Sequence record: MK047718.1
Source: Escherichia phage p000y
Strand: one strand, 5' to 3'
DNA: 64,000 nucleotides
Translations under genes and position numbers: made by a program
Notes under the pieces: model-generated
Databases searched by the model: none
Told to the model about the DNA's origin: nothing
Seen by the model: only the letters and a program-made list of their open reading frames with translations
Shown here: one piece after another, positions 1-64,000 of the stretch
Layout of the letters: each line of letters starts with the position of its first letter
How positions within the stretch are numbered: the stretch's first letter is position 1

Positions 1-2
1 GC

Positions 3-1397
3 CATAACGTAATTGTTAACTGGTGTGATATTATTCCTGACTTTGGTTCATGGTCTTGGAATGTTAACGCAATCTATGTTAAGGGTGATGAATGTCGATA
101 TAATTTCGATGGTGAAAATATCACTAACGTAGGTTCAACAGGTGGTAATGTTGTAGGAATTTATCAGTTCAAAGACTGGGAATTCTACATGGGTTCTACT
201 GATGAGGAAATTCACGAATACTGCAAAGGTCGTGATTTCGTAGAATTCCTTTACGGCAGTGCATTCAATAAATCAGAGCTTATGAATCTAATTGATTTAG
301 GTGATATGCCTAAACTTGAAAAGGCTCATGAAGTTCGTGAACTGAATCGTAGTTTTAATGCAGTTGAAATTGGCGAAGAAACTGTAACTAAATTCGCGTT
401 AACCGAACAAGGTCGAGCTCTTCAAAAAGATGAGATTTCATGGTATTTGAAAGTGAAATCAGATTCAGTTCCTCAGTTAGTTTCGGTAAATGAAAATAAT
501 TTTGAAATGGAACGTATTAAAGGTAAGCCGGCATTTGAATATATTAAATCCAAATCAAGTCTTGCTCGTCCACAAATTGTTGATGCAATTTTAGATGCAC
601 TGAAATTCAGCACGGACACTTATTTTGTAAGTCCTGAAACTGTTCGCCGTGATTTCACTAAAGAGTTCTATACGAAAGTTATTGATCGTTGTGAAAGCAT
701 TCAGCCATTGATTGATTCATTTGGTAAAATCACACACGTGAACTACACTAAAATTGGACGTCTGAAGCCAATGTTGAAACAAGCTTTAGAACATCTTATT
801 CGTTATCATAACCGTTCTCAGGGACAGTACTCTGTTATTCATGGTGACCCGAACTTCAGTAATACTATGATTACCGATAACGGCGAAGTCAAGTTTATCG
901 ACCCTCGTGGATATTTTGGTGAAACCAAGATTTACGGGCCAAAATTATATGATGAAGCTAAAGTGCTTTATGCTGTTTCAGGTTATGATGAATTCAATGC
1001 TAATCCGACCTGGGGACAGTTTACTATTGATGAAACAACTTGTAATGTGACTATTAACATCAATCCATTAGTTTACAAATATGGAAAGATGAGTTCGTTT
1101 AACGAGTATCATCATTTGGCTGTAGCAATTATCTGGATTGCATTAGGTGGTTATTTCAAGAATAATCCACTTAAAGCGGTTGCCGCATATTATAAAGGTA
1201 TGGAACTTCTGACTAAGCAATTACGTAACATGGGCCGTGTACTTCAAGACGGCTCTATTAGTTATGACGTAGCAGAACCTGTAACGGCTACTCTGATTAC
1301 AAAAAATCCTGGTAAATGGGTACTAACTGATAAAGAAACTGGTGTTTCCTATCGTCCAATCGGCGGCGATATCACTCATCAATGGGAACGAATCTAA
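3..1397 (+). CDS. Kinase-fold protein (APH/choline-kinase-like), probably 5'-truncated by the window edge
   Basis: Frame is open from nt 3 with no stop before the ATG at 189 and no clear SD at 189. Brenner-type motif HGDPNFSN...KFIDPRGYFG typical of APH/ChoK-like phosphotransferases. Confidence 0.5.
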   Translation, partial: HNVIVNWCDIIPDFGSWSWNVNAIYVKGDECRYNFDGENITNVGSTGGNVVGIYQFKDWEFYMGSTDEEIHEYCKGRDFVEFLYGSAFNKSELMNLIDLGDMPKLEKAHEVRELNRSFNAVEIGEETVTKFALTEQGRALQKDEISWYLKVKSDSVPQLVSVNENNFEMERIKGKPAFEYIKSKSSLARPQIVDAILDALKFSTDTYFVSPETVRRDFTKEFYTKVIDRCESIQPLIDSFGKITHVNYTKIGRLKPMLKQALEHLIRYHNRSQGQYSVIHGDPNFSNTMITDNGEVKFIDPRGYFGETKIYGPKLYDEAKVLYAVSGYDEFNANPTWGQFTIDETTCNVTININPLVYKYGKMSSFNEYHHLAVAIIWIALGGYFKNNPLKAVAAYYKGMELLTKQLRNMGRVLQDGSISYDVAEPVTATLITKNPGKWVLTDKETGVSYRPIGGDITHQWERI

Positions 1398-1783
1398 TGC
1401 ACCGTGTAGAAAACATGCTTAATCTTTGTTTTGATGTCGATGATTGTATAACAGAGTGGAATAACAATCGTGATTACGTGAACTTCAAACCAGACGTCGA
1501 AATGGTGTCTGCCATTAATGCCCTGTATGATGCAGGGCATACCATAACGCTTTACACTGCCCGTGGTATGAAGTCGGTAGGTCCTGGTCGTATAGCAATT
1601 GACATTCTCCCAAGTCTGATTCAGAACTTGGAAAACATTGGTTTGAAGTACCATAATTTGCTAACACATAAACCAGTATATGATTGGATTATCGACGACA
1701 AAGCTATGCGTCCTGACGAATTCAAAGCTCTTATGAATAAAGGCGAATTCGAAACATTTAAATCATATAAACCAAATCTATAA
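1397..1783 (+). CDS. Small HAD-superfamily phosphatase-like protein
   Basis: TAATG overlap with the upstream ORF. N-terminal FDVDDCIT (DxDx motif I), later TARG and IDDKA motifs consistent with a capless HAD fold. Track start 1382 is an alternative. Confidence 0.5.
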   Translation: MHRVENMLNLCFDVDDCITEWNNNRDYVNFKPDVEMVSAINALYDAGHTITLYTARGMKSVGPGRIAIDILPSLIQNLENIGLKYHNLLTHKPVYDWIIDDKAMRPDEFKALMNKGEFETFKSYKPNL

Positions 1784-1829
1784 TAATTTAAGTAAGACCT
1801 GCAAAAACCATCGCATCAATTAACGCGAG

Positions 1830-2999
1830 ATGCAAAAAATGAATACTTTTAAAATCGGAACGAATTTTGATTTAGCTCTTCTTGATAAAATCGTAGAGCT
1901 CAATAAAACCTATCCTAATAGCTTGATAAACGAAGTATATGGCTCTACAAGAGAAATGGCTTTTGTAGCAGCCAGACCTGATTTTAGGCTTCCTGACGTT
2001 GACAAAAAGATGTTAGAAGACTACGTTAAACGTTGTAACGAATTAGGTATTTGCTTTAACTATACACTCAACACGATAAATCCTGGTTCAAAAAGAGAAC
2101 TAGTTGAGTGGAAGAAGAAAGCTATTCAGGATTATGTTCAGTATCTTTGGTCAATAGGCGTATGGCGTATTACTATCGCTAACCCTGTTGTTATGGAAAT
2201 TGTTCGTGAAGTCAATAAAGATATTGAGATTGAAGTTTCAACAATTCTACATGTCGATGCGGTAACTCAAATCAAATACTTACATGACCAATATAACATC
2301 AAAAAGGTCTGTTGCGGAATTCATAAGAACCGTTCAGTTTCTTTCCTGAAGCGTGCAGCAGAGTTTTGCAATAAGAACAATATAATATTTGAAGTTCTTG
2401 TAAATGAGTTCTGTTCTAATGCTGGTAAAGGGTATACAACACATTGTAGTTATCGTGACTCTTGCTATATTTTCCATAGTACTGATGTTACCGCTGATGA
2501 TGCTAAATCCTTAAATGGATATCCTATGCAGCACTGTATTAAAGCTCGTGATACAGACCCATTTAACTGGTTGAGAACTCGTTTTGTTCGTCCTCAAGAT
2601 TTGAAACTTTATAATGATATTGGTATCACTCAATTCAAAGTTTCAGGACGTACAGGTAGCACAGACTACATTTTGAAAGTTCTTGAAGCATACGCTTCTG
2701 AAAAGTTTGAAGGTAATTTGTTAGAACTGTGGAAGCCTTTAGAGACTATTTTCACTCTTGAAAATGAGACTGAGTTTTCACATACAGTAAATATTGAAAC
2801 CTCTTTGTTAGATGGCTTTTTAGAAAAAAGGTGGTTCAGACATCCAGATTTTGATTGTGCTAATGAAATCTGTGGGTCAACGTGTACATATTGTGAAAGG
2901 TATTATAAACGTCAATTATCTAAAAACGGGTTAGCAGAAAACTCCATATCTATTATTGATATAACTAACTCTGATGACGCTTTGAGGTACCCGGAATGA
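1830..2999 (+). CDS. Cys-rich 389-aa enzyme, peptidase-U32-like (RlhA/TrhP/UbiU family) by motif resemblance; alternatively an Fe-S protein with C-terminal CxxxCxYC
   Basis: Segments EVYGSTRE, FEVLVNEFCSNAGKGYTTHCSYRDSCY and ITQFKVSGRTGSTDYILKV resemble U32 TIM-barrel motifs as I recall them. C-terminal CANEICGSTCTYC cluster. Family call is unverified. Confidence 0.4.
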   Translation: MQKMNTFKIGTNFDLALLDKIVELNKTYPNSLINEVYGSTREMAFVAARPDFRLPDVDKKMLEDYVKRCNELGICFNYTLNTINPGSKRELVEWKKKAIQDYVQYLWSIGVWRITIANPVVMEIVREVNKDIEIEVSTILHVDAVTQIKYLHDQYNIKKVCCGIHKNRSVSFLKRAAEFCNKNNIIFEVLVNEFCSNAGKGYTTHCSYRDSCYIFHSTDVTADDAKSLNGYPMQHCIKARDTDPFNWLRTRFVRPQDLKLYNDIGITQFKVSGRTGSTDYILKVLEAYASEKFEGNLLELWKPLETIFTLENETEFSHTVNIETSLLDGFLEKRWFRHPDFDCANEICGSTCTYCERYYKRQLSKNGLAENSISIIDITNSDDALRYPE

Positions 3000-3235
3000 T
3001 TTCTAGAAAAAGTTTTAATTATAAACTTAACGAAGAGATTTTGACTATGAAACTGAACACTAACGAACAAATTCTTAAAAAGGCCCTTATGGGCCTGTTT
3101 GAAACCAAAGCGGCTAAAGTGATTAAAGAACCTGTTCAATTGGAATACTACACTGATGCATTCCTTCATAGTGTTCTTGGAAGTATAGATTCTGAAGCTT
3201 TACGTTATATCAACATTGTCAAGAAATTCAAATAA
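2996..3235 (+). CDS. Hypothetical protein (79 aa)
   Basis: ATGA overlap with the upstream gene; same-strand packing. Confidence 0.4.
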   Translation: MISRKSFNYKLNEEILTMKLNTNEQILKKALMGLFETKAAKVIKEPVQLEYYTDAFLHSVLGSIDSEALRYINIVKKFK

Positions 3236-3277
3236 GCTTTACGAATTGAGTATATAATAAATTGTATTGAGGTAAAC

Positions 3278-3994
3278 ATGGGAAAACATAACACAATGAA
3301 ATATATCAAAGCCGCAGATTTTCAAACCGCATTTAAAGCAGTCAATCGTGAAATTTTAGAAAACCCGGAATTCGTAACTGATTCTCGTATTGGACGTTGT
3401 AATGAAATTGGGTCTATGACAGTAGTTGTTGACACTCCATCATCATTCAAAATGACCGACCCACGTATTAACCGCATCTCTTATGAATATGCCGAAGACT
3501 TCTGGAAGTTTATGATTTCTGGTGGTACCAACGCAGAAGAAGCGTTTAAGGCATATCCTAATGTCGCTAAATTTATTTCTAAACCAAAATCAGATGTTTT
3601 GCCGGCGAACTTCAACACTTTCTATGGTCCTCGCATTGCGGCCCAATTACCAACTCTTCTAAAAGAACTTAAAGAAAAACCTAACTCTCGAAGAGTTGTG
3701 TTCCAAATTCTAGAAAGTTCTGATCAGGCTTTGCTTGATTCGGACGAAACACTTGAATATCCATGTACTGACTCAGTAACTTATTATATTCGTGATGGTA
3801 AGCTTTATACCCACTGTCATATGCGTTCTCAGAACTGTGCTGTTGTTATGCAGTTGGATTTTTATCTCCAAGGAAAATTACTTCATTATATCGCTAACGA
3901 ATGCGGTGTAGAAGTTGGTGATTATACTCATACCATGGTAAGTGCCCATGTGTTTGAACGTGATTTTGATTATGTTAAAGGATTCCTTGACTAA
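3278..3994 (+). CDS. 42: Deoxypyrimidylate hydroxymethylase of the thymidylate-synthase family (gp42-like dCMP hydroxymethylase)
   Basis: PNSRR, PCTDSVTYYIRD (catalytic Cys) and MRSQN...QLD motifs align with T4 gp42 PDSRR, MCTNTVQYLIRD, MRSND...RND. Sits directly upstream of the uvsX block as in T4. Appears more diverged than neighbouring core genes. Confidence 0.75.
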   Translation: MGKHNTMKYIKAADFQTAFKAVNREILENPEFVTDSRIGRCNEIGSMTVVVDTPSSFKMTDPRINRISYEYAEDFWKFMISGGTNAEEAFKAYPNVAKFISKPKSDVLPANFNTFYGPRIAAQLPTLLKELKEKPNSRRVVFQILESSDQALLDSDETLEYPCTDSVTYYIRDGKLYTHCHMRSQNCAVVMQLDFYLQGKLLHYIANECGVEVGDYTHTMVSAHVFERDFDYVKGFLD

Positions 3995-4893
3995 TGGCTA
4001 TTTTCCGCGTACCAATCTTGAGTATGCGGTCTTATGAAACTGGACAGTATGCTATCCTTAAGGATGGCAACTTCCAACTTCATTTGCACCGTGCTAATCC
4101 GGGTGATGTGATTACATATCCACGTAATGCATCTGATATTAAAGAATGCGAACGTCTTTTCCCAGAATTTAAGTTTGTTCCATTATGGTATAAAGATAAC
4201 GCGTATAACACTCGTAAATATTTCTGGACTGAAAATGAATTTGTGGTTGATTCATTAATTGATTATTATGATTGTGATTTTCTAATCACAGATATCACTG
4301 GTTATGGCGGCGCTTTTGATGTGGAATTCAATTTCAATATCACTGCAGACCCTAATAAACCACGTTTTTATATTGATGAATTCTTAAAAACCGACATGTT
4401 GTCTGTTAATCGTTCACTTCAAACTACTGTGTTGAATGAACGTCAAAAAGAAGTGCTGGTTAACGCAGGTGCAGATGGTAATAAGATTATCGTAACGCAG
4501 AAAGTTATACGTCCTTCCATCATGCAGCGTCTTGTAGGTGATTTGGCTCCTATTCATCTAGATGGTATTTTTCATCCATTTCGAATTAGTGACCCATGTT
4601 ATCGTTTTGAACAAGTGGTTGAATGTGCAATTCAATTAGGTCAACCGCTTTATATAACCGATCCAAATAATAGCTTCGACAGAAATAAGTATCCTGAAGA
4701 AGCGCTGATTCGAATTTTTAAACCAACTAAAACTGAGTACTATCAAATTCTTAAAGGACGTCCGAAAATTCAATATTTCGAAAATCCTGAAGAAGTATTC
4801 CATCCAGGTCTTGGTGAGTTCATCTACTTTAATGCTTTAATTTCTTCGCCGTATAATATACCTAAATACGAAGATGTCGTAATCGAGGAATAA
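3994..4893 (+). CDS. Hypothetical protein (299 aa) in the position T4 uses for beta-glucosyltransferase
   Basis: TAATG-coupled to gene 42. No resemblance to T4 beta-GT that I can see. Contains a YYDCDFLITD (DxD-like) segment. Function is inferred only from position. Confidence 0.5.
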   Translation: MAIFRVPILSMRSYETGQYAILKDGNFQLHLHRANPGDVITYPRNASDIKECERLFPEFKFVPLWYKDNAYNTRKYFWTENEFVVDSLIDYYDCDFLITDITGYGGAFDVEFNFNITADPNKPRFYIDEFLKTDMLSVNRSLQTTVLNERQKEVLVNAGADGNKIIVTQKVIRPSIMQRLVGDLAPIHLDGIFHPFRISDPCYRFEQVVECAIQLGQPLYITDPNNSFDRNKYPEEALIRIFKPTKTEYYQILKGRPKIQYFENPEEVFHPGLGEFIYFNALISSPYNIPKYEDVVIEE

Positions 4894-4894
4894 A

Positions 4895-5443
4895 ATGGCT
4901 AAAATTATTTTAGTAGATGGCCCGGATAATGCTGGTAAAACAACTTTCATTAATGACATAATGGAAATTAGTGAAAGATATGTAAAGATTGATTTCCCTA
5001 AACGAACAGTTGATGGACGTTTCGATGTTAAGTCTCGAAATGAAGTTGGCTGTTTCGAAACGATGTTGAATTATTTAGACCCTACTAAGATTTATCTGTT
5101 AGACCGTGGATATATTAGTAACTGGGTTTATGGACGTATTCGACAAGATGCGGACTCGATTCTTGACGTTTATGAACAGGACTATGTTCGTCTTTGCCAA
5201 AACCATGATGTGTTCACAATTATTTTAACACGTAACGAAATGACTGAAAGTTTTGAAGACGACCTTATTACTTTGTCTTCATTCGGTTTTAATACAGTCA
5301 TTTCACATTTTGAAGAGTTTGCAATTCATAACAAAATCCAAACGTATCAATTACTTAATCATGATGGTGCTAACAAAGTTATAGGATTTAATGCAAGCGA
5401 ACGTAATTATTTGATTACAGAAATTATCAAATGGGCTCGTTAA
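4895..5443 (+). CDS. P-loop nucleotide kinase, thymidylate-kinase-like
   Basis: Walker A GPDNAGKTT and LLDRGYISNWVYG (TMK-like DR(Y/H)xxSxxxYxG) motifs; 182 aa. Confidence 0.5.
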   Translation: MAKIILVDGPDNAGKTTFINDIMEISERYVKIDFPKRTVDGRFDVKSRNEVGCFETMLNYLDPTKIYLLDRGYISNWVYGRIRQDADSILDVYEQDYVRLCQNHDVFTIILTRNEMTESFEDDLITLSSFGFNTVISHFEEFAIHNKIQTYQLLNHDGANKVIGFNASERNYLITEIIKWAR

Positions 5444-5461
5444 GAGCCATTTAAAGTTTTA

Positions 5462-5488
5462 AATGCTGTATAACCCTTAGTATATAAT
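5462..5488 (+). promoter_or_regulatory. Candidate MotA-dependent middle promoter upstream of uvsX
   Basis: MotA-box-like aaTGCTgtA with TATAAT starting 19 nt after the TGCT core; same spacing as the candidate upstream of gene 39. Confidence 0.4.
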
Positions 5489-5541
5489 CATCTTATCTTT
5501 TAAACATGAGTAAAATATAATGATGCCTATGGAAAAATACA

Positions 5542-6714
5542 ATGTCTGATTTAAAATCTCGTCTGATTAAAGCTTCTACTTCTAAAATGACTGCAGACTT
5601 GACTAAGTCTAAGCTGTTTAATAATCGTGATGAAGTCCCTACTCGTATTCCGATGTTGAATATTGCATTAGGTGGTGCACTGAATGCCGGGTTGCAATCA
5701 GGCTTAACTATTTTTGCTGCTCCTTCTAAACACTTTAAAACGTTGTTTGGGCTGACCATGGTTGCAGCATATATGAAGAAATATAAAGATGCAATCTGTT
5801 TGTTTTATGACTCAGAATTCGGTGCTTCAGAATCTTATTTTCGTTCAATGGGTGTTGATTTAGACCGTGTAGTTCATACTCCGATTCAATCTGTCGAACA
5901 ACTTAAAGTTGATATGACTAATCAGCTTGACGCGATTGAACGCGGTGATAAAGTTATTATCTTTATCGATTCAATCGGTAATACTGCATCTAAGAAAGAA
6001 ACCGAAGATGCGTTGAACGAGAAAGTTGTAGGTGATATGTCTCGTGCTAAGGCACTTAAATCTCTGTTTCGCATTGTGACCCCGTATCTGACTATTAAAG
6101 ATATTCCGTGTGTTGCAATTAACCATACCGCAATGGAAATCGGCGGACTATATCCTAAAGAGATTATGGGTGGTGGTACAGGTATTCTTTACTCTGCTAA
6201 CACTGTATTCTTTATCTCTAAACGTCAGGTTAAAGAAGGTACAGAATTGACCGGTTATGACTTCACGTTGAAAGCAGAAAAATCTCGTACAGTTAAAGAG
6301 AAATCTACTTTCCCAATCACAGTTAATTTTGATGGTGGTATCGACCCATTCAGTGGCTTGTTAGAAATGGCAACTGAAATTGGTTTTGTAGTTAAGCCTA
6401 AAGCCGGGTGGTATGCTCGTGAATTCCTTGACGAAGAAACAGGTGAAATGATTCGTGAAGAGAAATCATGGCGTGCTAAAGCTACTGATTGTGTAGAATT
6501 CTGGGGACCGTTGTTTAAACACAAACCTTTCCGTGACGCAATTGAAACTAAATATAAACTAGGTGCTATCTCTTCTATTAAAGAAGTTGATGACGCTGTT
6601 AATGACCTTATTAATTGCAAAGCAACAACTAAAGTTCCGGTTAAAACTTCTGATGCTCCGTCTGCAGCAGATATAGAAAACGACCTTGATGAAATGGAAG
6701 ATTTCGATGAATAA
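5542..6714 (+). CDS. uvsX: UvsX RecA-like recombinase
   Basis: 390 aa; strong similarity to T4 UvsX from the N-terminus onward; synteny 42-uvsX-40-41. Confidence 0.95.
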   Translation: MSDLKSRLIKASTSKMTADLTKSKLFNNRDEVPTRIPMLNIALGGALNAGLQSGLTIFAAPSKHFKTLFGLTMVAAYMKKYKDAICLFYDSEFGASESYFRSMGVDLDRVVHTPIQSVEQLKVDMTNQLDAIERGDKVIIFIDSIGNTASKKETEDALNEKVVGDMSRAKALKSLFRIVTPYLTIKDIPCVAINHTAMEIGGLYPKEIMGGGTGILYSANTVFFISKRQVKEGTELTGYDFTLKAEKSRTVKEKSTFPITVNFDGGIDPFSGLLEMATEIGFVVKPKAGWYAREFLDEETGEMIREEKSWRAKATDCVEFWGPLFKHKPFRDAIETKYKLGAISSIKEVDDAVNDLINCKATTKVPVKTSDAPSAADIENDLDEMEDFDE

Positions 6715-7048
6715 TCTCGATGATTTAAATCTAGAAATCGTTGATGAATCCCCTTCTTCGGAAGGGGAAGACATTCGCAAAGAACGAGTGTTTAATGAAT
6801 CTCTTAAAATTGTCCGTTCAGCAATGGAAAATGTCATTCAAGAGATTCTGATTACGCTTGAAGATGGTTCTCATCATATAGTCTATATTACAAAACTAGA
6901 CTGGGTTGGTGGTAAAATCGTAATGGACTTTGCAGTTCTTGACCAGGGCAGAAAAGCAGAACTTGCACCACATGTTGAAAAATGTGTTACAATGCAAGTA
7001 CAACAAGCTTTTAATGAACGGACCAAGAAAAAATTTAAATTCTTTTAA
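6707..7048 (+). CDS. 40: gp40 head vertex assembly chaperone (position-based)
   Basis: ATGA overlap with the uvsX stop; about 113 aa; lies between uvsX and 41 as in T4. Track start 6686 is a TTG. Confidence 0.5.
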   Translation: MNNLDDLNLEIVDESPSSEGEDIRKERVFNESLKIVRSAMENVIQEILITLEDGSHHIVYITKLDWVGGKIVMDFAVLDQGRKAELAPHVEKCVTMQVQQAFNERTKKKFKFF

Positions 7049-7057
7049 GGAGTTATC

Positions 7058-8500
7058 GTGGTAGAAATTATTTTGTCTCATCTAGTATACGACCAGGCTT
7101 ATTTTTCTAAGGTCTGGCCTTATATGGATTCTGAGTATTTTGAGCGTGGACCGGCAAAAAATGTCTTTAAAATTATAAAGAGCCACGTTAACGAATATAA
7201 TGCAATGCCATCTATCAATGCGTTAAAGGTGGCTTTAGATAACAGTTCTTTAACTGAAGCCGAATATAAAGGAACTTCAGACCTAATTGAAAAATTGGCT
7301 GATACTCCTGAAGACCATGAGTGGTTGGTTAAAGAAACTGAGAAATATGTCCAGCAAAAAGCGATGTATAATGCTACATCCAAAATCATTGAGATTCAGT
7401 CTAATGCTGAACTACCTCCAGAACAACGTAACAAGAAAATGCCTGACGTAGGAGCTATTCCTGATATTATGCGTCAAGCACTTTCAATTTCGTTCGATAG
7501 TTATGTTGGACATGACTGGATGGAAGACTATGAAGCACGCTGGCTTTCTTATCTAAATAAAGCACGTAAGGTCCCGTTCAAATTAAACATTCTTAATAAA
7601 ATCACCAAAGGTGGCGCAGAAACAGGTACACTGAACGTTTTAATGGCCGGTGTTAACGTTGGTAAATCTTTAGGCCTTTGTTCACTTGCTGCAGATTATC
7701 TTCAAACAGGACATAATGTTCTTTATATTTCCATGGAAATGGCTGAAGAAGTTTGTGCTAAGCGTATAGATGCAAACATGCTTGACGTATCACTCGATGA
7801 TATCGATGATGGTAACGTATCTTATGCTGAATATAAAGCCAAGATGGAAAAATGGCGTTCAAAAACAACATTAGGACGTTTAGTAGTTAAACAGTATCCT
7901 ACTGGTGGAGCTAATGCTAATACATTTCGTGCATTGCTTAATGAGTTAAAACTTAAGAAGAACTTTGTGCCATCTGTAATCATGGTTGATTACTTAGGTA
8001 TTTGTGGGTCTTGTCGTATCAGAGTTTACACTGAAAATAGCTACACATTAGTTAAAGCTATCGCAGAAGAACTTCGTGCATTAGCAGTAGAATCTGAAAC
8101 AGTTCTATGGACTGCAGCTCAAGTAGGACGTGCAGCATGGGATGCTTCAGACATGAACATGAGTGATATCGCAGAATCGGCAGGTTTACCAGCAACGGCA
8201 GATTTCATGTTGGCTGTAATTGAAACCGAAGAACTTGCACAAGCTGAACAACAACTTATCAAACAAATCAAATCACGATACGGCGATAAGAATAAGTGGA
8301 ATAAATTCCTGATGGGTGTACGTAAAGGCAATCAGAAATGGGTTGAGATTGAGCAAGAAGGCATGAACACACCTAACACAGTAAATGAAAACGCAGGTGC
8401 TCAGATGCGTCAGGCAGAGGTGAATCGTACGGAACGCGTAGGTAAAGCCAAAGCAACACGTGCTGACCTAGATAGCTTAGCCAATGAGTTAAAATTTTAA
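7058..8500 (+). CDS. 41: gp41 replicative DNA helicase (DnaB-like)
   Basis: GTG start with AAGGAG SD; 480 aa, near-identical to T4 gp41 over long stretches (MVEIILSHL..., GVNVGKSLGLCSLAADYLQ). Confidence 0.95.
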   Translation: MVEIILSHLVYDQAYFSKVWPYMDSEYFERGPAKNVFKIIKSHVNEYNAMPSINALKVALDNSSLTEAEYKGTSDLIEKLADTPEDHEWLVKETEKYVQQKAMYNATSKIIEIQSNAELPPEQRNKKMPDVGAIPDIMRQALSISFDSYVGHDWMEDYEARWLSYLNKARKVPFKLNILNKITKGGAETGTLNVLMAGVNVGKSLGLCSLAADYLQTGHNVLYISMEMAEEVCAKRIDANMLDVSLDDIDDGNVSYAEYKAKMEKWRSKTTLGRLVVKQYPTGGANANTFRALLNELKLKKNFVPSVIMVDYLGICGSCRIRVYTENSYTLVKAIAEELRALAVESETVLWTAAQVGRAAWDASDMNMSDIAESAGLPATADFMLAVIETEELAQAEQQLIKQIKSRYGDKNKWNKFLMGVRKGNQKWVEIEQEGMNTPNTVNENAGAQMRQAEVNRTERVGKAKATRADLDSLANELKF

Positions 8501-8506
8501 TAAAAA

Positions 8507-8525
8507 GGAGACTTCGGTCTCCTTT
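8507..8525 (+). terminator. CUUCGG-tetraloop hairpin downstream of gene 41 (weak U tract)
   Basis: GGAGAC-TTCG-GTCTCC followed by TTT. Confidence 0.4.
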
Positions 8526-8588
8526 CGGGGTTTACATCTTCCTCTAGGCATGATATGATGAACTTACACCAACCAAGAGGAAAACATT

Positions 8589-8963
8589 ATGAATATGTCT
8601 CAAGCAATTTTTACTGCAATCACCGAAAACACAACTGTTGAAGTAGTTTCTCCACTGGCAACCTACGTTATTCTTGCTCCTAAAACTATTGTATCTCGTA
8701 TGGAAAACATGGGCAAACGTATCGTACAAATAGTTGGAGCTGGAAATCAAAAACTTGATTATCTACGAACCATCAAAGCTTATGAACATTTCCAACTCGA
8801 AAAAGGTTCTCCTATCCAGGTAGAACTCGTAAATGGTGATATCGTTCGAGCAATGTTCCATCATTTCTATGCATTGAATGACCCATCTAAAGCGGTTCGT
8901 TTAATTGCATACGACGCAAACCAAAAAGAAATCAACGCAGATGTATCTAAATTACGTTTTTAA
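8589..8963 (+). CDS. Hypothetical protein (124 aa)
   Basis: ORF with an upstream early-promoter-like element and a purine-rich RBS. Confidence 0.5.
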   Translation: MNMSQAIFTAITENTTVEVVSPLATYVILAPKTIVSRMENMGKRIVQIVGAGNQKLDYLRTIKAYEHFQLEKGSPIQVELVNGDIVRAMFHHFYALNDPSKAVRLIAYDANQKEINADVSKLRF

Positions 8964-9018
8964 GTTTACTTCTCCAGTAGTTGTGTTATTATAGACCTAT
9001 CAACTACTGGAGAACAAA

Positions 9019-9336
9019 ATGAAAACCATCGATTGTAAAGCAGAATTTAAGATTTTTTATCACGGTTCAAGTAGTTCAGCTAACATCGAAAACATGCTTT
9101 GTCCTCCTGAGGAAACAGGAGTTCTGTCTGAAACTGGACGTAAGAAAAACTTGGATCGTGTATTCTTTACTGAAGATATCGGTTTAGCAAAGATTTATGC
9201 AGGACGAGCGGCACGCTCTTATGGAGGTGAACCACGTCTCTATCGAGTAATTTCTCCGGTAGACGTAGTTCAAATGAATAATACTAAAGGTGCTACAGTT
9301 TATCACGCTGAATGGGCATTTTGCGAGGAAATATGA
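9019..9336 (+). CDS. Hypothetical protein (105 aa) with a YHGS motif
   Basis: RBS GGAGAA upstream. Contains FYHGSSS and KIYAGRAA segments. Confidence 0.5.
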   Translation: MKTIDCKAEFKIFYHGSSSSANIENMLCPPEETGVLSETGRKKNLDRVFFTEDIGLAKIYAGRAARSYGGEPRLYRVISPVDVVQMNNTKGATVYHAEWAFCEEI

Positions 9337-9521
9337 GCAAATTAACTAAAATTACTTTTATTGGCTGGTTTAAAAGCGGTGAGATGTTCACTAAAGATAT
9401 CATGTTATCAGGTGATCGTGAAGAAATCGAGTGGGTTGCGGTACAACTTGCTGAAGTAAACAATGCATTAGTTAAAGCATTTATTAATGACGAGAAAGTT
9501 TTTGAAGCAGATTTTCGATAA
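9333..9521 (+). CDS. dmd: Dmd (discriminator of mRNA degradation), inhibitor of RnlA/LsoA toxins
   Basis: MSKLTKITFIGWFKSGEMFTKDI...EVNNALVKAFINDEKV closely matches T4 Dmd as recalled; GAGGAA SD; ATGA overlap with the previous ORF. Confidence 0.8.
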   Translation: MSKLTKITFIGWFKSGEMFTKDIMLSGDREEIEWVAVQLAEVNNALVKAFINDEKVFEADFR

Positions 9522-9534
9522 TTTTAAAATAACT

Positions 9535-9564
9535 GTTTACAAGCACCGCATACTGTGTTACTAT
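9535..9564 (+). promoter_or_regulatory. T4-type early promoter
   Basis: GTTTAC, 18-nt spacer, TACTAT; followed by an RBS and the lipoprotein gene. Confidence 0.5.
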
Positions 9565-9592
9565 CTTTCTATCAACTACAGAGGAAATTGAA

Positions 9593-9961
9593 ATGAAAAA
9601 ATTAATCGCTTTAGCAATGGTATTTGGATTAACCGGATGTGGTGCCCACGGCTTTATCCCTAATAACGTTGGCCAACTGATTTACAATCCGAATGTTAAA
9701 CAGTACGACCAACCTAAAGTTGAAGTGGAAGATCCGGTTACTGTAGGTAATCGAATGATTCAAGCTGATGCTCATGCTCAACGTTATCGTGATTCTGATA
9801 CTGTAGCATTGTCAAAAGAACAACGCGTTAAAGAACATTGTCTACAGGCTACTGAAATCGCATTCATTCGCTATGTTGAAACAACTGGTAAAGAGCCTAC
9901 CCAGAAACAAATCGCGAATAACTACGTCCAGTGTATTGAACGTTTAAACAAATTTAATTAA
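9593..9961 (+). CDS. Putative lipoprotein (122 aa)
   Basis: Signal peptide with lipobox LTGC (MKKLIALAMVFGLTGCGA); own early promoter at 9535-9564. Confidence 0.55.
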   Translation: MKKLIALAMVFGLTGCGAHGFIPNNVGQLIYNPNVKQYDQPKVEVEDPVTVGNRMIQADAHAQRYRDSDTVALSKEQRVKEHCLQATEIAFIRYVETTGKEPTQKQIANNYVQCIERLNKFN

Positions 9962-10022
9962 TTGGTTTACGCAAAAGTTAAAACAAGATACTATAAACAT
10001 AACAAATCAAGAGGAAATTAAC

Positions 10023-10271
10023 ATGGAATTATTCGTAGCTAGTTCAGTAGCAGTTTTAATCGCAGGTATTGGTTCAATCATCATTTACATGTTGCCTTGG
10101 GTAATCGCACTTATTCGTGGCACAAAAAGCACAACAGCAATCTTCTTTGTATCTTTACTCTTTAACTGGACGATGATTGGTTGGATTGGAACTTTAATTT
10201 GGTCTATCGTTGCCGAAAAGAAATCTGCTCAGCAGCCTCAACAAGTAATTATTATTCGCGAAAAAGAATAA
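10023..10271 (+). CDS. Small membrane protein (82 aa, two predicted TM segments)
   Basis: Hydrophobic segments VASSVAVLIAGIGSIIIYMLPWVIALI and AIFFVSLLFNWTMIGWIGTLIWSIV; RBS GAGGAA. Confidence 0.5.
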   Translation: MELFVASSVAVLIAGIGSIIIYMLPWVIALIRGTKSTTAIFFVSLLFNWTMIGWIGTLIWSIVAEKKSAQQPQQVIIIREKE

Positions 10272-10275
10272 ACTT

Positions 10276-10305
10276 GTTTACATTATAGATGGACTATAGT
10301 ATAGT
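10276..10305 (+). promoter_or_regulatory. T4-type early promoter with inverted repeat GGACTA/TAGTCC flanking the -10
   Basis: GTTTAC...ggactatagtatagtagtcc; upstream of sp. Confidence 0.55.
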
Positions 10306-10334
10306 AGTCCTATCAAATCAACTAAGGAGTTAAA

Positions 10335-10628
10335 ATGAAAAAGTTATCATTGGCAGCAATCTTACTTGCAGTATCATGTGCACCGGCTCCAGTTACGGCA
10401 GGTTATGATAAAGACCTCTGTGAGTGGTCAATGACTGCAAATCAAGAAGATGTTGAACAACAAATCTTCTCTGATATCATGAACATCACTAAACGAGACC
10501 GTCCTAATATGGTTAATAAAGTTGTTGAACAACTTAAGTCTGGTGGTATCATGCAGTACAACTATGTTTTGTATTGTGACCCTAATTTCGATAACAAAGA
10601 TATCGTAACCGAAATCACAGGTGAATAA
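10335..10628 (+). CDS. sp: Spackle (periplasmic inhibitor of the gp5 lysozyme, superinfection exclusion)
   Basis: Signal peptide plus AGYDKDLCEWSMTA...GGIMQYNYVLYCD matches T4 Sp as recalled; AAGGAG SD. Confidence 0.8.
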   Translation: MKKLSLAAILLAVSCAPAPVTAGYDKDLCEWSMTANQEDVEQQIFSDIMNITKRDRPNMVNKVVEQLKSGGIMQYNYVLYCDPNFDNKDIVTEITGE

Positions 10629-11280
10629 TATGATTTATTATATGCACAAAAACGCACCATTTAAATATGGTAAATTTCCTAATGCACAATGTTATAATAT
10701 AACGCCGAACGAAAATAATAACGGATATCATATTGGTGTAATTTTTGTAATTGTTAAAGATAACGAAATCATTGCCTGGGCCGATTTTAAAGGTACAACA
10801 TATGATGTTAATCCTGTGCCTTTCACATATTACAATATAATGGATTTGGCATATGATTATAATTGGTTTAATCATGACACGTTGGCTCATATTGAAGGTG
10901 TAGGATTTGACATCTCTTATTCTAGCTATTCATTATGTCCTATGAGCCGAGCTCACGGTAAAGATGTATCATATCTTTCAATTCGGAAACGTGTAAACTT
11001 CAAACGTAGTACAGAGTATGTTGGTGGACTCTTTGTTAAAGATAATAAAATAACCCGTATTAGTTATCCTTTAAGTGTAGGTCAAAAAGATGTTGACGTT
11101 GATTTGGACTTAACTGAAAATAACATTAATCGTATTGCTTCTGTATATTTTGATATCGATGAAAAAATTGTAGTGTGTGGATACGAATTACCACCTGAAG
11201 AAAAGGCTGAAGCAATTGAAGTCGAATTAGAAATTTCTGTTGATGACCAAATATTTAATGCATTTATGAATCGAGGTTAA
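10621..11280 (+). CDS. Hypothetical protein (219 aa)
   Basis: Overlaps the sp stop; same-strand packing; lies in the 61.x interval. Confidence 0.5.
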   Translation: MNNMIYYMHKNAPFKYGKFPNAQCYNITPNENNNGYHIGVIFVIVKDNEIIAWADFKGTTYDVNPVPFTYYNIMDLAYDYNWFNHDTLAHIEGVGFDISYSSYSLCPMSRAHGKDVSYLSIRKRVNFKRSTEYVGGLFVKDNKITRISYPLSVGQKDVDVDLDLTENNINRIASVYFDIDEKIVVCGYELPPEEKAEAIEVELEISVDDQIFNAFMNRG

Positions 11281-11281
11281 A

Positions 11282-11479
11282 ATGACTACTGCAATTTGCA
11301 CTGGTTCTAAAATTAGTGTTTTTACAAGTTTTGAAGATTATGAAGTTGTTTCAAAACACCAATGCCATATTAGCGTAAAAGCTAATGACGGTGTAATTTG
11401 GAATATTCCACAGTATGAAGGCACTACATATGAAGTCACAGATATAAATGGTAACAAAGCAATCTTTGTAATTGATTAA
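11282..11479 (+). CDS. Hypothetical protein (65 aa)
   Basis: Tightly packed ORF starting 2 nt after the previous stop. Confidence 0.4.
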   Translation: MTTAICTGSKISVFTSFEDYEVVSKHQCHISVKANDGVIWNIPQYEGTTYEVTDINGNKAIFVID

Positions 11480-11498
11480 ATATACTCAGGAGGTACCT

Positions 11499-11966
11499 AT
11501 GGGTATTATTAACACTGCAATAGATTCTGTTTACGCATATAAGTTTATTCGACTAATGCAAAAACCTTTTACCGAATGGAAAGCATACGAAGCCAAAATC
11601 ATCGATGAACGTGGAAGTGTTCTTAAACGCCCTTCCACTCCTGAAGAGAAAGCGGCTTATACACCTTTTCATGCTTCAGTTCGTTCAATGAAGCGAATGA
11701 TGAACACTGTTCCAGGTCTTAATGGAATGGCATCAATGATGTCTGCCTGGAGTGCTGTAGCATCCCGCTATAACATTACAGAAGAACAGCAGAAAGAAAT
11801 ATTTAAAGAACTCCCTTTATTTGAGGATATGGTGGCTGGTGATTCAGGTGGCAGCCCTCAAGCTATTGCATCAGGAACAACCACAGGTGCAGTCGTAAAT
11901 AAAGGTCCAGAACAAATTCCTTCCAAGAAAAGAAAGCGAATTAAAGTAAATATTAATAAGTTGTGA
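11499..11966 (+). CDS. Hypothetical protein (about 155 aa)
   Basis: ATG at 11499 preceded by a strong SD (CAGGAGG) with 5-nt spacing; track start 11472 is a TTG inside the previous ORF. Confidence 0.5.
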   Translation: MGIINTAIDSVYAYKFIRLMQKPFTEWKAYEAKIIDERGSVLKRPSTPEEKAAYTPFHASVRSMKRMMNTVPGLNGMASMMSAWSAVASRYNITEEQQKEIFKELPLFEDMVAGDSGGSPQAIASGTTTGAVVNKGPEQIPSKKRKRIKVNINKL

Positions 11967-12005
11967 TATGATGGCCTTATTAATTTAAGGCCTCTGGAGA
12001 ATACT

Positions 12006-13028
12006 ATGGCTGAATGGATAGATAATGAATTTGCTTATCGTGCGTTTTCTCACCTCCCTCGTTTTAGACAAATCAATAATTCAAGCACATTTAAATTAAC
12101 GTTTCGTTGTCCAGTTTGTGGCGACTCCCAGACAGATGCAATGAAAGCTCGCGGATGGTATTATGGCGGTACTCCTGGTAATGTACATTGCTATAACTGC
12201 CAATACCACAATACAATTTCCGGATACTTAAAAGAGTATGATGAAGAGCTTTATCGCGAATATCTAATGGAAGTTCGTAAAGAAAAAGCTAGAATGGAAC
12301 CGAAGATTGAAAAGGTTCCTGAACATAAACCAGAACCGGAGAAAAAGACTATAAATTCTTTGCCGTCTTGTTCTCGTCTGGACAAACTGCCTGAAGAGCA
12401 TCCTATTGTGAAATATGTTAAGTCTCGGTGTATTCCTAAAGAATCGTGGAATAGATTATGGTTCACATTAGAATGGCCTAAATTGGTCAACAAGATTCAA
12501 CCTGGTACGTATAAGAAAGAGATTCCCGAGCCACGTTTAGTGATTCCTATTTTTAATAAAGACGGGAAGGCCGAGTCATTCCAAGGACGTGCACTTCGTA
12601 AAGATGCTCCTCAGAAATATATCACTATTAAAGCGTTTGAGTCTGCAACAAAAATTTATGGTGTTGAACGTGTTAAGGAAGGAGACGTCTGGGTAATGGA
12701 AGGCCCTATTGATAGTTTATTCATACCCAATGCAATCGCTATTACAGGCGGCTCAATAGATTTAGATGTGGTACCATTTAAAGAACGTCGGGTATGGGTA
12801 ATGGATAATGAACCTAGGCATCCAGATACTATAGCTCGCATGAAGCGATTAGTTGATGCAGGCGAACGTGTCATGTTCTGGGACCGAGCTCCATGGAGAT
12901 CAAAGGATGTGAATGATATGGTAATGAAAGAAAATGCAACACCACAAGAAATTTTAGAATATATGAAACAGAATATTTCAAGTGGGTTGCATGCTAAAAT
13001 GAGATTATCTCGTTATTCGAAGATTTAA
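12006..13028 (+). CDS. 61: gp61 DNA primase
   Basis: 340 aa; N-terminal zinc ribbon CPVCGDS...CYNC; TOPRIM-like VMEGPIDS and DNE motifs; synteny with 41. Confidence 0.9.
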   Translation: MAEWIDNEFAYRAFSHLPRFRQINNSSTFKLTFRCPVCGDSQTDAMKARGWYYGGTPGNVHCYNCQYHNTISGYLKEYDEELYREYLMEVRKEKARMEPKIEKVPEHKPEPEKKTINSLPSCSRLDKLPEEHPIVKYVKSRCIPKESWNRLWFTLEWPKLVNKIQPGTYKKEIPEPRLVIPIFNKDGKAESFQGRALRKDAPQKYITIKAFESATKIYGVERVKEGDVWVMEGPIDSLFIPNAIAITGGSIDLDVVPFKERRVWVMDNEPRHPDTIARMKRLVDAGERVMFWDRAPWRSKDVNDMVMKENATPQEILEYMKQNISSGLHAKMRLSRYSKI

Positions 13029-13222
13029 ACAAGCCCTATAATAGCAAAGGCCAAATCAACTACAGTATCCAATGGAACAGAAGGAACTATAATACCATGG
13101 GCAACTAACAATGGTGCAATCCCGAAGTTCCATGAAATAATGCCACCTACAACTATTGCAGCGATAGCAGTTTTCTTTTTATTGCCTTTAATAGCGTTGA
13201 TTAACGATGGAAGTTTAAACAT
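13025..13222 (-). CDS. Small hydrophobic membrane protein (65 aa) on the opposite strand
   Basis: Fills the 61-56 gap exactly. Minus-strand start is preceded by TAAGGAGAT (strong SD). Two hydrophobic segments. Confidence 0.4.
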   Translation of the reverse strand: MFKLPSLINAIKGNKKKTAIAAIVVGGIISWNFGIAPLLVAHGIIVPSVPLDTVVDLAFAIIGLV

Positions 13223-13310
13223 AATATCTCCTTAGTTACCTATTATTTATTACGCTTTATAAAATTAATGTTAGAATTAACTCTCTTATATTGAATTGAA
13301 AGGAAAAATA

Positions 13311-13832
13311 ATGGCACACTTTAACGAATGTTCACAACTTATTTCCGGTGTTGATAAAGCAGAAGAAGCTTATTTTAATGCTCTGATTCACGAAGATAAA
13401 GACCCACTGCAGGTAATGCTTGATATGCAGAAATCTTTACAGGTTCGTCTGGCAAATGACAAGCCTGAACATAACAAACATCCTGATGAATTGGCCACTG
13501 CTGGTGATGTTGTTGATTGGCTGCGTAATCAGAAAGATTATATTGATGATGAATTTCGTGAACTGCTGACTTCACTTGGTGGTATGAGCAACGGTGAAAA
13601 AGCCGCCAGCAGTGTATGGAAGCCGTGGAAGGCACAACATGCTGAATATCGTAATCGTCGTATTGATGAACTGTCTCCTGAAGACCAGCTCGAAATTAAA
13701 TTCGAAATGATTGATATTCTGCACTTCGTTCTGAACATGTTCCAAGGTCTGGGTCTTTCTGCTGAAGAAATCTTTAAACTGTATTATCTGAAGAATGCTG
13801 AAAACTTTGCTCGTCAAGACCGAGGTTATTAA
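13311..13832 (+). CDS. 56: gp56 dCTPase (dCTP/dCDP pyrophosphatase, MazG-like)
   Basis: MAHFNEC...DPLQVMLDMQ...ETAGDVVDWLR...EEIFKLYYLKNAENFARQDRGY near-identical to T4 gp56 as recalled. ATG 13311 with AAGGA SD; track start 13296 is a TTG. Confidence 0.9.
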   Translation: MAHFNECSQLISGVDKAEEAYFNALIHEDKDPLQVMLDMQKSLQVRLANDKPEHNKHPDELATAGDVVDWLRNQKDYIDDEFRELLTSLGGMSNGEKAASSVWKPWKAQHAEYRNRRIDELSPEDQLEIKFEMIDILHFVLNMFQGLGLSAEEIFKLYYLKNAENFARQDRGY

Positions 13833-14005
13833 TGGCTCGTTTAAATAAACGTCAGCTTAAGAAAGCTCATAAGAAACGTATTGACCAACTATTTAAAAAT
13901 GATAACAGTGAGCTTATTTGTAAGCTCCTGTCTAATCAACTTCAGCATGTTAGTCAATTATCAGACCATCTACATATGGTTGATTGGGTTGCAAATGAAA
14001 CTTGA
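13832..14005 (+). CDS. Hypothetical basic protein (57 aa)
   Basis: TAATG overlap with the gene 56 stop; basic N-terminus MARLNKRQLKKAHKKR. Confidence 0.3.
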   Translation: MARLNKRQLKKAHKKRIDQLFKNDNSELICKLLSNQLQHVSQLSDHLHMVDWVANET

Positions 14006-14219
14006 TTTTTATGCATGGCAAAAAGCCGGGAGACCGGCTAATAAAGCATTCGGCTCTGATGGATATAATACTAGACTCCACTGGAAATTTAATACTCCAG
14101 ATGATTATTCTCCGGTAATAATTAACGGTGATGTTGTTATATTAGCTAAATTCGGATATTTTATTGTCCCGAAGAAATTCATTATAAATACACCTGTAAT
14201 TAAACAACAAAGGAGTTAA
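13995..14219 (+). CDS. Hypothetical protein (74 aa)
   Basis: ATG overlaps the previous ORF end; contains the soc late promoter. Track start 13881 is less likely. Confidence 0.3.
   Translation: MKLDFYAWQKAGRPANKAFGSDGYNTRLHWKFNTPDDYSPVIINGDVVILAKFGYFIVPKKFIINTPVIKQQRS
14183..14190 (+). promoter_or_regulatory. T4 late promoter (TATAAATA) for soc
   Basis: Exact TATAAATA 32 nt upstream of the soc ATG. Confidence 0.65.
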
Positions 14220-14221
14220 TT

Positions 14222-14458
14222 ATGGGTGGTTATGTAAACATCAAAACCTTTACGCATCCTGCTGGTGAAGGTAAAGAAGTTAAAGGTATGGAAGTTTCTG
14301 TTCCGTTTGAAATCTATTCTAACGAGCATCGTATTGCAGATTCTCATTACCAAATCTTTCCATCAGAAAAGGCAGCTTATTCTACTGTAGTTTCTGATGC
14401 AGCTGACTGGAAAACTAAGAACGCTGCAATGTTTACCCCTACACCAGTAAGTGGTTAA
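14222..14458 (+). CDS. soc: Soc small outer capsid protein
   Basis: GYVNIKTF...HYQIFPSEKAAYSTV matches T4 Soc; late promoter TATAAATA 32 nt upstream; terminator follows. Confidence 0.85.
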   Translation: MGGYVNIKTFTHPAGEGKEVKGMEVSVPFEIYSNEHRIADSHYQIFPSEKAAYSTVVSDAADWKTKNAAMFTPTPVSG

Positions 14459-14467
14459 ATAATTTAA

Positions 14468-14492
14468 GGAATCCTTCGGGATTCCTTTTTTT
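14468..14492 (+). terminator. Intrinsic terminator after soc
   Basis: GGAATCC-TTCG-GGATTCC followed by T7. Confidence 0.75.
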
Positions 14493-14559
14493 GTTTCTAC
14501 AGTTTACAACCACTAAAAACTGTGTTAAGATATTCTTACTTACTCAAGAGGAGAACAAT

Positions 14560-14787
14560 ATGTTAAATCGTTGGATTAAACCTAATAACACATTAGGTGC
14601 TTTGATTGCTCAAGAAGTTTCGTTGAAATACGGTCTTGGATATTACGATGATGTAGTCGTACACTCATTCATGATGGATGGTGAAGACGTCAAATTTAAT
14701 GCCGAAATCCGTTGGGATGACGGTGGTGTTCGTTTTGTTCGAGGAACAATTAATGCTTACGATGCTGAAGAAGTTGTTTGCTGTTAA
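14560..14787 (+). CDS. Hypothetical protein (75 aa)
   Basis: ATG 14560 after AGAGGAG SD; the track N-terminal extension overlaps the promoter. Confidence 0.4.
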   Translation: MLNRWIKPNNTLGALIAQEVSLKYGLGYYDDVVVHSFMMDGEDVKFNAEIRWDDGGVRFVRGTINAYDAEEVVCC

Positions 14788-14800
14788 ACCAGGCGAAGGT

Positions 14801-14989
14801 ATGATGCCTATTCCTGATACACACGAAAAAAGTTGGGAATACATTGGTGACGGCATGATGGAAGAAGTTATTCGTCCTAAGTCTGCTTCAAACTCTTCAA
14901 GTTATAATCATTCATACGTATCGTCTTGGCCTGGTGATTCCGGGTCAAGTTATTCTGATTGTGGTTCAAGCTCAGGGAGCTGCGAATGA
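14801..14989 (+). CDS. Hypothetical Ser-rich protein (62 aa)
   Basis: ATG 14801 with GAAGG SD; the longer track ORF (14678) overlaps the previous gene. Confidence 0.35.
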   Translation: MMPIPDTHEKSWEYIGDGMMEEVIRPKSASNSSSYNHSYVSSWPGDSGSSYSDCGSSSGSCE

Positions 14990-15165
14990 ACAAGATAGTT
15001 AAATGGTTTAAAAGCTGGGACGATGGTGTCGGTCCAGAAGATTGGCTGGATGTTCTTGAAGAGAATATGGCTAAAGAATTCCAGAAACATGAAGAAAAGC
15101 TCGTCGAAGATGAAGGCGAACGTATTGTAAAACTTTATATGGGTGAACCATCGAGGAAATTATAA
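14986..15165 (+). CDS. Hypothetical protein (59 aa)
   Basis: ATGA overlap; GGGAG SD. Confidence 0.35.
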   Translation: MNKIVKWFKSWDDGVGPEDWLDVLEENMAKEFQKHEEKLVEDEGERIVKLYMGEPSRKL

Positions 15166-15629
15166 TGGATGCTATGCTATTTAAAATGTATTTGCTTGAA
15201 GCCAAGTCATTTAAACATATACCAGTAGAAGATAAGACTCCACTAGAAATAGCTATTCTCATTAACAAAAGTCTAAATAATCCGCAATATATCGTAGAAG
15301 AATTCTGCAAATTGCAGATTCCTAAAGGTTACAAAATTCGTGTAGAGCGAGTTGGAGCTATTACTCGTTCTAAAAATTCTCCGTTTAGTCTTGAAGAAGG
15401 CATAAAGGACTTAGGTTATGAATCTACGGAAAATGCAGTTTATGTGAATCCTGAAAAGCGTTTAGACCTGTTTGAAAAGCGAGACCATAAGTATTTTGCC
15501 AAAAAATACTTTATTACATCATTAGCAGATTTAATCCATTTGCAACGAGCTATTTGGAAATTTTTTAAGACAAAAGGTGTAGCACTAGAAACGTTCTCTG
15601 AACCTGCTAGTTTTTATCTCGGTGAATAA
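15165..15629 (+). CDS. Hypothetical protein (154 aa), in the position of T4 mrh
   Basis: ORF in the soc-modA interval; the name is positional only. Confidence 0.45.
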   Translation: MDAMLFKMYLLEAKSFKHIPVEDKTPLEIAILINKSLNNPQYIVEEFCKLQIPKGYKIRVERVGAITRSKNSPFSLEEGIKDLGYESTENAVYVNPEKRLDLFEKRDHKYFAKKYFITSLADLIHLQRAIWKFFKTKGVALETFSEPASFYLGE

Positions 15630-15630
15630 T

Positions 15631-15810
15631 ATGGACCTTATGAGTATGTTTGATGAGCCTGAAGTTGAGGCTCCTAAAGTGCATCGTAGTGAACTTGTTG
15701 ATGAACTAGATAGTATTATACAGCGTCATGGCTTTAGTTTACCATTAGATGTCCTGAAAGACCTCGCCTCTTATTATGATGACCCTCCACCATGGAGTCC
15801 ATGGAAATGA
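15631..15810 (+). CDS. Hypothetical acidic protein (59 aa)
   Basis: ATG immediately after the upstream stop; track start 15622 is a GTG. Confidence 0.35.
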   Translation: MDLMSMFDEPEVEAPKVHRSELVDELDSIIQRHGFSLPLDVLKDLASYYDDPPPWSPWK

Positions 15811-16026
15811 AAGAGAAATTGAAAGAGAAATTCTTACTAGAAATCAAGGAAAAAGACTTTGAGACATGGTATCGAATGGTGAAAGGGTTGACATTGCTTT
15901 TTAAAGCATCCTTATTCATGTTAGAACAACCTGGTCCTGATGGACCTTTAGTAGGAAAGCTTAAAAAGTAGTTTACATTCCCTCCTCTCGTGTTATGATA
16001 GGCTTATCTTTAAATGGAGGTCTATC

Positions 16027-16608
16027 ATGACATGTCAATCTGAACTTCAAGAACGTGAATACCTAACAAATCTGATTGATAGCAAATTCACCCGCCAAGA
16101 ACAAAACATTCTCTGGGCTTGCACCGATTCTAAGGAAGACCCAGATTTCCACTATGAATTAGACCATCTTGTTCGTAAGCATATGACTTCTACAGTACCA
16201 GTAGAACTCTACCGTGGTGTAACTCCAGAAGAAGTAGAACGTCTTTCCCTTCTTTCTGTTGGATGCCATTGGTCTCCTGGACGAGTAACATCGTTCACAA
16301 CTGATTTCGGTACGGCTCGTCAATTCTCCGGGAGATGGGAATATCAGACGTACACTATTCTTAGTCTCAGGAATGCTCCATTCATTTTTGATTACTACCA
16401 AAACATGGTTAACATTGTACTCGCCGGAAAGAACCCTAAACATGTTATGGAAGAAACGCGTGTTGACGTCTTAGATATGATTGAATCTGAACAAGAGTAC
16501 ATGGTCTCAAGTATCTCTAGATTTGAGATTGTGGAAATTGAAGACTTAGAATATGACCCTTTATCTCGATTATACAAAATCATTCATTTGAAAATGTTGA
16601 ATTTTTAG
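16027..16608 (+). CDS. modA: ADP-ribosyltransferase, ModA-like
   Basis: R-S-E ART signature: LYRG (Arg), SFTTDFGTA (STS-like) and ESEQEYMV (ExE); tandem paralog follows; position matches T4 modA. Confidence 0.6.
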   Translation: MTCQSELQEREYLTNLIDSKFTRQEQNILWACTDSKEDPDFHYELDHLVRKHMTSTVPVELYRGVTPEEVERLSLLSVGCHWSPGRVTSFTTDFGTARQFSGRWEYQTYTILSLRNAPFIFDYYQNMVNIVLAGKNPKHVMEETRVDVLDMIESEQEYMVSSISRFEIVEIEDLEYDPLSRLYKIIHLKMLNF

Positions 16609-16665
16609 TGTACAAACTCTTCCGATGATGATACTATAGACCTATCAACCACAGGAGAAACCTAA

Positions 16666-17274
16666 ATGTTTATGCCGTATAACGAGTGTGAAATTGAAGA
16701 AATGGTTCGTCGTGCTCAAAACCCTGAATATCAAGATGAATTGCAGTATGAAATTGATAGTCAATTCAGTGACATTGAACAAAGTGTACTGTGGCGGTGT
16801 ATGGAAAACAAGCCAGACTGTATTCAACAGGAGTTAAGTTCAATCGTTCGTAGAAATTGGACGTCTTCTGTTCCTGAGACAATGTATCGTGGAATCTCTA
16901 AGAAAACTATGGCCGCACTCGATGATAAAGGCATTGGTAGTATTATTAAATTTGACAGAGTAATGAGCTTCAGCCCAGTGTTCGGTGTAGCACGTAACTT
17001 TGCTTCGTATAATTTTTACGGAACATTTAATATGTTCTGCATCAAAGATGCACCATTTGCTTTCAACTTCCGTGAACATATGCTTAACATGATTCTGGCT
17101 GCGCCATCTTGTGAGTTCAATGGAGCTTTCCCTGAAGCGACAAGACGGTCTAATGCTAGACTTATATCCGACGAATGTGAATTTATGCTCCCTATAGGGA
17201 CTACACTGCGTGTAGATTCTATTATTCAAGATGGACGTTATACAATCTGGAATCTGTCTATTGTCAGTTACTGA
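16666..17274 (+). CDS. modB: ADP-ribosyltransferase, ModB-like
   Basis: Paralog of the previous gene: MYRG, SFSPVFGVA and DECEFMLP motifs; 202 aa. Confidence 0.6.
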   Translation: MFMPYNECEIEEMVRRAQNPEYQDELQYEIDSQFSDIEQSVLWRCMENKPDCIQQELSSIVRRNWTSSVPETMYRGISKKTMAALDDKGIGSIIKFDRVMSFSPVFGVARNFASYNFYGTFNMFCIKDAPFAFNFREHMLNMILAAPSCEFNGAFPEATRRSNARLISDECEFMLPIGTTLRVDSIIQDGRYTIWNLSIVSY

Positions 17275-17427
17275 CTGAATTGGAATAACCGGATGGAACT
17301 CAGAACCATTATAACACATAAAAAATTAAAGCATTTTACGAAAAAAGAGTGTACACTACCTGAGGGCATGATATTATAGACTTATCAGCTAAATGACCTT
17401 AACGTCCGTAAGACAGAGGAAAATATT

Positions 17428-18174
17428 ATGTTATCAAATAATAAAATTAACAAAATCAATCGTCGTCTTGACCACACCAGAGCTTCTGCGAAGAGACGCT
17501 CTAAGGATTTTAACTTAGACTTTAATTACCTTAAAAACATTCTTGATCAAAAGGTCTGCGCTTACTCAGGCGAATCTTTCAATAACTCTGTTGAAGGTGA
17601 GAAATTATCCTTAGAACGTTTTAATAACGATATCGGCTACATTAAAGGTAATGTTATCCCAGTTAAGAAAAAATATAACACGGCTCGTTCTGATTTAACA
17701 TTAGAAGAACTTATTGAGAAACGTGACGCTGTTGCAAGACGTATTGCTAATCCTTCTGCCCGTAAAGTAGAGAAACTTAATCTCGACGAGAAGAAATGGG
17801 CCCAAATTAAAAAGGTTTATGATACTATTTTAAAAATACGAGCAAAACGTGAAAATCGTGTTAAGCATATGGCGAACATGATGAAAAATCAACCTTTATC
17901 TAACGAATCTAAACTTAGAATTGTTGCTTTGAAAGCACGCATTAATGGCTCACATCAAGCAGAAGGCCATGAACTTACTAAACTCAACGTTCTTCTTAAA
18001 GGCTCTGACTGGAAAACTAAAACTAAATTAACTGACGCTGAATCGCTTTTCGATACATATGATAAAGTTATCCAAGGTCTGCAACGTTTTGAAAAGATTG
18101 GTTTCATTGGTAAATTAAAATTGAAACGTGGCTTACCACTTAGCGCATCATTATTCCAACTGATTAAAGGTTAA
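17428..18174 (+). CDS. Hypothetical protein (248 aa), in the position of T4 srd; N-terminal region resembles a degenerate HNH-like motif
   Basis: CAYSGESF...LSLERFNNDIGYIKGNVIPV; lies between modB and dda.1 as srd does in T4. Confidence 0.4.
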   Translation: MLSNNKINKINRRLDHTRASAKRRSKDFNLDFNYLKNILDQKVCAYSGESFNNSVEGEKLSLERFNNDIGYIKGNVIPVKKKYNTARSDLTLEELIEKRDAVARRIANPSARKVEKLNLDEKKWAQIKKVYDTILKIRAKRENRVKHMANMMKNQPLSNESKLRIVALKARINGSHQAEGHELTKLNVLLKGSDWKTKTKLTDAESLFDTYDKVIQGLQRFEKIGFIGKLKLKRGLPLSASLFQLIKG

Positions 18175-18176
18175 TT

Positions 18177-18488
18177 ATGGTTTATGTATATGCAATAGTT
18201 TATCGAGATATGGAAGGATTTACTGTCCCGGTTCCACTTGATGAGCATCGTCCTGCAGTATTTTTTAGAAAGGATATTGCAGATAAAGTTTTCGATACTT
18301 TGAAAACACAGTATAAAACAGATTTAAAAATGGGAGTTCTAAGAATGGTCGAAACTCCGCGTAAGTTTTGGTTTAATAAGCTTGAAATGAAACACGTTAA
18401 ACTAGATGCGGAGACGCAAAGATTGTATCAACGAATTCTGGACACAGGCCGTATTGTTAGTATTCCAATTGCAGGGACTTTACGATGA
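18177..18488 (+). CDS. Hypothetical protein (103 aa), dda.1 position
   Basis: Tightly packed upstream of dda; ATGA overlap at its 3' end. Confidence 0.5.
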   Translation: MVYVYAIVYRDMEGFTVPVPLDEHRPAVFFRKDIADKVFDTLKTQYKTDLKMGVLRMVETPRKFWFNKLEMKHVKLDAETQRLYQRILDTGRIVSIPIAGTLR

Positions 18489-19798
18489 CATTTGATGATT
18501 TGACTGAAGGTCAGAAAAACGCCTTCAACGTTGTTATGAACGCTATTAAAGAAAAGAAACATCACGTAACTATTAATGGGCCCGCTGGTACAGGTAAAAC
18601 AACCCTTACTAGATTCATCGTTGAAGCTCTTATTTCTGCCGGAGAATCAGGTATTATTTTAGCAGCCCCTACACATGCTGCTAAAAAGGTTCTAAGCAAA
18701 CTTGCTGGTCAAGAAGCATCGACTATTCATAGCATTCTTAAAATCAACCCAACTACATACGAAGAAAACGTATTGTTTGAACAGAAAAAGGTTCCCGACT
18801 TAGCCTTGTGTCGTGTACTGTTATTTGATGAAGCGTCAATGTGCGACCGTTCTCTGTTTAAAATAATGTTAGCTAGTATCCCTAAATGGTGTACAGTAAT
18901 TGGAATCGGCGACCGATGCCAGATTCGTCCGGTAGACCCAGGCGAATCAACTGCGTATCTAAGTCCTTTCTTCACTCACAAAGACTTCGTGCAATGCAAC
19001 CTTACAGAAGTTAAACGTAGCAATGCACCAATTATTGATGTTGCGACTGATATTCGTAATGGCAAATGGATTTACGATAAAGTAGTTGATGGACACGGTG
19101 TTCATGGATATACAGACCTTAAATCCTATATGATGAACTATTTTAACGTCGTTAAAACTCCTGAAGACCTTTTCGAAAATCGAATGATGGCATTCACAAA
19201 TAAGTCGGTGGACAAGTTGAATTCAATTATTCGCCGAAAACTTCTTGAAACAGAAAAACCGTTTATTAAAGACGAAGTCATTGTTCTACAAGAGCCATTT
19301 ACTAAGACATATAAACTAGATGGCAAAAATATGACCGAAATGCTTTTCAATAACGGGCAATTCGTTCGTATTCGAGATGCTGTAGAAACGTCTACATTCG
19401 TTAAAGCACGTGGTGTTTCAGGCGAATATATGATACGATACTGGAATCTTACAGTAGAAACATATGGGGATGATGAAGAATACATCCGCGAAGATATAAA
19501 GGTTATTTCTTCTGAAGAAGAGCTTTATAAATTCAATTTGTTTTTGGCTAAGACCGCAGAAACATACAAATTCTGGAATAAAGGCGGTAAAGCTCCATGG
19601 AGCGAATTCTGGGATGCTAAACGTATGTTCACTAAGGTGAAGGCACTACCAGTATCAACCTTCCATAAGGCCCAGGGCATGTCCGTCAATACAGCCTTTG
19701 TTTATACTCCGTGTATCCATTACGCTGATTCAGAATTAGCTAAACAGTTATTGTATGTCGGCACAACTCGTGGTCGTTTTGACGTCCATTTTATTTGA
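18485..19798 (+). CDS. dda: Dda DNA helicase (SF1)
   Basis: 437 aa; Walker A GPAGTGKTT, DEASM motif; length and position match T4 Dda. Confidence 0.9.
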   Translation: MTFDDLTEGQKNAFNVVMNAIKEKKHHVTINGPAGTGKTTLTRFIVEALISAGESGIILAAPTHAAKKVLSKLAGQEASTIHSILKINPTTYEENVLFEQKKVPDLALCRVLLFDEASMCDRSLFKIMLASIPKWCTVIGIGDRCQIRPVDPGESTAYLSPFFTHKDFVQCNLTEVKRSNAPIIDVATDIRNGKWIYDKVVDGHGVHGYTDLKSYMMNYFNVVKTPEDLFENRMMAFTNKSVDKLNSIIRRKLLETEKPFIKDEVIVLQEPFTKTYKLDGKNMTEMLFNNGQFVRIRDAVETSTFVKARGVSGEYMIRYWNLTVETYGDDEEYIREDIKVISSEEELYKFNLFLAKTAETYKFWNKGGKAPWSEFWDAKRMFTKVKALPVSTFHKAQGMSVNTAFVYTPCIHYADSELAKQLLYVGTTRGRFDVHFI

Positions 19799-19807
19799 GA
19801 GAAAATT

Positions 19808-20485
19808 ATGAGCACTGATGTTATTATAGATTTTGAAACATTCGGCAATACATCAAAAGCGGCTGTTATTGACCTTGCGGTTATTGCATATAATTCCGAC
19901 CCTGAAGTTGTTGAATCATTTGAAGAACTTGTTCAACGAGGTAAGCGAATTAAATTTAATTTAGCTTCTCAGAAAGGGAAGCGAGTTTTCGCTAAATCCA
20001 CTATGAAATGGTGGAAAGAACAATCAGCAGAAGCACGTAAAAACCTGGCTCCGTCTGAAGACGATGTCACTACGCTTGAAGGTATTAAAATCTTTTTAGA
20101 TTATTGTCGAGCTAATAAAGTTGACCAATGGAAATCACAGATGTGGTGCCGTGGTATGAGCTTTGACTTCCCGATCTTGGTCGATTTGATTCGTGATCTC
20201 TATCGTGATGAAGGTGTTCTTGAACCAGATATTGATACTGATAAATTAGAACCTGTTAAATTCTGGGCTCAACGTGATATTCGTACGGCAATCGAAGCTT
20301 ACTCGTTGACACGAGGATTAAGTATGTGTCCATTACCGATGGGTACGCTAAAAGGATTCGTTGCCCATGATAGTATTCACGATTGTGCTAAAGATATTTT
20401 GATGTTAAAATATGCTCAGCGTTATGCGCTTGGCCTTGAAGATGTCCCTGAGAATCCTGACCCGTTAAGTGTAAAACAGCGATAA
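19808..20485 (+). CDS. dexA: DexA exonuclease A (DnaQ-like 3'-5' exonuclease)
   Basis: 225 aa; N-terminal IIDFETFG exonuclease motif; follows dda as in T4. Confidence 0.8.
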   Translation: MSTDVIIDFETFGNTSKAAVIDLAVIAYNSDPEVVESFEELVQRGKRIKFNLASQKGKRVFAKSTMKWWKEQSAEARKNLAPSEDDVTTLEGIKIFLDYCRANKVDQWKSQMWCRGMSFDFPILVDLIRDLYRDEGVLEPDIDTDKLEPVKFWAQRDIRTAIEAYSLTRGLSMCPLPMGTLKGFVAHDSIHDCAKDILMLKYAQRYALGLEDVPENPDPLSVKQR

Positions 20486-20490
20486 AACCA

Positions 20491-20520
20491 GTTTACAACC
20501 AAGGATGGTTGGAGTATAAT
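20491..20520 (+). promoter_or_regulatory. T4-type early promoter with spacer hairpin AACCA-AGGA-TGGTT
   Basis: GTTTAC, 18-nt spacer, TATAAT. Confidence 0.55.
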
Positions 20521-20550
20521 CTTTCTATCTTAACCAAACAGGAAAACATT

Positions 20551-21045
20551 ATGAATATCAATACCACGGCTACTTACATCCTGAAAGATGAAAAACAAAT
20601 CAACTGGTACGGTGCTTCAGTGCGAGCTTATGAAAAGTTTTGTGAAATTTTAGGTGCCACTCAAGGTAATAGTTTCACTATTGTTAACTTCATCAAACAA
20701 GTTGAAGGCCCTTGGTTATTCTTAGAAATTAAAAATTCATATGGTATAATTTCTACTACCGCCCTTCCAAGCACCGACTTTGAACTGTTGATTGAAGAAG
20801 TAGAACCCGTTAAAGATATCTGTATTGATATGGATATCGCTTGTATGTACGGTACTCTGATTAAGCCTATTGAGCCTACTGATTTGTTGTGTAAATATGT
20901 TTCAATTCGACGCCCATTCGCTGGTCCAGTAAATGGATGGGTAACTGACCAATGGATTGAAGACGGTGTTGAACTTCTGAACGTTGTTCATGCAGGTGAT
21001 TTTAGTGTAGTTCCACGTAGTGCTGTGGTTAATATCCTTAATTAA
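20551..21045 (+). CDS. Hypothetical protein, paralog family member 1 (about 164 aa)
   Basis: ATG 20551 after an early promoter and RBS; shares the C-terminal motif DQWIEDGVELLNVVHAGDFSVVP with the next two ORFs. Confidence 0.5.
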   Translation: MNINTTATYILKDEKQINWYGASVRAYEKFCEILGATQGNSFTIVNFIKQVEGPWLFLEIKNSYGIISTTALPSTDFELLIEEVEPVKDICIDMDIACMYGTLIKPIEPTDLLCKYVSIRRPFAGPVNGWVTDQWIEDGVELLNVVHAGDFSVVPRSAVVNILN

Positions 21046-21107
21046 TGTTGTACATCCAAGGACGGATGGAGTATAATGAATTCAACTTAAACAAAGAGAG
21101 AGAAATT

Positions 21108-21563
21108 ATGATTACTATTGGTGAAATTAAGCGTGTATCGTCTGCATCTCGTTCTAAAGCTGCAGGTCGTCTAGTTGAAGTGGTAGGACTTCGTACTAAT
21201 GGTACTGGTCGTGTTAAAGAAGTTAAAGTTCGAATCATTCCTAGTTCTGGAAAAACTGAAACTCAGTACGCTTACGTAAGTCCTAAATTCTTGGAAACTC
21301 ATGTGAGCGCTCATTTTGCTTCTACTGAACCTAATGTACAGTTCAAATGGGCCTTGTGTAAAGGTGTTGAATTCCAGACTGATAAAGAATTTGACTTCAT
21401 CGATGAATACGGTTATCCAAGCAAAACTGATACTATGTGTGGCTTCATTAGTGACCAATGGGTTGAAGATGGTGAAAAGTTATACAATATCGTATTCTTA
21501 GGTGACTTCCGAGTTGTTAAAGAATCTGAAATCACTCGCTATGTGTCTCCTCGTAAAGCTTAA
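21108..21563 (+). CDS. Hypothetical protein, paralog family member 2 (about 151 aa)
   Basis: ATG 21108 after AGAGAGAGAA RBS; VSSASRSKAAGRLVEV and DQWVEDGEKLYNIVFLGDF shared with neighbours. Confidence 0.5.
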   Translation: MITIGEIKRVSSASRSKAAGRLVEVVGLRTNGTGRVKEVKVRIIPSSGKTETQYAYVSPKFLETHVSAHFASTEPNVQFKWALCKGVEFQTDKEFDFIDEYGYPSKTDTMCGFISDQWVEDGEKLYNIVFLGDFRVVKESEITRYVSPRKA

Positions 21564-21572
21564 GGAATTATT

Positions 21573-21992
21573 ATGAATATTGTAAATCTCTCTACAGGTG
21601 ATTACGTATATGTATCTGTTGCTTCTCGCTCTAAAGTTGCCGGGAAGTTGGTTGAAGTTCTTTCTGTGAGTGATCCGGTTTTTGGTCGTAACCAAGTTAA
21701 AGTTCGTGATGCTAATGGTAATATTGGCTACATCTCAAGCCAGTTCATTGAGCCAGAAGAACGTGCGTTCAAATGGAAACTGTGCAGGTCAGTTTTAGTT
21801 GTAAAAGACCATGAATTTACTATTGCTGCCGCAACTGATGGGTCTCCATGGACAACGAATCAAGTCGCTGGTTTTATTTCAGACCAATGGGTTGAAGATG
21901 GTGTTAAGCTTTATAACATCGTTTTCGCCGGACAGTTCATGGTAGTTCCTGAATTCCAAATCAAAGGATATAGCCAAGCATCTTTTGCATAA
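21573..21992 (+). CDS. Hypothetical protein, paralog family member 3 (139 aa)
   Basis: VSVASRSKVAGKLVEV and DQWVEDGVKLYNIVFAGQF shared with the two upstream ORFs. Confidence 0.5.
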   Translation: MNIVNLSTGDYVYVSVASRSKVAGKLVEVLSVSDPVFGRNQVKVRDANGNIGYISSQFIEPEERAFKWKLCRSVLVVKDHEFTIAAATDGSPWTTNQVAGFISDQWVEDGVKLYNIVFAGQFMVVPEFQIKGYSQASFA

Positions 21993-22051
21993 AGTTGTTT
22001 ACTTCTCCTCCGGTTTTGATATTATAACCATATCAACCAGAGGAGAATAAT

Positions 22052-22576
22052 ATGTTAGTTTACCGCGTAGAACGTAGTTTTTGTACTCAACGTGAATCAT
22101 TACCAGGAATTGCTATCGAAGACGGTAAAGCCGTCAGAATTTGGGAAACCTCTTGGAATAAAGAACCTCGCTCGCCATACGGTTGGTCGGGCACCGACAA
22201 CTCTGAAGAAACATGGGAGTTCCTTGATAAGCATGGAATACTCTCAGGTAACTTCTACCATCACGGCGACAACTATAATGTCCCTAATCGTCCTACAGTA
22301 AATGAAGACAAACTCCTTGAACAAAATATCTTAAGATACCATAGAATTGAGTACACATTTGAATTGAGTGAAGATTGGGCTCAAGGGTTCTATTTTGGAT
22401 TTGAAAGCGTTGACGCGGTTTATGCATGGTTTGATGACCAGGTGGATGTTGAACTCTTGAAAGCTAAAGGATACTACATCGCGGTCTATGAAGCACCTGA
22501 TTTCATCCTCGGAAGTTGTCAATTAATGTTCAGACGTTCATTGGCAGAACAAGTTGATTTTATTTTGCTAAAATGA
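22052..22576 (+). CDS. Hypothetical protein (174 aa)
   Basis: Early promoter plus AGAGGAGAA RBS upstream. Confidence 0.5.
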   Translation: MLVYRVERSFCTQRESLPGIAIEDGKAVRIWETSWNKEPRSPYGWSGTDNSEETWEFLDKHGILSGNFYHHGDNYNVPNRPTVNEDKLLEQNILRYHRIEYTFELSEDWAQGFYFGFESVDAVYAWFDDQVDVELLKAKGYYIAVYEAPDFILGSCQLMFRRSLAEQVDFILLK

Positions 22577-22605
22577 TGTACAACAACTATGGTTTATGAT
22601 ACTAT
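22577..22605 (+). promoter_or_regulatory. T4-type early promoter
   Basis: TGTACA, 17-nt spacer, TACTAT; conserved downstream ...TATAGACCTATCAA motif. Confidence 0.45.
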
Positions 22606-22633
22606 AGACCTATCAAATCAAGAGGAGAATATT

Positions 22634-22861
22634 ATGAAATGTCAAATCATTAAAAACGTAACTACTGATTCAAACATCGATGAGTTTGAAGATGTTCTGT
22701 TTAATCCTGATTTAGTTGTTGTACAGAAAAACTGGACCGGATTTTTATGCTACACCGAAGTGGTTTACGTTTACGAAAAACTCGGCGATGAAATGCCTAT
22801 CTATGGTATCTTCCGTGAAATCACTGAAAACGGTACAACTTATTGGAAGGAAACTTACTAA
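22634..22861 (+). CDS. Hypothetical protein (75 aa)
   Basis: ATG 22634 after AGAGGAGAA RBS; the track N-terminal extension overlaps the promoter. Confidence 0.45.
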
Positions 22862-23271
22862 TGGCTAATAAATTCCGCGTTAACTCATGGTACCAATTTA
22901 AAGATAAACGTGCCCAAGAAGAGTTTATTAAGGACCACACCGATAATGGTATTTATGCACGACGTCTTGGCATGGAACCATTTAAAGTATTAGATGTTGA
23001 CCATCTTGGTCGTCCTACTAAAATTGTGACATCTACTGGCATGGTTGGATACGCGACAGGTGGTGATATCCTTGATGAAAACTTTATCTGGCTCTCCACG
23101 AATGAAGCAGAGTTTTTTGATGAAGTGGGAAATCCGTATCAAGCGTCCGAAGAGCAAGATTCTGGTGAACTTGACGAATTGTCTGAATTTCCGGTGATGA
23201 CAATTACTATCGAAAATAACGACCAGGCATGGTCTTTGTATCAAATGTTGAAAGCACATTTTAAGGAATAA
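22861..23271 (+). CDS. Hypothetical acidic protein (136 aa)
   Basis: TAATG overlap at 22861; track start 22843 is a TTG. Confidence 0.45.
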
Positions 23272-23273
23272 TA

Positions 23274-23453
23274 ATGCCGTTATACGACTATAAATGCCAA
23301 TCTGAAGATTGCGGACATGAATATGAAAAAATTAAAAGGATTTCTGAACGAGAAAACGATGTTTGCCCTGAATGTCATCGTCTGTCTACTCGTCGGGTTT
23401 CTGCTCCTAAACATGTGAACGGTGGTTTTTACGACTTACTTAAGAAGGGTTAA
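23274..23453 (+). CDS. Zinc-ribbon protein (FmdB-like CxxC...CxxC, about 59 aa); below the ORF-track size cutoff
   Basis: Translation MPLYDYKCQSEDCGHEYEKIKRISERENDVCPECHRL...; coordinates are approximate to within 1-2 nt. Confidence 0.45.
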   Translation: MPLYDYKCQSEDCGHEYEKIKRISERENDVCPECHRLSTRRVSAPKHVNGGFYDLLKKG

Positions 23454-23455
23454 TT

Positions 23456-23878
23456 ATGGCTTTTAAAGGTTTTGAAGTTGGTAAGAAATATCGTATTATC
23501 AAAGGACAGGAAGATAATTTCTTGAGAATTCTTAATACGACTGGTAAACGTCTTAACACTACTCTGCATACAGTTTTATTATCAAGAGATTTTATTGTAG
23601 AAGAGATGATTGGTTATGGTGTTTCAATGATTGCCGCTGAAACCGATGGACCTGGACGTACAATCATTAGTATGCAAGGTGATATTCTGATTTATGGTGC
23701 AGAATTTAAATTCTTTGAAGAAGTTCCGGAACAAGATACAGCTGTCGATTTCAAAAAAGGCTCTATAGAATTTGTTGATGGTTCGGTGATCGTATCAGGC
23801 GATGTGGTCATTACAGTTAAAAGTGAACAAGGGCGTTTGGCTGCAATTGATGCACTTCAGAAAATTAAATTTAAATAA
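23456..23878 (+). CDS. Hypothetical protein (140 aa)
   Basis: ORF followed by a GGGCTTCGGCCC-TTTTT terminator. Confidence 0.5.
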   Translation: MAFKGFEVGKKYRIIKGQEDNFLRILNTTGKRLNTTLHTVLLSRDFIVEEMIGYGVSMIAAETDGPGRTIISMQGDILIYGAEFKFFEEVPEQDTAVDFKKGSIEFVDGSVIVSGDVVITVKSEQGRLAAIDALQKIKFK

Positions 23879-23895
23879 GGGCTTCGGCCCTTTTT
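23879..23895 (+). terminator. Intrinsic terminator upstream of the gene 39 middle promoter
   Basis: GGGC-TTCG-GCCC followed by T5. Confidence 0.65.
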
Positions 23896-23919
23896 GCTTT
23901 AGATTTCGGATGATAGAAT
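23893..23919 (+). promoter_or_regulatory. Candidate MotA-dependent middle promoter upstream of gene 39
   Basis: MotA box ttTGCTTtA followed by TAGAAT at the expected -10 distance. Confidence 0.4.
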
Positions 23920-23941
23920 ACCTTCATAACGAGGAGACAAC

Positions 23942-25759
23942 ATGATTAAAAATGAAATTAAGGTATTGTCAGATGTAGAACATATTAAGAAACGTAGTGG
24001 TATGTATATTGGTTCTTCTGCTAAAGAAGCACATGAGCGTTTTTTGTTTGGTAAATATCAACAAGTTGAATATGTTCCAGGTCTGGTTAAATTAATCGAT
24101 GAGATTATTGACAACTCGGTTGATGAAGCTATTCGTACATCATTTAAGTTTGCAAATAAAATTGATGTGCAAATTAAAAATAATCAAGTTTCGGTGGAAG
24201 ATAACGGACGTGGTATTCCTCAAGGTTTAGTTACCGACCAAACAGGTGAACAAATTCCTGGTCCTGTAGCAGCCTGGACTATTCCAAAGGCCGGTGGTAA
24301 CTTTGGTGATGACTCTGAACGCAAGACTGGTGGTATGAACGGCGTCGGGAGTAGTTTAACTAATATCTTCTCTACGTTGTTTACAGGCATCACGTCAGAT
24401 GGCGAAAATGAAATCACTGTTAACTGTTCAAACGGAATGGAAAACAAATCATGGTCTTCTAAGAAATCTAAAGGTAAAGGCACTAAAGTAATCTTCACTC
24501 CTGATTTCTCTTCATTTGAAGAGCATAATTTATCTCAAATTTATTTAGATATTACTTTAGACAGACTTCAAACATTGGCAGTCGTTTATCCTGATATCAA
24601 GTTCACATTTAATGGTAAAAAGGTTGATGGTAATTTTAAACGATTTGCTAAACAATTTGGTGAAGATAACATCATTCAAGAAAATGATAAAGTCTCTATA
24701 GCATTCACAACATCACCAGATGGCTTCCGTCATTTAACTTATGTGAATAACATCCATACTAAAAATGGTGGTCATCATGTTGAATGTGTAATGGATGATA
24801 TCTGCGAACATCTTTTGCCTGGTATTAAAAAGAAATATAAGGGTATTGAAGTCACTAAAGCTCGTGTTAAAGAATGCCTCACAATGTTGATGTTTATTAG
24901 AGACATGAGCAATATGCGTTTTGATTCTCAGACTAAAGAACGTTTAACGTCAACGTATGGTGATATTCGTAATCATATCCAATTAGATGCTAAGAAAATT
25001 GCTCAGGCACTTCTTAAAAACGAAGCCTTGATTATGCCTATTGTTGAAGCAGCATTAGCTCGTAAATTGGCGGCAGAAAAGGCTGCAGAAACTAAAGCAG
25101 CTAAAAAGGCAACTAAAGCTAAGGTTCATAAGCATATTAAAGCTAACCAATGTGGTAAAGACGCAGATACGACATTGTTCTTAACAGAAGGTGATTCTGC
25201 AATTGGTTATCTCATTGATGTTCGTGACCGTGAACTACACGGCGGATTCCCATTACGTGGTAAGGTGATGAATAGCTGGGGTATGTCATATGCGGATATG
25301 ATGAAGAACAAAGAGCTCTTTGATATCTGTGCTATCACAGGTCTTATTCTTGGTGAAAAGGCCGAGAATACGAACTATCGTAATATTGCAATTATGACTG
25401 ACGCAGATCACGACGGTCTTGGAAGTATCTATCCGGCTTTGCTTGCTTTCTTTAGTAATTGGCCTGAATTGTTTGAACAAGGACGTATTCGCTTTGTTAA
25501 AACACCTGTAATTATTGCACAAATTGGCAAAACTCAAAAATGGTTTTATACTGTAGCTGAGTATGAAGAAGTTAAAGATACACTGCCTAAGCATAGTATT
25601 CGATACATCAAGGGATTAGGCTCCCTTGAAAAGTCAGAGTATCGTGAAATGATTCAGAACCCTGTGTACGACGTAGTTAAACTTCCTGAAAATTGGAAAG
25701 AACTCTTTGAAATGTTGATGGGTGATGATTCAGAACTTCGTAAAGAATGGATGTCCTAA
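23942..25759 (+). CDS. 39: DNA topoisomerase II large subunit (GyrB-like), continuous 39/60 fusion
   Basis: 605 aa; GHKL ATPase motifs (IDEIIDNSVDEA, GGMNGVGSS), TOPRIM (LTEGDSA) and the C-terminal part corresponding to T4 gp60 in one uninterrupted frame. Confidence 0.9.
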   Translation: MIKNEIKVLSDVEHIKKRSGMYIGSSAKEAHERFLFGKYQQVEYVPGLVKLIDEIIDNSVDEAIRTSFKFANKIDVQIKNNQVSVEDNGRGIPQGLVTDQTGEQIPGPVAAWTIPKAGGNFGDDSERKTGGMNGVGSSLTNIFSTLFTGITSDGENEITVNCSNGMENKSWSSKKSKGKGTKVIFTPDFSSFEEHNLSQIYLDITLDRLQTLAVVYPDIKFTFNGKKVDGNFKRFAKQFGEDNIIQENDKVSIAFTTSPDGFRHLTYVNNIHTKNGGHHVECVMDDICEHLLPGIKKKYKGIEVTKARVKECLTMLMFIRDMSNMRFDSQTKERLTSTYGDIRNHIQLDAKKIAQALLKNEALIMPIVEAALARKLAAEKAAETKAAKKATKAKVHKHIKANQCGKDADTTLFLTEGDSAIGYLIDVRDRELHGGFPLRGKVMNSWGMSYADMMKNKELFDICAITGLILGEKAENTNYRNIAIMTDADHDGLGSIYPALLAFFSNWPELFEQGRIRFVKTPVIIAQIGKTQKWFYTVAEYEEVKDTLPKHSIRYIKGLGSLEKSEYREMIQNPVYDVVKLPENWKELFEMLMGDDSELRKEWMS

Positions 25760-25782
25760 GCTCCTTCGGGAGCTTCATTTTA
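25759..25782 (+). terminator. Hairpin terminator after gene 39
   Basis: AAGCTCC-TTCG-GGAGCTT followed by a T-rich tract. Confidence 0.5.
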
Positions 25783-25801
25783 ATTTTAATAAGGCTTAAT
25801 T

Positions 25802-26902
25802 ATGAAAGTTATGTTTATCCCATCTCGCGCAGTCCCATTTAACCCAGAACGTGTACAAGGTGGTCTTGAAGCAGTACATTTAAATGTGTTGAAATATTTA
25901 GTTTCTATCTGTGCTGATATTGATTATATCGGTTTTGATAATGACACATTTGGTGATTGGAAGGTTAATCATCATCCTGTTGGTCATCTGACAAAATTCA
26001 GTCTAGGTATGAGTTATACTATGGCTCGTAAGATTGTTGAACTAGCCGGCATCCATGAATACGATTTCGTTGTTACTATGGAACCGACTAAACTAACCGT
26101 TCAGGCAATTAAAGACGCAGGCCTCTCTAAAGTTCATAAGAATTTTATGGCAACACCATTTGAACCGGTATCTCGTGGCATTGTTCAAATTTGGGACCAG
26201 ACTATTCAAATTCATAAGAATGGTGGTAAGAGTTATGCTCCTACTAAAGCCTTCCGTGAATTTGAACGCAAATATTGTTATATGACTTCAGGTCTGACTG
26301 ACAAAATTGATTATGATTATTGGCGAGCAAATCCGTTGTTTGAAGCCGAAGATTATCCGGTTATTTGTTTGAATGAGAAACCTGAAGTTCTTCCGGCGAC
26401 GGATCTGATTATTAGTGCACAACGTTATGACACTAAAATGCGTCGTACTGATGTTGCTCTTGAAGCGATTAAAGCACTAGGCGAAAATGGTGCAGGATAC
26501 TGTCCTAGTAAATGGGCACCACCAGCTAAATATCCTGTTATTATTGATGCTCCACACAGTGAAATCATGGAACGCCTTAAAACAGCTAAAGCACTTATTA
26601 ATACGTGTCCTGACACAGGTACGGTAGAGAATAGTTCTATTGAAGCCATCTCTAAAGGTGTCCCTGTAATCCAGTTAGTTTTTAAGGATTATCCTCATGC
26701 GACATTTGAATACGACCCAGATACTGTGCGTGTAGAAATTGATTCCTCTACTCCTAAGAAAGAAGTAGTTGCGCTTTACACAAAAGCTGTATTAGAATTC
26801 ACTGACACATACGAAGCTCGAGTTAAACGTGCTGAAGCAGTATGGAAGAAGTATAACCGAGATGCAGTTGTTGCGATGTGGGATAAAATCTTCACAGCGT
26901 AA
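25802..26902 (+). CDS. GT-B fold glycosyltransferase (GT4-like), candidate DNA sugar transferase
   Basis: C-terminal DTGTVENSSIEAISKGVPVI resembles the GT-B EX7E / donor-binding segment; 366 aa; inserted between 39 and rIIA. Confidence 0.55.
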   Translation: MKVMFIPSRAVPFNPERVQGGLEAVHLNVLKYLVSICADIDYIGFDNDTFGDWKVNHHPVGHLTKFSLGMSYTMARKIVELAGIHEYDFVVTMEPTKLTVQAIKDAGLSKVHKNFMATPFEPVSRGIVQIWDQTIQIHKNGGKSYAPTKAFREFERKYCYMTSGLTDKIDYDYWRANPLFEAEDYPVICLNEKPEVLPATDLIISAQRYDTKMRRTDVALEAIKALGENGAGYCPSKWAPPAKYPVIIDAPHSEIMERLKTAKALINTCPDTGTVENSSIEAISKGVPVIQLVFKDYPHATFEYDPDTVRVEIDSSTPKKEVVALYTKAVLEFTDTYEARVKRAEAVWKKYNRDAVVAMWDKIFTA

Positions 26903-26918
26903 ATCCTGAATAGCCTGA

Positions 26919-26969
26919 GGCACTATTACACATAAGATGATAGATTATATGGTCTTTAGTAATAGTGCC
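26919..26969 (+). repeat. 11-bp perfect inverted repeat GGCACTATTAC / GTAATAGTGCC with a 29-nt spacer
   Basis: Read directly; lies between the glycosyltransferase gene and the rIIA.1-like ORF. Confidence 0.5.
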
Positions 26970-26994
26970 CTAGGAATCTACTGAAGAGAATATT

Positions 26995-27195
26995 ATGAGA
27001 ACATATAACGTGGACTTGGAACTTTTTGATAAAGCAGTGCTCCGGGAATTCCGGCTTATCCAAAGATTTTTTGATATTGAGTCAGCAGAGTCCTTTAAAG
27101 AACGCTTTAAAGAAATTCGATATAAAATACAAACTGATACAGCTACTAAAGAAGAACTTCTCGAAGTGGCAGAAATTTTTAAACGTAACTTGTGA
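26995..27195 (+). CDS. Hypothetical protein (66 aa), rIIA.1 position
   Basis: RBS GAAGAGAA; immediately upstream of rIIA. Confidence 0.4.
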   Translation: MRTYNVDLELFDKAVLREFRLIQRFFDIESAESFKERFKEIRYKIQTDTATKEELLEVAEIFKRNL

Positions 27196-27207
27196 TGAGA
27201 GAAAAAT

Positions 27208-29421
27208 ATGATTATTGAAACGGCTAAAGAAACAATTATTGGTTCAGGCGGTAAGAGCACAGCATTTACTATTCAAGGCAATAGCAAAGTTTATAAGATT
27301 TTGTCTAATGACCTTTATACAAACAAAGAATTGGCTTGTGTACGTGAATTAATCACAAACTGTATCGATGGACAAATTCTTAATGGTTGCACCGACAAGT
27401 TTATTGTTCAGGCTCCAGGTCGTTTAGACCCACGTTTTGTAGTTCGAGACTTTGGTCCTGGTATGAGTGATTTCACCATTCGAGGTAATGATGAAGAGCC
27501 AGGAATCTATAACTCATATTTTGCTTCAACTAAAACATCGAGTAACGATTTCATTGGTGGTTTCGGTCTCGGTTCTAAAGCTCCATTAGCATATACTGAT
27601 ACGTTTAACCTTACGTCTTATCACAACGGTGAAGTTCGTGGTTACGTAATTTACCAAGATGACACGGGTCCACAAATTAAGCCAACCTTTGTAGATAAGA
27701 TGGGCCCTGATGACAGTACGGGTGTAGAAGTAGTTGTACCGGTTAACCCAGAAGATTTTGAAAAGTTCGCATCCGAAATTGCTTATGTTATGCGTCCTCT
27801 CGGCGATATTGCAGAAGTTCGTGGTGTTAAAGATATTAAATACTTTCCTGAATTTGACGATGTATATTTGGCCAAGGAAGCTCCATGGGGTGAACGTGGT
27901 AATATCATGGCTGTTTATGGTGGTATTGTATATCCAATCGGAAGTGTTATTAAAGAACAAACATGGATGATGACACGATGCACTACAGCTTATATTAAAT
28001 TCCCTATGGGTGAACTAGATGTAGCCCCGTCTCGTGAAGCATTGTCATTTGATAAACGTACAGTAGCAAATATCCATAAACGCGTTGCAGAAATCGATGC
28101 AAAATTATTTGCTGAAGATTCTAAGAAATGGATTGATTGTGAATATCCACGTCATGTATTCCGTGAAATCGATTCTCTTGGTTACTCTGCTCGTAAATAT
28201 ATGGAAAAGGCCGGGTCTAATATTGAATCACTGAAATACTCTAAAGAACAACTAACTTATTCTGAGTTGTACAAACGTTTTAAAATGGGGCCTGAGTGGT
28301 GTAATCTTGGTGTCGTATACGATATCGTTGAATCCCCTCGTCTTCGTCGTATTCGTGAAAGCGGTAGCTCAACGGCAACCATTTCAATTAACAGTCTGAT
28401 TGGCATTAACATTAAAAACGTTGAAATTGTTATTGACGACGTTAAGGGACGCGTTCCATTAATGCGAGCTCTTAATTCAATTGAAATGTCTAAAGACGAG
28501 GTTAAATTAACCGGTAAAGTTCCACGCGGTTTTGGTAAAAGCGTACTATTCGTTGACCCTACAGACGAAGATGCAATGAAACTTCTGGAACGCCTTAAAG
28601 TTATCTTTGATGGCGACAACATTAACATGTACAAGACTTCAGAGCTTTTACAAATCGTTAAGCCATGGATTGAAGTCAAGACTCGTTCTAATGGGCCTCG
28701 TCCTAAATCCCCAAGTGCTCATCGGTTCTTTAAGAATGAAAACGATGTTTGGGTATCAGAAGACCTCTTTATTCCGGCAAGTGAAGCAGATGAAATCCAA
28801 GGTTATGCTATAGTTCGTAATCGTTCTAATGCTGAATGTCTTGACTCAGATAAAGGTTGGTTGAACTATGACTCCAATTTCTTGACCCGTATTGCTGATT
28901 TGTCAGGTATTAAAGAGTTCACTGTAGTTCGTCCACAGATTGCTAAGAAAGTTCGTAAACTTGGTGAAGTAGAATGCTTGTTCGAAAAATCAATTAATGA
29001 CTATATTACGCTAATCGATAAAGTAGATTATGATGAGTATGTATCACCAAGTCGTAGAGCACAGCCCTATCTAAACCATATTACTCGTAATGAAGAGCTT
29101 AACTTCCTTAGTAAGTATTTTAGCTCTAAGAACAAAGAAATCAGTAAAGACTTTGCAAAACTCTCCACAGTAAATAATCGCTGGGGATGGAATCGATTCG
29201 CAGGTGCTACTAATACAGACCTGAATAAGAAGTTAGAATTGTGTGCTAAAATTTTCGATAAGCTTAAAGATAATGCTTACGATAATGATGATAAAATGGT
29301 TATTGAATTCGAAACCAATTATCATATTGTGTCAGACTACATGGGACGACGTGGTACTCTTTCCAAAGAACAGGTCGCTCAAATCGTTAAATTCATGAAG
29401 GCCGTGGAAGCGGCCAAATAA
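27208..29421 (+). CDS. rIIA: rIIA (membrane-associated lysis inhibition / exclusion protein with a GHKL-like N-terminal domain)
   Basis: 737 aa; N-terminal ATPase-like motifs (ELITNCIDG, GGFGLGSK); size and position match T4 rIIA. Confidence 0.85.
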   Translation: MIIETAKETIIGSGGKSTAFTIQGNSKVYKILSNDLYTNKELACVRELITNCIDGQILNGCTDKFIVQAPGRLDPRFVVRDFGPGMSDFTIRGNDEEPGIYNSYFASTKTSSNDFIGGFGLGSKAPLAYTDTFNLTSYHNGEVRGYVIYQDDTGPQIKPTFVDKMGPDDSTGVEVVVPVNPEDFEKFASEIAYVMRPLGDIAEVRGVKDIKYFPEFDDVYLAKEAPWGERGNIMAVYGGIVYPIGSVIKEQTWMMTRCTTAYIKFPMGELDVAPSREALSFDKRTVANIHKRVAEIDAKLFAEDSKKWIDCEYPRHVFREIDSLGYSARKYMEKAGSNIESLKYSKEQLTYSELYKRFKMGPEWCNLGVVYDIVESPRLRRIRESGSSTATISINSLIGINIKNVEIVIDDVKGRVPLMRALNSIEMSKDEVKLTGKVPRGFGKSVLFVDPTDEDAMKLLERLKVIFDGDNINMYKTSELLQIVKPWIEVKTRSNGPRPKSPSAHRFFKNENDVWVSEDLFIPASEADEIQGYAIVRNRSNAECLDSDKGWLNYDSNFLTRIADLSGIKEFTVVRPQIAKKVRKLGEVECLFEKSINDYITLIDKVDYDEYVSPSRRAQPYLNHITRNEELNFLSKYFSSKNKEISKDFAKLSTVNNRWGWNRFAGATNTDLNKKLELCAKIFDKLKDNAYDNDDKMVIEFETNYHIVSDYMGRRGTLSKEQVAQIVKFMKAVEAAK

Positions 29422-29430
29422 GGAAACATT

Positions 29431-30357
29431 ATGTACAATATCAAATGCTTGTCCCAAGAAGAACAGTTAGAAGCTTACAGACTGGTTGAATCAGGTCAAT
29501 GGACCCGTCGGGAAATTGCTGATTACTTCGACATTTCAACAGATACTCTTCGTAAGATTGTTAAGAATTTTAAAGCCGAAGATGAGACTTCGAAAGTTGA
29601 AGAAGTTCCAGAAAATGATGAACCTATTATCGGCGGCCATCGTCCTGAAATCGTATGGAACGCGTCATCTAAATTTATTTCAATTATTGAAGGACGCGTA
29701 GCATATAATGCGACTCCATCAAGTCATGCAAATTTTGAAGAAATTAAAGCTAATCTGGTCGCAGGAAACCTTAGTAAAGCTGTCGAACTTATTAACATCA
29801 AGAAAGCTATTAGTAAGTTTGTTGACGGTAATGTTGTTATTGAAGGTGGTAGTTTATTTTATCAAGGTATAGAGATTCGTTCAGGGCTGGTTAACCGTAT
29901 TATTGATTCCATGGAAAAAGGCGAAGACTTTAAATTCTATCTGCCATTCCTTGAAAACCTGTTAGAAAACCCAAGTGAAAAAGCTGTACAACGTTTATTC
30001 GACTTCTTGGTTGCAAACGATATTGAAATCACTGAAGATGGTCATTTCTATGCGTGGAAAGTAGTTCGTAAGGACTATTTAGACTGCTATAGTGGTACAT
30101 TCGATAACTCACCAGGTAAAGTTGTTTCAATGCCTCGTACTCGTGTTAACGATGATGATACTCAAACCTGCTCCCGTGGTCTACATGTTTGTGCTAAATC
30201 TTATATTCGCCACTTTGGTTCAAGCTCAGATAAAGTTGTTAAGGTTAAAGTTCATCCACGTGATGTTGTATCTATCCCAGTTGACTACGGCGATGCTAAG
30301 ATGCGTACTTGTCGTTACGAAGTAATTTCAGACGTTACTGAATTATTTGCAGAATAA
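29431..30357 (+). CDS. rIIB: rIIB
   Basis: 308 aa; MYNIKCL...WNASSKFISI...SLFYQGIEIRSGLV...FYLPFLENLLENPS...KVVSMPRT...CSRGLHVC matches T4 rIIB as recalled. Confidence 0.85.
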   Translation: MYNIKCLSQEEQLEAYRLVESGQWTRREIADYFDISTDTLRKIVKNFKAEDETSKVEEVPENDEPIIGGHRPEIVWNASSKFISIIEGRVAYNATPSSHANFEEIKANLVAGNLSKAVELINIKKAISKFVDGNVVIEGGSLFYQGIEIRSGLVNRIIDSMEKGEDFKFYLPFLENLLENPSEKAVQRLFDFLVANDIEITEDGHFYAWKVVRKDYLDCYSGTFDNSPGKVVSMPRTRVNDDDTQTCSRGLHVCAKSYIRHFGSSSDKVVKVKVHPRDVVSIPVDYGDAKMRTCRYEVISDVTELFAE

Positions 30358-30362
30358 TAATT

Positions 30363-30384
30363 GGGGACTTCGGTCCCCTTTTTT
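30363..30384 (+). terminator. Intrinsic terminator after rIIB
   Basis: GGGGAC-TTCG-GTCCCC followed by T6. Confidence 0.75.
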
Positions 30385-30398
30385 CTTTAGGGGTAATT

Positions 30399-30686
30399 AT
30401 GATTCATCCATTTGACGTATCAGAATCCAAAATTGCTAATCTTCGTGGTCATCATAAGTGTAAATCGGTTTATTGTGCTAAATTGGTAAAACACCCAGGT
30501 GATGCACACTATGGCTGGTTAGAATGCGACGAAGTTGTTAATGAAATTCCACCTGTAGATGCTGAATATCTTGAAGAAGGTGACCGCATTTATTTTGGCG
30601 AACTACACATCAGAGGTATCTATGGTAAAGACGAACTTGGGATTGTTGAGACTGAAGAGTCTTCCGACATTTATTCTGTCGAATGA
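30399..30686 (+). CDS. Hypothetical Cys/His-rich protein (95 aa)
   Basis: AGGGG RBS; HHKCKSVYCAKLVKHPGDAHYGWLEC. Confidence 0.45.
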   Translation: MIHPFDVSESKIANLRGHHKCKSVYCAKLVKHPGDAHYGWLECDEVVNEIPPVDAEYLEEGDRIYFGELHIRGIYGKDELGIVETEESSDIYSVE

Positions 30687-30702
30687 GTTTTTGACTAGTG
30701 AA

Positions 30703-31179
30703 ATGAAGGTGAAGATTGCTGACACTGCTCGATATTCGTTGAGCCAAAATCCAGGTCAAATAAAAGAAGACGTTGTTCGACGTTGTAAGGTTGCAGTCTT
30801 TGCAGAGTATGTAGTAGCAAATTGGCTAGACGGATATGTTAATAAAGGTAATGAAGACGTAGAAGACCCGTACACGTATGCATGGGACGTTTTAGCTCAT
30901 CCTAAGTACTGTGGTCTACGCGTAGAAGTAAAGACCCATCAGATGGATTCGAAATGGATTTCGGTTACCACAGGATACGGTGGTGATTATCCGGGTGGTA
31001 ATGGAATCAATATAGGGCCCTTCTTGAATCATCGAGTCGCAGATTGTATTATTATATTAGATGTCAAAGAAACCTCACCTGACGTCTTCTCTTATTCTAT
31101 AAAGTTCGTGGGAGACCATGAAGACCTAAAGAAAATCGTCCGTAAGAGCAACTACAACGGATGGTATCTTCATCTTTAA
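30703..31179 (+). CDS. Hypothetical protein (about 159 aa), possible PD-(D/E)xK-like nuclease in the denB position
   Basis: ATG 30703 placed 16 nt after the previous stop; WDV...RVEVK is a possible D...ExK motif. The track start 30559 would overlap the previous gene. Confidence 0.35.
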   Translation: MKVKIADTARYSLSQNPGQIKEDVVRRCKVAVFAEYVVANWLDGYVNKGNEDVEDPYTYAWDVLAHPKYCGLRVEVKTHQMDSKWISVTTGYGGDYPGGNGINIGPFLNHRVADCIIILDVKETSPDVFSYSIKFVGDHEDLKKIVRKSNYNGWYLHL

Positions 31180-31191
31180 TTTCATAAAAGT

Positions 31192-31221
31192 GTTTACAAC
31201 TAAGTAGGACTATGATATAGT
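31192..31221 (+). promoter_or_regulatory. T4-type early promoter with inverted repeat GGACTA/TAGTCC
   Basis: GTTTAC...taggactatgatatagtagtcctatc. Confidence 0.55.
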
Positions 31222-31247
31222 AGTCCTATCTAAAAGAGGATAACATC

Positions 31248-31511
31248 ATGAAATTTAAATTTTTCTACGCAAAACATAAAGTAACAGGCGAATTTGTTTC
31301 AATGTACAACACTGCAGATGACGAAGGGATGATTTATACCCATTTGGGTCTATCTCATTGGGACTCAGACGTGCCTTATATGTCATCTGAAGCCGAAATA
31401 ACTCGTTTAGTTAACGGACATATGAACGACCATTTTAGTGTTATTCTTTCTAAAGACCTTAAAGAGGTTATCAACAAAGGATATATGGAACTTGCGGAAG
31501 TTGAGATATGA
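31248..31511 (+). CDS. Hypothetical protein (87 aa)
   Basis: Early promoter 31192-31221 plus AGAGGA RBS. Confidence 0.45.
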   Translation: MKFKFFYAKHKVTGEFVSMYNTADDEGMIYTHLGLSHWDSDVPYMSSEAEITRLVNGHMNDHFSVILSKDLKEVINKGYMELAEVEI

Positions 31512-31700
31512 GCTCTAAAATGTGGATCGGAATATGGTTGCTTAGTATCCCTATGATTTGTATAATATTTTCAATTGCATTGAGGTACTTATGAAAAATG
31601 CACTTATTGTATTAAGAACAATTTGTGATACGGGTTTTTACATTGCATGTTCGTTCACTGGAACATGGTTGGCTTTAACATATTTTAATGTAATTTAATT

Positions 31701-31730
31701 GTTTACAACAAGGTAGGATTATGGTATAGT
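31701..31730 (+). promoter_or_regulatory. T4-type early promoter with inverted repeat GTAGGA/TCCTAC
   Basis: GTTTAC...gtaggattatggtatagtagtcctac. Confidence 0.55.
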
Positions 31731-31758
31731 AGTCCTACTGAAACATGAGGAACACAAA

Positions 31759-31959
31759 ATGGCTAAGCTTTTTAAAGATGTTGAAATTGGTGAAAAATTT
31801 GTTCTGAATAACGGTCAGCAGCTTATTCGTGTAGCTTCTATCGCCGGACAAACTCATAACTGTATCGCCCCAACGTGTTGGACTCGATTCTTTATTGAAG
31901 ATGACACTGAATGTTTAACTGTTGAAGAGCTTTTTGAACGTTCCGATATAGCCGAATAA
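31759..31959 (+). CDS. Hypothetical protein (66 aa)
   Basis: Early promoter 31701-31730 plus GAGGAA RBS. Confidence 0.45.
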   Translation: MAKLFKDVEIGEKFVLNNGQQLIRVASIAGQTHNCIAPTCWTRFFIEDDTECLTVEELFERSDIAE

Positions 31960-31961
31960 AA

Positions 31962-31991
31962 TTGTACAAACTCTTGAGAGCAGAGTATAAT
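31962..31991 (+). promoter_or_regulatory. T4-type early promoter with inverted repeat GAGAGCA/TGCTCTC spanning the -10 TATAAT
   Basis: TTGTAC...gagagcagagTATAATgctctc; upstream of ndd. Confidence 0.55.
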
Positions 31992-32035
31992 GCTCTCATG
32001 GATTACAAAAACATTAATCAATTGAGGAAATTAGC

Positions 32036-32482
32036 ATGTCCAAATATTTAACTCGTAAAGACCTTCTGGCAGTTGGTGGTGAAGTTGTTGCCGTAGTTCG
32101 TAATGGCGAATACGGTTCTGAAGTTTCTAAAGAGTTTCGTTCTCGTGAAGGTTTTTACTTCTTTGTTAAAGGCTCATCCGATTGGCGACAAGTAGCAGCA
32201 CGATTCTTTGTAGGACGTCAACGTTCTAAACAAGGGTTGGATGCAATTCTTTCTCACATTCGTCAAGGCCGTTCGCAACTAGCCCGCACTATGGGCACTA
32301 ACAATATTGAATATGATGTAATCTTTGTTGCAGCTAAGAACATGAAACCACTGACCACTGGTTATGGTAAAGGTCAATTGGCTCTGGCATTCACTCGCAA
32401 CCATACATCAGAATATCAAACACTCACTGAAATGAACCGTCTTCTGGCAGATAATTTCAAATTCATTCTTCAGAGTTACTAA
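32036..32482 (+). CDS. ndd: Ndd nucleoid disruption protein
   Basis: [12 protein letters not shown]...[33 protein letters not shown]...[45 protein letters not shown] matches T4 Ndd as recalled. Confidence 0.85.
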
Positions 32483-32534
32483 TTTATACAGGCCTATTAA
32501 GTTGGGCCTTTAATTTATTTTTGAGGTAATTAAA

Positions 32535-32681
32535 ATGATAGCATGGATTATTGCATTGCTGTGTTGGACATTTTTATTCGTTAGCACTTTAGTTACAGGC
32601 GAAACAACAGTATTTCAACAGGCCATATCACAAGGTACCTTAGCGGTCTTAGCTCTTCTTAACGTGTTAAAAGGCGAGTAA
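32535..32681 (+). CDS. Small hydrophobic protein (48 aa), possibly ac-like; below the track cutoff
   Basis: GAGGT RBS; MIAWIIALLCWTFLFVSTLV... Confidence 0.3.
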   Translation: MIAWIIALLCWTFLFVSTLVTGETTVFQQAISQGTLAVLALLNVLKGE

Positions 32682-32821
32682 TGATTAAGAAAATCTTAGC
32701 AGGAGCCTTCGGGCTCTTGTTGTTGCTTACGGTTCTGTACTACGGTGTGATGTTTGGACTAATCCAAGTAGTGCTTTTCATTTCAGATGTTATAATGGAT
32801 ATTCGTTCATTAATATGGTGA
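32681..32821 (+). CDS. Small hydrophobic protein (46 aa); below the track cutoff
   Basis: TAATG overlap; MIKKILAGAFGLLLLLTVLYYGVMFGLIQVVLF. Confidence 0.3.
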   Translation: MIKKILAGAFGLLLLLTVLYYGVMFGLIQVVLFISDVIMDIRSLIW

Positions 32822-32825
32822 AAAT

Positions 32826-34151
32826 ATGCAATTGAATTCTCGTAATCTAAAAAGTATTATTGATAACGAAGCCTTAGCATATGCGATGTACACCGTTGAA
32901 AACCGTGCAATCCCAAACATGATTGATGGATTTAAGCCGGTTCAACGTTTTGTGGTCCATCGTGCGTTAGATTTGGCTCGTGGTAATAAAGAAAAATTTC
33001 ATAAACTTGCGTCAATTGCAGGCGGTGTTGCAGATTTAGGTTATCACCATGGTGAATCTTCTGCACAAGATGCAGGTGCATTGATGGCTAACACATGGAA
33101 CAACAACTATCCACTGTTAGATGGCCAAGGCAACTTTGGTTCTAGAACAGTCCAAAAAGCTGCAGCATCTCGTTATATTTTTGCTCGTGTAAGTAAAAAT
33201 TTCTATAACGTATATAAAGATACTGAATATGCTCCAGCTCATGAAGATAAAGAACACATTCCACCAAAATTCTATCTTCCTATTATTCCGACAGTTCTTT
33301 TGAATGGCGTCTCTGGTATTGCAACCGGTTACGCAACAAATATTCTGCCTCATAGTTTTAAATCGGTAAAAAAGGCTGTATTACAAGCTCTTCAAGGTAA
33401 AAATGTCACTAAGCCAAAAGTTGAATTCCCGGAATTCCGTGGTGAAGTACATGAAGTTGATGGGCGTTATGAGATTCACGGAACGTATAAGTTCACATCT
33501 CGCACTCAAATGCAGATAACTGAAATCCCATATAAATTCGACCGTGAAACGTATGTGAGTAAGGTTCTTGACCCGTTGGAAGACAAAGGTCTAATCTCAT
33601 GGGAAGATGATTGTGGTGAACACGGCTTTGGGTTTAAGGTGAAGTTCCGTAAAGAGTACTCGCTTCCTGATGATGAAGAGCTACGTCATGAAAAAATCAT
33701 GAAAGATTTTAGTCTCATCGAACGTCGTTCACAAAACATCACAGTGATTAATGAAAAGGGTAAATTAGCTGTCTACGATAACGTAGTGGACTTAATCAAA
33801 GATTTTGTTGAAGTCCGTAAGACTTACGTTCAGAAACGTATTGACAACAAAATCCTTGAATCTGAAAAAGCATTTAAACTGGCTTTTGCTAAGGCACACT
33901 TCATCAAAAAAGTTATCAACGGTGAAATTGTGATTCAGGGCAAGACTCGTAAAGCTTTGACTGAAGAGCTAGCACAAATAGAAATGTATAAAGAACATGT
34001 CGATAAACTGGTAGGTCTTAACATCTTCCATATCACTTCCGATGAAGCACGTAAACTAGCCGAAGAAGCTAAAGCTAAGAAAGAAGAAAATGAGTATTGG
34101 AAGTCTACTGATGTTGTGACAGAGTACACTAAAGACTTGGAGGCACTTTGA
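32826..34151 (+). CDS. 52: DNA topoisomerase II medium subunit (GyrA-like)
   Basis: 441 aa; N-terminal ENRAIPNMIDGFKPVQRF, typical of type IIA topoisomerase A subunits; position matches T4 gene 52. Confidence 0.9.
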   Translation: MQLNSRNLKSIIDNEALAYAMYTVENRAIPNMIDGFKPVQRFVVHRALDLARGNKEKFHKLASIAGGVADLGYHHGESSAQDAGALMANTWNNNYPLLDGQGNFGSRTVQKAAASRYIFARVSKNFYNVYKDTEYAPAHEDKEHIPPKFYLPIIPTVLLNGVSGIATGYATNILPHSFKSVKKAVLQALQGKNVTKPKVEFPEFRGEVHEVDGRYEIHGTYKFTSRTQMQITEIPYKFDRETYVSKVLDPLEDKGLISWEDDCGEHGFGFKVKFRKEYSLPDDEELRHEKIMKDFSLIERRSQNITVINEKGKLAVYDNVVDLIKDFVEVRKTYVQKRIDNKILESEKAFKLAFAKAHFIKKVINGEIVIQGKTRKALTEELAQIEMYKEHVDKLVGLNIFHITSDEARKLAEEAKAKKEENEYWKSTDVVTEYTKDLEAL

Positions 34152-34228
34152 GTGCCCTAGCCTTAGGATTTCTCGGTGCAATAGCTGCACTAGTGATTTG
34201 GCTGTATTGGTTGGACAAACATGATTAG

Positions 34229-34247
34229 GGAGCTTCGGCTCCTTTTT
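34229..34247 (+). terminator. Intrinsic terminator after gene 52
   Basis: GGAGC-TTCG-GCTCC followed by T5. Confidence 0.65.
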
Positions 34248-34268
34248 GTGCATTTTTCTCACAAAACA

Positions 34269-34298
34269 GTTTACACGTGCTTCAAACATGATATTATA
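34269..34298 (+). promoter_or_regulatory. T4-type early promoter upstream of motA
   Basis: GTTTAC, CACGTG palindrome in the spacer, A/T-rich -10. Confidence 0.45.
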
Positions 34299-34336
34299 AA
34301 CCTATCAAAACAAAACAACCGAATTGGAGAAATAAA

Positions 34337-34969
34337 ATGTCTAAAGTTACTTACATCATCAAAGCTTCTGAAAACGCTCTGAATGAAAAAACTGCTGCAA
34401 TAATGGTTTATATCATTAAGAACAACTTCACCACTGCTGCCAATGTCCGTGAAGCTCTGGAAGCAGAATACAATGCATCGGTTGTTAACTCTAACATTGG
34501 TGTATTGATTAAGAAAGGTTTGGTCGAAAAATCCGGTGATGGACTTGTAGCAACAGGCGAAGCAATGGATATTATCCAAAAAGCTGCAGACCTATTTGCT
34601 CAAGAAAATGCTCCAGAACTTCTTCAGAAACGTAACACCAGAAAAGCACGTGGAGTTACTCCTGAAATGCATGAATTAGCAAACTTTGTTTTTGAAAATA
34701 TTAAAGATAAAGTTGAAGTTAAAGAAATTGGTGAAAACCGTAGTAACTTAGAAGTTCGATTTGCAAAACGAGTTCTAGGTATTCGTCAGATCGAAATTCG
34801 TCGAGATGGCGCTCTTAGAATCTTTGCATACAACATGTCAGAAACTGAATCAAAGCTGTTTACTTCTCTTGAAAATGATGTTAAGATTAAGATCGGTGGT
34901 AAATATACTTACATTGACTTCCCTAATGTGTCCAAAGAAATCATTACCCTTGTAACTAACGTACTGTGA
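34337..34969 (+). CDS. motA: MotA middle-transcription activator
   Basis: MSKVTYIIKAS...VVNSNIGVLIKKGLVEKSGDGL...QENAPELL matches T4 MotA as recalled; 210 aa. Confidence 0.9.
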   Translation: MSKVTYIIKASENALNEKTAAIMVYIIKNNFTTAANVREALEAEYNASVVNSNIGVLIKKGLVEKSGDGLVATGEAMDIIQKAADLFAQENAPELLQKRNTRKARGVTPEMHELANFVFENIKDKVEVKEIGENRSNLEVRFAKRVLGIRQIEIRRDGALRIFAYNMSETESKLFTSLENDVKIKIGGKYTYIDFPNVSKEIITLVTNVL

Positions 34970-34979
34970 GGAATACATA

Positions 34980-35309
34980 ATGAATAAGCTGAATATTATT
35001 AACGAACTTCGTAAATGTGCAGAACCTACTCAGGAAGGATGGGATATTTGGTACCACGGGGCTTATTTAGGGACAATTGTAAAGATTAAAGCAGGCCAAT
35101 ATACGGTTATTCGTGAAAATAATGACGCGCCATTTGGCCTTCGTAAAAACTACATGGCAGCGATCAGTTCATTTGTTGATGCAGCTTACGAAATCTATAA
35201 AGAAGATTATAAAGAATATCAGCAGTCACAACCGGTTATTCGTTCAATTGGTGTTAACAAAGCTCAGCAGAAAACTTTGTGGCAACGTATTAAAGGATGG
35301 TTTAAATGA
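34980..35309 (+). CDS. Hypothetical protein (109 aa)
   Basis: ORF in the motA-asiA interval. Confidence 0.5.
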
Positions 35310-35767
35310 AAACTTTTAAAGAACGTTTAGCTCTGTTAGATAAAGCTTTGACGCGTGAGACTCCGGAAAGTCTGGCTGCTAAATTAGCTTCTTACGGTGG
35401 TGAATATACAGAACAAAATGTTTTAGATGAAGTTCCTGAAATCTGTTGGCAGACTCTGTATTGGGATGAAAACCAAAAGTATCAACGACGAATTGTCTGC
35501 GCAGCCAACCGTTTTAAATTAAAAGATGGACGAACTCTTATTATTCCAGGTGCTCGTCATTATTCTAAAGATATGGCAGAAGTTTTAGATGTAGTTAAAC
35601 CTCAATTAGTTACTCAACAAGTTTGTGATGATGACCAAGGGTTTATTGACCAGTATAGTAATTATTGGACACGTGAAGAAGCAATGATTATTGCAACTTA
35701 CGCTGGACAAGTACGTATTGAACGTGGTGGTAATGAAAAAGAACTTTACTCTGAGGACCTTTACTAA
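35306..35767 (+). CDS. Hypothetical protein (153 aa)
   Basis: ATGA overlap; contains IVCAANRF...PGARHYS...[16 protein letters not shown]. Confidence 0.5.
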
Positions 35768-36048
35768 TGAATCTTAAACAACTCCAGATTGATGCTATTG
35801 AAGCCCACATTAATCATATCAAACGCCTGAATGCTATGATGGAAGAAAATTATGGTATGTATGCTAATCAGCCTGGTTGGGATGCTTTAGACCATCCTTA
35901 TTTGGTTAATTTATGTAAAGGTGATACGTTAGCAATTATTCGTGATGGGTTAAAACCTTTCTTGCGCGACATGTATATTAAAATGAACGAAGAAATTATT
36001 AGCTCGTTGCAATATCAATTAAGGAAATTAGATGATGAGAATAATTGA
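35767..36048 (+). CDS. Hypothetical protein (93 aa), in the arn-region
   Basis: TAATG overlap; T4 has arn and arn.x genes in this interval. Confidence 0.45.
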   Translation: MNLKQLQIDAIEAHINHIKRLNAMMEENYGMYANQPGWDALDHPYLVNLCKGDTLAIIRDGLKPFLRDMYIKMNEEIISSLQYQLRKLDDENN

Positions 36049-36250
36049 TTCTAAAGCAGATTATTTTAATTCTGTTAATGATAAGAATAAAGCTTTAATT
36101 CGCCACTTTATTACTGAGATGGGTTATACTGACTCTAAAGATTTGAAAGAGCACATTATCGAATGTTCTGTGGCTAAAAAGTTTTCTTTCACAGACAAAT
36201 GTTTAAATGAGGTTATAAATCATTATGAACAATCTTGTAGCAAAACATGA
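36032..36250 (+). CDS. Hypothetical protein (72 aa)
   Basis: Overlapping, tightly packed ORF. Confidence 0.4.
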   Translation: MMRIIDSKADYFNSVNDKNKALIRHFITEMGYTDSKDLKEHIIECSVAKKFSFTDKCLNEVINHYEQSCSKT

Positions 36251-36633
36251 TTTCAATAAGGCTTCTGTCCATAAGGACAAAAAGAAATCAGAACTTCAAT
36301 CTAAACGTAAACAAAAACATAAGGGTAAAGACTATGCTTACTAAAATCAAAGAAAATCCTGCCACTGAACTTGTTATTCGATGTGAAGAACTTGCAGAGC
36401 TTTATCAGGTTAACCGAGAAGTGTGTCGTAGTGTTATCGTAGATATGGAAGATGAAGTCTGTTCTCGTATTCCTTTTAGTGTCGATTTCAATCACATGAA
36501 GCCCGGTGAAATCACTATCGTCTTTGGTTCTGACTATACTGAAGAACGGGCTCTTAACGTCCTAGAATATGAAATGTCGTTTTTCGACATACAGGACTAT
36601 ATTGATAGTTATAAGGAACGATATGAGTCATAA
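36247..36633 (+). CDS. Hypothetical protein (128 aa; alternative start at 36334)
   Basis: ATGA overlap at 36247; an internal ATG at 36334 has an AAGGG SD. Confidence 0.45.
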   Translation: MISIRLLSIRTKRNQNFNLNVNKNIRVKTMLTKIKENPATELVIRCEELAELYQVNREVCRSVIVDMEDEVCSRIPFSVDFNHMKPGEITIVFGSDYTEERALNVLEYEMSFFDIQDYIDSYKERYES

Positions 36634-36784
36634 TCTTCAGAACGTAGTAGAGGCCGAACGTGAGCGCGAGGCTTTAGTCTATAATGAACTATTAGTTCAA
36701 TTCTTGGTCTTACACTCGTATGAACAGGAAGACTATACCAATTACGTTAAAAGCGTAGAAAAAGCCGTTTACAATCAACACTGA
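36623..36784 (+). CDS. Hypothetical protein (53 aa)
   Basis: ATG 36623 with AAGGAA SD; the track start 36569 lies inside the previous ORF. Confidence 0.35.
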   Translation: MSHNLQNVVEAEREREALVYNELLVQFLVLHSYEQEDYTNYVKSVEKAVYNQH

Positions 36785-36830
36785 TAATGGTACTATATCC
36801 ATATCAACTAAGTGGAATGAATAAAACGTT

Positions 36831-37103
36831 ATGAATAAAGACATTGAAATCGTACGTGAAATTATTACTATTGCTTCTATTTTGATTAAATTCTCTAGGG
36901 AAGATATTGTTGAAGACCGAGCAAGTTTCATCGGATTCTTGAATGAGATTGGAATTAAAAAAGATGGTCGGCAGCTAAATCAGAATTCTTTTAGAAAACT
37001 AATTACAAATTTAACTGCCGAAGAAAAGAAAACACTGATTAGTGAATTCAATGAAGGTTTTGAAAATATTTATCGTCATTTAGCGATGTATTCTAACAAC
37101 TAA
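36831..37103 (+). CDS. asiA: AsiA anti-sigma70 factor
   Basis: MNKDIEIVREIITIASILIKFSREDIVEDRA...NEGFENIYRHLAMYSNN near-identical to T4 AsiA as recalled. Confidence 0.9.
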   Translation: MNKDIEIVREIITIASILIKFSREDIVEDRASFIGFLNEIGIKKDGRQLNQNSFRKLITNLTAEEKKTLISEFNEGFENIYRHLAMYSNN

Positions 37104-37766
37104 TTATTTAGCCCTTCCTAGTATTCGGATCGCTTGGTTACATATAGCCGCTAAGCGATCTTCCTCAAGTATATTATTATTCCCCTTATACCAATACATC
37201 GTCACAGTTCCAGCATAGATGTTATCCAAATTAAAGTATGGACAACTATACATATAAGAAAGTTCGGCAGTTTTAGATTTTGTAGGCAAAAATGCAAATT
37301 CTGATTTAGACGAGAAATGACGGCCACTTAAATGAATTATATATTCATTGGCCGTTTTATCCACCGGGAATCCGCCAAGGGACTTTTCAGAAATTGTGCT
37401 AGGTAGTTTGCCTTCATAAGCTATAAGGTCGACAAAATAATTTAAGTTTTTAGGTCTGAAAGAATACACAGCACTAAAATCTGCACCAGATGAGATATGA
37501 ACTATTTGCAGTTGTTCTAGAGCCGCAGATTCAAAACGTAAAGCTCGTTCTTTTTGGATTATTTCAGTATAAGTATCATACTTAGCTCTTACATAATAAT
37601 CCAGCAAAATACTTCCTTTGTACCATATTAGTGCCATTAGGAACAAAAGAATAATTACCGCTACTCGGGACATTAAAACCTTTCCAGTAGCGTTATCTTT
37701 GAAAATACGATCTAGCAACCCAAATAGAATATCACTAGGCGAAAATGACACTTTTGGTGTTGCCAT
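37104..37766 (-). CDS. t: Holin T
   Basis: SFSPSDILFGLLDRIFKDNATGKVL...FSAVYSFRPKNLNYFVDLIAYEGKLPSTISEKSLGG...YMYSCPYFNLDNIYAGT matches T4 holin T as recalled. Confidence 0.9.
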   Translation of the reverse strand: MATPKVSFSPSDILFGLLDRIFKDNATGKVLMSRVAVIILLFLMALIWYKGSILLDYYVRAKYDTYTEIIQKERALRFESAALEQLQIVHISSGADFSAVYSFRPKNLNYFVDLIAYEGKLPSTISEKSLGGFPVDKTANEYIIHLSGRHFSSKSEFAFLPTKSKTAELSYMYSCPYFNLDNIYAGTVTMYWYKGNNNILEEDRLAAICNQAIRILGRAK

Positions 37767-37775
37767 AATACCTCC

Positions 37776-38327
37776 TTACTTAAAGATATTTATAATCGCT
37801 TTGATAATAGATTTGTTTTCAAGGTCAGGGAATTTAGGGAATTCGCCGCCAAGATGTTCATGTTTTTCTAAAAGGGCAAAGAATTTTTTGAGCTCTTTAA
37901 ATTTTCGTTTTTCTTCTCTATTAGCAACCTCTGCGTCAATAAGAGAACTTAAAACACTGAATAATTTATAGAGTTCATGAATTTTCTTATCACGTTGAAC
38001 TACGCGTTTATATGCTTCATCTTCCTTCCACCCGTCGTCGGTCCAAATGTCAAATTCACCAGGTTCTTCCGTAGTAACATTTTGAAGAGCACCCGGAGTG
38101 TCAATAACAATTTTTTGCTTATCATAAGTCCATACTGTTTTTCCACGATGGTCTTCAACATATACCCATTCTTGTTCGTGTTCATCAAATAAAACAGCAT
38201 AGCCTTCTTTAGGGTCTAAAGGTTTTTTTGGTGTTGAATGAGCCGGAAATCCTACACCTTTTAATGGTTTATAATTTTCTTCTTTGTAAAATTCTTTAGT
38301 GTCAAAATAATAATGATAGAGTTTCAT
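37776..38327 (-). CDS. 38: gp38 tail fibre assembly chaperone (T4 type)
   Basis: MKLYHYYFDTKEFYKEENYKPLKG...DIWTDDGWKEDE...FALLEKHEHLGGEFP matches T4 gp38 as recalled; 183 aa. Confidence 0.85.
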   Translation of the reverse strand: MKLYHYYFDTKEFYKEENYKPLKGVGFPAHSTPKKPLDPKEGYAVLFDEHEQEWVYVEDHRGKTVWTYDKQKIVIDTPGALQNVTTEEPGEFDIWTDDGWKEDEAYKRVVQRDKKIHELYKLFSVLSSLIDAEVANREEKRKFKELKKFFALLEKHEHLGGEFPKFPDLENKSIIKAIINIFK

Positions 38328-38357
38328 ATTATAAAAAGGGACCGAAGTCCCTTCTCC
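38328..38357 (-). promoter_or_regulatory. Hairpin between an SD and the gene 38 start codon (split ribosome-binding site, or 37/38 terminator)
   Basis: - strand reads UAA(37 stop)GGAGAA-GGGACUUCGGUCCC-UUUUUAUAAU-AUG(38). Confidence 0.5.
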
Positions 38358-41300
38358 TTATGCTAAACGAACGATATAGTTAAAAGCAACGTTTTTAACT
38401 GTGTTTTCTGTATTTCCTGTGGCATTTACAGTTATTGTATGTCCATGGGAACCAATCGCTACCGAATGAGAGTGGGCACCAATACCTACAGTATGTGTAT
38501 GGGCACCAATACCTACAGTATGCGCGTGGTTACCTGTGGTACTTGTGGTTCCTGACCAAGAGTGTGTATGGTTACCTTCTGAAGAAGTTTTGGCCATATT
38601 CGACGATGCGGTAGCACCACTCACGGTTGCAGTGAATTTAGCGTTACCGTTTGGACCCGCACTATTGTATCCATCATAGAATACGCTAGTGGGTATGCCG
38701 CCTTGTACCTGAGGACCTGAGCGCGCATGTTGGTGGTTACCTGCAGCACTTGTAGTTCCACTCACCGTATGGTTATGGTTACCTGTGGTATTACTGGTCT
38801 TAGTACCATAATCAAAGCTTGAAGTCGTTTTGCTACCGTAATCAAAACTAGAAGTGGTCTTAGTACCCAAATCTGTGCTTGATGCACTTGCACTATGGCT
38901 ATGTGACTTAACACCGTCTGCTTCTGTACTCAATACAGCACGCCCAGATGGTTTACCCTTGATAGTTTGACCACGCATATCAGGCAGAGTGCCGGAAGGA
39001 TACACCGCAGCTAACTTAGGATACAAGTCAGCATCAAATGTTTGACCTTCCATTATGGCATAACCTTCAGGAGGTGTATCAGTAGGCCAAGGAATCGGAG
39101 CACCGATTGGGTAACTCGAGACAATATCCGTCTTAAGGTTATTTATTGTTGTATTCAAGTTAGCAAAATTACCAGAACCACCAGTGATATTACCATCAGT
39201 ACCAATACGAACATTACCAGCGCCTAATTTACCAGGAGAATAAAAATCACCGTTTTTATTAAATTCCCATCCAAGATCCTTTATAACAGCACCAGTAGAA
39301 ACGCCGTCACCACCTTCGTGATAATGAACTCTAAAGTTACCACCATTAATTAAAGTACCAATAGAATAGCAACTATTATTTTGAACGTATCTTTGTTTCA
39401 CAATAGGAACATAAGTGCTTGTATCTGTTCTATCAATATTCATATAGAACGGAGCACGAACGTTTTCATTATTTTGTGAAGCAAAAGAACCGGCTCCAGC
39501 AGGTCGTGCAGTATCAGTACATTCAGCGTCGATATATGCCGATTGTCCTAATTGCATACGGTAATTAGGAGAAATACGACTATTACTAGTGATAACAACA
39601 AGTTTATTATCATTATCGACCGTTACCATATTACCGCCAGCACCATCATCGCCTAATGTAACGGAATGGCGCATTTGTACCATACCGTTGTTAAGAGAAA
39701 CACTCAATGGGCGAAGGTTAGAAATACCACCACTTTCACCTGCATCTTTAAGTGTAGGTATAATATGCAAAGACGCTTCAGAACGACGGAAAATAGCTCC
39801 ATATTCAGCATTGTAAATACGGAAAGCATCTGCGGTATTACCGATTTTAACTTGACCGGTAATAGAACCACCGCCGGATAAAACAAGCCCGTTATCCATA
39901 GTAACTTGTCCGGATAATGTACTTAATCCATTAACTCTAAGACTTCCATCGGTGATAATGCTCCCTCTTGCATTCAGTTGTCCATTAATTTGTGTTACAA
40001 CAGGTCCCACAGTTTCTGAACCGGTTGGAGCTACGCGCTGAGAATAAAAATAATATCCCTGCCCGTCAGCTACTTCAAAAACTGTTTCACGAGTACGATC
40101 GCCGGATGCGTTAAATGAATTACCCCATGCTTTAACAGTTACGTAGCTTTTATTCTGCCCAGCACGAGTACCACCTTCCCACAAAATTTGCTTAGTGCCA
40201 TCAACTGTAGTAGTTGGAGCGAATGTTAGCCCAGCAGTAGAATTATTAGCTGCTAAATATACACCATTATATATTGAAAGCTGCTTAGTGGATGTAATAC
40301 CGCCATCAGCATAAAACATCACATTATTTGCACCGGTTACCAATTTCAAAATACCCGGGTTAATTTCCATACCTTGTTGGGTATTGATATTCATCTGACC
40401 TGTACCACGGAAATAATGGGAAAATTTACCGCCAGAATTATATCCGATGTGGGTTTGACCATCACCTGCATTGTTTGTATCAGCCTGGGTTTGAACCGAT
40501 AAAAGCGCGGCGTTGGTTCCAGGCATTGTCCAGGTTCCGCCTTGGTCTTCTGAGCGTCCAAATAATGCTTTACGAGTACTACGGAAACTATCAGGAGTAA
40601 TAGAAGCAACAGAATTCCAATTACCTACTAAATCATAAACGCCTTGCTTAATATATTTTAAACCAGTTGCAGCATCGCCCAAAGCAATATATCTTTCTCC
40701 CATTGGAGTAGGAGAGCCGTAGTTGTTAGTATTTTCGTCAGCAGTAATTGTGCCAATAGCAAGTGAACGACGTAATACCATTGCTCCATCATTACGAAGA
40801 CCCATTAATTTAGTAGTAAGTGTATTTCCGGTCCACCAAGAAATTTCATCATTCTTACCAGTTTGAGCTGAAGCGATTTCATGGTAAATGGTTCCACCTG
40901 ATTTAGCTCGAACTTTACGAAGATAGTTTATACCATTTTCTTCACCTGTTCCAGGATAAACATATTGAACTAATGACTGCGAATCGTATTGTCCAAATGC
41001 TTTTGTGTCTAAAACAATGGTTTTCGTATTAACTTGTGGAGCAGAAACTATACCATTAGCGGAGTTAATATTGCCTGACGCAGAAATATTACCTTTGCTG
41101 ACAAATAAATCACCAGTGTCAACTTGGAAATTACCATTACGATTAAAAGTCCAATATTTCGAATCCCCAGTTTCATCAATATAATGGAACTTAAAACTGC
41201 CTTCAGCAACCAATGTACCCGCTGAAAACGTACCATCTTTATAACGTTGCTTAATGAGTGGATGATATTCTGAAATAGAAGTAGTTGAACTTAAATCTGT

Positions 41301-41633
41301 AAAGATAGGAGCTTTATTTAGGTGTTGATTTGCCCACGCGCCATTACCAGCTGTTTTAGGTAAAAATTCAATATATTTTCCTGCATAAACAAACTGATTT
41401 CCATTGAGATTATATGTGCCGTTTTGTAAATAATCACCATTTTGAGTTACATTACCGTTAATATCCCCGCCCTTAGCAAAACCTAGGCTAATAATATTAC
41501 CGAGGTCATCTTTAGTAAAAAGAGTTCGATCTTTTAAGTTTATCGCTAATTCGCCTTCGGCTAATTGTGCTGCAGTAGGATTAACTCCTGCCACTTTGCT
41601 TCTTTTAAATTGTATCTGTTTTAATGTAGCCAT
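38358..41633 (-). CDS. 37: gp37 long tail fibre distal subunit (receptor binding)
   Basis: 1091 aa; C-terminal His-box repeats ([41 protein letters not shown]) like the iron-binding needle of T4 gp37; synteny 34-35-36-37-38. Confidence 0.9.
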
Positions 41634-41641
41634 AAGTCCTC

Positions 41642-42304
41642 TTAATAATAGCCGAAATCTTGAACAGAATCTTTAATTACAATCTGGTCGAAACGAGGAA
41701 CATGATTAGCCTCGGAGGCCGGATTCTGTGAGAAAAAGTTTGGTGCTGTTAAAGTACCAGTCATGGTATCGCCTTTACGCAATACACGGGAATTTGCGTT
41801 ATCCGTAACAATATTTATTCGTCCATCAACATAATCTTTACGAGTAAGGTCATTTGCTGCTATAGGAGCAGTAGCGTTAGAACGGACAGGACCAATTGCA
41901 TAAAAACCGCCCTTAGTGCTGATATCACCGGTACGAGCGTTAATTACAACAGTTCGGTCCGCTGAACCTTGTGATGACTTAAAACCAATACCATTCCACG
42001 AAACGATGTCAATATTTGCCATATCAAAAGTAGCTGCATCACCGTTACCTGGATAAACACCACACTGTTGACTACTACCTACAGTAGGAACATGTACTCC
42101 TCCATTAAATCGAACAGTTGCAGCGTAAGTACCACCATTAGCTTTAGAAACGAAATCGTTATCAGCCGCTTGTGGTTTATTATATTCTGAATAAAGTTTA
42201 AACGTTTTATACAGGACGTCATCACCTGCTGGCATTAAAGGGAAATTACCTTGATGCCATATGACAGCACCGCCAGTTGTACTACCAGCTTTTAAATCGG
42301 CCAT
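41642..42304 (-). CDS. 36: gp36 long tail fibre distal connector
   Basis: 220 aa; position between 35 and 37; late promoter upstream; N-terminal segment similar to the gp37 N-terminus (GSTTGGA...). Confidence 0.8.
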
Positions 42305-42328
42305 AGTTGTCTCCTTATATGTATACCA

Positions 42329-42336
42329 TATTTATA
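42329..42336 (-). promoter_or_regulatory. T4 late promoter (TATAAATA) for gene 36
   Basis: Exact TATAAATA on the - strand about 25 nt upstream of the gp36 start. Confidence 0.65.
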
Positions 42337-42337
42337 C

Positions 42338-42361
42338 AAAAATGGGAGACCGAAGTCTCCC
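42338..42361 (-). terminator. Hairpin terminator between 35 and 36 (- strand)
   Basis: On the - strand GGGAGAC-TTCG-GTCTCCC then AUUUUU, immediately upstream of the gene 36 late promoter. Confidence 0.55.
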
Positions 42362-42366
42362 TAAAT

Positions 42367-43494
42367 TTATTCTGATGCTTCTTTAAATTCTTGTCCAAAT
42401 ACCTTACCAGTATCAGTTGAAGATTGAGTAGGTAATGTCATTATGTCTGGAGCACTTAAAGATTCTGAAACATAATTTACACGAATACCATTTATACCAA
42501 ACTCAGCAGGTTTTGAAACGCTTCCATTACATGATACTTCAGTGAATATAACGTTTCTTAATCCGCCTTGCCCGACTGGAGCTGTACGATAACAATAAAT
42601 CGTGAACCCGTCAGCACCAGCAGGAATTTCTATGTAGTCTTCATATATCTTCCATTCACCTGCGCCCCCATCAAAGTTTATATCCTTAAATGAAATAGGT
42701 GAAGTAGAAGGAGATTTAAAGAAACGAATAGAAAGTCGTGTCGTCCCTTGTGCTAACAAATCGGCATCGGCCATTAGTTGGAATTTCATATAAAGGAAAT
42801 CTCCAGGCTTCAATTTATACCCAGCGAGAGGTGTAATAAGGGATGTTGTAGGCATCCTTTTAATTTCATTATTAGTACCTCCAATGGCAGATAAAAATGT
42901 GTCTGACGATTCATACGTACGTCTAGGGAAGCCGGTAGCACCAATATCATCGATCGTGTCGTACACAACATCAAGTGGTGTACTATAGTCGGTTGAAGTT
43001 TTCTTATTACTATACTTAATATGTTCTAGTGCTATAGCATTCTTACCAGAAATATAAAATGCAGAATAAGAAATGTCCACTATATTTAAAACTTGTTGAG
43101 CTAATGGAATAGCAGAACTCCCAGCTTTAGTAAACCATGCAAGAACTTCTGGTGGAAAGTTTGTTTTAGCGTTAGTAACAAGAGCAAATATAAAATTTGA
43201 AGCATATGTGTCCATGAAAGTAACAAATGCACTTGACGTGGTGTCGTTTTCAGTAGAGAAATTATATGTCTTAGATTCAACTACTGCACCTGTTGTAGGA
43301 TTTATTACACGAACGTTTAATCCAACGGAAAAAACCTGGGACCCAAGTGGATTATCCTGGAACTTAATATAAGCAGGAGATGTTGATAGCGGGCAAGAGC
43401 CCGCTATGCTTAATTTAAATCGTACTGAATTGCTTTCCGATAAAAATGGCGTTTGGACGTATCCTTGTCCAAACTTAGCCATAAATTTTTCCAT
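42367..43494 (-). CDS. 35: gp35 long tail fibre hinge
   Basis: 375 aa; between 34 and 36. Confidence 0.8.
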   Translation of the reverse strand: MEKFMAKFGQGYVQTPFLSESNSVRFKLSIAGSCPLSTSPAYIKFQDNPLGSQVFSVGLNVRVINPTTGAVVESKTYNFSTENDTTSSAFVTFMDTYASNFIFALVTNAKTNFPPEVLAWFTKAGSSAIPLAQQVLNIVDISYSAFYISGKNAIALEHIKYSNKKTSTDYSTPLDVVYDTIDDIGATGFPRRTYESSDTFLSAIGGTNNEIKRMPTTSLITPLAGYKLKPGDFLYMKFQLMADADLLAQGTTRLSIRFFKSPSTSPISFKDINFDGGAGEWKIYEDYIEIPAGADGFTIYCYRTAPVGQGGLRNVIFTEVSCNGSVSKPAEFGINGIRVNYVSESLSAPDIMTLPTQSSTDTGKVFGQEFKEASE

Positions 43495-43502
43495 AATACC
43501 TC

Positions 43503-46500
43503 TTATTCAATCCACTCGAATTTAACAGATTTATTCACAGGGTCTGGAATAATGCGGACATTACCAATCCTTAAGAAATCCCTTATTGTCAAGTTTCCGA
43601 TTGTTGCATTATCAGAAGGTAAAGCACCAATATCAGATGGCTGAGGAGGGTTACCCCCATCAAATACTTGAACAAAACTTGACCAAGAATTTTTAGTTTT
43701 CTGCCATGTACGAGTCCAACGGGTTGTACGTGCTTCTGGGGTTGTTGGATAAGTAATCCAATCTTGGTAAAGTGAATCAAGTGTGTTACCAAACTGAGTC
43801 AGTGTACCAGGAGATTTAACTTCTTCGCCACGTTCTAAGTATGGAAGCCCAGTCACTTCATTAGTTTTTTCAACCATTTTAAAATAACCTGGGAACTGGT
43901 TATAAGTGGCTGAATCGTTAATATCAATTGACCAGAATCCTACATTATCAGATGTTGGCGCACGGGTATATAAATCGGATGTTTTAGTACCCTGAGAACG
44001 AATTCTCGAGTTAACAGTCAAACCGCCAGAATTTATAGTAGCACCTTTGGCAATGATTAAGCTTTCACCAATCGTAACTTGACCGGATTGATTATTAATT
44101 GATAATGGACGTAATCCATTAAATCCACCGGTCTGATCACCAGATGCAGTAAGCATAAAATATGTGCTGCCACCATCATTGCGAATAAAGAATCCGTAAT
44201 CACCACTAATTGCTCTGAAAGCATTTGCAGACTTGCTAATGAATTCGCCATTGGCTGTAACTGAACGACCAAATGTTGCAACGCCATTCGCATTTAACAT
44301 GCCGGATGCGTTAACATTTATTGGCATCACAGTACCATTGATACTAAACGTTATATTCCCGGCTTTATTACGTTGAGAATAAAAGTGATTAGATGTTTCA
44401 TCGCCAACTTCAAATACAGTAGAACGTGTTGTATCTGAACCACCACCAAATTCATTTCCCCAAACTCTGATAGTCATCGTCTGTGCTGGGTTAGTTCCAG
44501 TTTGAGGTCCTTTCTCAAAAATCAGACGAGTTGCCGTTCCAGTATTAGAAATAGTTAATGTACTATTTGCCGAAACTGAACCACCAAACGTAGCAGTACT
44601 AGATGATACAAGAGGGGCACTCAGATTCGTTTGTTGGGTTAAGGTTAGTGAACCATTAACCGTCTGTGCAATGTCCCTACGAATGAACTGAGATGAATCT
44701 AGGCCATCTAATAAATTTGCGTCAGCAGCTTTTGCTTTTAATGGCAAATAGTTAGCAAGTACACGGTTTAATTCATATGGAGAAATAGCATAACTATTTT
44801 TTTCATATGATTCTAAAGGTTGTGTTGAACCAACTGTATCATTACCAACGAATGTAATTGAACCAGATGAAGTTTTAACAAAACCTCTTATTGCAGTAGT
44901 AGCAGCCCATGTCGGTTCATTCTGGACAATCCATTTTAAATTCTTAGGAGATACAGCAGTATTAGCAGAAGTTCCTGTTACAGTTTCAGCCTGAGTAGCA
45001 ACCTTAATTACGCCTTCAGACGTTTCAGTGGACTTAGTCCCTAAAAGCTTTTTAGGAGTAATAAGAACATCATCTAAAGTTCCTGCATTAGATTCTGCTT
45101 GGGTCGCTACACGAAGTGTACCACGTTGTGTTTCATTTGCTTTAGAAATATCAAGAGTATAATGGTTCCACAAGGTTCCTTCTTCAATAAGTCCGGAATC
45201 AGAATTAACACTGGTACGGTCAGAAGAATCAAAATGAGTTTTAATTTTCAGTGGAGTTGAGATACGAGTATCATCAGTTCCAGTATCAAATTCAACTTGC
45301 GTAGCAAGTTCGGCTATGCCGGATAATCCTTCCGTAGCTTTCCTATCATTTAACGTCTTAGGCGTTACTGCACGTGTATAATCAGTCCCAGCATTAGTTT
45401 CTGTTTGCGTAGCAATTTCAATTAAACCAATACGTCCATCAGTAGAAGTTTTCTTATGTAGTGTTTCAGGAGTTACTACAGCGTGAGAATAACCTGCTTG
45501 AGATTGGCCGGCAATTACTTCACTATCAACAGCTAAAATTACTGCACCTTGTTGAGCATAAGTTGCTTTATATTGGTCAAGGGCTTTAGGAGAAATAGTT
45601 AAATTATTTACGGTTTTATTATAAACGTTAGTGCCTGCGGTACCACGAGTTTCAGCAGGAGTAGCAGAAGTAGTTGATACATATTTAACTATACCAGATA
45701 GTGTTTCAGAACCCTGACGGGCCTGTAATTTCTTAGGCGTAATAATCGTTGTGTCATCAAGACCAGCATCGGTTTCAGCCTGAGTAGCAATTTCAGCAAG
45801 ACCGCGACGAGTTTCAGTTGCTGTACGCCCATTTAGTTTTTTAGGCGTAACAATAGTATCGTCCACAAATGTTGCTGTGGAATTCTGGTTAACTTGTGCT
45901 GTTGTAGCAATTTTAGCGATACCACGTCGAGCTTCAGTTGCTGTACGATTTGCCAACGTTTCAGGAGTAATAGCCACTTCTTTAGCCGGAGTATTCTCTA
46001 AATCAACATTTGCTTGCGCTTGAGTAGCAAGAGCAATAACACCTAAACGAGCTCGTGTAGCATCAGTTCCAGCATCAACACGTTCTACCGTAGGGACGTT
46101 TTGTTGAACGACCCAATAACGTGTACCAGCAACGGTGTCTTCGATATACGCTAATTCTAATACAGGAACATATGAAGTAGTGCCATTGAATTCTAGTTCA
46201 GTAACAGAGACCCATTGAGCATCAGGTGGATATTCAGAACGTTTAGGGAACTGAAGCAATGCAACAGAAGAAGCAATTGTATCACCTTCGGCAGCTTTAA
46301 TTTTTACTGTTTGGCCTTTACGCATGTAGTTCATTGAAATTTTAACAGTGTCACCACTCAAAATTCCGGAAGGCAGCGTAAGATTAATAGTTCCGGCTGT
46401 AGCGTTATTTGTGCCAAAAATAAGAACTTCTTCATTTGGACGAATATTTGAATCCGCACGGATAATACGAAGACGCGATTTCTGGTCGCCTTCCCATATA

Positions 46501-47378
46501 CGCCATAAACTATTTGCAGCATCAAAAACAAAAAACGCGTCAGAGTCATTTCTGCCTTCGGCAATATGAGTCCCGACTTCACCAATAGACGTTGTATCAT
46601 CAAATGTTTTAACAATTGTATGATACAGTGGGTTTAATTTATCTAAATCAACTAGGTGGATTATATCACCGTTGTTAGCATTACGTGGAAGTGTAATGTT
46701 GATTGGTGCTGCACTAGTAAAACGACGAACGATAAAATCATTTGCTTGTGCTTGATATGGTGTCGCAGGTGTAACAGTGATTGATTCTTTACCATAATCG
46801 GTAATATACATCTGCCACAAACGATTACTAAACACAAACAATAGTTGTGAACGTGGGCGCGTCATTAAAACCGTACGAACTTGTTCACCTCTAAAGTTTA
46901 AAATACTCTGTACAGACGCGTTAATCTGTACTTTAACTGTCCCGGTTCTTCCACCAATATCAGCCAAAACAACAGTATCACCATCAACCGGCGTATTTGG
47001 CAACGTGAAAACCATATCATTGCCGGCACCAGTGTTAACCGAAATAGATTCACCTGAAGAAAGTTGATAAGTCCCAGAAGCGACAGTTATCCATTGTGCA
47101 TCAGTACGAACTGCACGCCATTGTAAAAGGTTAAATGCCCCGGAAGGAGACACGATATCATTTATTGCTTGATATAAACGGTTGTCATAAAGAACAACAA
47201 ATCCTTTGTTATATCCACGCGTAGAATCATATACTTGAACGGTGTTTTCTTGTACCAGGAAGTCAACGTTTACGCCATCAGTACCTACTGTACGGTCGGC
47301 TAATGCTACGTTAACAATCTTGTCGCCACCGGCGTCCAGACCGTCTTCGGCTCTGAACTTACGTTTGATGTCGGCCAT
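43503..47378 (-). CDS. 34: gp34 long tail fibre proximal subunit
   Basis: 1291 aa with internal repeats (...RGIAKIATTAQV / RGLAEIATQAET / SGIAELATQVEF...); late promoter TATAAATA about 30 nt upstream. Confidence 0.9.
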   Translation of the reverse strand: MADIKRKFRAEDGLDAGGDKIVNVALADRTVGTDGVNVDFLVQENTVQVYDSTRGYNKGFVVLYDNRLYQAINDIVSPSGAFNLLQWRAVRTDAQWITVASGTYQLSSGESISVNTGAGNDMVFTLPNTPVDGDTVVLADIGGRTGTVKVQINASVQSILNFRGEQVRTVLMTRPRSQLLFVFSNRLWQMYITDYGKESITVTPATPYQAQANDFIVRRFTSAAPINITLPRNANNGDIIHLVDLDKLNPLYHTIVKTFDDTTSIGEVGTHIAEGRNDSDAFFVFDAANSLWRIWEGDQKSRLRIIRADSNIRPNEEVLIFGTNNATAGTINLTLPSGILSGDTVKISMNYMRKGQTVKIKAAEGDTIASSVALLQFPKRSEYPPDAQWVSVTELEFNGTTSYVPVLELAYIEDTVAGTRYWVVQQNVPTVERVDAGTDATRARLGVIALATQAQANVDLENTPAKEVAITPETLANRTATEARRGIAKIATTAQVNQNSTATFVDDTIVTPKKLNGRTATETRRGLAEIATQAETDAGLDDTTIITPKKLQARQGSETLSGIVKYVSTTSATPAETRGTAGTNVYNKTVNNLTISPKALDQYKATYAQQGAVILAVDSEVIAGQSQAGYSHAVVTPETLHKKTSTDGRIGLIEIATQTETNAGTDYTRAVTPKTLNDRKATEGLSGIAELATQVEFDTGTDDTRISTPLKIKTHFDSSDRTSVNSDSGLIEEGTLWNHYTLDISKANETQRGTLRVATQAESNAGTLDDVLITPKKLLGTKSTETSEGVIKVATQAETVTGTSANTAVSPKNLKWIVQNEPTWAATTAIRGFVKTSSGSITFVGNDTVGSTQPLESYEKNSYAISPYELNRVLANYLPLKAKAADANLLDGLDSSQFIRRDIAQTVNGSLTLTQQTNLSAPLVSSSTATFGGSVSANSTLTISNTGTATRLIFEKGPQTGTNPAQTMTIRVWGNEFGGGSDTTRSTVFEVGDETSNHFYSQRNKAGNITFSINGTVMPINVNASGMLNANGVATFGRSVTANGEFISKSANAFRAISGDYGFFIRNDGGSTYFMLTASGDQTGGFNGLRPLSINNQSGQVTIGESLIIAKGATINSGGLTVNSRIRSQGTKTSDLYTRAPTSDNVGFWSIDINDSATYNQFPGYFKMVEKTNEVTGLPYLERGEEVKSPGTLTQFGNTLDSLYQDWITYPTTPEARTTRWTRTWQKTKNSWSSFVQVFDGGNPPQPSDIGALPSDNATIGNLTIRDFLRIGNVRIIPDPVNKSVKFEWIE

Positions 47379-47408
47379 TCGTTTTTCCTTTATTGTTTCA
47401 ATAATACT

Positions 47409-47416
47409 TATTTATA
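47409..47416 (-). promoter_or_regulatory. T4 late promoter (TATAAATA) for gene 34
   Basis: Exact TATAAATA on the - strand about 30 nt upstream of the gp34 start. Confidence 0.7.
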
Positions 47417-47419
47417 CCA

Positions 47420-47449
47420 GTTTACGCTTTCAAATGAGTGTGTTACTAT
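47420..47449 (+). promoter_or_regulatory. T4-type early promoter upstream of rnh
   Basis: GTTTAC, 18-nt spacer, TACTAT. Confidence 0.45.
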
Positions 47450-47481
47450 AGACAAGTTGACTAACTGAACAAGAGGTTCAT

Positions 47482-48399
47482 ATGGATTTAGAAATGATGT
47501 TGGATGAAGATTACAAAGAAGGTATTGCGCTTGCCGACTTTAGTAACATTGCACTGGCAGCCGCATTAAACAACTTTGAAGACGGCGATAAAATTACAGT
47601 TCCAATGGTTCGCCATGTAATCTTGAATTCAATTCGTAAAAACGTAGTGATGTTCCGTAAGCAAGGCTATACAAAATTTGTATTGTGTATGGATAATGCT
47701 ACTTCGGGTTATTGGCGTCGAGACTTTGCTTACTATTACAAGAAAAATCGTAAAACCGATCGTGAAGCTTCAAAGTGGGATTGGGAAGGATATTTTACTG
47801 CACTCCATCAAGTTGTTGATGAGATTAAGAAATACATGCCATACGTTGTAATGGATATTGACAAGTATGAAGCGGATGACCATATCGGTGTATTAACTAA
47901 ATATTTGTCATTAGCTGGACATAAAGTATGTATTGTTGCATCAGATGGTGACTTTACACAATTACACAAATATCCTAACGTTAAACAGTGGTCGCCACCA
48001 CAGAAAAAATGGGTTAAAATTAAGAATGGTTCTGCTGAAATTGATTGCATGACTAAAATTCTTAAAGGTGACCGTAAGGATGGTGTTGCATCTGTTCGAG
48101 TTCGTGGCGACTTCTGGTTTACCAGAGTTGATGGTGAACGAACTCCGAGTATGAAAACATCGATTATTGAAGCAATTGCCAATGACCGTTCTCAAGCTGA
48201 AGTATTATTAAGTGCAGAAGAATATAAACGGTATCAAGAAAATTTGGTTCTCATTGATTTTGATTATATCCCTGATAATATTGCTTCAACCATTATAGAG
48301 TATTATAACTCGTATAAACAACAACCTAAAGGCAAGATTTATTCATACTTTGTAAAATCTGGTCTTTCTAAATTAACAAGTGTAATTAATGAATTCTGA
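47482..48399 (+). CDS. rnh: RNase H (FEN-family 5'-3' exonuclease)
   Basis: 305 aa, same length as T4 RNase H; acidic motifs (CMDNATSGYWRRD, DKYEADDHIGVL, ASDGDFTQL). Confidence 0.9.
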   Translation: MDLEMMLDEDYKEGIALADFSNIALAAALNNFEDGDKITVPMVRHVILNSIRKNVVMFRKQGYTKFVLCMDNATSGYWRRDFAYYYKKNRKTDREASKWDWEGYFTALHQVVDEIKKYMPYVVMDIDKYEADDHIGVLTKYLSLAGHKVCIVASDGDFTQLHKYPNVKQWSPPQKKWVKIKNGSAEIDCMTKILKGDRKDGVASVRVRGDFWFTRVDGERTPSMKTSIIEAIANDRSQAEVLLSAEEYKRYQENLVLIDFDYIPDNIASTIIEYYNSYKQQPKGKIYSYFVKSGLSKLTSVINEF

Positions 48400-48406
48400 G
48401 GTAAAC

Positions 48407-48676
48407 ATGGCTAAGAAAGAAGCAGTTGAATTTAATCAAGATGTGCACGGTGAAGAACTGGCTAAACTAGTCAAGGAAGCTTCCGATAACAAACTTAAAA
48501 TTTCTGGTTATAATGAACTGATTAAAGACATTCGTACTCGTGCTAAAGAAGAGCTTGGTGTTGATGGAAAAATGTTTAATCGTTTGTTAGCTCTTTATCA
48601 TAAAGACGCTCGTGACCAATTTGAAGCTGAAAACGAAGAGGTAGTCGAGCTTTATGACACAGTTTTCACTAAGTGA
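48407..48676 (+). CDS. dsbA: DsbA double-stranded DNA binding protein (late transcription)
   Basis: MAKKEAVEFNQDVHGEELAKLVKEASDNKLKISGYNELIKDIRTRAKEELGVDGKMFNRLLALYHKD matches T4 DsbA as recalled; GAGGT SD. Confidence 0.8.
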   Translation: MAKKEAVEFNQDVHGEELAKLVKEASDNKLKISGYNELIKDIRTRAKEELGVDGKMFNRLLALYHKDARDQFEAENEEVVELYDTVFTK

Positions 48677-48992
48677 TATTAAACCGGTTGATGAGGCCGG
48701 TTTATCTGAACAAGAATTAGCAGTAAAACACGATAAAGATGATATCGCTAAATTGCTTGACCGACAAGAAAACGGATTCATTATCGAATCCATGGTTGAA
48801 CAATTTGGTATGTCTTATTTAGAAGCAACAACTGCTTTCTTGGAAGAAAATTCTATTCCAGAAACACAATTTGCTAAATTTATTCCTACAGGAATTGTTG
48901 AAAAAATTACAAGCGAAGCAATTGACGAAAACATGCTTCGCCCATCAGTTGCTCGTGGTGAAAAAACTAATACGTTAGATTTCTTATTATGA
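48654..48992 (+). CDS. 33: gp33 late transcription co-activator
   Basis: MTQFSLSDIKPVDEAGLSEQELAVKHDKDDIAKLLDRQENGFIIESMVEQFGMSYLEATTAFLEENSIPETQFAKFIP matches T4 gp33 as recalled. Confidence 0.9.
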   Translation: MTQFSLSDIKPVDEAGLSEQELAVKHDKDDIAKLLDRQENGFIIESMVEQFGMSYLEATTAFLEENSIPETQFAKFIPTGIVEKITSEAIDENMLRPSVARGEKTNTLDFLL

Positions 48993-49642
48993 TTAAAATA
49001 CGCATGCCTCCTGATGGAGAACGTTATATTAACGGAAAATCGGTATACAAACTATACTTGATGTGCAAACAACATTTTAATGGTCGGTATGACGTAATCA
49101 AATATAACTGGTGCATGCGTGTTTCGGATAATGCGTATCAAAAACGCCGAGATAAATATTTCTTTGAAAAACTAGCAGAGAAATATAAATTGAAGGAACT
49201 CACCTTGATATTCATAAGCAACTTAGTTGCTAACCAAGACGCATGGATTGGTGAGATATCAGACGCTGATGCATTAGTTTTCTATAGGGAATATATTGGA
49301 CGTCTCAAACAAGCTAAAGAGACGTTTTCTGAAGACGTACGTAACATCTACTATTTCAGTAAGAAAGTTGAAGTTAGTGCGCTTCAAGAGATATTTGATT
49401 ATAATAACAACGTTCAGTCGAGCTACATATTCAAATTGCTACAAAGCAATATAATTTCATTTGAGACTTTCTTATTGTTAGACTCGTTTTTGAATATTAT
49501 AGATAAGCACGACGAACTCACTGACAATTTAGTGTGGCAAAATTATTCTACCAAATTAAAGGCATATCGAAAAATACTTCAAATCGATGGAAATGCTGCT
49601 AAGAAATTGTTCATAGAAACAATCAAATCATGTAAGTATTAA
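48989..49642 (+). CDS. 59: gp59 helicase loader
   Basis: 217 aa (T4 gp59 is 217 aa); ATGA overlap with 33; position before 32. Confidence 0.85.
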   Translation: MIKIRMPPDGERYINGKSVYKLYLMCKQHFNGRYDVIKYNWCMRVSDNAYQKRRDKYFFEKLAEKYKLKELTLIFISNLVANQDAWIGEISDADALVFYREYIGRLKQAKETFSEDVRNIYYFSKKVEVSALQEIFDYNNNVQSSYIFKLLQSNIISFETFLLLDSFLNIIDKHDELTDNLVWQNYSTKLKAYRKILQIDGNAAKKLFIETIKSCKY

Positions 49643-49671
49643 GCTTTATTTCTTGTGTGTTAAAATTACTT

Positions 49672-49679
49672 TATAAATA
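49672..49679 (+). promoter_or_regulatory. Late-promoter-like TATAAATA upstream of gene 32
   Basis: Exact TATAAATA about 90 nt upstream of the gp32 ATG. Confidence 0.45.
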
Positions 49680-49689
49680 AATCATACCA

Positions 49690-49767
49690 GCTACGAGGTA
49701 TAAGTGTCGTAGCAACCAACTGTAAATAAATTAAATAATTTAAATAATCTAAATAAAGGTAAATATA
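49690..49767 (+). promoter_or_regulatory. Gene 32 translational operator (autoregulatory leader): hairpin plus repeated TAAATAA elements
   Basis: Stem GCTACGA/TCGTAGC (49690-49713), then five direct TAAATAA-like repeats with about 9-nt period running up to the ATG; matches the known architecture of the T4 gene 32 leader. Confidence 0.6.
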
Positions 49768-50670
49768 ATGTTTAAACGTAAATCTACTGCTGACCTCGCT
49801 GCTCAAATGGCTAAACTGAACGGTAACAAAGGTTTCTCTTCAGAAGATAAAGGCGAATGGAAGCTGAAGCTAGATGCATCCGGTAATGGTCAAGCGGTAA
49901 TTCGTTTCTTGCCAGCAAAAACTGATGATGCACTACCATTTGCAATTCTTGTTAACCACGGTTTCAAGAAAAATGGTAAATGGTATATTGAAAATTGCTC
50001 TTCTACACATGGTGATTACGACTCTTGTCCTGTATGTCAGTACATTAGTAAAAATGACCTGTACAATACCAACAAAGCTGAATATTCTCAACTGAAACGT
50101 AAAACTTCTTATTGGGCTAATATTCTGGTTGTTAAAGACCCTCAAGCTCCAGATAATGAAGGTAAAGTATTTAAATATCGTTTCGGTAAAAAGATTTGGG
50201 ACAAAATCAATGCAATGATTGCAGTTGATACCGAAATGGGTGAAACTCCAGTTGATGTTACTTGTCCGTTTGAAGGTGCTAACTTCGTTCTGAAAGCTAA
50301 GCAGGTTTCTGGTTTTAGCAACTATGACGAATCTAAATTCTTGGGTCAATCTGAAATTCCTCGTATTAATGACGAAGCATTCCAGAAAGAACTATATGAC
50401 CAGATGGTAGACCTTACCACTTTGACGGCTAAAGACCAGTTCAAATCCTTTGAAAAATTAAATGAATCTTTCGCTAAGGTTCTTGGTACTGCCGCTCTTG
50501 GTGGTGCAGCAGCCGCAGCAGCTTCTGTTGCAGATAAAGTTGCTTCTGACCTTGACGATTTTGATAAAGACATGGAAGCCTTTAGTTCTGCAAAAACTGA
50601 AGATGACTTCATGAGTTCTACCTCATCCTCTGATGATGGTGACCTCGATGACCTGTTAGCTGGTCTATAA
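49768..50670 (+). CDS. 32: gp32 single-stranded DNA binding protein
   Basis: [36 protein letters not shown]...[12 protein letters not shown]... near-identical to T4 gp32; operator-like leader upstream; terminator downstream. Confidence 0.95.
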
Positions 50671-50676
50671 TAAATC

Positions 50677-50698
50677 GGGAGACTTCGGTCTCCCTTTT
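50677..50698 (+). terminator. Intrinsic terminator after gene 32
   Basis: GGGAGAC-TTCG-GTCTCCC followed by T4. Confidence 0.7.
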
Positions 50699-50783
50699 GA
50701 GTATCTGTAAATTGCCGAAAAAGTTGTTTACTTCTTCCCTGGATGTATTAGTATAGACATATCAACAACATGAGGAAATCAAA

Positions 50784-51188
50784 ATGGAAATCGGAAAATC
50801 TTATATCATTAACCCTTTATTTAAAGACGACTTTGTTCAAGAAGCACCACATAATAACGCTAAGATGTTAAAACTGATTGAACTCCATGGGCCTAGTTTT
50901 GTTGTAAACGGAATGGAACCTGATTACGATAGCGATACGCCAAACGTAGTAAGTGTAACTATGGAAGATGGTACTGTATGTTCTGCCGGTGGTGAAATTG
51001 AAACTTATTTTGAGATTTATCCTGATGAGTTCAAATACTTTATTGAGTACTTTACTGAGGTAGATTTAGTAAAGCCTCAACCTACTAACGAAGGTATAAC
51101 TTTAGGTGTAACAAAAATCCATTGTATCGTAGATGAAACCAACGTCGACGAAATCATCGAACTTTTGCAAAAAACTTTTAAAAAGTAG
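50784..51188 (+). CDS. Hypothetical protein (134 aa)
   Basis: Early promoter and RBS upstream; 32-frd interval. Confidence 0.5.
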   Translation: MEIGKSYIINPLFKDDFVQEAPHNNAKMLKLIELHGPSFVVNGMEPDYDSDTPNVVSVTMEDGTVCSAGGEIETYFEIYPDEFKYFIEYFTEVDLVKPQPTNEGITLGVTKIHCIVDETNVDEIIELLQKTFKK

Positions 51189-51216
51189 TTTACAATCAGA
51201 TAGGGTTATGTTATAG
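51187..51216 (+). promoter_or_regulatory. T4-type early promoter with inverted repeat GATAGGG/CCCTATC
   Basis: GTTTAC...gatagggttatgttatagtagccctatc. Confidence 0.55.
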
Positions 51217-51251
51217 TAGCCCTATCAAATAAAAGTGAAGAGGAGAATAAA

Positions 51252-51494
51252 ATGAGATTGCAACGCCAGAGCATCAAAGATTCAGAAGTTAGAGGTAAAT
51301 GGTACTTCAACATCGTTGGTAAAGATGCTGAACTCCTTGAACAAGCTGAAGAAGCTTTACGTGAAATGGGTTGGAACGAAGAATGTGATGGATGTCCACT
51401 CTACGAAGATGGTATATCATCCGGATTCTGGATTTATCACTCGGATGTCGACCAATTTAAAGCTGATTGGAAAATTGTGAAAAAGTCTGTTTGA
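51252..51494 (+). CDS. Hypothetical protein (80 aa)
   Basis: Early promoter 51187-51216 plus GAGGAGAA RBS. Confidence 0.5.
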   Translation: MRLQRQSIKDSEVRGKWYFNIVGKDAELLEQAEEALREMGWNEECDGCPLYEDGISSGFWIYHSDVDQFKADWKIVKKSV

Positions 51495-51503
51495 GGAAAT
51501 ACA

Positions 51504-51755
51504 ATGAAAACACTAAATTTACTTAAGGTTGGGGAAGACATAGATATTGCTGATATCTACAAAAATCTAACTTATTATGATAATTTATTTGTCGTTCAAA
51601 CCTTAAATGGCGATTATTACACTGTTTCTTTAGTGCGAAATAAATTTAAAAACAAATTTTACTTTTGTATTTATAATTATCACGGCCAACGCTCTAGCAA
51701 TTATATTGAACCATCTGACATATTTTATATTGAGGAATTAAAATGCTTAAATTAG
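51504..51755 (+). CDS. Hypothetical protein (83 aa)
   Basis: GAGGAA RBS; packed before frd. Confidence 0.45.
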   Translation: MKTLNLLKVGEDIDIADIYKNLTYYDNLFVVQTLNGDYYTVSLVRNKFKNKFYFCIYNYHGQRSSNYIEPSDIFYIEELKCLN

Positions 51756-52330
51756 TATTCGCATGCGCACCATCTAAAACAGTTGATGATAAACTGGAAT
51801 ATGCTTTTGGATTAGGTGATGGACTTCCATGGAAGCATATCAAACAAGATATGAGTAACTTTGTTGCTCGCACTAAAAACACTGTAATGGTTATGGGTGC
51901 TAAGACTTTTGCATCATTACCTCGTCTACTCCCAGATCGTACTCATGTAGTTGTCACCGATATGTCTAGAAAACTGCCTAGGACTAAAAGCGACGAACTT
52001 GCACGGTTCTATATCACCCAAGCAGAATTTATTACCCTGGTGACTGGTAGTGAAATTAACTTGTTCGGCCCTTCAACAGACGTACCATTTAAACTTTCTA
52101 CTGAACATGTTGATGTATCTGTTATCGGTGGCCCGGCTCTATTAAAACAAGCACTGCCTTATGCCGATGAAATTGTGATGACTAAAATCATTAAGAAATG
52201 TCGTGTTAATTCAGACGTTCAACTTGATAAAGATTTCATCCAAGATATTATGCTTCAACGTTCTATGGTAGAATCTCATTACTACAGAATCGATGAACTC
52301 ACCGAAATTACTGAGAGCGTATATAAATGA
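51743..52330 (+). CDS. frd: Dihydrofolate reductase
   Basis: MLKLVFA..PSKTVD...FGLGDGLPW...MGAKTF.SLP.LLP.R.HVVV...VIGGPALL...LPYADE matches T4 Frd; 195 aa. Confidence 0.85.
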   Translation: MLKLVFACAPSKTVDDKLEYAFGLGDGLPWKHIKQDMSNFVARTKNTVMVMGAKTFASLPRLLPDRTHVVVTDMSRKLPRTKSDELARFYITQAEFITLVTGSEINLFGPSTDVPFKLSTEHVDVSVIGGPALLKQALPYADEIVMTKIIKKCRVNSDVQLDKDFIQDIMLQRSMVESHYYRIDELTEITESVYK

Positions 52331-53187
52331 AACAATACCAATACCTGATTAATGATATCCTAGAAAATGGCTACGAAACAGACGACCGTACAGGCACAGG
52401 AACAATTGCCCTGTTCGGAACTAAATTACGTTGGGACCTGACTAAAGGATTCCCTGCAGTAACAACTAAGAAATTAGCATGGAAAGCTTGTATTGCCGAG
52501 TTACTGTGGTTCATGTCTGGTTCTACCAATGTTAATGATTTACGTATTCGTACTCACGGTAGTCTTATTCAAGGTAAAACTATTTGGGACGACAACTATG
52601 AAAATCAGGCAAAAGACCTTGGATATCATAGCGGCGAACTTGGTCCTATTTATGGTAAGCAATGGCGTGATTTTGGCGGTGTAGACCAATTGGTCAAAAC
52701 TATCGACCGCATTAAAGCTCTTCCTAATGATCGTCGTCAAATTGTTTCTGCCTGGAATCCGGCTGAAATAAATCAAATGGCACTTCCTCCTTGCCATATG
52801 TTCTATCAGTTCAATGTGCGTAATGGTCATCTTGATTTACAATGGTACCAGAGAAGTGTTGATGTTTTCTTGGGCTTGCCGTTCAACATTGCCTCGTACG
52901 CTGCCTTGACTCATATTGTAGCTAAGATGTGTAATCTTATCCCGGGTGATTTAGTGTTCTCAGGCGGCAACACGCATATCTACAGCAATCATGTCGAGCA
53001 ATGCAAAGAAGTTCTTCGTCGTGAACCTAAAGAGTTATGTTCTCTTGAAATTAATTGGCCTAGTAATTTTGAGAATTGGCCTACAAAAATCCAAATGGAC
53101 TGGGTTACTGGAACGATGACACATTCTGATTTCGTTCTTAAAAATTACGAATCTCATCCAGCTATCAAAGCTAAAATGGCGGTATAA
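52327..53187 (+). CDS. td: Thymidylate synthase (uninterrupted, no intron)
   Basis: 286 aa; LPPCHMFYQF, QRSVDVFLGLPFNIASYA; a single continuous ORF. Confidence 0.9.
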   Translation: MKQYQYLINDILENGYETDDRTGTGTIALFGTKLRWDLTKGFPAVTTKKLAWKACIAELLWFMSGSTNVNDLRIRTHGSLIQGKTIWDDNYENQAKDLGYHSGELGPIYGKQWRDFGGVDQLVKTIDRIKALPNDRRQIVSAWNPAEINQMALPPCHMFYQFNVRNGHLDLQWYQRSVDVFLGLPFNIASYAALTHIVAKMCNLIPGDLVFSGGNTHIYSNHVEQCKEVLRREPKELCSLEINWPSNFENWPTKIQMDWVTGTMTHSDFVLKNYESHPAIKAKMAV

Positions 53188-53188
53188 A

Positions 53189-53443
53189 ATGATTTTACGT
53201 TTTATTAATTCATATGGCACCACAATTTTTGAAATGAAAAATCCAAGTGAACTGGATATCCCTTCACCAAATAGTGAAATCACAGTTAAAGGTGAACGAT
53301 TCATTTGTTATTCACATGAACGAATTTATGAATATCGTGAATTCTGTGGTGGATTCGGTATAGAAAAAGAACCGTTGGTTTATTTTAATATCACGGTCTT
53401 GACTCCTAAAGAATACGAAGAAATTATTGCAGAGGACATGTAA
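53189..53443 (+). CDS. Hypothetical protein (84 aa)
   Basis: ORF packed between td and nrdA. Confidence 0.45.
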   Translation: MILRFINSYGTTIFEMKNPSELDIPSPNSEITVKGERFICYSHERIYEYREFCGGFGIEKEPLVYFNITVLTPKEYEEIIAEDM

Positions 53444-53748
53444 TGAAAATGTGCCGCGTTGTGAATAAATATAAATCCGATTTTGATGTTAATATTCATC
53501 GTGGCACATTCTGGGGAAATTATGTAGGCAAGGATGCCTCTTCCCGAGAAGAAGCTATTGAGCTTTTCAAAAAGGATTTTATTAAGAGAATTAAGTGTGG
53601 AGAAATCACAAAAGCTCATCTAGAACCTTTACGTGGTATGCGTCTGGGATGCACATGTAAACCAAAAGCCTGTCATGGTGATATAATATCTCTAGTGGTT
53701 AATAAACTTTTTAAAGACGAATTTAATATAGAGGACATATGCAAGTAA
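53443..53748 (+). CDS. Hypothetical protein (101 aa) with a GCTCKPKACHGD motif
   Basis: TAATG overlap; CxC...CH motif suggests a small metal-binding domain. Confidence 0.45.
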   Translation: MKMCRVVNKYKSDFDVNIHRGTFWGNYVGKDASSREEAIELFKKDFIKRIKCGEITKAHLEPLRGMRLGCTCKPKACHGDIISLVVNKLFKDEFNIEDICK

Positions 53749-55994
53749 CTAAGAGCAGTGGCGTATCCCAAAATTTTGATGCACAGAAAATTATCCAAGT
53801 TCTGACCTGGCAATGTGAAGGAACACAAATTGACCCATATGAATTGTACGAAGAAATTAAGACCCATCTTGTCGACGGGATGAGCACCAAAGATATTCAG
53901 AAGATTTGTATTAAAGTTGCAGCTAACTCGATTTCTGTCGAAGAACCTGATTATCAGTATGTCGCCGCCAAAGGGCTAATGTTTGCACTTCGTAAAGATG
54001 TGTATGGCCAGTTTGAACCGCCTGCTTTTATCGACCATATTTCTTATTGTGTTAATGAAGGCAAATATGACCCTGAGCTGTTGTCTCAATATTCAGCAGA
54101 AGAAATCATTTATCTCGATTCACAGATTAAACATGAACGAGACTTTGACCTGACTTATGCTGGTGCTATGCAACTTAAAGAAAAATATCTAGTTAAAGAT
54201 AAAACAACTGGGAAGATTTATGAAACTCCCCAGTTTGCTATCATGGCTATTGGCATGGCCTTACACCAAGACGAAACTCATGACCGTTTGAAACATATTA
54301 TTCGTTTTTATGATGCCGTTTCTACTCATCAAGTTTCATTGCCAACCCCAATTATGGCAGGTGCTCGTACTCCGACTCGCCAGTTTTCTAGTTGTGTAGT
54401 TATTGAAGCCGGTGATTCCTTAAAATCTATTAACAAAACTTCAGCATCAATTATTGAATATATTTCTAAACGAGCTGGTATTGGTATCAACGTTGGTATG
54501 CTTCGTGCAGAAGGTTCTAAGATCGGTATGGGTGAAGTTCGACATACGGGTGTTATTCCGTTCTGGAAACATTTCCAAACTGCAGTAAAATCTTGTTCTC
54601 AAGGCGGTATTCGTGGTGGTGCTGCTACAGCATATTATCCGATGTGGCACTTAGAAGTAGAGAACCTATTAGTTCTGAAAAATAACAAAGGCGTGGATGA
54701 AAACCGTATTCGACATATGGACTACGGAATTCAGATTAATGACCTTATGATGGAACGCCTTGGTAAAAATGATTATATTACTTTATTTAGCCCTCACGAA
54801 ATGTCAGGCGAACTATACTACTCGTTCTTTGAAGATCAAGATAAATTCCGTGAGCTTTATGAGAAAGCTGAAAAAGACCCAACAATCAGAAAGAAAAGAA
54901 TCAAAGCACTAGAACTCTTTGAATTGTTCATGACTGAACGTTCTGGCACCGCTCGAATTTATCCGCAATTCGTTGATAACACGAACAACTACACTCCATT
55001 TATTCGTGAAAAAGCTCCAATTCGTCAGAGTAACTTATGTTGTGAAATCGCTATTCCAACTAATGATGTGAATGGTCCTGATGCTGAAATTGGTTTATGC
55101 ACATTATCTGCTTTTGTATTAGATAAATTTGATTGGCAAGACCAAGATAAAATTAATGAACTTGCTGAAGTACAAGTACGTGCACTTGATAACCTGTTAG
55201 ACTATCAAGATTATCCGGTTCCAGAAGCTTTAAAAGCTAAAAAGCGTCGAAACCTCGGTGTTGGTGTGACGAACTATGCCGCATGGTTAGCTTCTAACTT
55301 TGCTTCATATGAAGACGCTAACGATTTGACTCATGAATTGTTTGAGAGATTGCAATATGGCCTTATCAAAGCATCAATCAAACTCGCCAAAGAAAAAGGA
55401 TGTTGCGAGTATTATTCAGACACTAAATGGTCTAGAGGCGAATTACCTATCGACTGGTACAATAAAAAGATTGACCAAATCGCAGCCCCGAACTACGTCT
55501 GTGACTGGGAAGAACTTCGAGCTGAACTCAAAGAACATGGAATTCGTAACTCAACGTTGTCTGCACTCATGCCTTGTGAGTCAAGCAGTCAAGTATCAAA
55601 CTCTACAAACGGGATTGAGCCACCACGTGGTCCAGTAAGTATTAAAGAATCTAAAGAAGGCAACTTCCGACAGGTTGTTCCTAATATCGAACATAACATG
55701 AGTCTTTACGACTACGCGTGGAAACTTGCTAAGAAAGGTAATAAACCTTATTTGACCCAAGTTGCTATCATGTTGAAATGGGTGTGCCAATCTGCTTCTG
55801 CTAATACTTACTATGACCCTGCAGTATTTGAGAAAGGTAAAGTGCCAATGTCAGTAATGCTTGACGATCTGCTTTACTTCTGGTACTTTGGCGGAAAAAA
55901 CCTCTACTATCATAACACTCGTGATGGGTCCGGTACAGACGACTATGAATTAGAAACACCTAAAGCAGAAGATTGTTCTGCTTGTAAGCTTTAA
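53739..55994 (+). CDS. nrdA: Ribonucleotide reductase alpha subunit (class Ia)
   Basis: 751 aa; N-terminal ATP-cone; active-site NLCCEI and C-terminal CxxC (CSACKL). Confidence 0.95.
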   Translation: MQVTKSSGVSQNFDAQKIIQVLTWQCEGTQIDPYELYEEIKTHLVDGMSTKDIQKICIKVAANSISVEEPDYQYVAAKGLMFALRKDVYGQFEPPAFIDHISYCVNEGKYDPELLSQYSAEEIIYLDSQIKHERDFDLTYAGAMQLKEKYLVKDKTTGKIYETPQFAIMAIGMALHQDETHDRLKHIIRFYDAVSTHQVSLPTPIMAGARTPTRQFSSCVVIEAGDSLKSINKTSASIIEYISKRAGIGINVGMLRAEGSKIGMGEVRHTGVIPFWKHFQTAVKSCSQGGIRGGAATAYYPMWHLEVENLLVLKNNKGVDENRIRHMDYGIQINDLMMERLGKNDYITLFSPHEMSGELYYSFFEDQDKFRELYEKAEKDPTIRKKRIKALELFELFMTERSGTARIYPQFVDNTNNYTPFIREKAPIRQSNLCCEIAIPTNDVNGPDAEIGLCTLSAFVLDKFDWQDQDKINELAEVQVRALDNLLDYQDYPVPEALKAKKRRNLGVGVTNYAAWLASNFASYEDANDLTHELFERLQYGLIKASIKLAKEKGCCEYYSDTKWSRGELPIDWYNKKIDQIAAPNYVCDWEELRAELKEHGIRNSTLSALMPCESSSQVSNSTNGIEPPRGPVSIKESKEGNFRQVVPNIEHNMSLYDYAWKLAKKGNKPYLTQVAIMLKWVCQSASANTYYDPAVFEKGKVPMSVMLDDLLYFWYFGGKNLYYHNTRDGSGTDDYELETPKAEDCSACKL

Positions 55995-56048
55995 GACTTT
56001 TTATTATAATTTACTCATGGATGAGTTAATAACTAAGTGAGAAATATA

Positions 56049-57227
56049 ATGAGTACAGTTTTTAACACACAACAAGTCGATGTTTTGAATGAACCGATGT
56101 TCTTTGGTTCTGGTCTTGGCCTCGCACGGTATGATATTCAGCGTCATAAAGTTTTTGAAGAGCTTATCGAAAAGCAGCTCTCGTTCTTTTGGCGTCCCGA
56201 GGAAGTAAACTTGATGTTGGATTCGGCCCAGTTTAATAAGCTTCCACAGTTCCAACAGGACATCTTTACCAACAACCTTAAGTATCAATCATTATTAGAT
56301 TCTATCCAAGGTAGAGCACCATCTGCGGTACTTATGTCATTGCTTTCAGACCCTTCATTAGATACATGGGTTGCTACATGGACTTTCAGTGAAACTATTC
56401 ACTCTCGTTCATATACTCATATTATGCGAAATCTTTATACAGATCCATCGAAGGTGTTTGATGAGATTGTATTAGATGAAGCTATTATGAAGCGTGCCGA
56501 ATCTATCGGACGATATTATGATGATGTTCTGGTTAAAGCTCGTTATTGGGAAAACGCTAAAGCTGATATCGAATACCAAAAAGAAATTAATGCAGACGAA
56601 GACGTTATTGAAGATGCTATTGAGCATGAGACATATTGGAAGCGTGAGCTAATGAAATCTCTTTACCTCTGTTTGCACGTTATTAATGCCTTAGAAGCTA
56701 TTCGTTTTTATGTATCTTTCGCATGCACCTTTAACTTCCACAAGAATATGGAAATCATGGAAGGTAATGCCAAGATTATGAAGTTCATTGCTCGTGATGA
56801 ACAGCTCCACCTCAAGGGCACTCAATATATTATTCGCGCTTTACAAGATGGCGAAGACGGTGATGAATGGGTCAAAATTGCTCAAGAGTGTGAACAAGAA
56901 GCAGTTGATATTTTCATGGAAGTTAACGCTCAAGAAAAAGAATGGGCTGAACACTTGTTTAAAGATGGTGCTCTTCCAGGTCTAAATGTTAAAATCCTAA
57001 GTGAATTTGTGGATTATCTTACCGTGTCTCGTATGCGTAGTTGTGGTCTGCCATGTCCTCTTAAAGACGTATCAACTCGTCATCCTATTCCATGGATTCG
57101 TGAGTATTTGAACTCTGATTTGGTTCAAGCAGCCCCACAAGAAGTTGAAATCAGTTCTTATCTTGTCGCACAAATTGATAATGATGTAGACCAAAATGTA
57201 ATCAATTCATACAAAAAATATTTCTAA
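56049..57227 (+). CDS. nrdB: Ribonucleotide reductase beta subunit (uninterrupted, no intron)
   Basis: About 392 aa; di-iron ligand motifs (ETIHSRSYTHI, EGNAKIMKFIARDEQLHL); ATG 56049 (the track start 56037 is 4 codons upstream). Confidence 0.9.
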   Translation: MSTVFNTQQVDVLNEPMFFGSGLGLARYDIQRHKVFEELIEKQLSFFWRPEEVNLMLDSAQFNKLPQFQQDIFTNNLKYQSLLDSIQGRAPSAVLMSLLSDPSLDTWVATWTFSETIHSRSYTHIMRNLYTDPSKVFDEIVLDEAIMKRAESIGRYYDDVLVKARYWENAKADIEYQKEINADEDVIEDAIEHETYWKRELMKSLYLCLHVINALEAIRFYVSFACTFNFHKNMEIMEGNAKIMKFIARDEQLHLKGTQYIIRALQDGEDGDEWVKIAQECEQEAVDIFMEVNAQEKEWAEHLFKDGALPGLNVKILSEFVDYLTVSRMRSCGLPCPLKDVSTRHPIPWIREYLNSDLVQAAPQEVEISSYLVAQIDNDVDQNVINSYKKYF

Positions 57228-57253
57228 GGACGGGACTTCGGTCCCACTTTATT
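57225..57253 (+). promoter_or_regulatory. Hairpin between an SD and the denA start codon (split ribosome-binding site)
   Basis: UAAGGAC-GGGACUUCGGUCCC-ACUUUAUU-AUG; same architecture as at gene 38. Confidence 0.45.
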
Positions 57254-57664
57254 ATGAAAGATATCGCCGCCGAATATTCCTTTATTAAATATACAGAATT
57301 GGAGCTATTAGAAGATGCAACAATTAAAACAGTTGATGTCCCTAATAAGAAAAATGTCATATATGCTATTGCTATAGATGACGAACTTGTGTATATTGGT
57401 AAAACCAAGAATTTAAAGAAACGCATTAACTATTATCGAACAGCCATAAATCGAAAAGACCAGACTTCAGATTCAAGAAAATCACTTATGATTTTGGATG
57501 CCTTAATGCAAGGCAAAAAGGTTGAATTCTGGGCCCGCCAATGTTTTGACCTTTCAGTCACCAACGAACTTGGTTCAATGACCATCGCAACAATGGACCT
57601 TGAAGAACCACTTTTTATCAAAAAGTTCAACCCGCCTTGGAATATCCAACATAAGAAAAAGTAG
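57254..57664 (+). CDS. denA: Endonuclease II (DenA), GIY-YIG family
   Basis: 136 aa (T4 DenA is 136 aa); GIY-YIG-like VIYAIAIDDELVYIGKTKNLKKRINYY; position after nrdB. Confidence 0.8.
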   Translation: MKDIAAEYSFIKYTELELLEDATIKTVDVPNKKNVIYAIAIDDELVYIGKTKNLKKRINYYRTAINRKDQTSDSRKSLMILDALMQGKKVEFWARQCFDLSVTNELGSMTIATMDLEEPLFIKKFNPPWNIQHKKK

Positions 57665-57693
57665 TTTACATACCACAAGGATTGTGGTACAAT
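57664..57693 (+). promoter_or_regulatory. T4-type early promoter with spacer hairpin ACCACAA-GGA-TTGTGGT
   Basis: GTTTAC, 18-nt spacer, TACAAT; upstream of rnlA. Confidence 0.55.
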
Positions 57694-57710
57694 TTAAAAA
57701 AACTAACTGA

Positions 57711-58844
<1,134 letters not shown>

Positions 58845-58856
58845 CGGTTTACAAAC

Positions 58857-58886
58857 ACCAAGGATGGTGATACTATGGGTTTATCA
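58857..58886 (+). promoter_or_regulatory. T4-type early promoter with spacer hairpin CACCA-AGGA-TGGTG
   Basis: GTTTAC, 18-nt spacer, TACTAT; upstream of the alc-like gene. Confidence 0.55.
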
Positions 58887-58905
58887 ACAACACGAGGAGA
58901 AAATT

Positions 58906-59406
58906 ATGAATATGCAATTGATTACTAACGATATGGTCGTAAACGCTTTTGGAGACACAACTGACGGAATCCGGGTCTTTAAGAAAGGACGTCCAGTTGG
59001 TTATCTTACTGACCTACGGGTTACACTGGCCAAAAATCTTAAAAAGAAAGTAAAACAAAAAGAGTATTCAACCCGATACGCTGAAGAGAAACGCGAAGCG
59101 ATGCCAGAAGCAGTTAATGCTATGGTAGAATTTCTTCAAAACAATTTGACTAAATATGACGCTAATGTGTTCATTAATATTAGTCAACCAAACGTACATA
59201 TCGCAGGTATAAAATTCTACATTATTTGCGACCCTCTTACCGACAAATTCAACCGTCTCGGAATTTCAAGTCCATATCATACAGCAGAAGAGTTGTGTGT
59301 ATTGTTTGAATCGTACAAAATCCAGTGTGATGGTTTGAAAACCGTTCTTATCAATGGATTATCCCGAGATGAAATCATTGAGATTATTAAAACATGCTTA
59401 AAGTAA
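58906..59406 (+). CDS. alc: Alc-like protein (position- and size-based)
   Basis: ATG 58906 after GAGGAGAA RBS; 166 aa against T4 Alc 167 aa; between rnlA and the spanins. Confidence 0.5.
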   Translation: MNMQLITNDMVVNAFGDTTDGIRVFKKGRPVGYLTDLRVTLAKNLKKKVKQKEYSTRYAEEKREAMPEAVNAMVEFLQNNLTKYDANVFINISQPNVHIAGIKFYIICDPLTDKFNRLGISSPYHTAEELCVLFESYKIQCDGLKTVLINGLSRDEIIEIIKTCLK

Positions 59407-59750
59407 ATCCTATTTACGCTATAGTAGCAGCTTTTGCTCTAGTTTCTACGGTAACAATAGTTGTCTTAAACAACAAAGTTGATTCGTTGAATACTGAATT
59501 AGCTTCTGTCAAAGAGACTGCTAAAAACAATGCTAAAGTATTAGATGACTTCAAGGTTCAATATCAGTCAATCGAAGAAATGACTTATAAGAACCGTGTT
59601 TTAGTTGACCAACTTAAGGCCGAAAATGAAAAGCTCCGTAAGGATTCGAAGAAGAAGAACGTGGTGGCAAGTAAGCCAGGATTGGTCGAAAAACAAATCA
59701 ACAGGTCCTTCGATTCCTTTGCAGAAGACCTCAGGAAGCTCTCAGAATGA
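59394..59750 (+). CDS. i-spanin (PseT.3-like, N-terminal TM anchor plus coiled coil)
   Basis: N-terminal TM segment IYAIVAAFALVSTVTIVVL; charged helical remainder; adjacent o-spanin-like lipoprotein. Confidence 0.55.
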   Translation: MLKVNPIYAIVAAFALVSTVTIVVLNNKVDSLNTELASVKETAKNNAKVLDDFKVQYQSIEEMTYKNRVLVDQLKAENEKLRKDSKKKNVVASKPGLVEKQINRSFDSFAEDLRKLSE

Positions 59751-60037
59751 TTAAATTAACTGTGGCTGTATTATCTATTGGTCTCCTAGTTGGATGTACT
59801 CAGGATGTGCCAGTAAGCCCTAAAGAAACTTTACATCCTTCATGGCCTACGCCTATTTCCGAATACAACCAGAAATGGCAAGTAAAGGTTATTGATGGTA
59901 ATCCGTGGGTTGGAATGCCATTTGAAGACTCTCAAGAATTTCGTATCTGGTTAAACGACGTAAAAAGATATATACATGACCAGAAGACTATGTTATGTTA
60001 TTATCGTAGTGGTTTAAAAGAGGAAAAATGCCAATGA
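59747..60037 (+). CDS. o-spanin outer-membrane lipoprotein (PseT.2-like)
   Basis: Lipobox LLVGC (MIKLTVAVLSIGLLVGCTQ); ATGA overlap with the i-spanin. Confidence 0.55.
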   Translation: MIKLTVAVLSIGLLVGCTQDVPVSPKETLHPSWPTPISEYNQKWQVKVIDGNPWVGMPFEDSQEFRIWLNDVKRYIHDQKTMLCYYRSGLKEEKCQ

Positions 60038-60252
60038 CTAAAGAACAGCATGAATACATTAAAGGGCTTATCTATGAATCTGAAATGGCGGCTATGATTT
60101 ATGGACGCCAGATTCAACGATTAGAATCTTTGCCTCCGACTAATGACCGCTTGTTAGTTCAGTCTCGTGCTAATCTGAAAAATGAATATCAGAATAAGTG
60201 GGCAGTAGCGACTAAAGCTCTTCATGAGTATATTGAATCTTTAGTAAAATAG
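60028..60252 (+). CDS. Hypothetical protein (74 aa)
   Basis: Overlapping start; pseT.1-like position. Confidence 0.45.
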   Translation: MPMTKEQHEYIKGLIYESEMAAMIYGRQIQRLESLPPTNDRLLVQSRANLKNEYQNKWAVATKALHEYIESLVK

Positions 60253-60281
60253 TTTACAAACTCTCAGGAGCAGAGTATAAT
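60253..60281 (+). promoter_or_regulatory. T4-type early promoter with inverted repeat GGAGCA/TGCTCC spanning the -10 TATAAT
   Basis: GTTTACaaactctcaggagcagagTATAATgctcc; near-duplicate of the promoter at 31962. Confidence 0.55.
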
Positions 60282-60309
60282 GCTCCTATGGATAATTGAG
60301 GAAATCTAA

Positions 60310-60608
60310 ATGAAAACATTACTAGAGAATTACATCAAACGGTCTGATGAGTATATTGATATCTGTCGTGGAATGTCACTTGGCAATTATGACAAAGATG
60401 CAGCAAAGGCACTAGATGAAGCAGGTAAAGCTCTTCGTAAAGCTGCTAAAGAAAAAGGGTTGGATTTGCAACAACTCAAAAGTCATATGATTAAATTTAT
60501 TTCTTCAAACGTTAGAAGTACGTCAATTAATAAAAACGTTGCTGAAATTAATAAAGACCGGCGCGAGCATAACATTCGTATTCTTGAAATTTTCTTAGGA
60601 ATAAAATA

Positions 60609-60609
<1 letters not shown>
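60310..60609 (+). CDS. Hypothetical protein (99 aa)
   Basis: Early promoter 60253-60281 and GAGGAAA RBS. Confidence 0.45.
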
Positions 60610-61696
<1,087 letters not shown>

Positions 61697-61888
61697 ATGA
61701 AACGATTATATGAAGTGATTGAGGCCATCGAACATCATAAAGAATATTTGTTTGTAGCCTGGCCTTTAGTAAATGGACAGTTCGGTATTGATGTGCTGGA
61801 CTATGAGCATGAAGAACGTTTGGACGGCGGTATATTTGATAACGTCGACCAGGCAATTGAATGGTTAAATGAAAACTATGTACGATAA
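61697..61888 (+). CDS. Hypothetical protein (63 aa)
   Basis: Starts immediately after the pseT stop. Confidence 0.4.
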   Translation: MKRLYEVIEAIEHHKEYLFVAWPLVNGQFGIDVLDYEHEERLDGGIFDNVDQAIEWLNENYVR

Positions 61889-62093
61889 ACATCATGAAAT
61901 AGAAGATGAAGCATACAAAATGCTTCGTAAACTAGTGGGACTTAATATGAGTCCTACATTAATCAACAAACTCGCAGGAATTCGTAATGATCTGAATACT
62001 CGTTACAAAGGTGAATATCATGTAGAGTTTGTTCCTGTAGGTGAACCAACCGAGCGATTTGTTGTTCGAGTTAAAGTAAATACTGTGCACTGA
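61869..62093 (+). CDS. Hypothetical protein (74 aa)
   Basis: Overlapping, packed ORF. Confidence 0.4.
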   Translation: MKTMYDKHHEIEDEAYKMLRKLVGLNMSPTLINKLAGIRNDLNTRYKGEYHVEFVPVGEPTERFVVRVKVNTVH

Positions 62094-62100
62094 GGTAATT

Positions 62101-62376
62101 ATGTTCCCAACTTATTCTGAAATTGTAAAGGTAGTCTTCAGTCAGATTATTGCTAATAATATGTTTGAAGTGCTTGATAATGCAGCCGAACTCAGAGTTC
62201 ATGCTCAAGTAACTCATGTACTCAATGCTTTGCTCCCAGACCAAGTAGATTCTATTGCTATTACTCTTCTCCCTGGATCTGCACACGTCATCGTGGTATT
62301 TGATCTTGACGGCGATTTAGTTATCCAATGTGATATCAATTTCGGTACACAAAAAATTGAATGCAAAGCAATTTGA
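62101..62376 (+). CDS. Hypothetical protein (91 aa)
   Basis: GAGGTAA RBS. Confidence 0.45.
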   Translation: MFPTYSEIVKVVFSQIIANNMFEVLDNAAELRVHAQVTHVLNALLPDQVDSIAITLLPGSAHVIVVFDLDGDLVIQCDINFGTQKIECKAI

Positions 62377-62378
62377 TG

Positions 62379-62408
62379 GTTTACAACATGGTGGAGTTGT
62401 GATACTAT
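62379..62408 (+). promoter_or_regulatory. T4-type early promoter
   Basis: GTTTAC, 18-nt spacer, TACTAT; ACAAC/GTTGT inverted repeat in the spacer. Confidence 0.45.
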
Positions 62409-62436
62409 AACTCTACCAACAAATGAGGAAATAGAA

Positions 62437-62673
62437 ATGCTAAGTGAAAACCCAATTACAGTACACGAATTTCAGATTAAAGTAAAAGAATTTGCTCAAG
62501 CACTCATCAATAAAGTGTCTGAACGTTTCCAAGATGCAACATTACGAGTTATTCAAGAATCTCCACGTTCTTTTCTCATAATCGTTAATCCTAAAGATGG
62601 TGACCAAATTACTAATCTTAAATTAGGCAGTGATGGTCTTGTTGAAGCAACTCGAGTATATGGAACACTATAA
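62437..62673 (+). CDS. Hypothetical protein (78 aa)
   Basis: Early promoter 62379-62408 and GAGGAAA RBS. Confidence 0.45.
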   Translation: MLSENPITVHEFQIKVKEFAQALINKVSERFQDATLRVIQESPRSFLIIVNPKDGDQITNLKLGSDGLVEATRVYGTL

Positions 62674-62793
62674 TGAGAGCTATCTCATTACTATCGAGAA
62701 TGGTCATAAATCTGAGCACTACCAACTTAGCCTGTCTAATCCGGTTAAAGGTATTGTTGAATCAGAATCTGTTTATATCTCCTAAGGATTGTT

Positions 62794-63786
62794 ATGTTAC
62801 CTGTCGTCGGAAAACTTATTTCTCCAAAAGAACTGGCTGAGATTATTCCTTTGTCGGAAGCTTACGCATCACAAGTGGCTTCTCATCGCGAACAAGTTAA
62901 TTCGATTATGAACGGTGAAGACCCACGCAAACTTATTGTTGTAGGTCCTTGTTCAATTCATGACCCTATTGCTGCTGTTGAATACGGCAAACGTCTGGCT
63001 GAACTTCAAACTCGTCTTCCTAATGTTCTGTTAGTGATGCGCGTTTATTTTGAAAAGCCTCGAACTACCGTAGGTTGGAAAGGTCTTGTAAATGATCCAT
63101 ATCTTGACGGAAGTTTTGATATGAACCACGGTCTTATAGTTGCACGAACATTGTGTCGTAAACTTCTACGTATGGGACTTCCATTAGCAACTGAAGTATT
63201 AGACCCATTCACGATTAAGTATCTTTCTGGTATTTTCTCATGGGTTGCTATTGGCGCCCGTACGACTGAAAGTCAGACACATCGTGAAATTGCTTCAGGT
63301 CTACCGATGTGCGTAGGCTTCAAGAACGCAACCAATGGTTCTATTAAAGTAGCTACAGACGCGATGTATAGCGCCGCCTGGCCTCATCGGTATATGGGTA
63401 TGGACGTCGATGGTACTGTAGGCATTGTTGAAGCTGAAGGTAATCAGAATACGCATATCGTATTGCGTGGCGGGACCAACGGCCCGAACTATCATTCTTC
63501 TGATATTCAAGAAGCTTCTAACAAAGCAAGTGCAGTAGGTCTGAATCATTATGTAATGGTTGACTGTAGCCATGCAAACGCTGCTGGGCATTATAGCAAT
63601 CAAATTGGTATTGGTAAAAATTTAGCAGCTAATGATTTGGTCAAAGGAATTATGATAGAATCATTCCTACATGAAGGAAATCAAAAAATTTCTGATAATA
63701 TGTCCTATGGCGTTTCCGTTACCGATGCGTGCATCAGTTGGGAACAAACTAAAGAGCTGTTAACTTATATTAATAAGGTTCAATAA
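62794..63786 (+). CDS. 3-deoxy-D-arabino-heptulosonate-7-phosphate (DAHP) synthase, class I (AroG/AroF/AroH-like)
   Basis: LIVVGPCSIHDP, VMRVYFEKPRTTVGWKGLVNDP, GARTTESQTHRE, GFKN.T.G, IVLRGG, VMVDCSHAN and ESFLHEGNQ align with E. coli AroG motifs as recalled; 330 aa. Confidence 0.85.
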   Translation: MLPVVGKLISPKELAEIIPLSEAYASQVASHREQVNSIMNGEDPRKLIVVGPCSIHDPIAAVEYGKRLAELQTRLPNVLLVMRVYFEKPRTTVGWKGLVNDPYLDGSFDMNHGLIVARTLCRKLLRMGLPLATEVLDPFTIKYLSGIFSWVAIGARTTESQTHREIASGLPMCVGFKNATNGSIKVATDAMYSAAWPHRYMGMDVDGTVGIVEAEGNQNTHIVLRGGTNGPNYHSSDIQEASNKASAVGLNHYVMVDCSHANAAGHYSNQIGIGKNLAANDLVKGIMIESFLHEGNQKISDNMSYGVSVTDACISWEQTKELLTYINKVQ

Positions 63787-64000
63787 TGAAAGCTAGCACA
63801 TATCTTCAAATTGCTTATTTGATTTCTCAAGAATCAAAATGTTGTTCATGGAAAGTTGGTGCCGTCATTGAAAAAGATGGACGCATTATTTCTACAGGTT
63901 ATAATGGCTCTCCTTCAGGTGGTACAAACTGTTGCGAACATGCATCCGAAAACGGTTGGTTGAAGAATAAACCAAGCCCGGTCATCGTTGCTGGGCATAA
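63786..64000 (+). CDS. cd: dCMP deaminase (3'-truncated by the window end)
   Basis: MKASTYLQIAYLISQESKCCSWKVGAVIEKDGRIISTGYNGSPSGG matches the T4 Cd N-terminus as recalled; TAATG overlap. Confidence 0.85.
   Translation, partial: MKASTYLQIAYLISQESKCCSWKVGAVIEKDGRIISTGYNGSPSGGTNCCEHASENGWLKNKPSPVIVAGH

Follow-up and report, generated by a model that had tools for sequence, protein, structure and literature searches.

The gene cassette at the start of the window (the whole stretch of 64,000 nucleotides analyzed, from Escherichia phage p000y, MK047718.1) is, judged by homology, very probably the arabinosyl-5-hydroxycytosine (ara-5hoC) hypermodification cluster of RB69-like Mosigvirus. We propose, with a probability of about 0.5, that its U32-family protein is an anaerobic (O2-independent), prephenate-dependent cytosine C5-hydroxylase, second to the TS-fold enzyme encoded in the same cluster. 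The ara-5hoC system is already known (Lee et al. NAR 2026; He et al. Nat Chem Biol 2026; Mahler et al. Cell Host Microbe 2025): in RB69-like coliphages every cytosine of the phage DNA is replaced by an arabinose-decorated 5-hydroxycytosine. The novelty implied for the cassette in the initial annotation is therefore not upheld, the system having been published in 2025-2026. Its central claim was borne out: T4-type glucosylation gives way here to a DNA hypermodification module, in which a TS-family enzyme and a thymidylate-kinase (TMK)-like kinase are combined with a sugar kinase/nucleotidyltransferase, a HAD phosphatase and, in the beta-gt slot, a glycosyltransferase. The window is 99.5% identical in DNA to phage p000v, placing the source phage among the Mosigvirus (RB69-like); the gene order of the cassette is that of RB69 gp45-gp55, and at least 80% of the region is covered in 151 phage records.

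All ORFs described initially were recovered at their coordinates, and all lie on the + strand. The proposed translational coupling holds for four of the six junctions, which overlap or abut, but not for the other two, which are gapped by 42-46 nt (spacings from gene 1 to gene 7: -16, +46, -4 (ATGA), +42, -1 (TAATG) and +1 nt). The T4 gene order used for comparison (imm, gene 42, beta-gt, [segA], uvsX) was stated correctly; imm, which in T4 adjoins gene 42, is relocated in the window to 10023-10268. The TS homolog is only 25% identical to T4 gp42 and thus far more diverged than its neighbors, as claimed, but these are not near-identical to T4 (UvsX 68%, gp40 79%, gp41 88%). A MotA-box-like element with a -10 sequence (GCTTTA-N11-TATAAT; 3236..3258, + strand), 20 nt upstream of the TS homolog, is probably a T4-type middle promoter. 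For a second such element (4834..4857, + strand), inside the 3' end of the gene for the glycosyltransferase GT1 and upstream of the kinase gene, we infer a promoter-like function. The window holds 5 matches to this pattern, with 0.1 expected.

In the published pathway an isomerase, the gene of which lies just upstream of the window, makes arabinose-5-P from ribulose-5-P, and a bifunctional enzyme and a HAD phosphatase carry arabinose-5-P on to UDP-arabinofuranose. The bifunctional sugar-1-P nucleotidyltransferase/arabinose-5-P kinase, its N-terminus cut by the window edge, is represented by its C-terminal 465 codons (3..1397, + strand). The product is homologous to RB69 gp52:53 and HY126 AfhE (PHROG 4098, 6e-236), and its role is taken from PMC13326640 (section 27). 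The ORF at the window edge is indeed a kinase, as first annotated, but merely the C-terminal part of a larger protein: the full-length p000v counterpart has 561 aa, with matches to NTP_transferase (1.3e-9) and an APH-like kinase. The HAD-type phosphatase (133 aa; 1382..1783, + strand), homologous to RB69 gp51 and AfhF, matches the capsule biosynthesis phosphatase family TIGR01689 of NCBIfam (1.9e-13) and PHROG 1238 (3e-43); its proposed reaction is Araf-1,5-P2 to Araf-1-P (PMC13326640).

Two glycosyltransferases of the GT-B type are present. GT1 (299 aa; 3994..4893, + strand; RB69 gp46:47 homolog) occupies the beta-gt slot and showed no similarity to T4 beta-gt. Its AF2 model (pLDDT 93.8) gave Foldseek matches of GT-B fold throughout, among them MshA (3C4Q), the BH4 glucosyltransferase 5ZE7 and UDP-GlcNAc 2-epimerases. 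GT2 (366 aa; 25802..26902, + strand; PHROG 8302), between topoisomerase gene 39 and rIIA, is the RB69 gp3 homolog and was correctly assigned to the module from the outset; the two glycosyltransferase genes of Acinetobacter phage Apostate show 43% and 41% identity to it. Addition of the first alpha-arabinofuranose to 5-hydroxycytosine by GT1, and of the second arabinose by GT2 as beta-arabinosyltransferase 2, are roles that PMC13326640 puts forward as proposals. Mono- and di-arabinosyl-5hoC are present in virion DNA of phages with near-identical proteins. The P-loop TMK-like nucleotide kinase (182 aa; 4895..5443, + strand; RB69 gp45 homolog) matches PHROG 761 (thymidylate kinase, 4e-45) and, weakly, the dTMP-kinase P-loop; unrelated phages also have its homologs together with GT1 and a hydroxylase. 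A dCTP pyrophosphatase homologous to T4 gp56 (13311..13832, + strand; tblastn 97.7% to the p000v NTP pyrophosphohydrolase and 74% to the Bp7 dCTPase) is counted among the pathway members (PMC13326640 Table 1). In the pathway established with near-identical proteins, the dCTPase of the phage eliminates dCTP, and kinases convert 5ho-dCMP to the triphosphate; with dCTP gone, this modified nucleotide alone is incorporated, instead of dC.

The TS homolog (238 aa; 3278..3994, + strand; Pfam Thymidylat_synt 1.9e-15) is the counterpart of RB69 gp48, for which dCMP C5 hydroxylation with FMN and O2 has been demonstrated (PMC13326640), and on sequence grounds is assigned as the FMN/O2-dependent dCMP C5-hydroxylase, 5-hydroxy-dCMP synthase. 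It differs from the crystallized enzyme (PDB 9IQC/9IR2; phmmer 2.9e-160) at 6 of 238 residues (~97% identity), and its E160, N186 and D194 constitute the ThyA L143E, D169N, N177D signature of these synthases. The initial annotation had instead assumed a hydroxymethylase and DNA based on a hydroxymethyl-pyrimidine, so that the cassette would place an unusual sugar on hydroxymethylcytosine. This reading, which is also the model of 2018, is favored by the gene-42 slot of the TS homolog, by its annotation as 'deoxycytidylate 5-hydroxymethyltransferase' in several records, by the D177 and the acidic residue at position 143 that it has in common with T4 gp42, and by the arabinosyl-hmC reported for RB69 by Thomas et al. 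2018. However, ThyA position 169 is N in the TS homolog and D in T4 gp42, the ThyA active-site W80 is lost, and the structure of the HY126 homolog is flavin-bound (He et al., as cited in Lee et al.). Moreover, RB69 gp48 yields 5hodC and takes up 18O from 18O2, MS and NMR of RB69 DNA show arabinose ether-linked straight to 5-hydroxycytosine without a methylene (PMC13326640), and the 2018 assignment was later explicitly termed erroneous. The ara-5hoC chemistry was established for the Mosigvirus NP independently of RB69, and for both phages the hydroxymethylase model is already refuted; we assign it a near-negligible probability for the window.

Between the sugar-activation genes and the TS gene lies the gene for the U32-family Fe-S protein (389 aa with 13 Cys; 1830..2999, + strand; RB69 gp50 homolog), recognized by its U32 fold and motif. 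It belongs to a separate subfamily of 456 clusters at E<=1e-30. Ten of its Cys are invariant, and in the alignment each of the four Cys that RlhA (the rRNA 5-hydroxycytidine synthase) requires falls on an invariant Cys of the phage protein. Similarity to RlhA, TrhP and UbiU/V is only remote (<=14 bits against the family profile), and the extra domains of RlhA (653 aa) and TrhP (453 aa) are absent. These characterized members are linked to O2-independent, prephenate-dependent hydroxylation, prephenate having been shown to be the oxygen source for UbiU/V-dependent steps and proposed to be so for RlhA and TrhP. Outside He et al. 2026 and Mahler et al. 2025, which may address gp50, published accounts of the ara-5hoC pathway give no role to gp50 or gp49 and leave DAHP synthase unmentioned. 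An ORF of 79 aa (2996..3235, + strand; RB69 ORF049c homolog; PHROG 8601, 2e-50) overlaps the U32 stop codon by ATGA. Its homologs (162 phage records), invariably next to U32, evolve fast and are frameshifted in some records; none was found in Klebsiella-phage U32 clusters, its matches including no Klebsiella record, or in metagenomic U32 loci.

The distribution of U32 among phages suggests a role in hydroxylation. A metagenomic set provided 34 unrelated, non-T4-like phage loci with a U32 homolog (44-57% identity). None of the 34 contained a 5ho-type TS within the flanks analyzed (loci of 8-21 kb, up to ~10 kb on each side of U32), although such a gene could lie elsewhere in these genomes. A GT1 homolog was found in 17, usually directly upstream of U32, and several carry a TMK-like kinase. 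GT1 loci without U32 carry a D169N-type TS and a flavodoxin-like gene instead, a pattern that looks like non-orthologous displacement of the hydroxylase. In five metagenomic loci U32 has a DAHP synthase of type I-beta (KPRT motif) as its immediate neighbor; three of the five synthases carry a fused chorismate mutase domain (CM_2, 5e-20 to 8e-18). Chorismate mutase makes prephenate. We propose that the U32 protein would take oxygen from prephenate for cytosine C5 hydroxylation, a route that would supply 5hoC nucleotides during anaerobic host growth.

Alternatively, the substrate of the U32 protein might be the sugar or the completed base, the protein being an epimerase, a reductase or part of UDP-arabinose biosynthesis rather than a cytosine hydroxylase. 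RB69 gp50 is labelled just 'sugar or heterocycle reductase' in Lee et al. (Table 1), BASEL-collection records annotate a 'putative enzyme involved in UDP-arabinose biosynthesis', the gene is flanked by the sugar genes and the TS gene, and in five metagenomic loci (L011, L048, L049, L052, L059) U32 adjoins an isomerase and nucleotidyltransferase/kinase pair. However, in Acinetobacter phage Apostate and Dhakavirus Bp7 the cluster is collinear except for U32 and the 79-aa ORF, which are missing en bloc; E. coli Dhakaviruses do without U32; and the DLP3 cluster (gp76-83 in the gene list of Lee et al.) lacks it while DLP3 still makes tri-arabinosyl-5hoC. Since the Acinetobacter phages, DLP3 included, and the Dhakaviruses have a full sugar and transferase set, U32 is unnecessary for sugar activation and transfer. 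Many metagenomic loci, conversely, combine U32, GT1 and a TMK-like kinase beside DNA polymerase without sugar-activation genes. The adjoining DAHP synthase and chorismate mutase have no sugar rationale, the motif being KPRT (DAHPS type) and not KANRS (KDO8PS type), and we know of no U32 member that acts on sugars. Thus, a function on the sugar appears unlikely. Still less probable is hydroxylation of host or phage tRNA or rRNA, as by TrhP and RlhA, or a protease activity, with the position in the cassette incidental. The known nucleic-acid substrates of U32 enzymes are all RNA, T4-like phages encode tRNAs, and collagenase-type peptidase is the historical annotation, but in several unrelated phage lineages U32 neighbors GT1, TMK-like kinase, dCMP deaminase and DNA polymerase, and the missing RlhA/TrhP domains also argue against it.

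The putative prephenate-dependent hydroxylase may be connected to a distant gene of the window. The ORF at 62794..63786 (+ strand) encodes, as annotated initially, a genuine type I-alpha DAHP synthase of 330 aa (NCBIfam aroFGH 4e-128, Pfam 7e-75), the first enzyme of the shikimate pathway. Relative to E. coli AroG (48% identity) its N-terminus is 8 aa shorter, and the residues that we take to be metal and PEP ligands are all retained. In the Phe-inhibitor site D6/D7 are missing and M147P, P150I, Q151K, S180P and S211G are changed; the enzyme is probably feedback-insensitive. Its stop codon overlaps (TAATG) the start of the dCMP deaminase gene cd (63786..64000, + strand; cut by the window end). 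Co-translated with the deaminase, it would raise shikimate-pathway flux and thus prephenate for U32. Its inclusion in the module, at first a guess, thereby acquires a rationale from the U32/DAHP synthase(-chorismate mutase) adjacency in other phage loci; we consider the chances of this link about even. It is less probable, yet conceivable, that the gene is a general auxiliary metabolic gene for aromatic amino acid supply or erythrose-4-P drain, unlinked to the cassette: it lies ~58 kb away, the host already has three DAHP synthases, and some U32-bearing phages lack one, such as Yersinia phage phiR1-RT, which has none at the pseT-cd slot. On the other hand, phage DAHP synthase is nearly confined to U32-bearing T4-like lineages. 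Among 50,697 phage records, U32 occurs in 221 and DAHP synthase in 212 with nearly equal genus distributions, and both are absent from the Acinetobacter phages (57 records) and ~40 Escherichia records in which the TS homolog is present; within T4-like phages this co-occurrence is confounded by shared ancestry. The adjacency to U32 of an unrelated DAHP synthase class (I-beta) in other phages, and the coupling to dCMP deaminase within a block of nucleotide-precursor genes, also speak against an unlinked function.

The closest known systems are RB69 gp45-gp55 with gp3 and the HY126 Afh cluster, of the same genus and gene order, with protein identities of 97-100%. Their dCTPase, 5hodCMP synthase, nucleotidyltransferase/kinase, HAD phosphatase, GT1, GT2 and TMK-like kinase are all in the window, with essentially no difference except that the nucleotidyltransferase/kinase is truncated at the window edge and the arabinose-5-P isomerase falls outside the window. 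The glucosyl-hmC system of T4 (gene 42, alpha-gt, beta-gt) shares with the cassette the slot between gene 43 and uvsX and a like order of steps (dCTPase, TS-fold enzyme on dCMP, kinase, incorporation, sugar transferase). In contrast to the window, T4 gp42 uses folate, not the flavin/O2 that published work on homologs gives for the TS-fold enzyme, T4 has a CH2-O bridge instead of the ether of ara-5hoC and draws on host UDP-glucose instead of arabinofuranose from phage enzymes, and its beta-gt is unrelated to GT1. RlhA (23S rRNA ho5C2501), TrhP (tRNA ho5U34) and UbiU/UbiV (anaerobic ubiquinone) have in common with phage U32 the TIM-barrel fold and the E...C...C motif; the conserved Cys of the phage protein are compatible with Fe-S binding, and it has a C-terminal Cys cluster as in RlhA, in a gappy alignment. 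RlhA and TrhP are tied to pyrimidine C5 hydroxylation, as proposed for phage U32, and each known U32 enzyme parallels an O2-dependent route (UbiI/H/F, TrhO), the proposed parallel here being the TS-type enzyme. The link to the shikimate pathway and prephenate would likewise be common to both. Phage U32 forms a separate subfamily with weak scores against the E. coli paralogs, and its candidate substrate would be a deoxynucleotide or DNA, unlike the RNA or quinone of the known enzymes. Phage systems of TET/JBP dioxygenase and TAGT (5mC to 5hmC to glycosyl-5hmC) likewise combine a hydroxylase with a DNA-base glycosyltransferase, and at one U32 locus (L012) a TAGT-family glycosyltransferase directly follows U32. 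TET enzymes, however, use Fe(II), 2-oxoglutarate and O2 on 5mC in DNA, whereas here the hydroxyl is on C5 itself and is probably introduced at the nucleotide level.

All seven reading frames that the initial annotation had placed in the cassette at 1-5443 were found on the + strand: the C-terminal part of a kinase/nucleotidyltransferase (3-1397), a HAD phosphatase (1382-1783), a 389-aa Fe-S-type protein of the U32 family with 13 cysteines (1830-2999), a 79-aa ORF (orf79; 2996-3235), a TS homolog (3278-3994), the glycosyltransferase GT1 (3994-4893) and a TMK-like kinase (4895-5443). The two distant ORFs, a second glycosyltransferase (GT2; 25802-26902) and a DAHP synthase (62794-63786), also exist. 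The junctions within the cassette measure, in order, -16, +46, -4, +42, -1 and +1 nt; translational coupling, claimed for every junction, thus holds for four of the six and fails at the gaps of +46 and +42 nt. Window 1-5500 is 99.5% identical to Escherichia phage p000v (Mosigvirus, RB69 group), and at least 80% of it is covered in 151 phage records. Upstream of the cassette, p000v has the genes for DNA polymerase and arabinose-5-phosphate (A5P) isomerase, a 47-aa ORF and a 561-aa kinase/nucleotidyltransferase protein. By this reference, the first frame of the window, which has 465 codons and is open to the window edge, retains only the C-terminal 465 residues of the latter.

The T4 gene order used for comparison (43, imm.1, imm, 42, beta-gt, segA, uvsX) was cited correctly. 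The TS homolog is indeed more diverged than its neighbors, with 25% identity to T4 gp42, as against 68% for UvsX, 79% for gp40 and 88% for gp41. We rejected the possibility that the cassette contains ordinary imm and beta-gt homologs, as imm lies elsewhere and the 299-aa GT1 has no similarity to T4 beta-gt. The superinfection immunity gene imm is located at 10023-10268, downstream of gene 41 and dmd and adjoining spackle; in T4 it lies beside gene 42.

The chemistry of this type of cassette has been established for close relatives. Thomas et al. (2018) first described RB69 DNA as containing arabinosyl-hmC. By MS and NMR, Lee et al. (NAR 2026; PMC13326640) found that cytosine in RB69 is fully replaced by mono- and di-arabinosyl-5-hydroxycytosine (5hoC), ether-linked at C5; an independent study of Mosigvirus NP concurs and terms the 2018 assignment erroneous. 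Both mono- and di-arabinosyl forms are present in virion DNA of RB69 and NP. The RB69 TS homolog, gp48, co-purifies with FMN and produces 5-hydroxy-dCMP, taking up 18O from 18O2 (PMC13326640); a flavin-bound crystal structure of the HY126 homolog is cited there (He et al. 2026). The same paper assigns gp55 as A5P isomerase, gp52:53 as kinase/UDP-sugar pyrophosphorylase, gp51 as HAD phosphatase, gp46:47 and gp3 as arabinosyltransferases and gp45 as nucleotide kinase. Note that the transfer step was reconstituted only for DLP3 gp76 and gp77, that the role of the first transferase is a proposal, and that the paper leaves undecided whether the first arabinosyl transfer occurs on the nucleotide or on DNA. 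According to its summary, the AfhE and AfhF steps in the synthesis of UDP-Araf from ribulose-5-phosphate have been demonstrated for HY126. For proteins near-identical to those of the window, others have described dCTPase action, FMN/O2-dependent conversion of dCMP to 5-hydroxy-dCMP by the TS-fold enzyme, phosphorylation, incorporation and arabinosylation to the two forms seen in virion DNA.

The genes in the window match this published system. The TS homolog differs from its PDB match 9IQC/9IR2 (2.9e-160) at six of 238 residues (~97% identity), and no T4 gp42 structure appeared among its best 60 PDB matches. Besides the catalytic C163, it carries the 5-hydroxy-dCMP synthase signature E160, N186 and D194, equivalent to L143E, D169N and N177D in E. 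coli ThyA numbering; position 169 is D in T4 gp42, in E. coli ThyA and in the phage's own td. For the supply of UDP-arabinofuranose, the window contains the C-terminal part of the kinase and the HAD protein, which matches a capsule-biosynthesis phosphatase family. Outside the window, the 99.5%-identical p000v encodes the nucleotidyltransferase domain and the SIS-domain isomerase directly upstream. Two candidate arabinosyltransferases are present: GT1, for which a GT-B fold is predicted (pLDDT 93.8), and GT2, assigned by sequence and by its expected position between gene 39 and rIIA, with 41-43% identity to the paired glycosyltransferases in the cluster of the Acinetobacter phage Apostate. A gp56-type dCTPase gene (13311-13832), whose product would keep unmodified dCTP out of the DNA, is 74% identical to that of Bp7. 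PDB sequence searches returned no relatives of the U32 protein or GT1, and only P-loop noise for the TMK-like kinase. In p000v a homing endonuclease gene (146415-147212) lies between topoisomerase gene 39 and GT2; it is absent from window 25759-25802, where the two genes are separated by 42 nt.

Based on these checks of the TS homolog, HAD phosphatase, GT1, GT2 and dCTPase, the window conforms to the published arabinosyl-5hoC cluster and not to T4-type glucosyl-hmC, which calls for a folate-dependent dCMP hydroxymethylase with D at ThyA position 169 together with an alpha- or beta-glucosyltransferase. Judging by sequence identity to RB69 and NP, the virion DNA of p000y would carry mono- and di-arabinosyl-5-hydroxy-dC instead of dC. 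The initial annotation had recognized the right kind of system, a DNA hypermodification module, but the hydroxymethyl-pyrimidine chemistry it proposed is contradicted by the N at position 169 and by the 5-hydroxycytosine of RB69 DNA (PMC13326640). Nor is the cassette novel, having been published in 2025-2026. As a re-discovery it adds nothing new by itself, while showing that reading sequence alone can spot a hypermodification cassette.

The motif GCTTTA-N10-14-TATAAT, resembling a T4 MotA box plus -10 element, occurs five times in the window by pattern match, with 0.1 copies expected by chance (3236-3258, 4834-4857, 17308-17332 on the - strand, 45139-45163 and 55988-56010). The first copy closely precedes the TS homolog and the second the TMK-like kinase, suggesting that both genes are transcribed in middle mode. 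Scans of window 1-5700 for sigma-70 promoters and terminators gave results at or below chance.

The U32 protein is the component whose function the published account leaves aside. Its RB69 homolog, gp50, is listed by Lee et al. as a 'sugar or heterocycle reductase', without discussion; the paper mentions that other routes of pyrimidine hydroxylation exist, citing work on RlhA and on tRNA ho5U, and does not remark on gp50's membership in that family (PMC13326640). U32 proteins have been linked to hydroxylation without O2, in the formation of 5-hydroxycytidine in 23S rRNA (RlhA) and of 5-hydroxyuridine in tRNA (TrhP) and in the anaerobic synthesis of ubiquinone (UbiU/UbiV). Prephenate has been shown to be the oxygen donor in the UbiU/V-dependent steps, is required for RlhA and has been proposed as donor for the family as a whole; direct hydroxylase activity of a U32 protein in vitro had not yet been shown as of a 2024 PNAS paper.

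The phage protein has a Peptidase_U32 domain and a TIM-barrel fold. Ten cysteines are invariant across 28 aligned homologs (47-87% identity). Phage E188, C195 and C206 match E161, C169 and C176 in the U32 motif of RlhA, while C343 and C352 align with RlhA C580 and C611, a tentative pairing as the C-terminal alignment is gappy. RlhA C169, C176, C580 and C611 are its four essential cysteines (Kimura et al.), and all four phage counterparts are invariant in the 28 family members. Still, the phage protein is a remote relative of the characterized U32 hydroxylases and falls outside their subfamilies: the phage-family profile scored 13.9 bits against TrhP, 8.9 against RlhA, 4.3 against UbiU and -1.6 against UbiV, and the NCBIfam UbiU model gave 18 bits (cut-off 440). 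By sequence it is a separate subfamily and a large one, as a search of 1.84 billion representatives gave 456 clusters at E<=1e-30.

We analyzed how U32 is distributed relative to the rest of the cluster. A tblastn search of 50,697 phage records found the 5ho-type TS in 345, including 57 from Acinetobacter phages, and U32 in 221, with no Acinetobacter-phage record among the matches listed; Escherichia records with the TS homolog exceed those with U32 by ~40. In Acinetobacter phage Apostate and Dhakavirus Bp7, the cluster is collinear with that of the window except for the absence of precisely U32 and orf79; E. coli Dhakaviruses lack U32. The DLP3 cluster (gp76-83) also lacks U32, yet tri-arabinosyl-5hoC is made (gene list of Lee et al., PMC13326640), indicating that neither activation nor transfer of the sugar requires U32. 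We also considered orf79 as an obligatory U32 partner and rejected this: it had no matches in Klebsiella, none in the metagenomic loci, and is sometimes frameshifted. Although coupled to U32, orf79 evolves far more rapidly (86-100% identity within Mosigvirus, compared to at least 99% for U32) and is split into two frameshifted pieces in several genomes.

Outside the T4-like group, metagenomic contigs of phages encode U32 homologs with 44-57% identity; some of these phages are siphovirus-like (~44 kb) and some jumbo (up to 466 kb), and they have DnaE-type polymerases. A local HMM census covered 34 such U32 loci with limited flanks. Within the flanks covered, none of the 34 contained a 5ho-type TS; the sole TS (locus L041) has the ordinary residues L143, D169 and N177. 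A GT1 homolog was present in half of the loci (17/34), mostly directly upstream of U32, a TMK-like kinase in several, and the pair of A5P isomerase and nucleotidyltransferase/kinase in 5/34. Conversely, two large phage contigs, L021 and L022, combine a GT1 homolog with a D169N-type TS, a TMK-like kinase and Flavodoxin_2, without U32. Thus, the recurring unit is a hydroxylase, either TS-type or U32-type, plus GT1 and TMK-like kinase, and Mosigviruses carry both hydroxylase types. In L022, the Flavodoxin_2 gene (6739-7293) immediately precedes the TS, and in L021 (1-523) it lies ~6 kb upstream. The presence of this family of FMN-dependent NAD(P)H oxidoreductases fits the flavin dependence of the TS-type enzyme and has a parallel in the DAHP synthase that accompanies U32.

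Other genes accompany U32 in individual metagenomic loci. In L012, a gene of the TET-associated glycosyltransferase (TAGT) family directly follows U32, with a UDP-galactopyranose mutase nearby (11098-12000, 15073-16179). This hints at a galactofuranosyl-5-hydroxypyrimidine modification that may be made without a TET or TS homolog. A radical SAM/SPASM protein is encoded between the TMK-like kinase and a GT1-like gene in L013 (7980-9011) and L014 (7972-9000), and in L002 (1-249) its gene precedes U32 by ~8 kb.

The DAHP synthase of the window is of type I-alpha (AroF/G/H; full-length match to TIGR00034, 427 bits with a cut-off of 173), has the KPRT motif and is 48% identical to AroG. Equivalents of AroG C61, H268, E302, D326, R92, K97, R165, K186 and R234, which we take to be the metal and PEP ligands, are all conserved. 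Because the residues that presumably form the Phe site of AroG are missing (D6/D7) or changed (M147P, P150I, Q151K, S180P, S211G), the sequence suggests that the phage enzyme is freed from feedback control. Its stop codon overlaps the start of the dCMP deaminase gene cd (TAATG; window 62794-64000), so that a shikimate-pathway gene sits inside a nucleotide-precursor block (frd, td, nrdA, nrdB, denA, pseT, cd) and is co-translated with it. The enzyme was found in 212 phage records; its genus distribution nearly mirrors that of U32 but is phylogenetically confounded. Judged by counts per genus, the Acinetobacter phages and Dhakaviruses, which lack U32, lack the DAHP synthase too. Note that this co-occurrence is based on genus counts and sampled records rather than on record-level overlap. 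Yersinia phage phiR1-RT (Tegunavirus; L065 13387-15986) has U32, with four small hypothetical ORFs and no DAHP synthase between pseT and cd, which makes DAHP synthase an accessory, not an obligatory, partner of U32.

Stronger and independent evidence than the T4-like co-distribution comes from five non-T4-like loci in which a type I-beta DAHP synthase directly adjoins U32; they represent about four distinct lineages, as L050 and L052 have an identical sequence in common. Three of the five synthases (L049, L050, L052) are fusion proteins with an additional chorismate mutase domain (Pfam CM_2, 5.5e-20 to 8.1e-18), and the product of chorismate mutase is prephenate. The adjoining DAHP_synth_1 genes might instead have encoded KDO-8-P synthase, which together with the A5P isomerase, HAD phosphatase and nucleotidyltransferase would form a pathway to a Kdo-like sugar. 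We rejected this reading, as the NCBIfam DAHPS model matched at 2.6e-70 (237 bits) and KDO8PS at 2.9e-17 (63 bits), and all five have KPRT, not KANRS.

We therefore propose, with a probability of roughly 0.5, that the U32 protein founds a large phage subfamily of putative O2-independent, prephenate-dependent C5-hydroxylases of deoxycytidylate or DNA cytosine, including both the RB69-like phages with two routes and phages with U32 only. The enzyme would supply the cytosine 5-hydroxyl without O2, using prephenate as oxygen donor; the phage DAHP synthase would lift prephenate supply, and the TMK-like kinase may act on the modified nucleotide. For this full scheme of U32, prephenate and DAHP synthase we consider the odds about even, while it is somewhat more probable that U32 is a pyrimidine C5-hydroxylase of some kind. 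A literature search, which did not extend to He et al. 2026 and Mahler et al. 2025, turned up no earlier statement of the hypothesis; this does not prove absence. The link between U32 and DAHP synthase is a testable new lead.

If correct, the proposal would give U32 hydroxylases their first DNA-related role and would explain both the long-annotated yet unexplained DAHP synthase gene of T4-like phages and the full replacement of cytosine in phages of facultative anaerobes when the O2-dependent enzyme is idle. Many uncultivated siphovirus-like and jumbo phages with DnaE-type polymerases would use U32 alone with GT1-like transferases to produce glycosylated 5-hydroxypyrimidine DNA, a large unexplored set that bears on evasion of restriction and CRISPR and on the choice of therapy phages for the anoxic gut. 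RB69-like phages would possess two non-homologous routes to 5-hydroxycytosine, a flavin/O2-dependent TS-fold enzyme under aerobic conditions and an Fe-S U32 enzyme, fed by a probably feedback-insensitive DAHP synthase, under anaerobic conditions, for example in gut E. coli. T4 provides a precedent for such paired routes with its aerobic NrdAB and anaerobic NrdDG reductases, and the TS/U32 pair would likewise resemble UbiI/H/F versus UbiU/V and TrhO versus TrhP.

Follow-up and report, generated by a model that had tools for sequence, protein, structure and literature searches.

A Mosigvirus gene pair very probably encoding orthologues of AfhE and AfhF of the UDP-arabinose pathway

Results

Gene content of the locus

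The window considered here, 64,000 nucleotides of Escherichia phage p000y (MK047718.1), comes from a Mosigvirus, an RB69-like T-even phage, and is 99.8% identical to phage PECP20. It opens inside a gene for a kinase/nucleotidyltransferase fusion protein, and a small HAD phosphatase gene follows (Table 1). In an open reading frame scan, frame 3 runs without a stop from base 3 until the TAA at 1395–1397, a total of 464 codons. In near-identical phages the coding sequence starts 97 codons upstream of the window and encodes 561 residues, in keeping with the preliminary description of this DNA, which had an N-terminal region reaching past the window. The frame listed as 189..1397 (402 residues) was rejected as the full gene; it is an artifact of the window edge, which cuts the 561-residue coding sequence. 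The window fragment is identical to the 561-residue P0001 protein at 463 of 464 residues, and the fusion protein matches RB69 ORF052c at 342 of 343.

Table 1. Features of the locus.
Feature	Position	Strand	Basis
afhE-like gene, 3' part (codons 98–561 and stop); RB69 ORF53_52c orthologue	3..1397	+	open frame; full coding sequence of relatives
Sugar-1-phosphate nucleotidyltransferase domain, C-terminal remainder (residues 98–205)	3..326	+	
Choline-kinase/APH-fold kinase domain (residues about 212–507)	345..1232	+	
Catalytic loop HGDPNFSN (Brenner motif HxDxxxxN)	840..863	+	sequence; invariance in alignment
Metal-binding IDPRG	897–911	+	sequence
C-terminal extension past the kinase fold, 54 residues (508–561)	1233..1394	+	model; homologue coverage
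Stop/start overlap TAATG joining the fusion and HAD genes	1395..1399	+	sequence
afhF-like HAD phosphatase gene (128 residues); RB69 ORF051c orthologue	1397..1783	+	identity; HAD motifs
Peptidase-U32-family gene; RB69 ORF050c orthologue	1830..2999	+	Pfam Peptidase_U32, 7.4e-11
Thymidylate-synthase homologue; 5-hydroxy-dCMP synthase in RB69	3278..3994	+	PDB matches; Lee et al. 2026
Putative DNA arabinosyltransferase 1 (RB69 gp46:47 position), UDP-arabinose consumer	3994..4893	+	position and length as in RB69 and Bas46 clusters; Lee et al. 2026, Table 1
Thymidylate-kinase-like nucleotide kinase (RB69 gp45 position)	4895..5443	+	annotation of relatives; Lee et al. 2026, Table 1

The neighborhood resembles that of a DNA-modification cluster. 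Just upstream of the window lies a gene for a KpsF/GutQ/KdsD-like isomerase (E = 3e-30). The strongest PDB matches of the thymidylate-synthase homologue are 9iqc, 9ir2, and 9iqu (E = 2.9e-160 across all 238 residues), and the putative arabinosyltransferase has no Pfam match. A scan of positions 1–6000 for promoters and terminators returned no more sites than shuffled sequence did, and no tRNAs were found in the window.

Domains of the fusion protein

The nucleotidyltransferase domain at the N terminus of the fusion protein is RmlA/MurU-like and carries a GxGxR...K signature; residues 1–97, which hold this signature, fall upstream of the window and are seen in relatives. With the open reading frame completed from those relatives, the N-terminal region (MKKAVILGAGLATRL...) matches Pfam NTP_transferase (E = 1.3e-9), so that the truncated domain proves to be the nucleotidyltransferase that the preliminary description had proposed. 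A PDB sequence search with the full-length protein returned distant nucleotidyltransferase matches only, with no AfhE structure among them, and the window fragment alone had no match by sequence.

The C-terminal domain has a ChoK/APH fold, with the HxDxxxxN loop and a downstream metal-binding aspartate. His377, Gly378, Asp379, Asn384, Asp397, Lys227, and Glu241 are invariant in an alignment of 48 sequences with identities down to 29%, and the catalytic motif noted earlier thus stands as an invariant HGDxxxxN together with Asp397. The same alignment has further invariant basic residues in this domain: Arg213, Lys322, Arg326, Arg399, and Lys417. Structure prediction was needed for the kinase call because the Pfam kinase matches (Fructosamin_kin, EcKL, and RIO1) are all sub-threshold. 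In the fold comparison every match was to ChoK/APH kinases and RmlA/GlmU-type transferases; the top structural matches include MurU, LicC, and LicA, with LicC and choline kinases the best. The kinase assignment is based on these motifs and on the predicted fold.

Beyond the kinase fold, the C-terminal extension is modeled as short strands (pLDDT 81–91). Alignments with distant homologues span no more than about 88% of the window fragment, and the tblastn matches found in phages of Vibrio and Tenacibaculum stop at residue 502. Co-occurrence at the level of clades is the one basis for our speculative idea that this extension may dock the HAD protein.

The HAD phosphatase and its coupling to the fusion gene

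The partner is indeed a small HAD phosphatase. Its motifs I–IV (Asp13-x-Asp15, Thr54, Lys84/Lys92, and Asp100-Asp101) are invariant in 15 sequences, and it is identical at 126 of 128 residues to RB69 ORF051c and at 127 of 128 to the solved structure PDB 9iqw, the next PDB match being 1xpj (1.4e-10). Its best NCBIfam match is TIGR01689, capsule biosynthesis phosphatase (1.6e-13; 50.7 bits against a cut-off of 162), and a match to the HAD-SF-IIIA model is sub-threshold (E = 0.024; 14.7 against 44.6 bits). GmhB is absent from its NCBIfam model matches and from its PDB sequence matches at E ≤ 1.

The stop of the fusion gene overlaps the HAD start, as expected for the translational coupling suggested earlier; an alternative in-frame ATG lies at 1382. 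By annotated coordinates, a like overlap occurs in six other genera (Kanagawavirus, Tegunavirus, Winklervirus, Lazarusvirus, Dhakavirus, and Thanatos-2), is kept at loci where identity of the fusion protein falls to 42–57%, and among the Straboviridae-type loci examined is lacking solely in Klebsiella PWKp16. Phage records number 373 for the fusion protein and 375 for the HAD protein, with equal counts in nine organism-name groups, and the pairing is therefore not a matter of chance. Tenacibaculum phage PTm1 has a homologue of the fusion protein (27.5% identical) that is followed by a His_Phos_1 phosphatase (9e-23) and then by a ThyA homologue. Because the slot is filled there by a phosphatase of unrelated fold, the phosphatase step is kept even where the HAD protein is not.

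Discussion

A probable phage-encoded route to UDP-arabinose

A route to UDP-arabinose by the fusion protein and the phosphatase was proposed by Thomas 2018 (PMC6024577). For the orthologues, Lee et al. (2026, PMC13326640), summarizing He et al. (2026, doi 10.1038/s41589-026-02150-z), gives the pathway as arabinose-5-phosphate to arabinose-1,5-bisphosphate to arabinose-1-phosphate to UDP-arabinose. According to the same summary, AfhE of phage HY126 phosphorylates arabinose-5-phosphate to the 1,5-bisphosphate and also makes UDP-arabinose, and the Mg-dependent AfhF strips the 5-phosphate from the bisphosphate. Lee et al. equate HY126 AfhE and AfhF with RB69 gp52:53 and gp51 and with DLP3 gp82 and gp81, and state that synthesis of the activated sugar UDP-arabinose is not known from Enterobacteriaceae. 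The sugar-bisphosphate logic of the preliminary description, ending in a sugar-1-phosphate and an NDP-sugar, is thus that of the published pathway, whose substrate, arabinose-5-phosphate, headed the list of candidates given there.

We consider it very probable that AfhE and AfhF have their Mosigvirus orthologues in these two genes and that the pair constitutes a phage-encoded route to UDP-D-arabinofuranose. With the same joint confidence, the large gene is predicted to specify a bifunctional arabinose-5-phosphate 1-kinase/UDP-arabinose pyrophosphorylase; the predicted reaction of the 128-residue HAD protein is that from arabinose-1,5-bisphosphate to arabinose-1-phosphate. Our analysis contributes the domain folds, the catalytic motifs, the near-identity to RB69 and 9iqw, and the gene context; the enzymatic activities and the order of steps come from the literature (He et al. 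2026, as conveyed by Lee et al. 2026). We infer that the p000y proteins act like HY126 AfhE and AfhF. In Thanatos the orthologue TH1_060 is essential, which favors this reading, whereas the lack of activity that the Thanatos group reports for TH1_060 with xylose-1-phosphate counts against it (PMC12838424). Adjacent entry codes and a cited crystal structure likewise suggest that PDB entries 9iqw and 9iqc/9iqu/9ir2 derive from HY126. The pathway idea itself is already known, from Thomas 2018, the GenBank annotation of Bas46 (MZ501056), He et al. 2026, and Lee et al. 2026, and with 98–99% identity to RB69 proteins that have a published role in it, no novel reading of the kinase/HAD pair survives.

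In the proposed mechanism, ribulose-5-phosphate would be converted to arabinose-5-phosphate by the phage KdsD-like isomerase or by host KdsD/GutQ. The C-terminal domain of the fusion protein would then use ATP to phosphorylate C1, giving arabinose-1,5-bisphosphate, from which the Mg-dependent HAD protein, supplied by coupled translation, would take off the 5-phosphate. The N-terminal RmlA/MurU/LicC-type domain would join arabinose-1-phosphate and UTP into UDP-arabinose, and arabinosyltransferases encoded nearby would move the sugar onto 5-hydroxycytosine of the phage DNA, shielding it from restriction. The acceptor is 5-hydroxycytosine and not hydroxymethylcytosine, and DNA of Mosigviruses (RB69, NP) carries arabinosyl-5-hydroxycytosine (Lee et al. 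2026).

Other readings of the gene pair

The order of steps could be reversed. Table 1 of Lee et al. (2026) places the phosphatase first and then the kinase on free arabinose; the HAD protein would free D-arabinose from arabinose-5-phosphate, and an anomeric kinase, as in AmgK and maltokinase, followed by the N-terminal domain, would yield UDP-arabinose without a bisphosphate. We regard this as improbable. Besides Lys227, which presumably binds ATP, the kinase domain has the five invariant basic residues named above, and these would be in keeping with an anionic substrate.

It is less probable still that the pair activates a different substrate, either phosphocholine or a CDP-alcohol in the manner of LicA/LicC, or another pentose or deoxypentose. 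LicC and choline kinases are the best structural matches, and Thanatos DNA is reported to contain a (deoxy)pentose (PMC12838424). Against a different substrate stand the arabinosylated cytosine of RB69 and NP, the 98–99% identity to the RB69 proteins, and the position of the genes between the arabinose-5-phosphate isomerase gene on one side and the genes for the ThyA homologue, glycosyltransferase, and nucleotide kinase on the other; in a LicA/LicC route, moreover, the phosphatase would be superfluous.

Equally remote is the reading in which the HAD protein serves the nucleotide pool, as a nucleotidase or polynucleotide phosphatase, has no part in sugar activation, and lies beside the kinase by accident: "polynucleotide kinase" occurs among the GenBank annotations and AFDB Foldseek matches RB69 gp51 to a putative 5'(3')-deoxyribonucleotidase (Lee et al. 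2026, Table 1), but the gene overlap is kept at all but the PWKp16 locus, the organism-name counts equal those of the fusion gene, the best family is that of capsule-biosynthesis sugar phosphatases, PTm1 has a non-homologous phosphatase in the slot, and AfhF activity is reported for HY126. The HAD protein is accordingly no plain 5'-nucleotidase, one of two outcomes that the preliminary description had counted against its proposal. The other, an aminoglycoside (resistance) phosphotransferase or a protein kinase, was rejected for a protein that is fused to a sugar nucleotidyltransferase, sits inside a DNA-arabinosylation cluster, and has only sub-threshold kinase matches in Pfam.

Comparison with known systems

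The arabinosylation route, which we prefer, shares with AfhE/AfhF of HY126 and with RB69 and DLP3 the N-terminal nucleotidyltransferase, the C-terminal kinase, the adjacent HAD gene, and the gene neighborhood; from RB69 gp52:53 and gp51 it departs by single-residue differences and in nothing of substance. The HldE/GmhB comparison made earlier holds in the logic of the steps and fails in homology. HldE combines a ribokinase/PfkB-type kinase with a cytidylyltransferase-type transferase, and HddA is a GHMP kinase. The phage kinase, in contrast, has a ChoK/APH fold and the phage transferase is RmlA-like, with no Pfam match to PfkB or CTP_transf_like in the fusion protein. Membership in the HldE/GmhB system was rejected on fold, given the ChoK/APH and RmlA/GlmU-type matches, and the phage pair is analogous rather than homologous to both the ADP-heptose (HldE and GmhB) and GDP-heptose (HddA, GmhB, and HddC) systems.

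The same succession of folds, from ChoK/APH-type kinase to minimal RmlA-like nucleotidyltransferase, is found in AmgK-MurU of MurNAc recycling and in LicA-LicC of phosphocholine activation. Those are separate proteins that take unphosphorylated substrates and have no phosphatase step, whereas the phage protein carries both domains in one chain, the transferase leading, and a phosphatase step intervenes. The nearest non-phage sequence relatives of the HAD protein are the EcbF/BcbF phosphatases of TIGR01689 and 1xpj of Vibrio cholerae, small, cap-less HADs; its TIGR01689 match lies far under the family cut-off.

A possible second hydroxylation route

The U32 gene, found in 221 phage records that are all at least 80% identical, raises a separate question. 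At least five other genera have a bona fide chorismate mutase gene whose start overlaps the U32 stop; in Thanatos-2 the two genes are still neighbors, though they lie downstream of those for ThyA, the glycosyltransferase, and the kinase. This coupling suggests an unrecognized oxygen-independent cytosine hydroxylase. The U32 protein has a conserved C-terminal CX5CX3CX2C cluster. Its family relatives TrhP and UbiU/V are Fe-S, prephenate-linked hydroxylases. RlhA, another relative of this kind, makes 5-hydroxycytidine in rRNA (PMC5727448). We tentatively suggest, as a possibility that we think will rather not hold, that the U32 homologue is a prephenate-dependent cytosine C5-hydroxylase, giving an anaerobic route to 5-hydroxycytosine beside the O2/flavin-dependent ThyA-like synthase. 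Phages of Acinetobacter, a strict aerobe, showed no copy of the gene, which counts toward this idea; its absence from E. coli Dhakaviruses counts against it. The link to UbiU and RlhA consists of the Pfam family match and a weak NCBIfam UbiU match only; pairwise BLASTP against E. coli UbiU and RlhA was not significant, which also speaks against the idea. A further point against it is that, in the window, an unrelated 79-residue open reading frame (2996–3235) takes the place of the chorismate mutase; it was rejected as a diverged form of that enzyme (no BLASTP alignment, no Pfam match, hhalign probability 0.2%).

Implications

The pathway has moved from a proposal in 2018 to reported biochemical proof in 2026 (He et al., via Lee et al.). 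What is added here is an independent check, together with the replacement of the HAD protein by a histidine phosphatase in PTm1 with the phosphatase step kept. The assignment also corrects widespread misannotations of these genes as "GlmU," "phosphoheptose isomerase," "capsule biosynthesis protein," and "polynucleotide kinase." Overall, the gene pair would let a T-even-type phage make its own sugar donor, coat every cytosine with arabinose, and evade restriction and CRISPR nucleases, a capacity of relevance to phage–host arms races and to the choice of therapeutic phages.

Organization of the gene pair

The kinase and HAD phosphatase genes at the start of the window are very probably best explained by the published UDP-arabinose route, and the feature is not new. 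On the + strand, frame 3 reads without a stop from base 3 as far as the TAA at 1395–1397 (464 codons); the 402-aa ORF listed at 189..1397 merely begins at the first ATG past the window edge. Megablast assigns the window to Mosigvirus, the RB69-like group of T-even phages; Escherichia phage PECP20 is 99.8% identical to it, and 152 records span 80% or more of its first 3.3 kb. The CDS in near relatives encodes 561 aa and its first 97 codons lie outside the window, upstream; the full-length database protein P0001 (561 aa) matches the window-encoded part at 463 of 464 residues. The HAD ORF opens with an ATG whose first base is also the last base of the TAA stop (TAATG). The ORF and the relatives' CDS thus confirm what the preliminary description had noticed: a kinase motif, an N-terminal part beyond the window, a small HAD gene, and translational coupling.

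Features of the fusion gene and its surroundings (window positions)
Feature	Position	Strand	Basis
Transferase domain remainder	about 3-326	+	model
Kinase domain	about 345-1232	+	model
Catalytic loop HGDPNFSN	840-863	+	sequence
IDPRG	897-911	+	sequence
54-residue C-terminal extension of the fusion protein	1233-1394	+	model
HAD phosphatase gene	1397-1783		HAD motifs
Peptidase U32 family gene	1830-2999	+	Pfam 7.4e-11
79-aa ORF	2996-3235	+	
Thymidylate-synthase homologue	3278-3994		PDB matches
Putative arabinosyltransferase	3994-4893		
Topoisomerase gene	23942-25759		
366-aa ORF, probable second arabinosyltransferase	25802-26902	+	position
737-aa ORF, presumed rIIA	27208-29421		size and position

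Domain structure and relation to known systems

The completed ORF also bears out the suggestion that the truncated N-terminal domain is a nucleotidyltransferase. The 97 residues beyond the window start MKKAVILGAGLATRL, a sugar-1-phosphate nucleotidyltransferase signature, and the N-terminal region matches Pfam NTP_transferase (E=1.3e-9). LicC is the nearest solved relative by sequence, and a Foldseek search of the PDB with the N-terminal half returns only RmlA, GalU, MurU, LicC, GMPP and HddC-type transferases. In an alignment of 48 homologues with identity down to 29%, G10, R14 and K24 of the transferase domain and K227, E241, H377-G378-D379, N384 and D397 of the kinase domain are invariant. 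The AlphaFold2 model built from this alignment, from which the domain limits were taken, is confident (pLDDT 93.5, pTM 0.90). Pfam and PDB sequence searches gave no significant matches for the kinase domain; its motifs and predicted structure place it in the ChoK/APH fold. The C-terminal 54 residues lie outside the kinase fold and are modelled confidently. From sequence comparison, they appear to be absent in distant homologues: matches to these extend over about 88% of the fragment or stop at residue 502. One possibility is that this extension is a docking site for the HAD protein. The homologue matches in Vibrio phage D490 and Tenacibaculum phage PTm1 stop before it, and neither phage has an adjacent HAD gene.

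The small protein carries the full set of four HAD motifs, D13-x-D15, T54, K84/K92 and D100-D101, which do not vary within its family. The protein is identical at 127 of 128 residues to a chain of the solved structure 9iqw (the runner-up, 1xpj, matches at 1.4e-10), and the best matches of the neighbouring thymidylate-synthase homologue are 9iqc, 9ir2 and 9iqu (E=2.9e-160, all 238 residues). The adjacent entry codes, and the crystal structure of an Escherichia phage HY126 enzyme cited by Lee et al. (PMC13326640), suggest that all four entries originate from the HY126 study. Among curated families, HAD matches TIGR01689 "capsule biosynthesis phosphatase" best (1.6e-13, far under the family cut-off), which probably explains its odd GenBank names. 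Cluster annotations in GenBank relatives (loci L001, L002 and L003 of other phages, and the match tables) disagree with one another and are frequently in error. The fusion protein appears as "bifunctional protein GlmU" or "mannose-1-phosphate guanyltransferase," HAD as "capsule biosynthesis protein," "phosphoheptose isomerase" or "polynucleotide kinase," the glycosyltransferase as "RNA polymerase binding protein," and the small ORF as "P-loop NTPase."

The analogy to HldE and GmhB drawn in the preliminary description holds as chemistry but not as ancestry. HldE joins a ribokinase-type kinase to a cytidylyltransferase-type adenylyltransferase, whereas the fusion protein has a predicted ChoK/APH-fold kinase and an RmlA-like transferase, and neither PDB sequence matches nor the curated-family search gave a GmhB signal for HAD. 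Nearest in fold are the two-enzyme pairs AmgK-MurU and LicA-LicC; unlike in these, the phage parts are fused, the transferase comes first, and a phosphatase step is added.

Conservation of the gene pair

By tblastn, the fusion protein is found in 373 phage records and HAD in 375, with equal counts in nine organism-name groups (Escherichia 176, Acinetobacter 57, Klebsiella 25, Shigella 15, Enterobacter 9, Serratia 9, "Enterobacteria" 8, Proteus 7 and Yersinia 6). By annotated coordinates, the fusion stop overlaps the HAD start in Kanagawavirus CIP9, Tegunavirus TG1, Winklervirus Virsaitis27, Lazarusvirus DLP3, Dhakavirus dhabil and Thanatos-2, with fusion-protein identity in the phages checked down to about 42%; the exception is Klebsiella phage PWKp16, where a small ORF is annotated between the two genes. 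In Erwinia phage Virsaitis27, HAD and the U32 gene are separated by a gene for a Seg-like homing endonuclease (L004 4352-4990); evidently, the module can take insertions at this point, though not at the junction of the fusion gene with HAD.

A further comparison comes from a phage unrelated to the T-evens, Tenacibaculum phage PTm1. Its cluster (L013 5001-7939) encodes a fusion homologue (27.5% identical), then a His_Phos_1 protein (9e-23), then a ThyA homologue; here HAD is displaced non-orthologously by a histidine-phosphatase-superfamily protein. Because a phosphatase of another fold occupies the same slot, the order kinase, phosphatase, transferase gains independent comparative support. The cluster also hints at cytosine glycosylation of a similar kind outside the T-even group.

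The probable UDP-arabinose route and its alternatives

Thomas et al. (2018, PMC6024577) demonstrated arabinose in RB69 DNA. Having repaired a frameshift by which the RB69 gene had been divided into ORF053c and ORF052c, they put forward the corrected gene, along with the SIS-domain isomerase ORF055c upstream, as the origin of UDP-arabinose. The window proteins are identical to ORF052c at 342 of 343 residues and to ORF051c at 126 of 128. In Bas46 of the BASEL collection (MZ501056), the fusion gene is annotated "putative enzyme involved in UDP-arabinose biosynthesis" and HAD "putative phosphatase." The modified base is arabinosyl-5-hydroxycytosine, arabosylated on 5-hydroxycytosine, and RB69 gp52:53 and gp51 are named as counterparts of the HY126 enzymes (Lee et al. 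2026, PMC13326640). Section 27 of that paper, summarising He et al. 2026, describes AfhF as an Mg-dependent phosphatase forming arabinose-1-phosphate from arabinose-1,5-bisphosphate. In Thanatos, propagation requires the orthologue TH1_060 (PMC12838424).

Along this route, a phage isomerase (KdsD-like, E=3e-30) or the host would make arabinose-5-P, the C-terminal domain of the fusion protein would add a phosphate at C1, HAD would take off the 5-phosphate, and the N-terminal domain would make UDP-arabinose for the putative arabinosyltransferase at 3994-4893 and, probably, a second at 25802-26902. The earlier reading of the pair as a sugar-bisphosphate route to an activated sugar is supported, as the published route matches it. 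By position, the 366-aa ORF is probably the second Mosigvirus DNA arabinosyltransferase (RB69 gp3), reported to sit there. It has no Pfam matches and is flanked by the topoisomerase gene and the 737-aa ORF, which likewise has none.

The main rival has the identical enzymes acting in reverse order, with free arabinose as an intermediate. Table 1 of Lee et al. (2026, PMC13326640) labels the steps in this way, with HAD acting on arabinose-5-P and the kinase on free arabinose; this order is at odds with the bisphosphate route in section 27 and is contradicted by the text there and the biochemistry it cites. The context and the conservation fit poorly with a different substrate for the pair or with HAD acting as a nucleotidase.

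The neighbouring U32 gene

The U32 gene next to the pair is listed only as "sugar or heterocycle reductase" by Lee et al. (2026, PMC13326640). We compared it with the loci L004 4992-6502, L005 4829-6231, L006 4829-6231 and L008 4874-6264 of other phages. The protein shows unusual conservation: its identity is 80% or higher in each of the 221 phage records that have it, among them phages whose fusion protein is 43–52% identical. Its stop overlaps the start of a genuine chorismate mutase gene in Winklervirus, Kanagawavirus, Marfavirus and Thanatos-2, the pair remaining adjacent in Thanatos-2 though elsewhere in the cluster, and in Tegunavirus a single small ORF separates it from the mutase downstream. 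Chorismate mutase is found in 54 records, and the mutases match Pfam CM_2 at 1.7e-11 to 8e-8, all above threshold. U32 proteins include TrhP and UbiU/V. Another, RlhA, is responsible for 5-hydroxycytidine in 23S rRNA and requires Fe-S clusters and prephenate (PMC5727448).

The window's 79-aa ORF overlaps the U32 stop (ATGA) precisely at the site of the chorismate mutase in other genera and equals the CIP9 mutase in length. It has no homology to the mutase (no BLASTP match; hhalign probability 0.2%). It occurs in close Mosigvirus relatives only, is more variable than its neighbours (80–96% identity), and is truncated to 47–58 aa in some database clusters.

The pairing with the mutase, the membership of RlhA in the U32 family, the C-terminal CX5CX3CX2C cluster kept in the phage protein, the use of O2 by the ThyA-like 5-hydroxy-dCMP synthase (Lee et al. 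2026, PMC13326640), and the lack of Acinetobacter phages among the phage records with U32, together with the DLP3 locus, make it an attractive hypothesis that the U32 protein may be an oxygen-independent cytosine hydroxylase. We found no published proposal of this kind in the literature searched. Against it, the gene is likewise missing from E. coli Dhakaviruses, pairwise comparison with UbiU and RlhA gives negligible similarity, and the chorismate mutase slot in the window holds the unrelated, Mosigvirus-only ORF. The open novelty of the locus is confined to this neighbouring U32 gene.

Follow-up and report, generated by a model that had tools for sequence, protein, structure and literature searches.

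The locus considered here raises the question of what chemistry is contributed by a cysteine-rich protein encoded amid the DNA-modification genes of Escherichia phage p000y. The window analyzed (64,000 nucleotides of sequence record MK047718.1) derives from a Mosigvirus and is 99.5% identical to phage p000v. As the earlier note had it, an ORF for a 389-aa, cysteine-rich product is present at 1830..2999 (+), and 13 cysteines were counted; the true start is likely the second ATG, at 1839 (386 aa, N-terminus MNTFK), since the p000v annotation and most homologs begin there. The product is the ortholog of RB69 gp50 (99.2% identity), which is entered in Table 1 of PMC13326640 only as a "sugar or heterocycle reductase". 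Neither U32 nor peptidase is mentioned in PMC13326640, PMC13390438, PMC12838424, PMC6024577, or a transposon-mutagenesis preprint, while prephenate is absent from the text of PMC13326640 and DAHP from that of PMC6024577; there seems to be no earlier assignment of O2-free cytosine hydroxylation to a gp50-type gene. Here, the protein is predicted to be a U32-family Fe-S enzyme and, probably, an O2-independent, prephenate-dependent C5-hydroxylase of dCMP, the anaerobic twin of an O2-dependent thymidylate synthase (TS)-like enzyme.

Both HMM and fold place the protein in the U32 family. It matches Pfam PF01136 (Peptidase_U32) over residues 97-289 (E=7.4e-11; 42.2 bits versus a gathering cut-off of 22.4), and a precomputed match to the same model was found for nearly all of 120 homologs, among the matches listed. 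The structure model has a TIM-barrel fold like that of Mk0906 (PDB 5d88), the one U32 protein with a solved structure, to which the phage protein is 14% identical over 247 residues. An alignment with UbiU, UbiV, RlhA, and TrhP of E. coli shows strict conservation of Y37, G110, E188, C212, G273, Y280, and W335 and near-invariance of C206, K270, and R274. These shared residues, which include the family signatures (the E of the LE.F strand and K.EGR), identify three segments that the earlier note had likened to U32 proteins, namely EVYGSTRE (residues 35-42), FEVLVNEFCSNAGKGYTTHCSYRDSCY (187-213), and ITQFKVSGRTGS (266-277), as the AVY.G, LE.F...C, and K.EGR regions of the family. The resemblance is thus real, and the fourth quoted segment, CANEICGSTCTYC, is likewise present (343-355). 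The protein is a divergent, single-domain member that belongs to a separate subfamily comprising, at E<=1e-30, about 496 clusters of 50% identity. The NCBIfam equivalog for UbiU scored 18.4 bits versus a cut-off of 440, no other U32 equivalog in NCBIfam matched, and no Pfam domain besides PF01136 was detected, the accessory domains of TrhP and RlhA being absent. Sequence searches of the PDB with the protein and with a 109-sequence profile matched no entry, and hhalign comparisons of the profile with UbiU and TrhP gave probabilities of 6-17%, which are uninformative because the targets were single sequences.

Ten of the cysteines are conserved among 121 close homologs (C161, C180, C195, C206, C212, C236, C343, C348, C352, and C355), nine of them invariantly and C180 at 98%. 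In UbiU, the ligands of the 4Fe-4S cluster are C169, C176, C193, and C232, a motif of the CX6CX15CX3/4C type (PMC6747719). The canonical motif anticipated for the phage protein was recovered in part: C206 and C212 align with UbiU C169 and C176, with a spacing of X5 rather than X6, and C236 aligns near C232, but the position of C193 is occupied by serine, such that the canonical third cysteine is absent. It may be replaced by C195, which is Cys, as are C206 and C236, in 98-100% of 129 divergent relatives. At position 212, 59% of the same relatives have Cys and 40% have His, an exchange typical of a metal ligand. C206, C212, and C236, together with the conserved C195, would therefore provide a four-ligand set in a variant arrangement for a putative Fe-S cluster. 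The four C-terminal cysteines are 94-95% conserved in the divergent relatives, bringing the putative metal or Fe-S sites of the protein to two. The spacing C348-X3-C352-X2-C355, with Y354, does occur, at the C terminus rather than near the N terminus of a partial TIM barrel as in radical-SAM enzymes. The hint of such an enzyme taken from this CxxxCxYC pattern is rejected, given the fourth invariant cysteine, C343, and given that no radical-SAM model (including PF04055) matched at E<=1.

The surrounding genes correspond to the pathway by which RB69 replaces every cytosine in its DNA with arabinosyl-5-hydroxycytosine, a total replacement that takes place at the level of dCMP (PMC13326640, 2026). 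The left end of the window (1..1397, +) encodes the C-terminal part of an AfhE-like bifunctional arabinose-5-P kinase/UDP-arabinose pyrophosphorylase (RB69 gp52:53; kinase-like Pfam matches; PHROG 4098 profile positions 161-559); this gene continues beyond the window, which begins at about 121502 in p000v coordinates, where the full copy spans 121213-122898. It is followed by an HAD phosphatase of the UDP-arabinose branch (1382..1783, +; RB69 gp51, AfhF-like; TIGR01689, 50 bits; PHROG 1238; PMC13326640), the U32 gene, and a 79-aa ORF (2996..3235, +; RB69ORF049c; PHROG 8601; no Pfam match), the start of which overlaps the U32 stop codon. Next come a TS-like 5-hydroxy-dCMP synthase (3278..3994, +; PF00303; RB69 gp48 ortholog, 98.7% identity to RB69ORF048c), DNA arabinosyltransferase 1 (3994..4893, +; RB69 gp46:47 ortholog; PHROG 3891), whose acceptor is the 5-OH group of the base, and a thymidylate-kinase-like nucleotide kinase (4895..5443, +; RB69 gp45 ortholog; PHROG 761), the latter two as listed in Table 1 of PMC13326640. 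The TS-like neighbor had been taken for a pyrimidine hydroxymethylase; its RB69 ortholog is instead a flavin- and O2-dependent dCMP 5-hydroxylase, for which activity, 18O2 labelling, and FMN binding have been demonstrated, and which, with a kinase, is all that E. coli needs to form 5-hydroxy-dC (PMC13326640). Cytosine hydroxylation in a T-even-like phage had therefore already been described, contrary to the earlier note, and the proven hydroxylase is the TS-like enzyme, not the U32 protein. Since its oxygen comes from O2, the TS-like enzyme cannot work without O2.

Prephenate is the oxygen donor of UbiU/UbiV (PMC10990095), and comparative genomics links the phage U32 gene to prephenate supply, in indirect support of a dependence on it. 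The DAHP synthase said to be carried by the same phage was confirmed at 62794..63786 (+) as a type I-alpha enzyme (PF00793, E=7e-75; TIGR00034, the aroFGH equivalog, 427 bits versus a cut-off of 173; 48% identity to E. coli AroG by BLASTP). An ORF at 25802-26902, at first suspected of this function, has no Pfam match. Of 50,697 phage records, 221 contain U32 and 212 contain DAHP synthase; genus by genus the two counts are almost the same, and neither gene appears to occur in the Acinetobacter and Rhizobium phages and the Dhakaviruses that bear the TS-like gene. A chorismate mutase gene lies between the U32 and TS-like genes in 12 of 15 Straboviridae loci (PF01817, 36-50 bits, cut-off 27) and was found in 56 phage records overall, which are essentially the U32 carriers outside Mosigvirus. 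A search of the window with a phage chorismate mutase HMM found none; the 79-aa ORF sits where other U32-bearing Straboviridae have this gene, and its homologs lie between U32 and chorismate mutase genes at three loci (L021, L023, and L027). In the uncultured phage L043, as well as in L046 and relatives, the chorismate mutase gene starts 3 nt past the U32 stop; a DAHP synthase-chorismate mutase fusion is encoded one gene upstream of U32 in L038-L040, and a type I-beta DAHP synthase directly after it in L004 and L026. This co-distribution and adjacency lend strong backing to the connection, first drawn in the earlier note, of the gene with C5-hydroxylation and DAHP synthase.

The genes within 10 kb of U32 were counted for 25 uncultured phage lineages outside the Straboviridae. 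They include an Aat-like glycosyltransferase in 14 lineages, AfhE-like and dUTPase/MazG-like genes in 11 each, and a Tmk-like kinase in 10, while a DAHP synthase or chorismate mutase gene adjoins U32 in six. In many uncultured phages, the gene just upstream of U32 encodes an arabinosyltransferase homolog, and the U32 gene, whose products share 41-62% identity across phage lineages, often overlaps a glycosyltransferase gene. A convincing TS-like hydroxylase was found within 10 kb of U32 in none of the 25 lineages, although one could lie farther out; the single TS homolog near U32 (1/25) is closer to ThyA, and the recovered 80% of the 49-kb contig L054 contains no TS homolog. In these loci, U32 occupies the slot of the base-modifying enzyme. 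In the Straboviridae, U32 and TS-like genes are always neighbors, and Acinetobacter phages and Dhakaviruses have the same cluster without U32, which is thus not essential, at any rate under aerobic conditions. The lack of U32 tracks aerobic hosts only imperfectly, since the Dhakaviruses infect E. coli, a facultative anaerobe.

In the mechanism proposed here, the U32 enzyme would act independently of O2 to hydroxylate a deoxypyrimidine nucleotide, most likely dCMP, at C5, with prephenate as the oxygen source, as it is for UbiU/UbiV and as has been proposed for TrhP and RlhA. That such hydroxylation would be O2-independent is suggested by the 5-hydroxycytosine of RB69 DNA (PMC13326640) in conjunction with gene context. 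After phosphorylation, the 5-hydroxy-dCMP formed would enter DNA through the phage polymerase and there receive arabinose from the neighboring glycosyltransferase; as an anaerobic counterpart of the TS-like enzyme, the U32 protein would allow full modification of cytosines to continue in the anoxic gut. The DAHP synthase would increase flux through the shikimate pathway, one prephenate being spent per hydroxylation; the demand, by our own estimate, would be roughly 6e4 cytosines per genome multiplied by the burst size. Because the genus has no phage chorismate mutase, the last step would fall to the chorismate mutase domains of host PheA/TyrA. Several observations count against a dCMP hydroxylase: the TS-like enzyme and a kinase are already enough, U32-free clusters exist, the canonical third cysteine is missing, the window has no chorismate mutase, and we know of no U32 enzyme that acts on mononucleotides or DNA.

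Known systems provide both parallels and differences. The ho5U of tRNA is made by two pathways, prephenate-dependent TrhP and O2-dependent TrhO (PMC6599085), and the ho5C of rRNA by RlhA (PMC5727448). Like the phage protein, TrhP (YegQ; ho5U34, tRNA) and RlhA (YdcP; ho5C2501, 23S rRNA) are PF01136 members, and their chemistry is the one proposed for it: pyrimidine C5-hydroxylation that depends on prephenate and Fe-S and needs no O2. The TS-like enzyme would be the phage counterpart of TrhO. In contrast to these two relatives, to which it is 18-20% identical, the phage protein consists of one domain (~360-390 aa) without C-terminal extensions, has a different Cys pattern with an extra C-terminal CX4CX3CX2C motif, and presumably acts on a deoxynucleotide in the service of genome-wide modification of viral DNA, rather than on one RNA position. 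UbiU/UbiV, U32 proteins with a Cys-held 4Fe-4S cluster, are the anaerobic counterparts of the flavin monooxygenases UbiI/H/F, paralleling the proposed phage pair, and two UbiU ligand positions are kept in the phage protein; however, they form a heterodimer with one cluster each, a lipid substrate, and the helper UbiT, whereas the phage enzyme is one polypeptide with two candidate metal sites. The TS-like 5-hydroxy-dCMP synthases (RB69 gp48, DLP3 gp80, and a homolog in phage HY126) share with the U32 protein the proposed product, the pathway, and an adjacent gene, but have the unrelated thymidylate synthase fold, use flavin and O2, and are of experimentally proven activity (PMC13326640). Prephenate-dependent CmoA has already been reused by phages for DNA modification (PMC12783734): in the CmoA-CmoX system of Synechococcus phage S-B43 (5-carboxymethylcytosine), an enzyme of the tRNA cmo5U pathway serves DNA hypermodification, with prephenate availability left as an open issue in that paper. 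That system comprises a SAM carboxylase, CmoA, and a homolog of C5-methyltransferases, CmoX, that acts on DNA; it involves neither hydroxylation nor a U32 protein.

The same chemistry could be directed at another substrate, whether cytosine in DNA after replication, dCTP, dUMP, or a further pyrimidine nucleotide, a possibility we regard as unlikely. The characterized relatives RlhA and TrhP do act on polynucleotides (PMC5727448, PMC6599085), and a dCMP deaminase gene immediately precedes U32 in L003 and L005 and is found in seven lineages at a distance of up to 10 kb, as might be expected if some phages used a substrate of the uracil series. However, the phage protein has no counterpart of the C-terminal domains that RlhA and TrhP carry in addition, its neighbors are mononucleotide enzymes (dUTPase/MazG-like proteins and Tmk-like kinases) arranged like T4 gp56/gp42/gp1, and cytosine replacement in RB69 is completed from dCMP (PMC13326640).

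Quite improbable is a role in tuning translation during infection through hydroxylation of host or phage RNA (tRNA ho5U or rRNA ho5C), in the manner of TrhP/RlhA. In its favor, T4-like phages carry tRNA genes of their own. RNAs are, moreover, the sole nucleic-acid substrates known for the U32 family (PMC5727448, PMC6599085). Against this, U32 is embedded in modules for DNA modification and dNTP metabolism across lineages as divergent as 41-62% identity, the RNA-binding extensions of TrhP and RlhA are missing, the host already has both enzymes, and a dedicated prephenate supply implies a stoichiometric, genome-scale demand.

A function in the sugar branch, as a step of UDP-arabinose synthesis or as a sugar or heterocycle reductase, follows the label in Table 1 of PMC13326640 and the BASEL phage annotation "putative enzyme involved in UDP-arabinose biosynthesis". 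It is in keeping with the position of the U32 gene between the arabinose-activation and base-modification genes and with the AfhE-like gene near it in 11/25 uncultured lineages. It is nonetheless very unlikely: to our knowledge, no U32 enzyme acts on sugars; Acinetobacter phage DLP3 makes tri-arabinosyl-5-hydroxycytosine from a cluster without U32, which Dhakavirus and Lazarusvirus clusters also lack; at least seven lineages (e.g., L007, L029, L033, L034, L041, L042, and L054) combine U32 with a glycosyltransferase and kinase but have no AfhE or arabinose-5-P isomerase; and the chorismate mutase/DAHP synthase link would be left unexplained.

The constant proximity of the two genes in Straboviridae, the two putative metal or Fe-S sites, and the loose FMN binding and need for reduced flavin of the TS-like enzyme (PMC13326640) would suit a redox helper of that flavoenzyme, such as a flavin reductase or electron-transfer protein, in place of a hydroxylase. 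We consider this highly unlikely, as 24/25 other lineages have U32 without a nearby TS-like gene, the TS-like enzyme is active in E. coli without U32 (PMC13326640), and the association with chorismate mutase and DAHP synthase is again not accounted for. A genuine collagenase-like (PrtC) peptidase, favored by the family name and the annotation in most GenBank records, is scarcely credible and was rejected, since the characterized members discussed in PMC6747719 and PMC10990095, among the very few U32 proteins with an established molecular function, are all tied to O2-independent hydroxylation, and the gene context is one of nucleotide and DNA modification.

If the dCMP hydroxylase assignment is correct, it would explain how gut phages achieve full cytosine hydroxylation and arabinosylation without oxygen when the only known enzyme needs O2, and prephenate-dependent hydroxylation by U32 enzymes, so far associated with RNA and quinones, would be extended to DNA precursors and viruses. 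The hitherto unexplained DAHP synthase and chorismate mutase genes carried by T4-like phages and others would also acquire a role. U32 chemistry has not been reconstituted in vitro for the members discussed in PMC10990095, one obstacle for UbiU/UbiV being their hydrophobic, non-commercial substrates (PMC6747719). With a soluble nucleotide substrate, the phage protein would be the first of the U32 enzymes to lend itself to reconstitution in vitro, and dCMP plus prephenate would make this long-standing problem directly testable. There is about an even chance that the mostly or wholly viral subfamily as a whole (~500 clusters at 50% identity) consists of prephenate-dependent C5-hydroxylases of deoxypyrimidine nucleotides. 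In that case, RB69-like phages would have in U32 an anaerobic twin of their flavin/O2 enzyme, and in many uncultured phages U32 would be the sole source of the 5-hydroxyl on glycosylated, perhaps O-methylated, bases, while the phage DAHP synthases and chorismate mutases would be auxiliary genes supplying the oxygen-donor metabolite for genome-wide modification. The assignment also points to more 5-oxy-pyrimidine DNA modifications in uncultured phages.

The protein encoded at window 1830-2999 (+) was aligned with E. coli UbiU, UbiV, RlhA, and TrhP, and its proposed membership in the peptidase U32 family was upheld: it is a member of a known family. UbiU and UbiV each bind one 4Fe-4S cluster via four Cys residues (C169, C176, C193, and C232 in UbiU), and a CX6CX15CX3/4C-type motif is kept in eight of ten U32 subfamilies (PMC6747719). 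In the alignment, C206 and C212 of the phage protein occupy the positions of UbiU C169 and C176, C236 lies near UbiU C232, and Ser replaces the canonical third Cys (UbiU C193). Nine Cys residues (C161, C195, C206, C212, C236, C343, C348, C352, and C355) are invariant across 121 close homologs, with C180 conserved in 98%. When 1.84 billion representative proteins were searched with a profile, 496 clusters matched at E<=1e-30; among 129 divergent members of these clusters, Cys is found at position 195 in 98%, at 206 and 236 in 100%, and at 212 in 59% (His in 40%), and conservation of the C-terminal CX4CX3CX2C motif is 94-95%. This pattern suggests two four-ligand metal sites, one a variant of the family cluster site and the other apparently new to this subfamily. 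The C-terminal Cys spacing resembles a radical-SAM motif, as the earlier note had hinted from a CxxxCxYC pattern; that reading was discarded, given the invariant fourth Cys and the lack of a match to any radical-SAM model, and the motif is treated here as a putative auxiliary cluster or zinc site.

In RB69 and Acinetobacter phage DLP3, mono- or poly-arabinosylated 5-hydroxycytosine takes the place of every cytosine (Lee et al., NAR 2026, PMC13326640). The 5-hydroxy-dCMP is made by the thymidylate synthase (TS)-like protein RB69 gp48, an FMN-carrying enzyme whose oxygen derives from 18O2 (Lee et al., PMC13326640). The neighboring gene described in the earlier note as a hydroxymethylase is the gp48 ortholog and actually encodes an O2-dependent hydroxylase. 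In the same paper, the U32 ortholog RB69 gp50 appears in Table 1 only, as a 'sugar or heterocycle reductase' with a fold match to 5d88, and the discussion of further pyrimidine hydroxylation routes for RNA, citing RlhA and ho5U papers, does not link gp50 to them. Neither U32 nor peptidase is mentioned in the papers on these phages that were examined (PMC13326640, PMC13390438, PMC12838424, PMC6024577, and a transposon-mutagenesis preprint), and prephenate and DAHP, each checked in one paper on these phages, are likewise unmentioned.

The gene order is an AfhE-like kinase/pyrophosphorylase (1-1397, truncated at the window start), a HAD phosphatase (1382-1783), U32 (1830-2999), a 79-aa ORF (2996-3235; RB69ORF049c), the TS-like gene (3278-3994; RB69ORF048c ortholog), a glycosyltransferase (3994-4893), and a Tmk-like kinase (4895-5443), all on the plus strand, and then uvsX. 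The ORF at 189-1397 (+) represents just the C-terminal kinase part of the bifunctional AfhE-like gene, which extends past the left window end and, in Escherichia phage p000v (a Mosigvirus 99.5% identical to the window's first 5.5 kb), begins ~290 bp upstream of the window start. Many RB69-like phages are 98% identical over these 5.5 kb; the U32 protein shares 99.2% identity with the RB69 'peptidase' adjoining RB69ORF049c, and the TS-like protein shares 98.7% with RB69ORF048c. The 79-aa ORF, whose own ATG overlaps the U32 stop codon, had no match in a Pfam search, and the P-loop NTPase label given to it in one GenBank record is not supported by sequence. Elsewhere in the window, a 366-aa ORF (25802-26902, +) between homing-endonuclease/topoisomerase genes and rIIA is without a Pfam match and is annotated in p000v as a hypothetical protein.

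Of the 15 Straboviridae loci with U32 taken from IMG/VR, 12 (L015-L025 and L027, ~11160-11900) have a chorismate mutase gene as the small ORF that separates U32 from the TS-like gene, directly 3' of U32 (PF01817, 36-50 bits against a cut-off of 27). By tblastn, this gene occurs in 56 phage records, a set that essentially coincides with the U32 carriers outside Mosigvirus; it follows U32 in Straboviridae of Klebsiella, Enterobacter, Serratia, Yersinia, Edwardsiella, Erwinia, Proteus, Providencia, and Shewanella. In Mosigviruses, including the phage studied here, the unrelated 79-aa ORF fills this slot, and no chorismate mutase was detectable within the 64-kb window. In three loci (L021, L023, and L027), homologs of the 79-aa ORF separate U32 from the chorismate mutase gene, indicating that it travels with U32 yet is no chorismate mutase.

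The DAHP synthase attributed to this phage is indeed present: a type I-alpha enzyme is encoded at 62794-63786 (+; PF00793, E=7e-75; aroFGH equivalog, 427 bits against a cut-off of 173). It is 48% identical to E. coli AroG, with a shorter N-terminus and with Ile, Pro, and Ile at AroG P150, S180, and L175, respectively. Since changes at these AroG positions (P150L, S180F, and L175D) yield feedback-resistant enzymes, the phage DAHP synthase may escape Phe inhibition. Across 50,697 phage records, U32 was found in 221 (mainly Escherichia 136, Klebsiella 26, Shigella 14, Serratia 7, Proteus 7, Yersinia 6, Enterobacter 4, and Edwardsiella 3) and DAHP synthase in 212 (mainly Escherichia 124, Klebsiella 25, Shigella 12, Proteus 7, Serratia 6, Enterobacter 4, and Edwardsiella 3). 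The TS-like hydroxylase occurs in 373, spanning these genera together with Acinetobacter (57 records), Rhizobium (20), and ~40 more Escherichia records that are Dhakavirus-like. In the syntenic clusters of one Dhakavirus and one Acinetobacter Lazarusvirus, the phosphatase and TS-like genes have no U32 gene between them, and U32 is dispensable in the phages that lack it (Acinetobacter, Rhizobium, Dhakavirus); that the Dhakavirus host is a facultative anaerobe counts as a caveat.

U32 homologs of 46-58% identity also occur on uncultured phage contigs of up to 466 kb, mostly 24-40% GC and with DnaE-type polymerases. Collapsed at 90% identity, they form 25 lineages, for which neighbors within 10 kb of U32 were counted: an Aat-like glycosyltransferase, often overlapping U32, in 14; AfhE-like and dUTPase/MazG-like enzymes in 11 each; a Tmk-like kinase in 10; an arabinose-5-P isomerase and a KdsC-like HAD phosphatase in eight each; and a dCMP deaminase in seven. 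DAHP synthase and/or chorismate mutase were found in six of the 25, all within ~1.7 kb of U32, and a TS homolog, closer to ThyA, in one (TS-like genes may lie beyond 10 kb). One 49-kb contig (IMGVR_UViG_3300035520_000516, comprising L063, L054, and L064; 31.5% GC) encodes a dCMP deaminase and a module ordered dUTPase_2-like protein, Tmk-like kinase, glycosyltransferase, U32, and DnaE-type polymerase; the 80% that was recovered (39.5 of 49.3 kb) lacks any TS or ThyA homolog. In the uncultured phages, U32 is in the slot held by gp42-type enzymes in T-even nucleotide-modification modules. The shikimate-pathway genes take varied forms: a chorismate mutase gene beginning 3 nt past the U32 stop (L043, and likewise L046 and relatives), a DAHP synthase-chorismate mutase fusion (L038-L040), and a type I-beta DAHP synthase immediately 3' of U32 (L004 and L026). 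Thus, at least three phage groups, with U32 proteins 41-62% identical, combine U32 with shikimate-pathway genes of differing types.

Several of these loci carry additional genes. L004 (25% GC) combines a full set of arabinosylation-like genes (for an isomerase, an AfhE-like enzyme, and a glycosyltransferase) with U32, DAHP synthase, and an NAD-dependent epimerase (genes at 6545-7999, 5940-6536, 4939-5928, and 9947-10804), so its sugar may differ from arabinose. SAM-methyltransferase-fold proteins, one fused to a guanylate-kinase-like domain, flank U32 in L037 (11963-12772) and L051 (7943-9220); neither matched a CmoA or CmoB equivalog, and analogy with tRNA mo5U/cmo5U suggests O-methylation or carboxymethylation of a DNA 5-hydroxypyrimidine. 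The ~290-kb jumbo phage L046 encodes, a few kb away from its U32 and chorismate mutase genes, a RimK-like ATP-grasp-NlpC/P60 fusion (5873-7636, -) that could act in hypermodification as an enzyme of the amide-ligase type. In the high-GC contig L032 (GC 0.59; 11167-11916), one U32 homolog lies beside OmpA-like beta-barrel and zinc-ribbon proteins and has none of its usual partner genes, a context unlike that of the other loci and possibly of cellular origin.

Members of the U32 family have been described almost exclusively from bacteria, those from archaea being fewer; in the UbiU/UbiV reactions prephenate donates the oxygen, a role also proposed for it in all U32 hydroxylases, none of which has been reconstituted in vitro (PMC10990095). 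RlhA is required for ho5C2501 (PMC5727448), and for ho5U34 the O2-dependent TrhO has a prephenate-dependent twin in TrhP (PMC6599085). In the simplest account, the phage U32 subfamily would place the 5-hydroxyl on a deoxypyrimidine nucleotide, with prephenate replacing O2, and in RB69-like phages it would act in parallel with the O2/flavin enzyme. On balance, the U32 protein is probably a dCMP hydroxylase. The same chemistry on a substrate other than dCMP appears unlikely. A precedent is provided by the prephenate-dependent CmoA, which phages reuse for DNA carboxymethylation (PMC12783734). CmoA is also the main alternative prephenate consumer, but no CmoA-like gene is present in these U32 clusters. 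A sugar-branch role, RNA hydroxylation, a redox helper, and a peptidase share what likelihood is left.

If the U32 protein is a dCMP hydroxylase, ~6e4 cytosines per genome and a burst of 100-200 would, by our estimate, consume some 1e7 prephenate molecules (order of magnitude) in each infected cell, a considerable share of the cell's normal Phe+Tyr flux; such a requirement would account for the presence of a dedicated DAHP synthase and chorismate mutase. The TS-like/U32 pair would add a third case to the aerobic/anaerobic pairs UbiIHF/UbiUV and TrhO/TrhP. The finding is genuine and out of the ordinary, namely, a member of a known family in a new arrangement and a proposed new role, and the comparative evidence for a putative phage module, in which prephenate supply and a U32 hydroxylase would serve DNA hypermodification, is strong enough to merit experiments.
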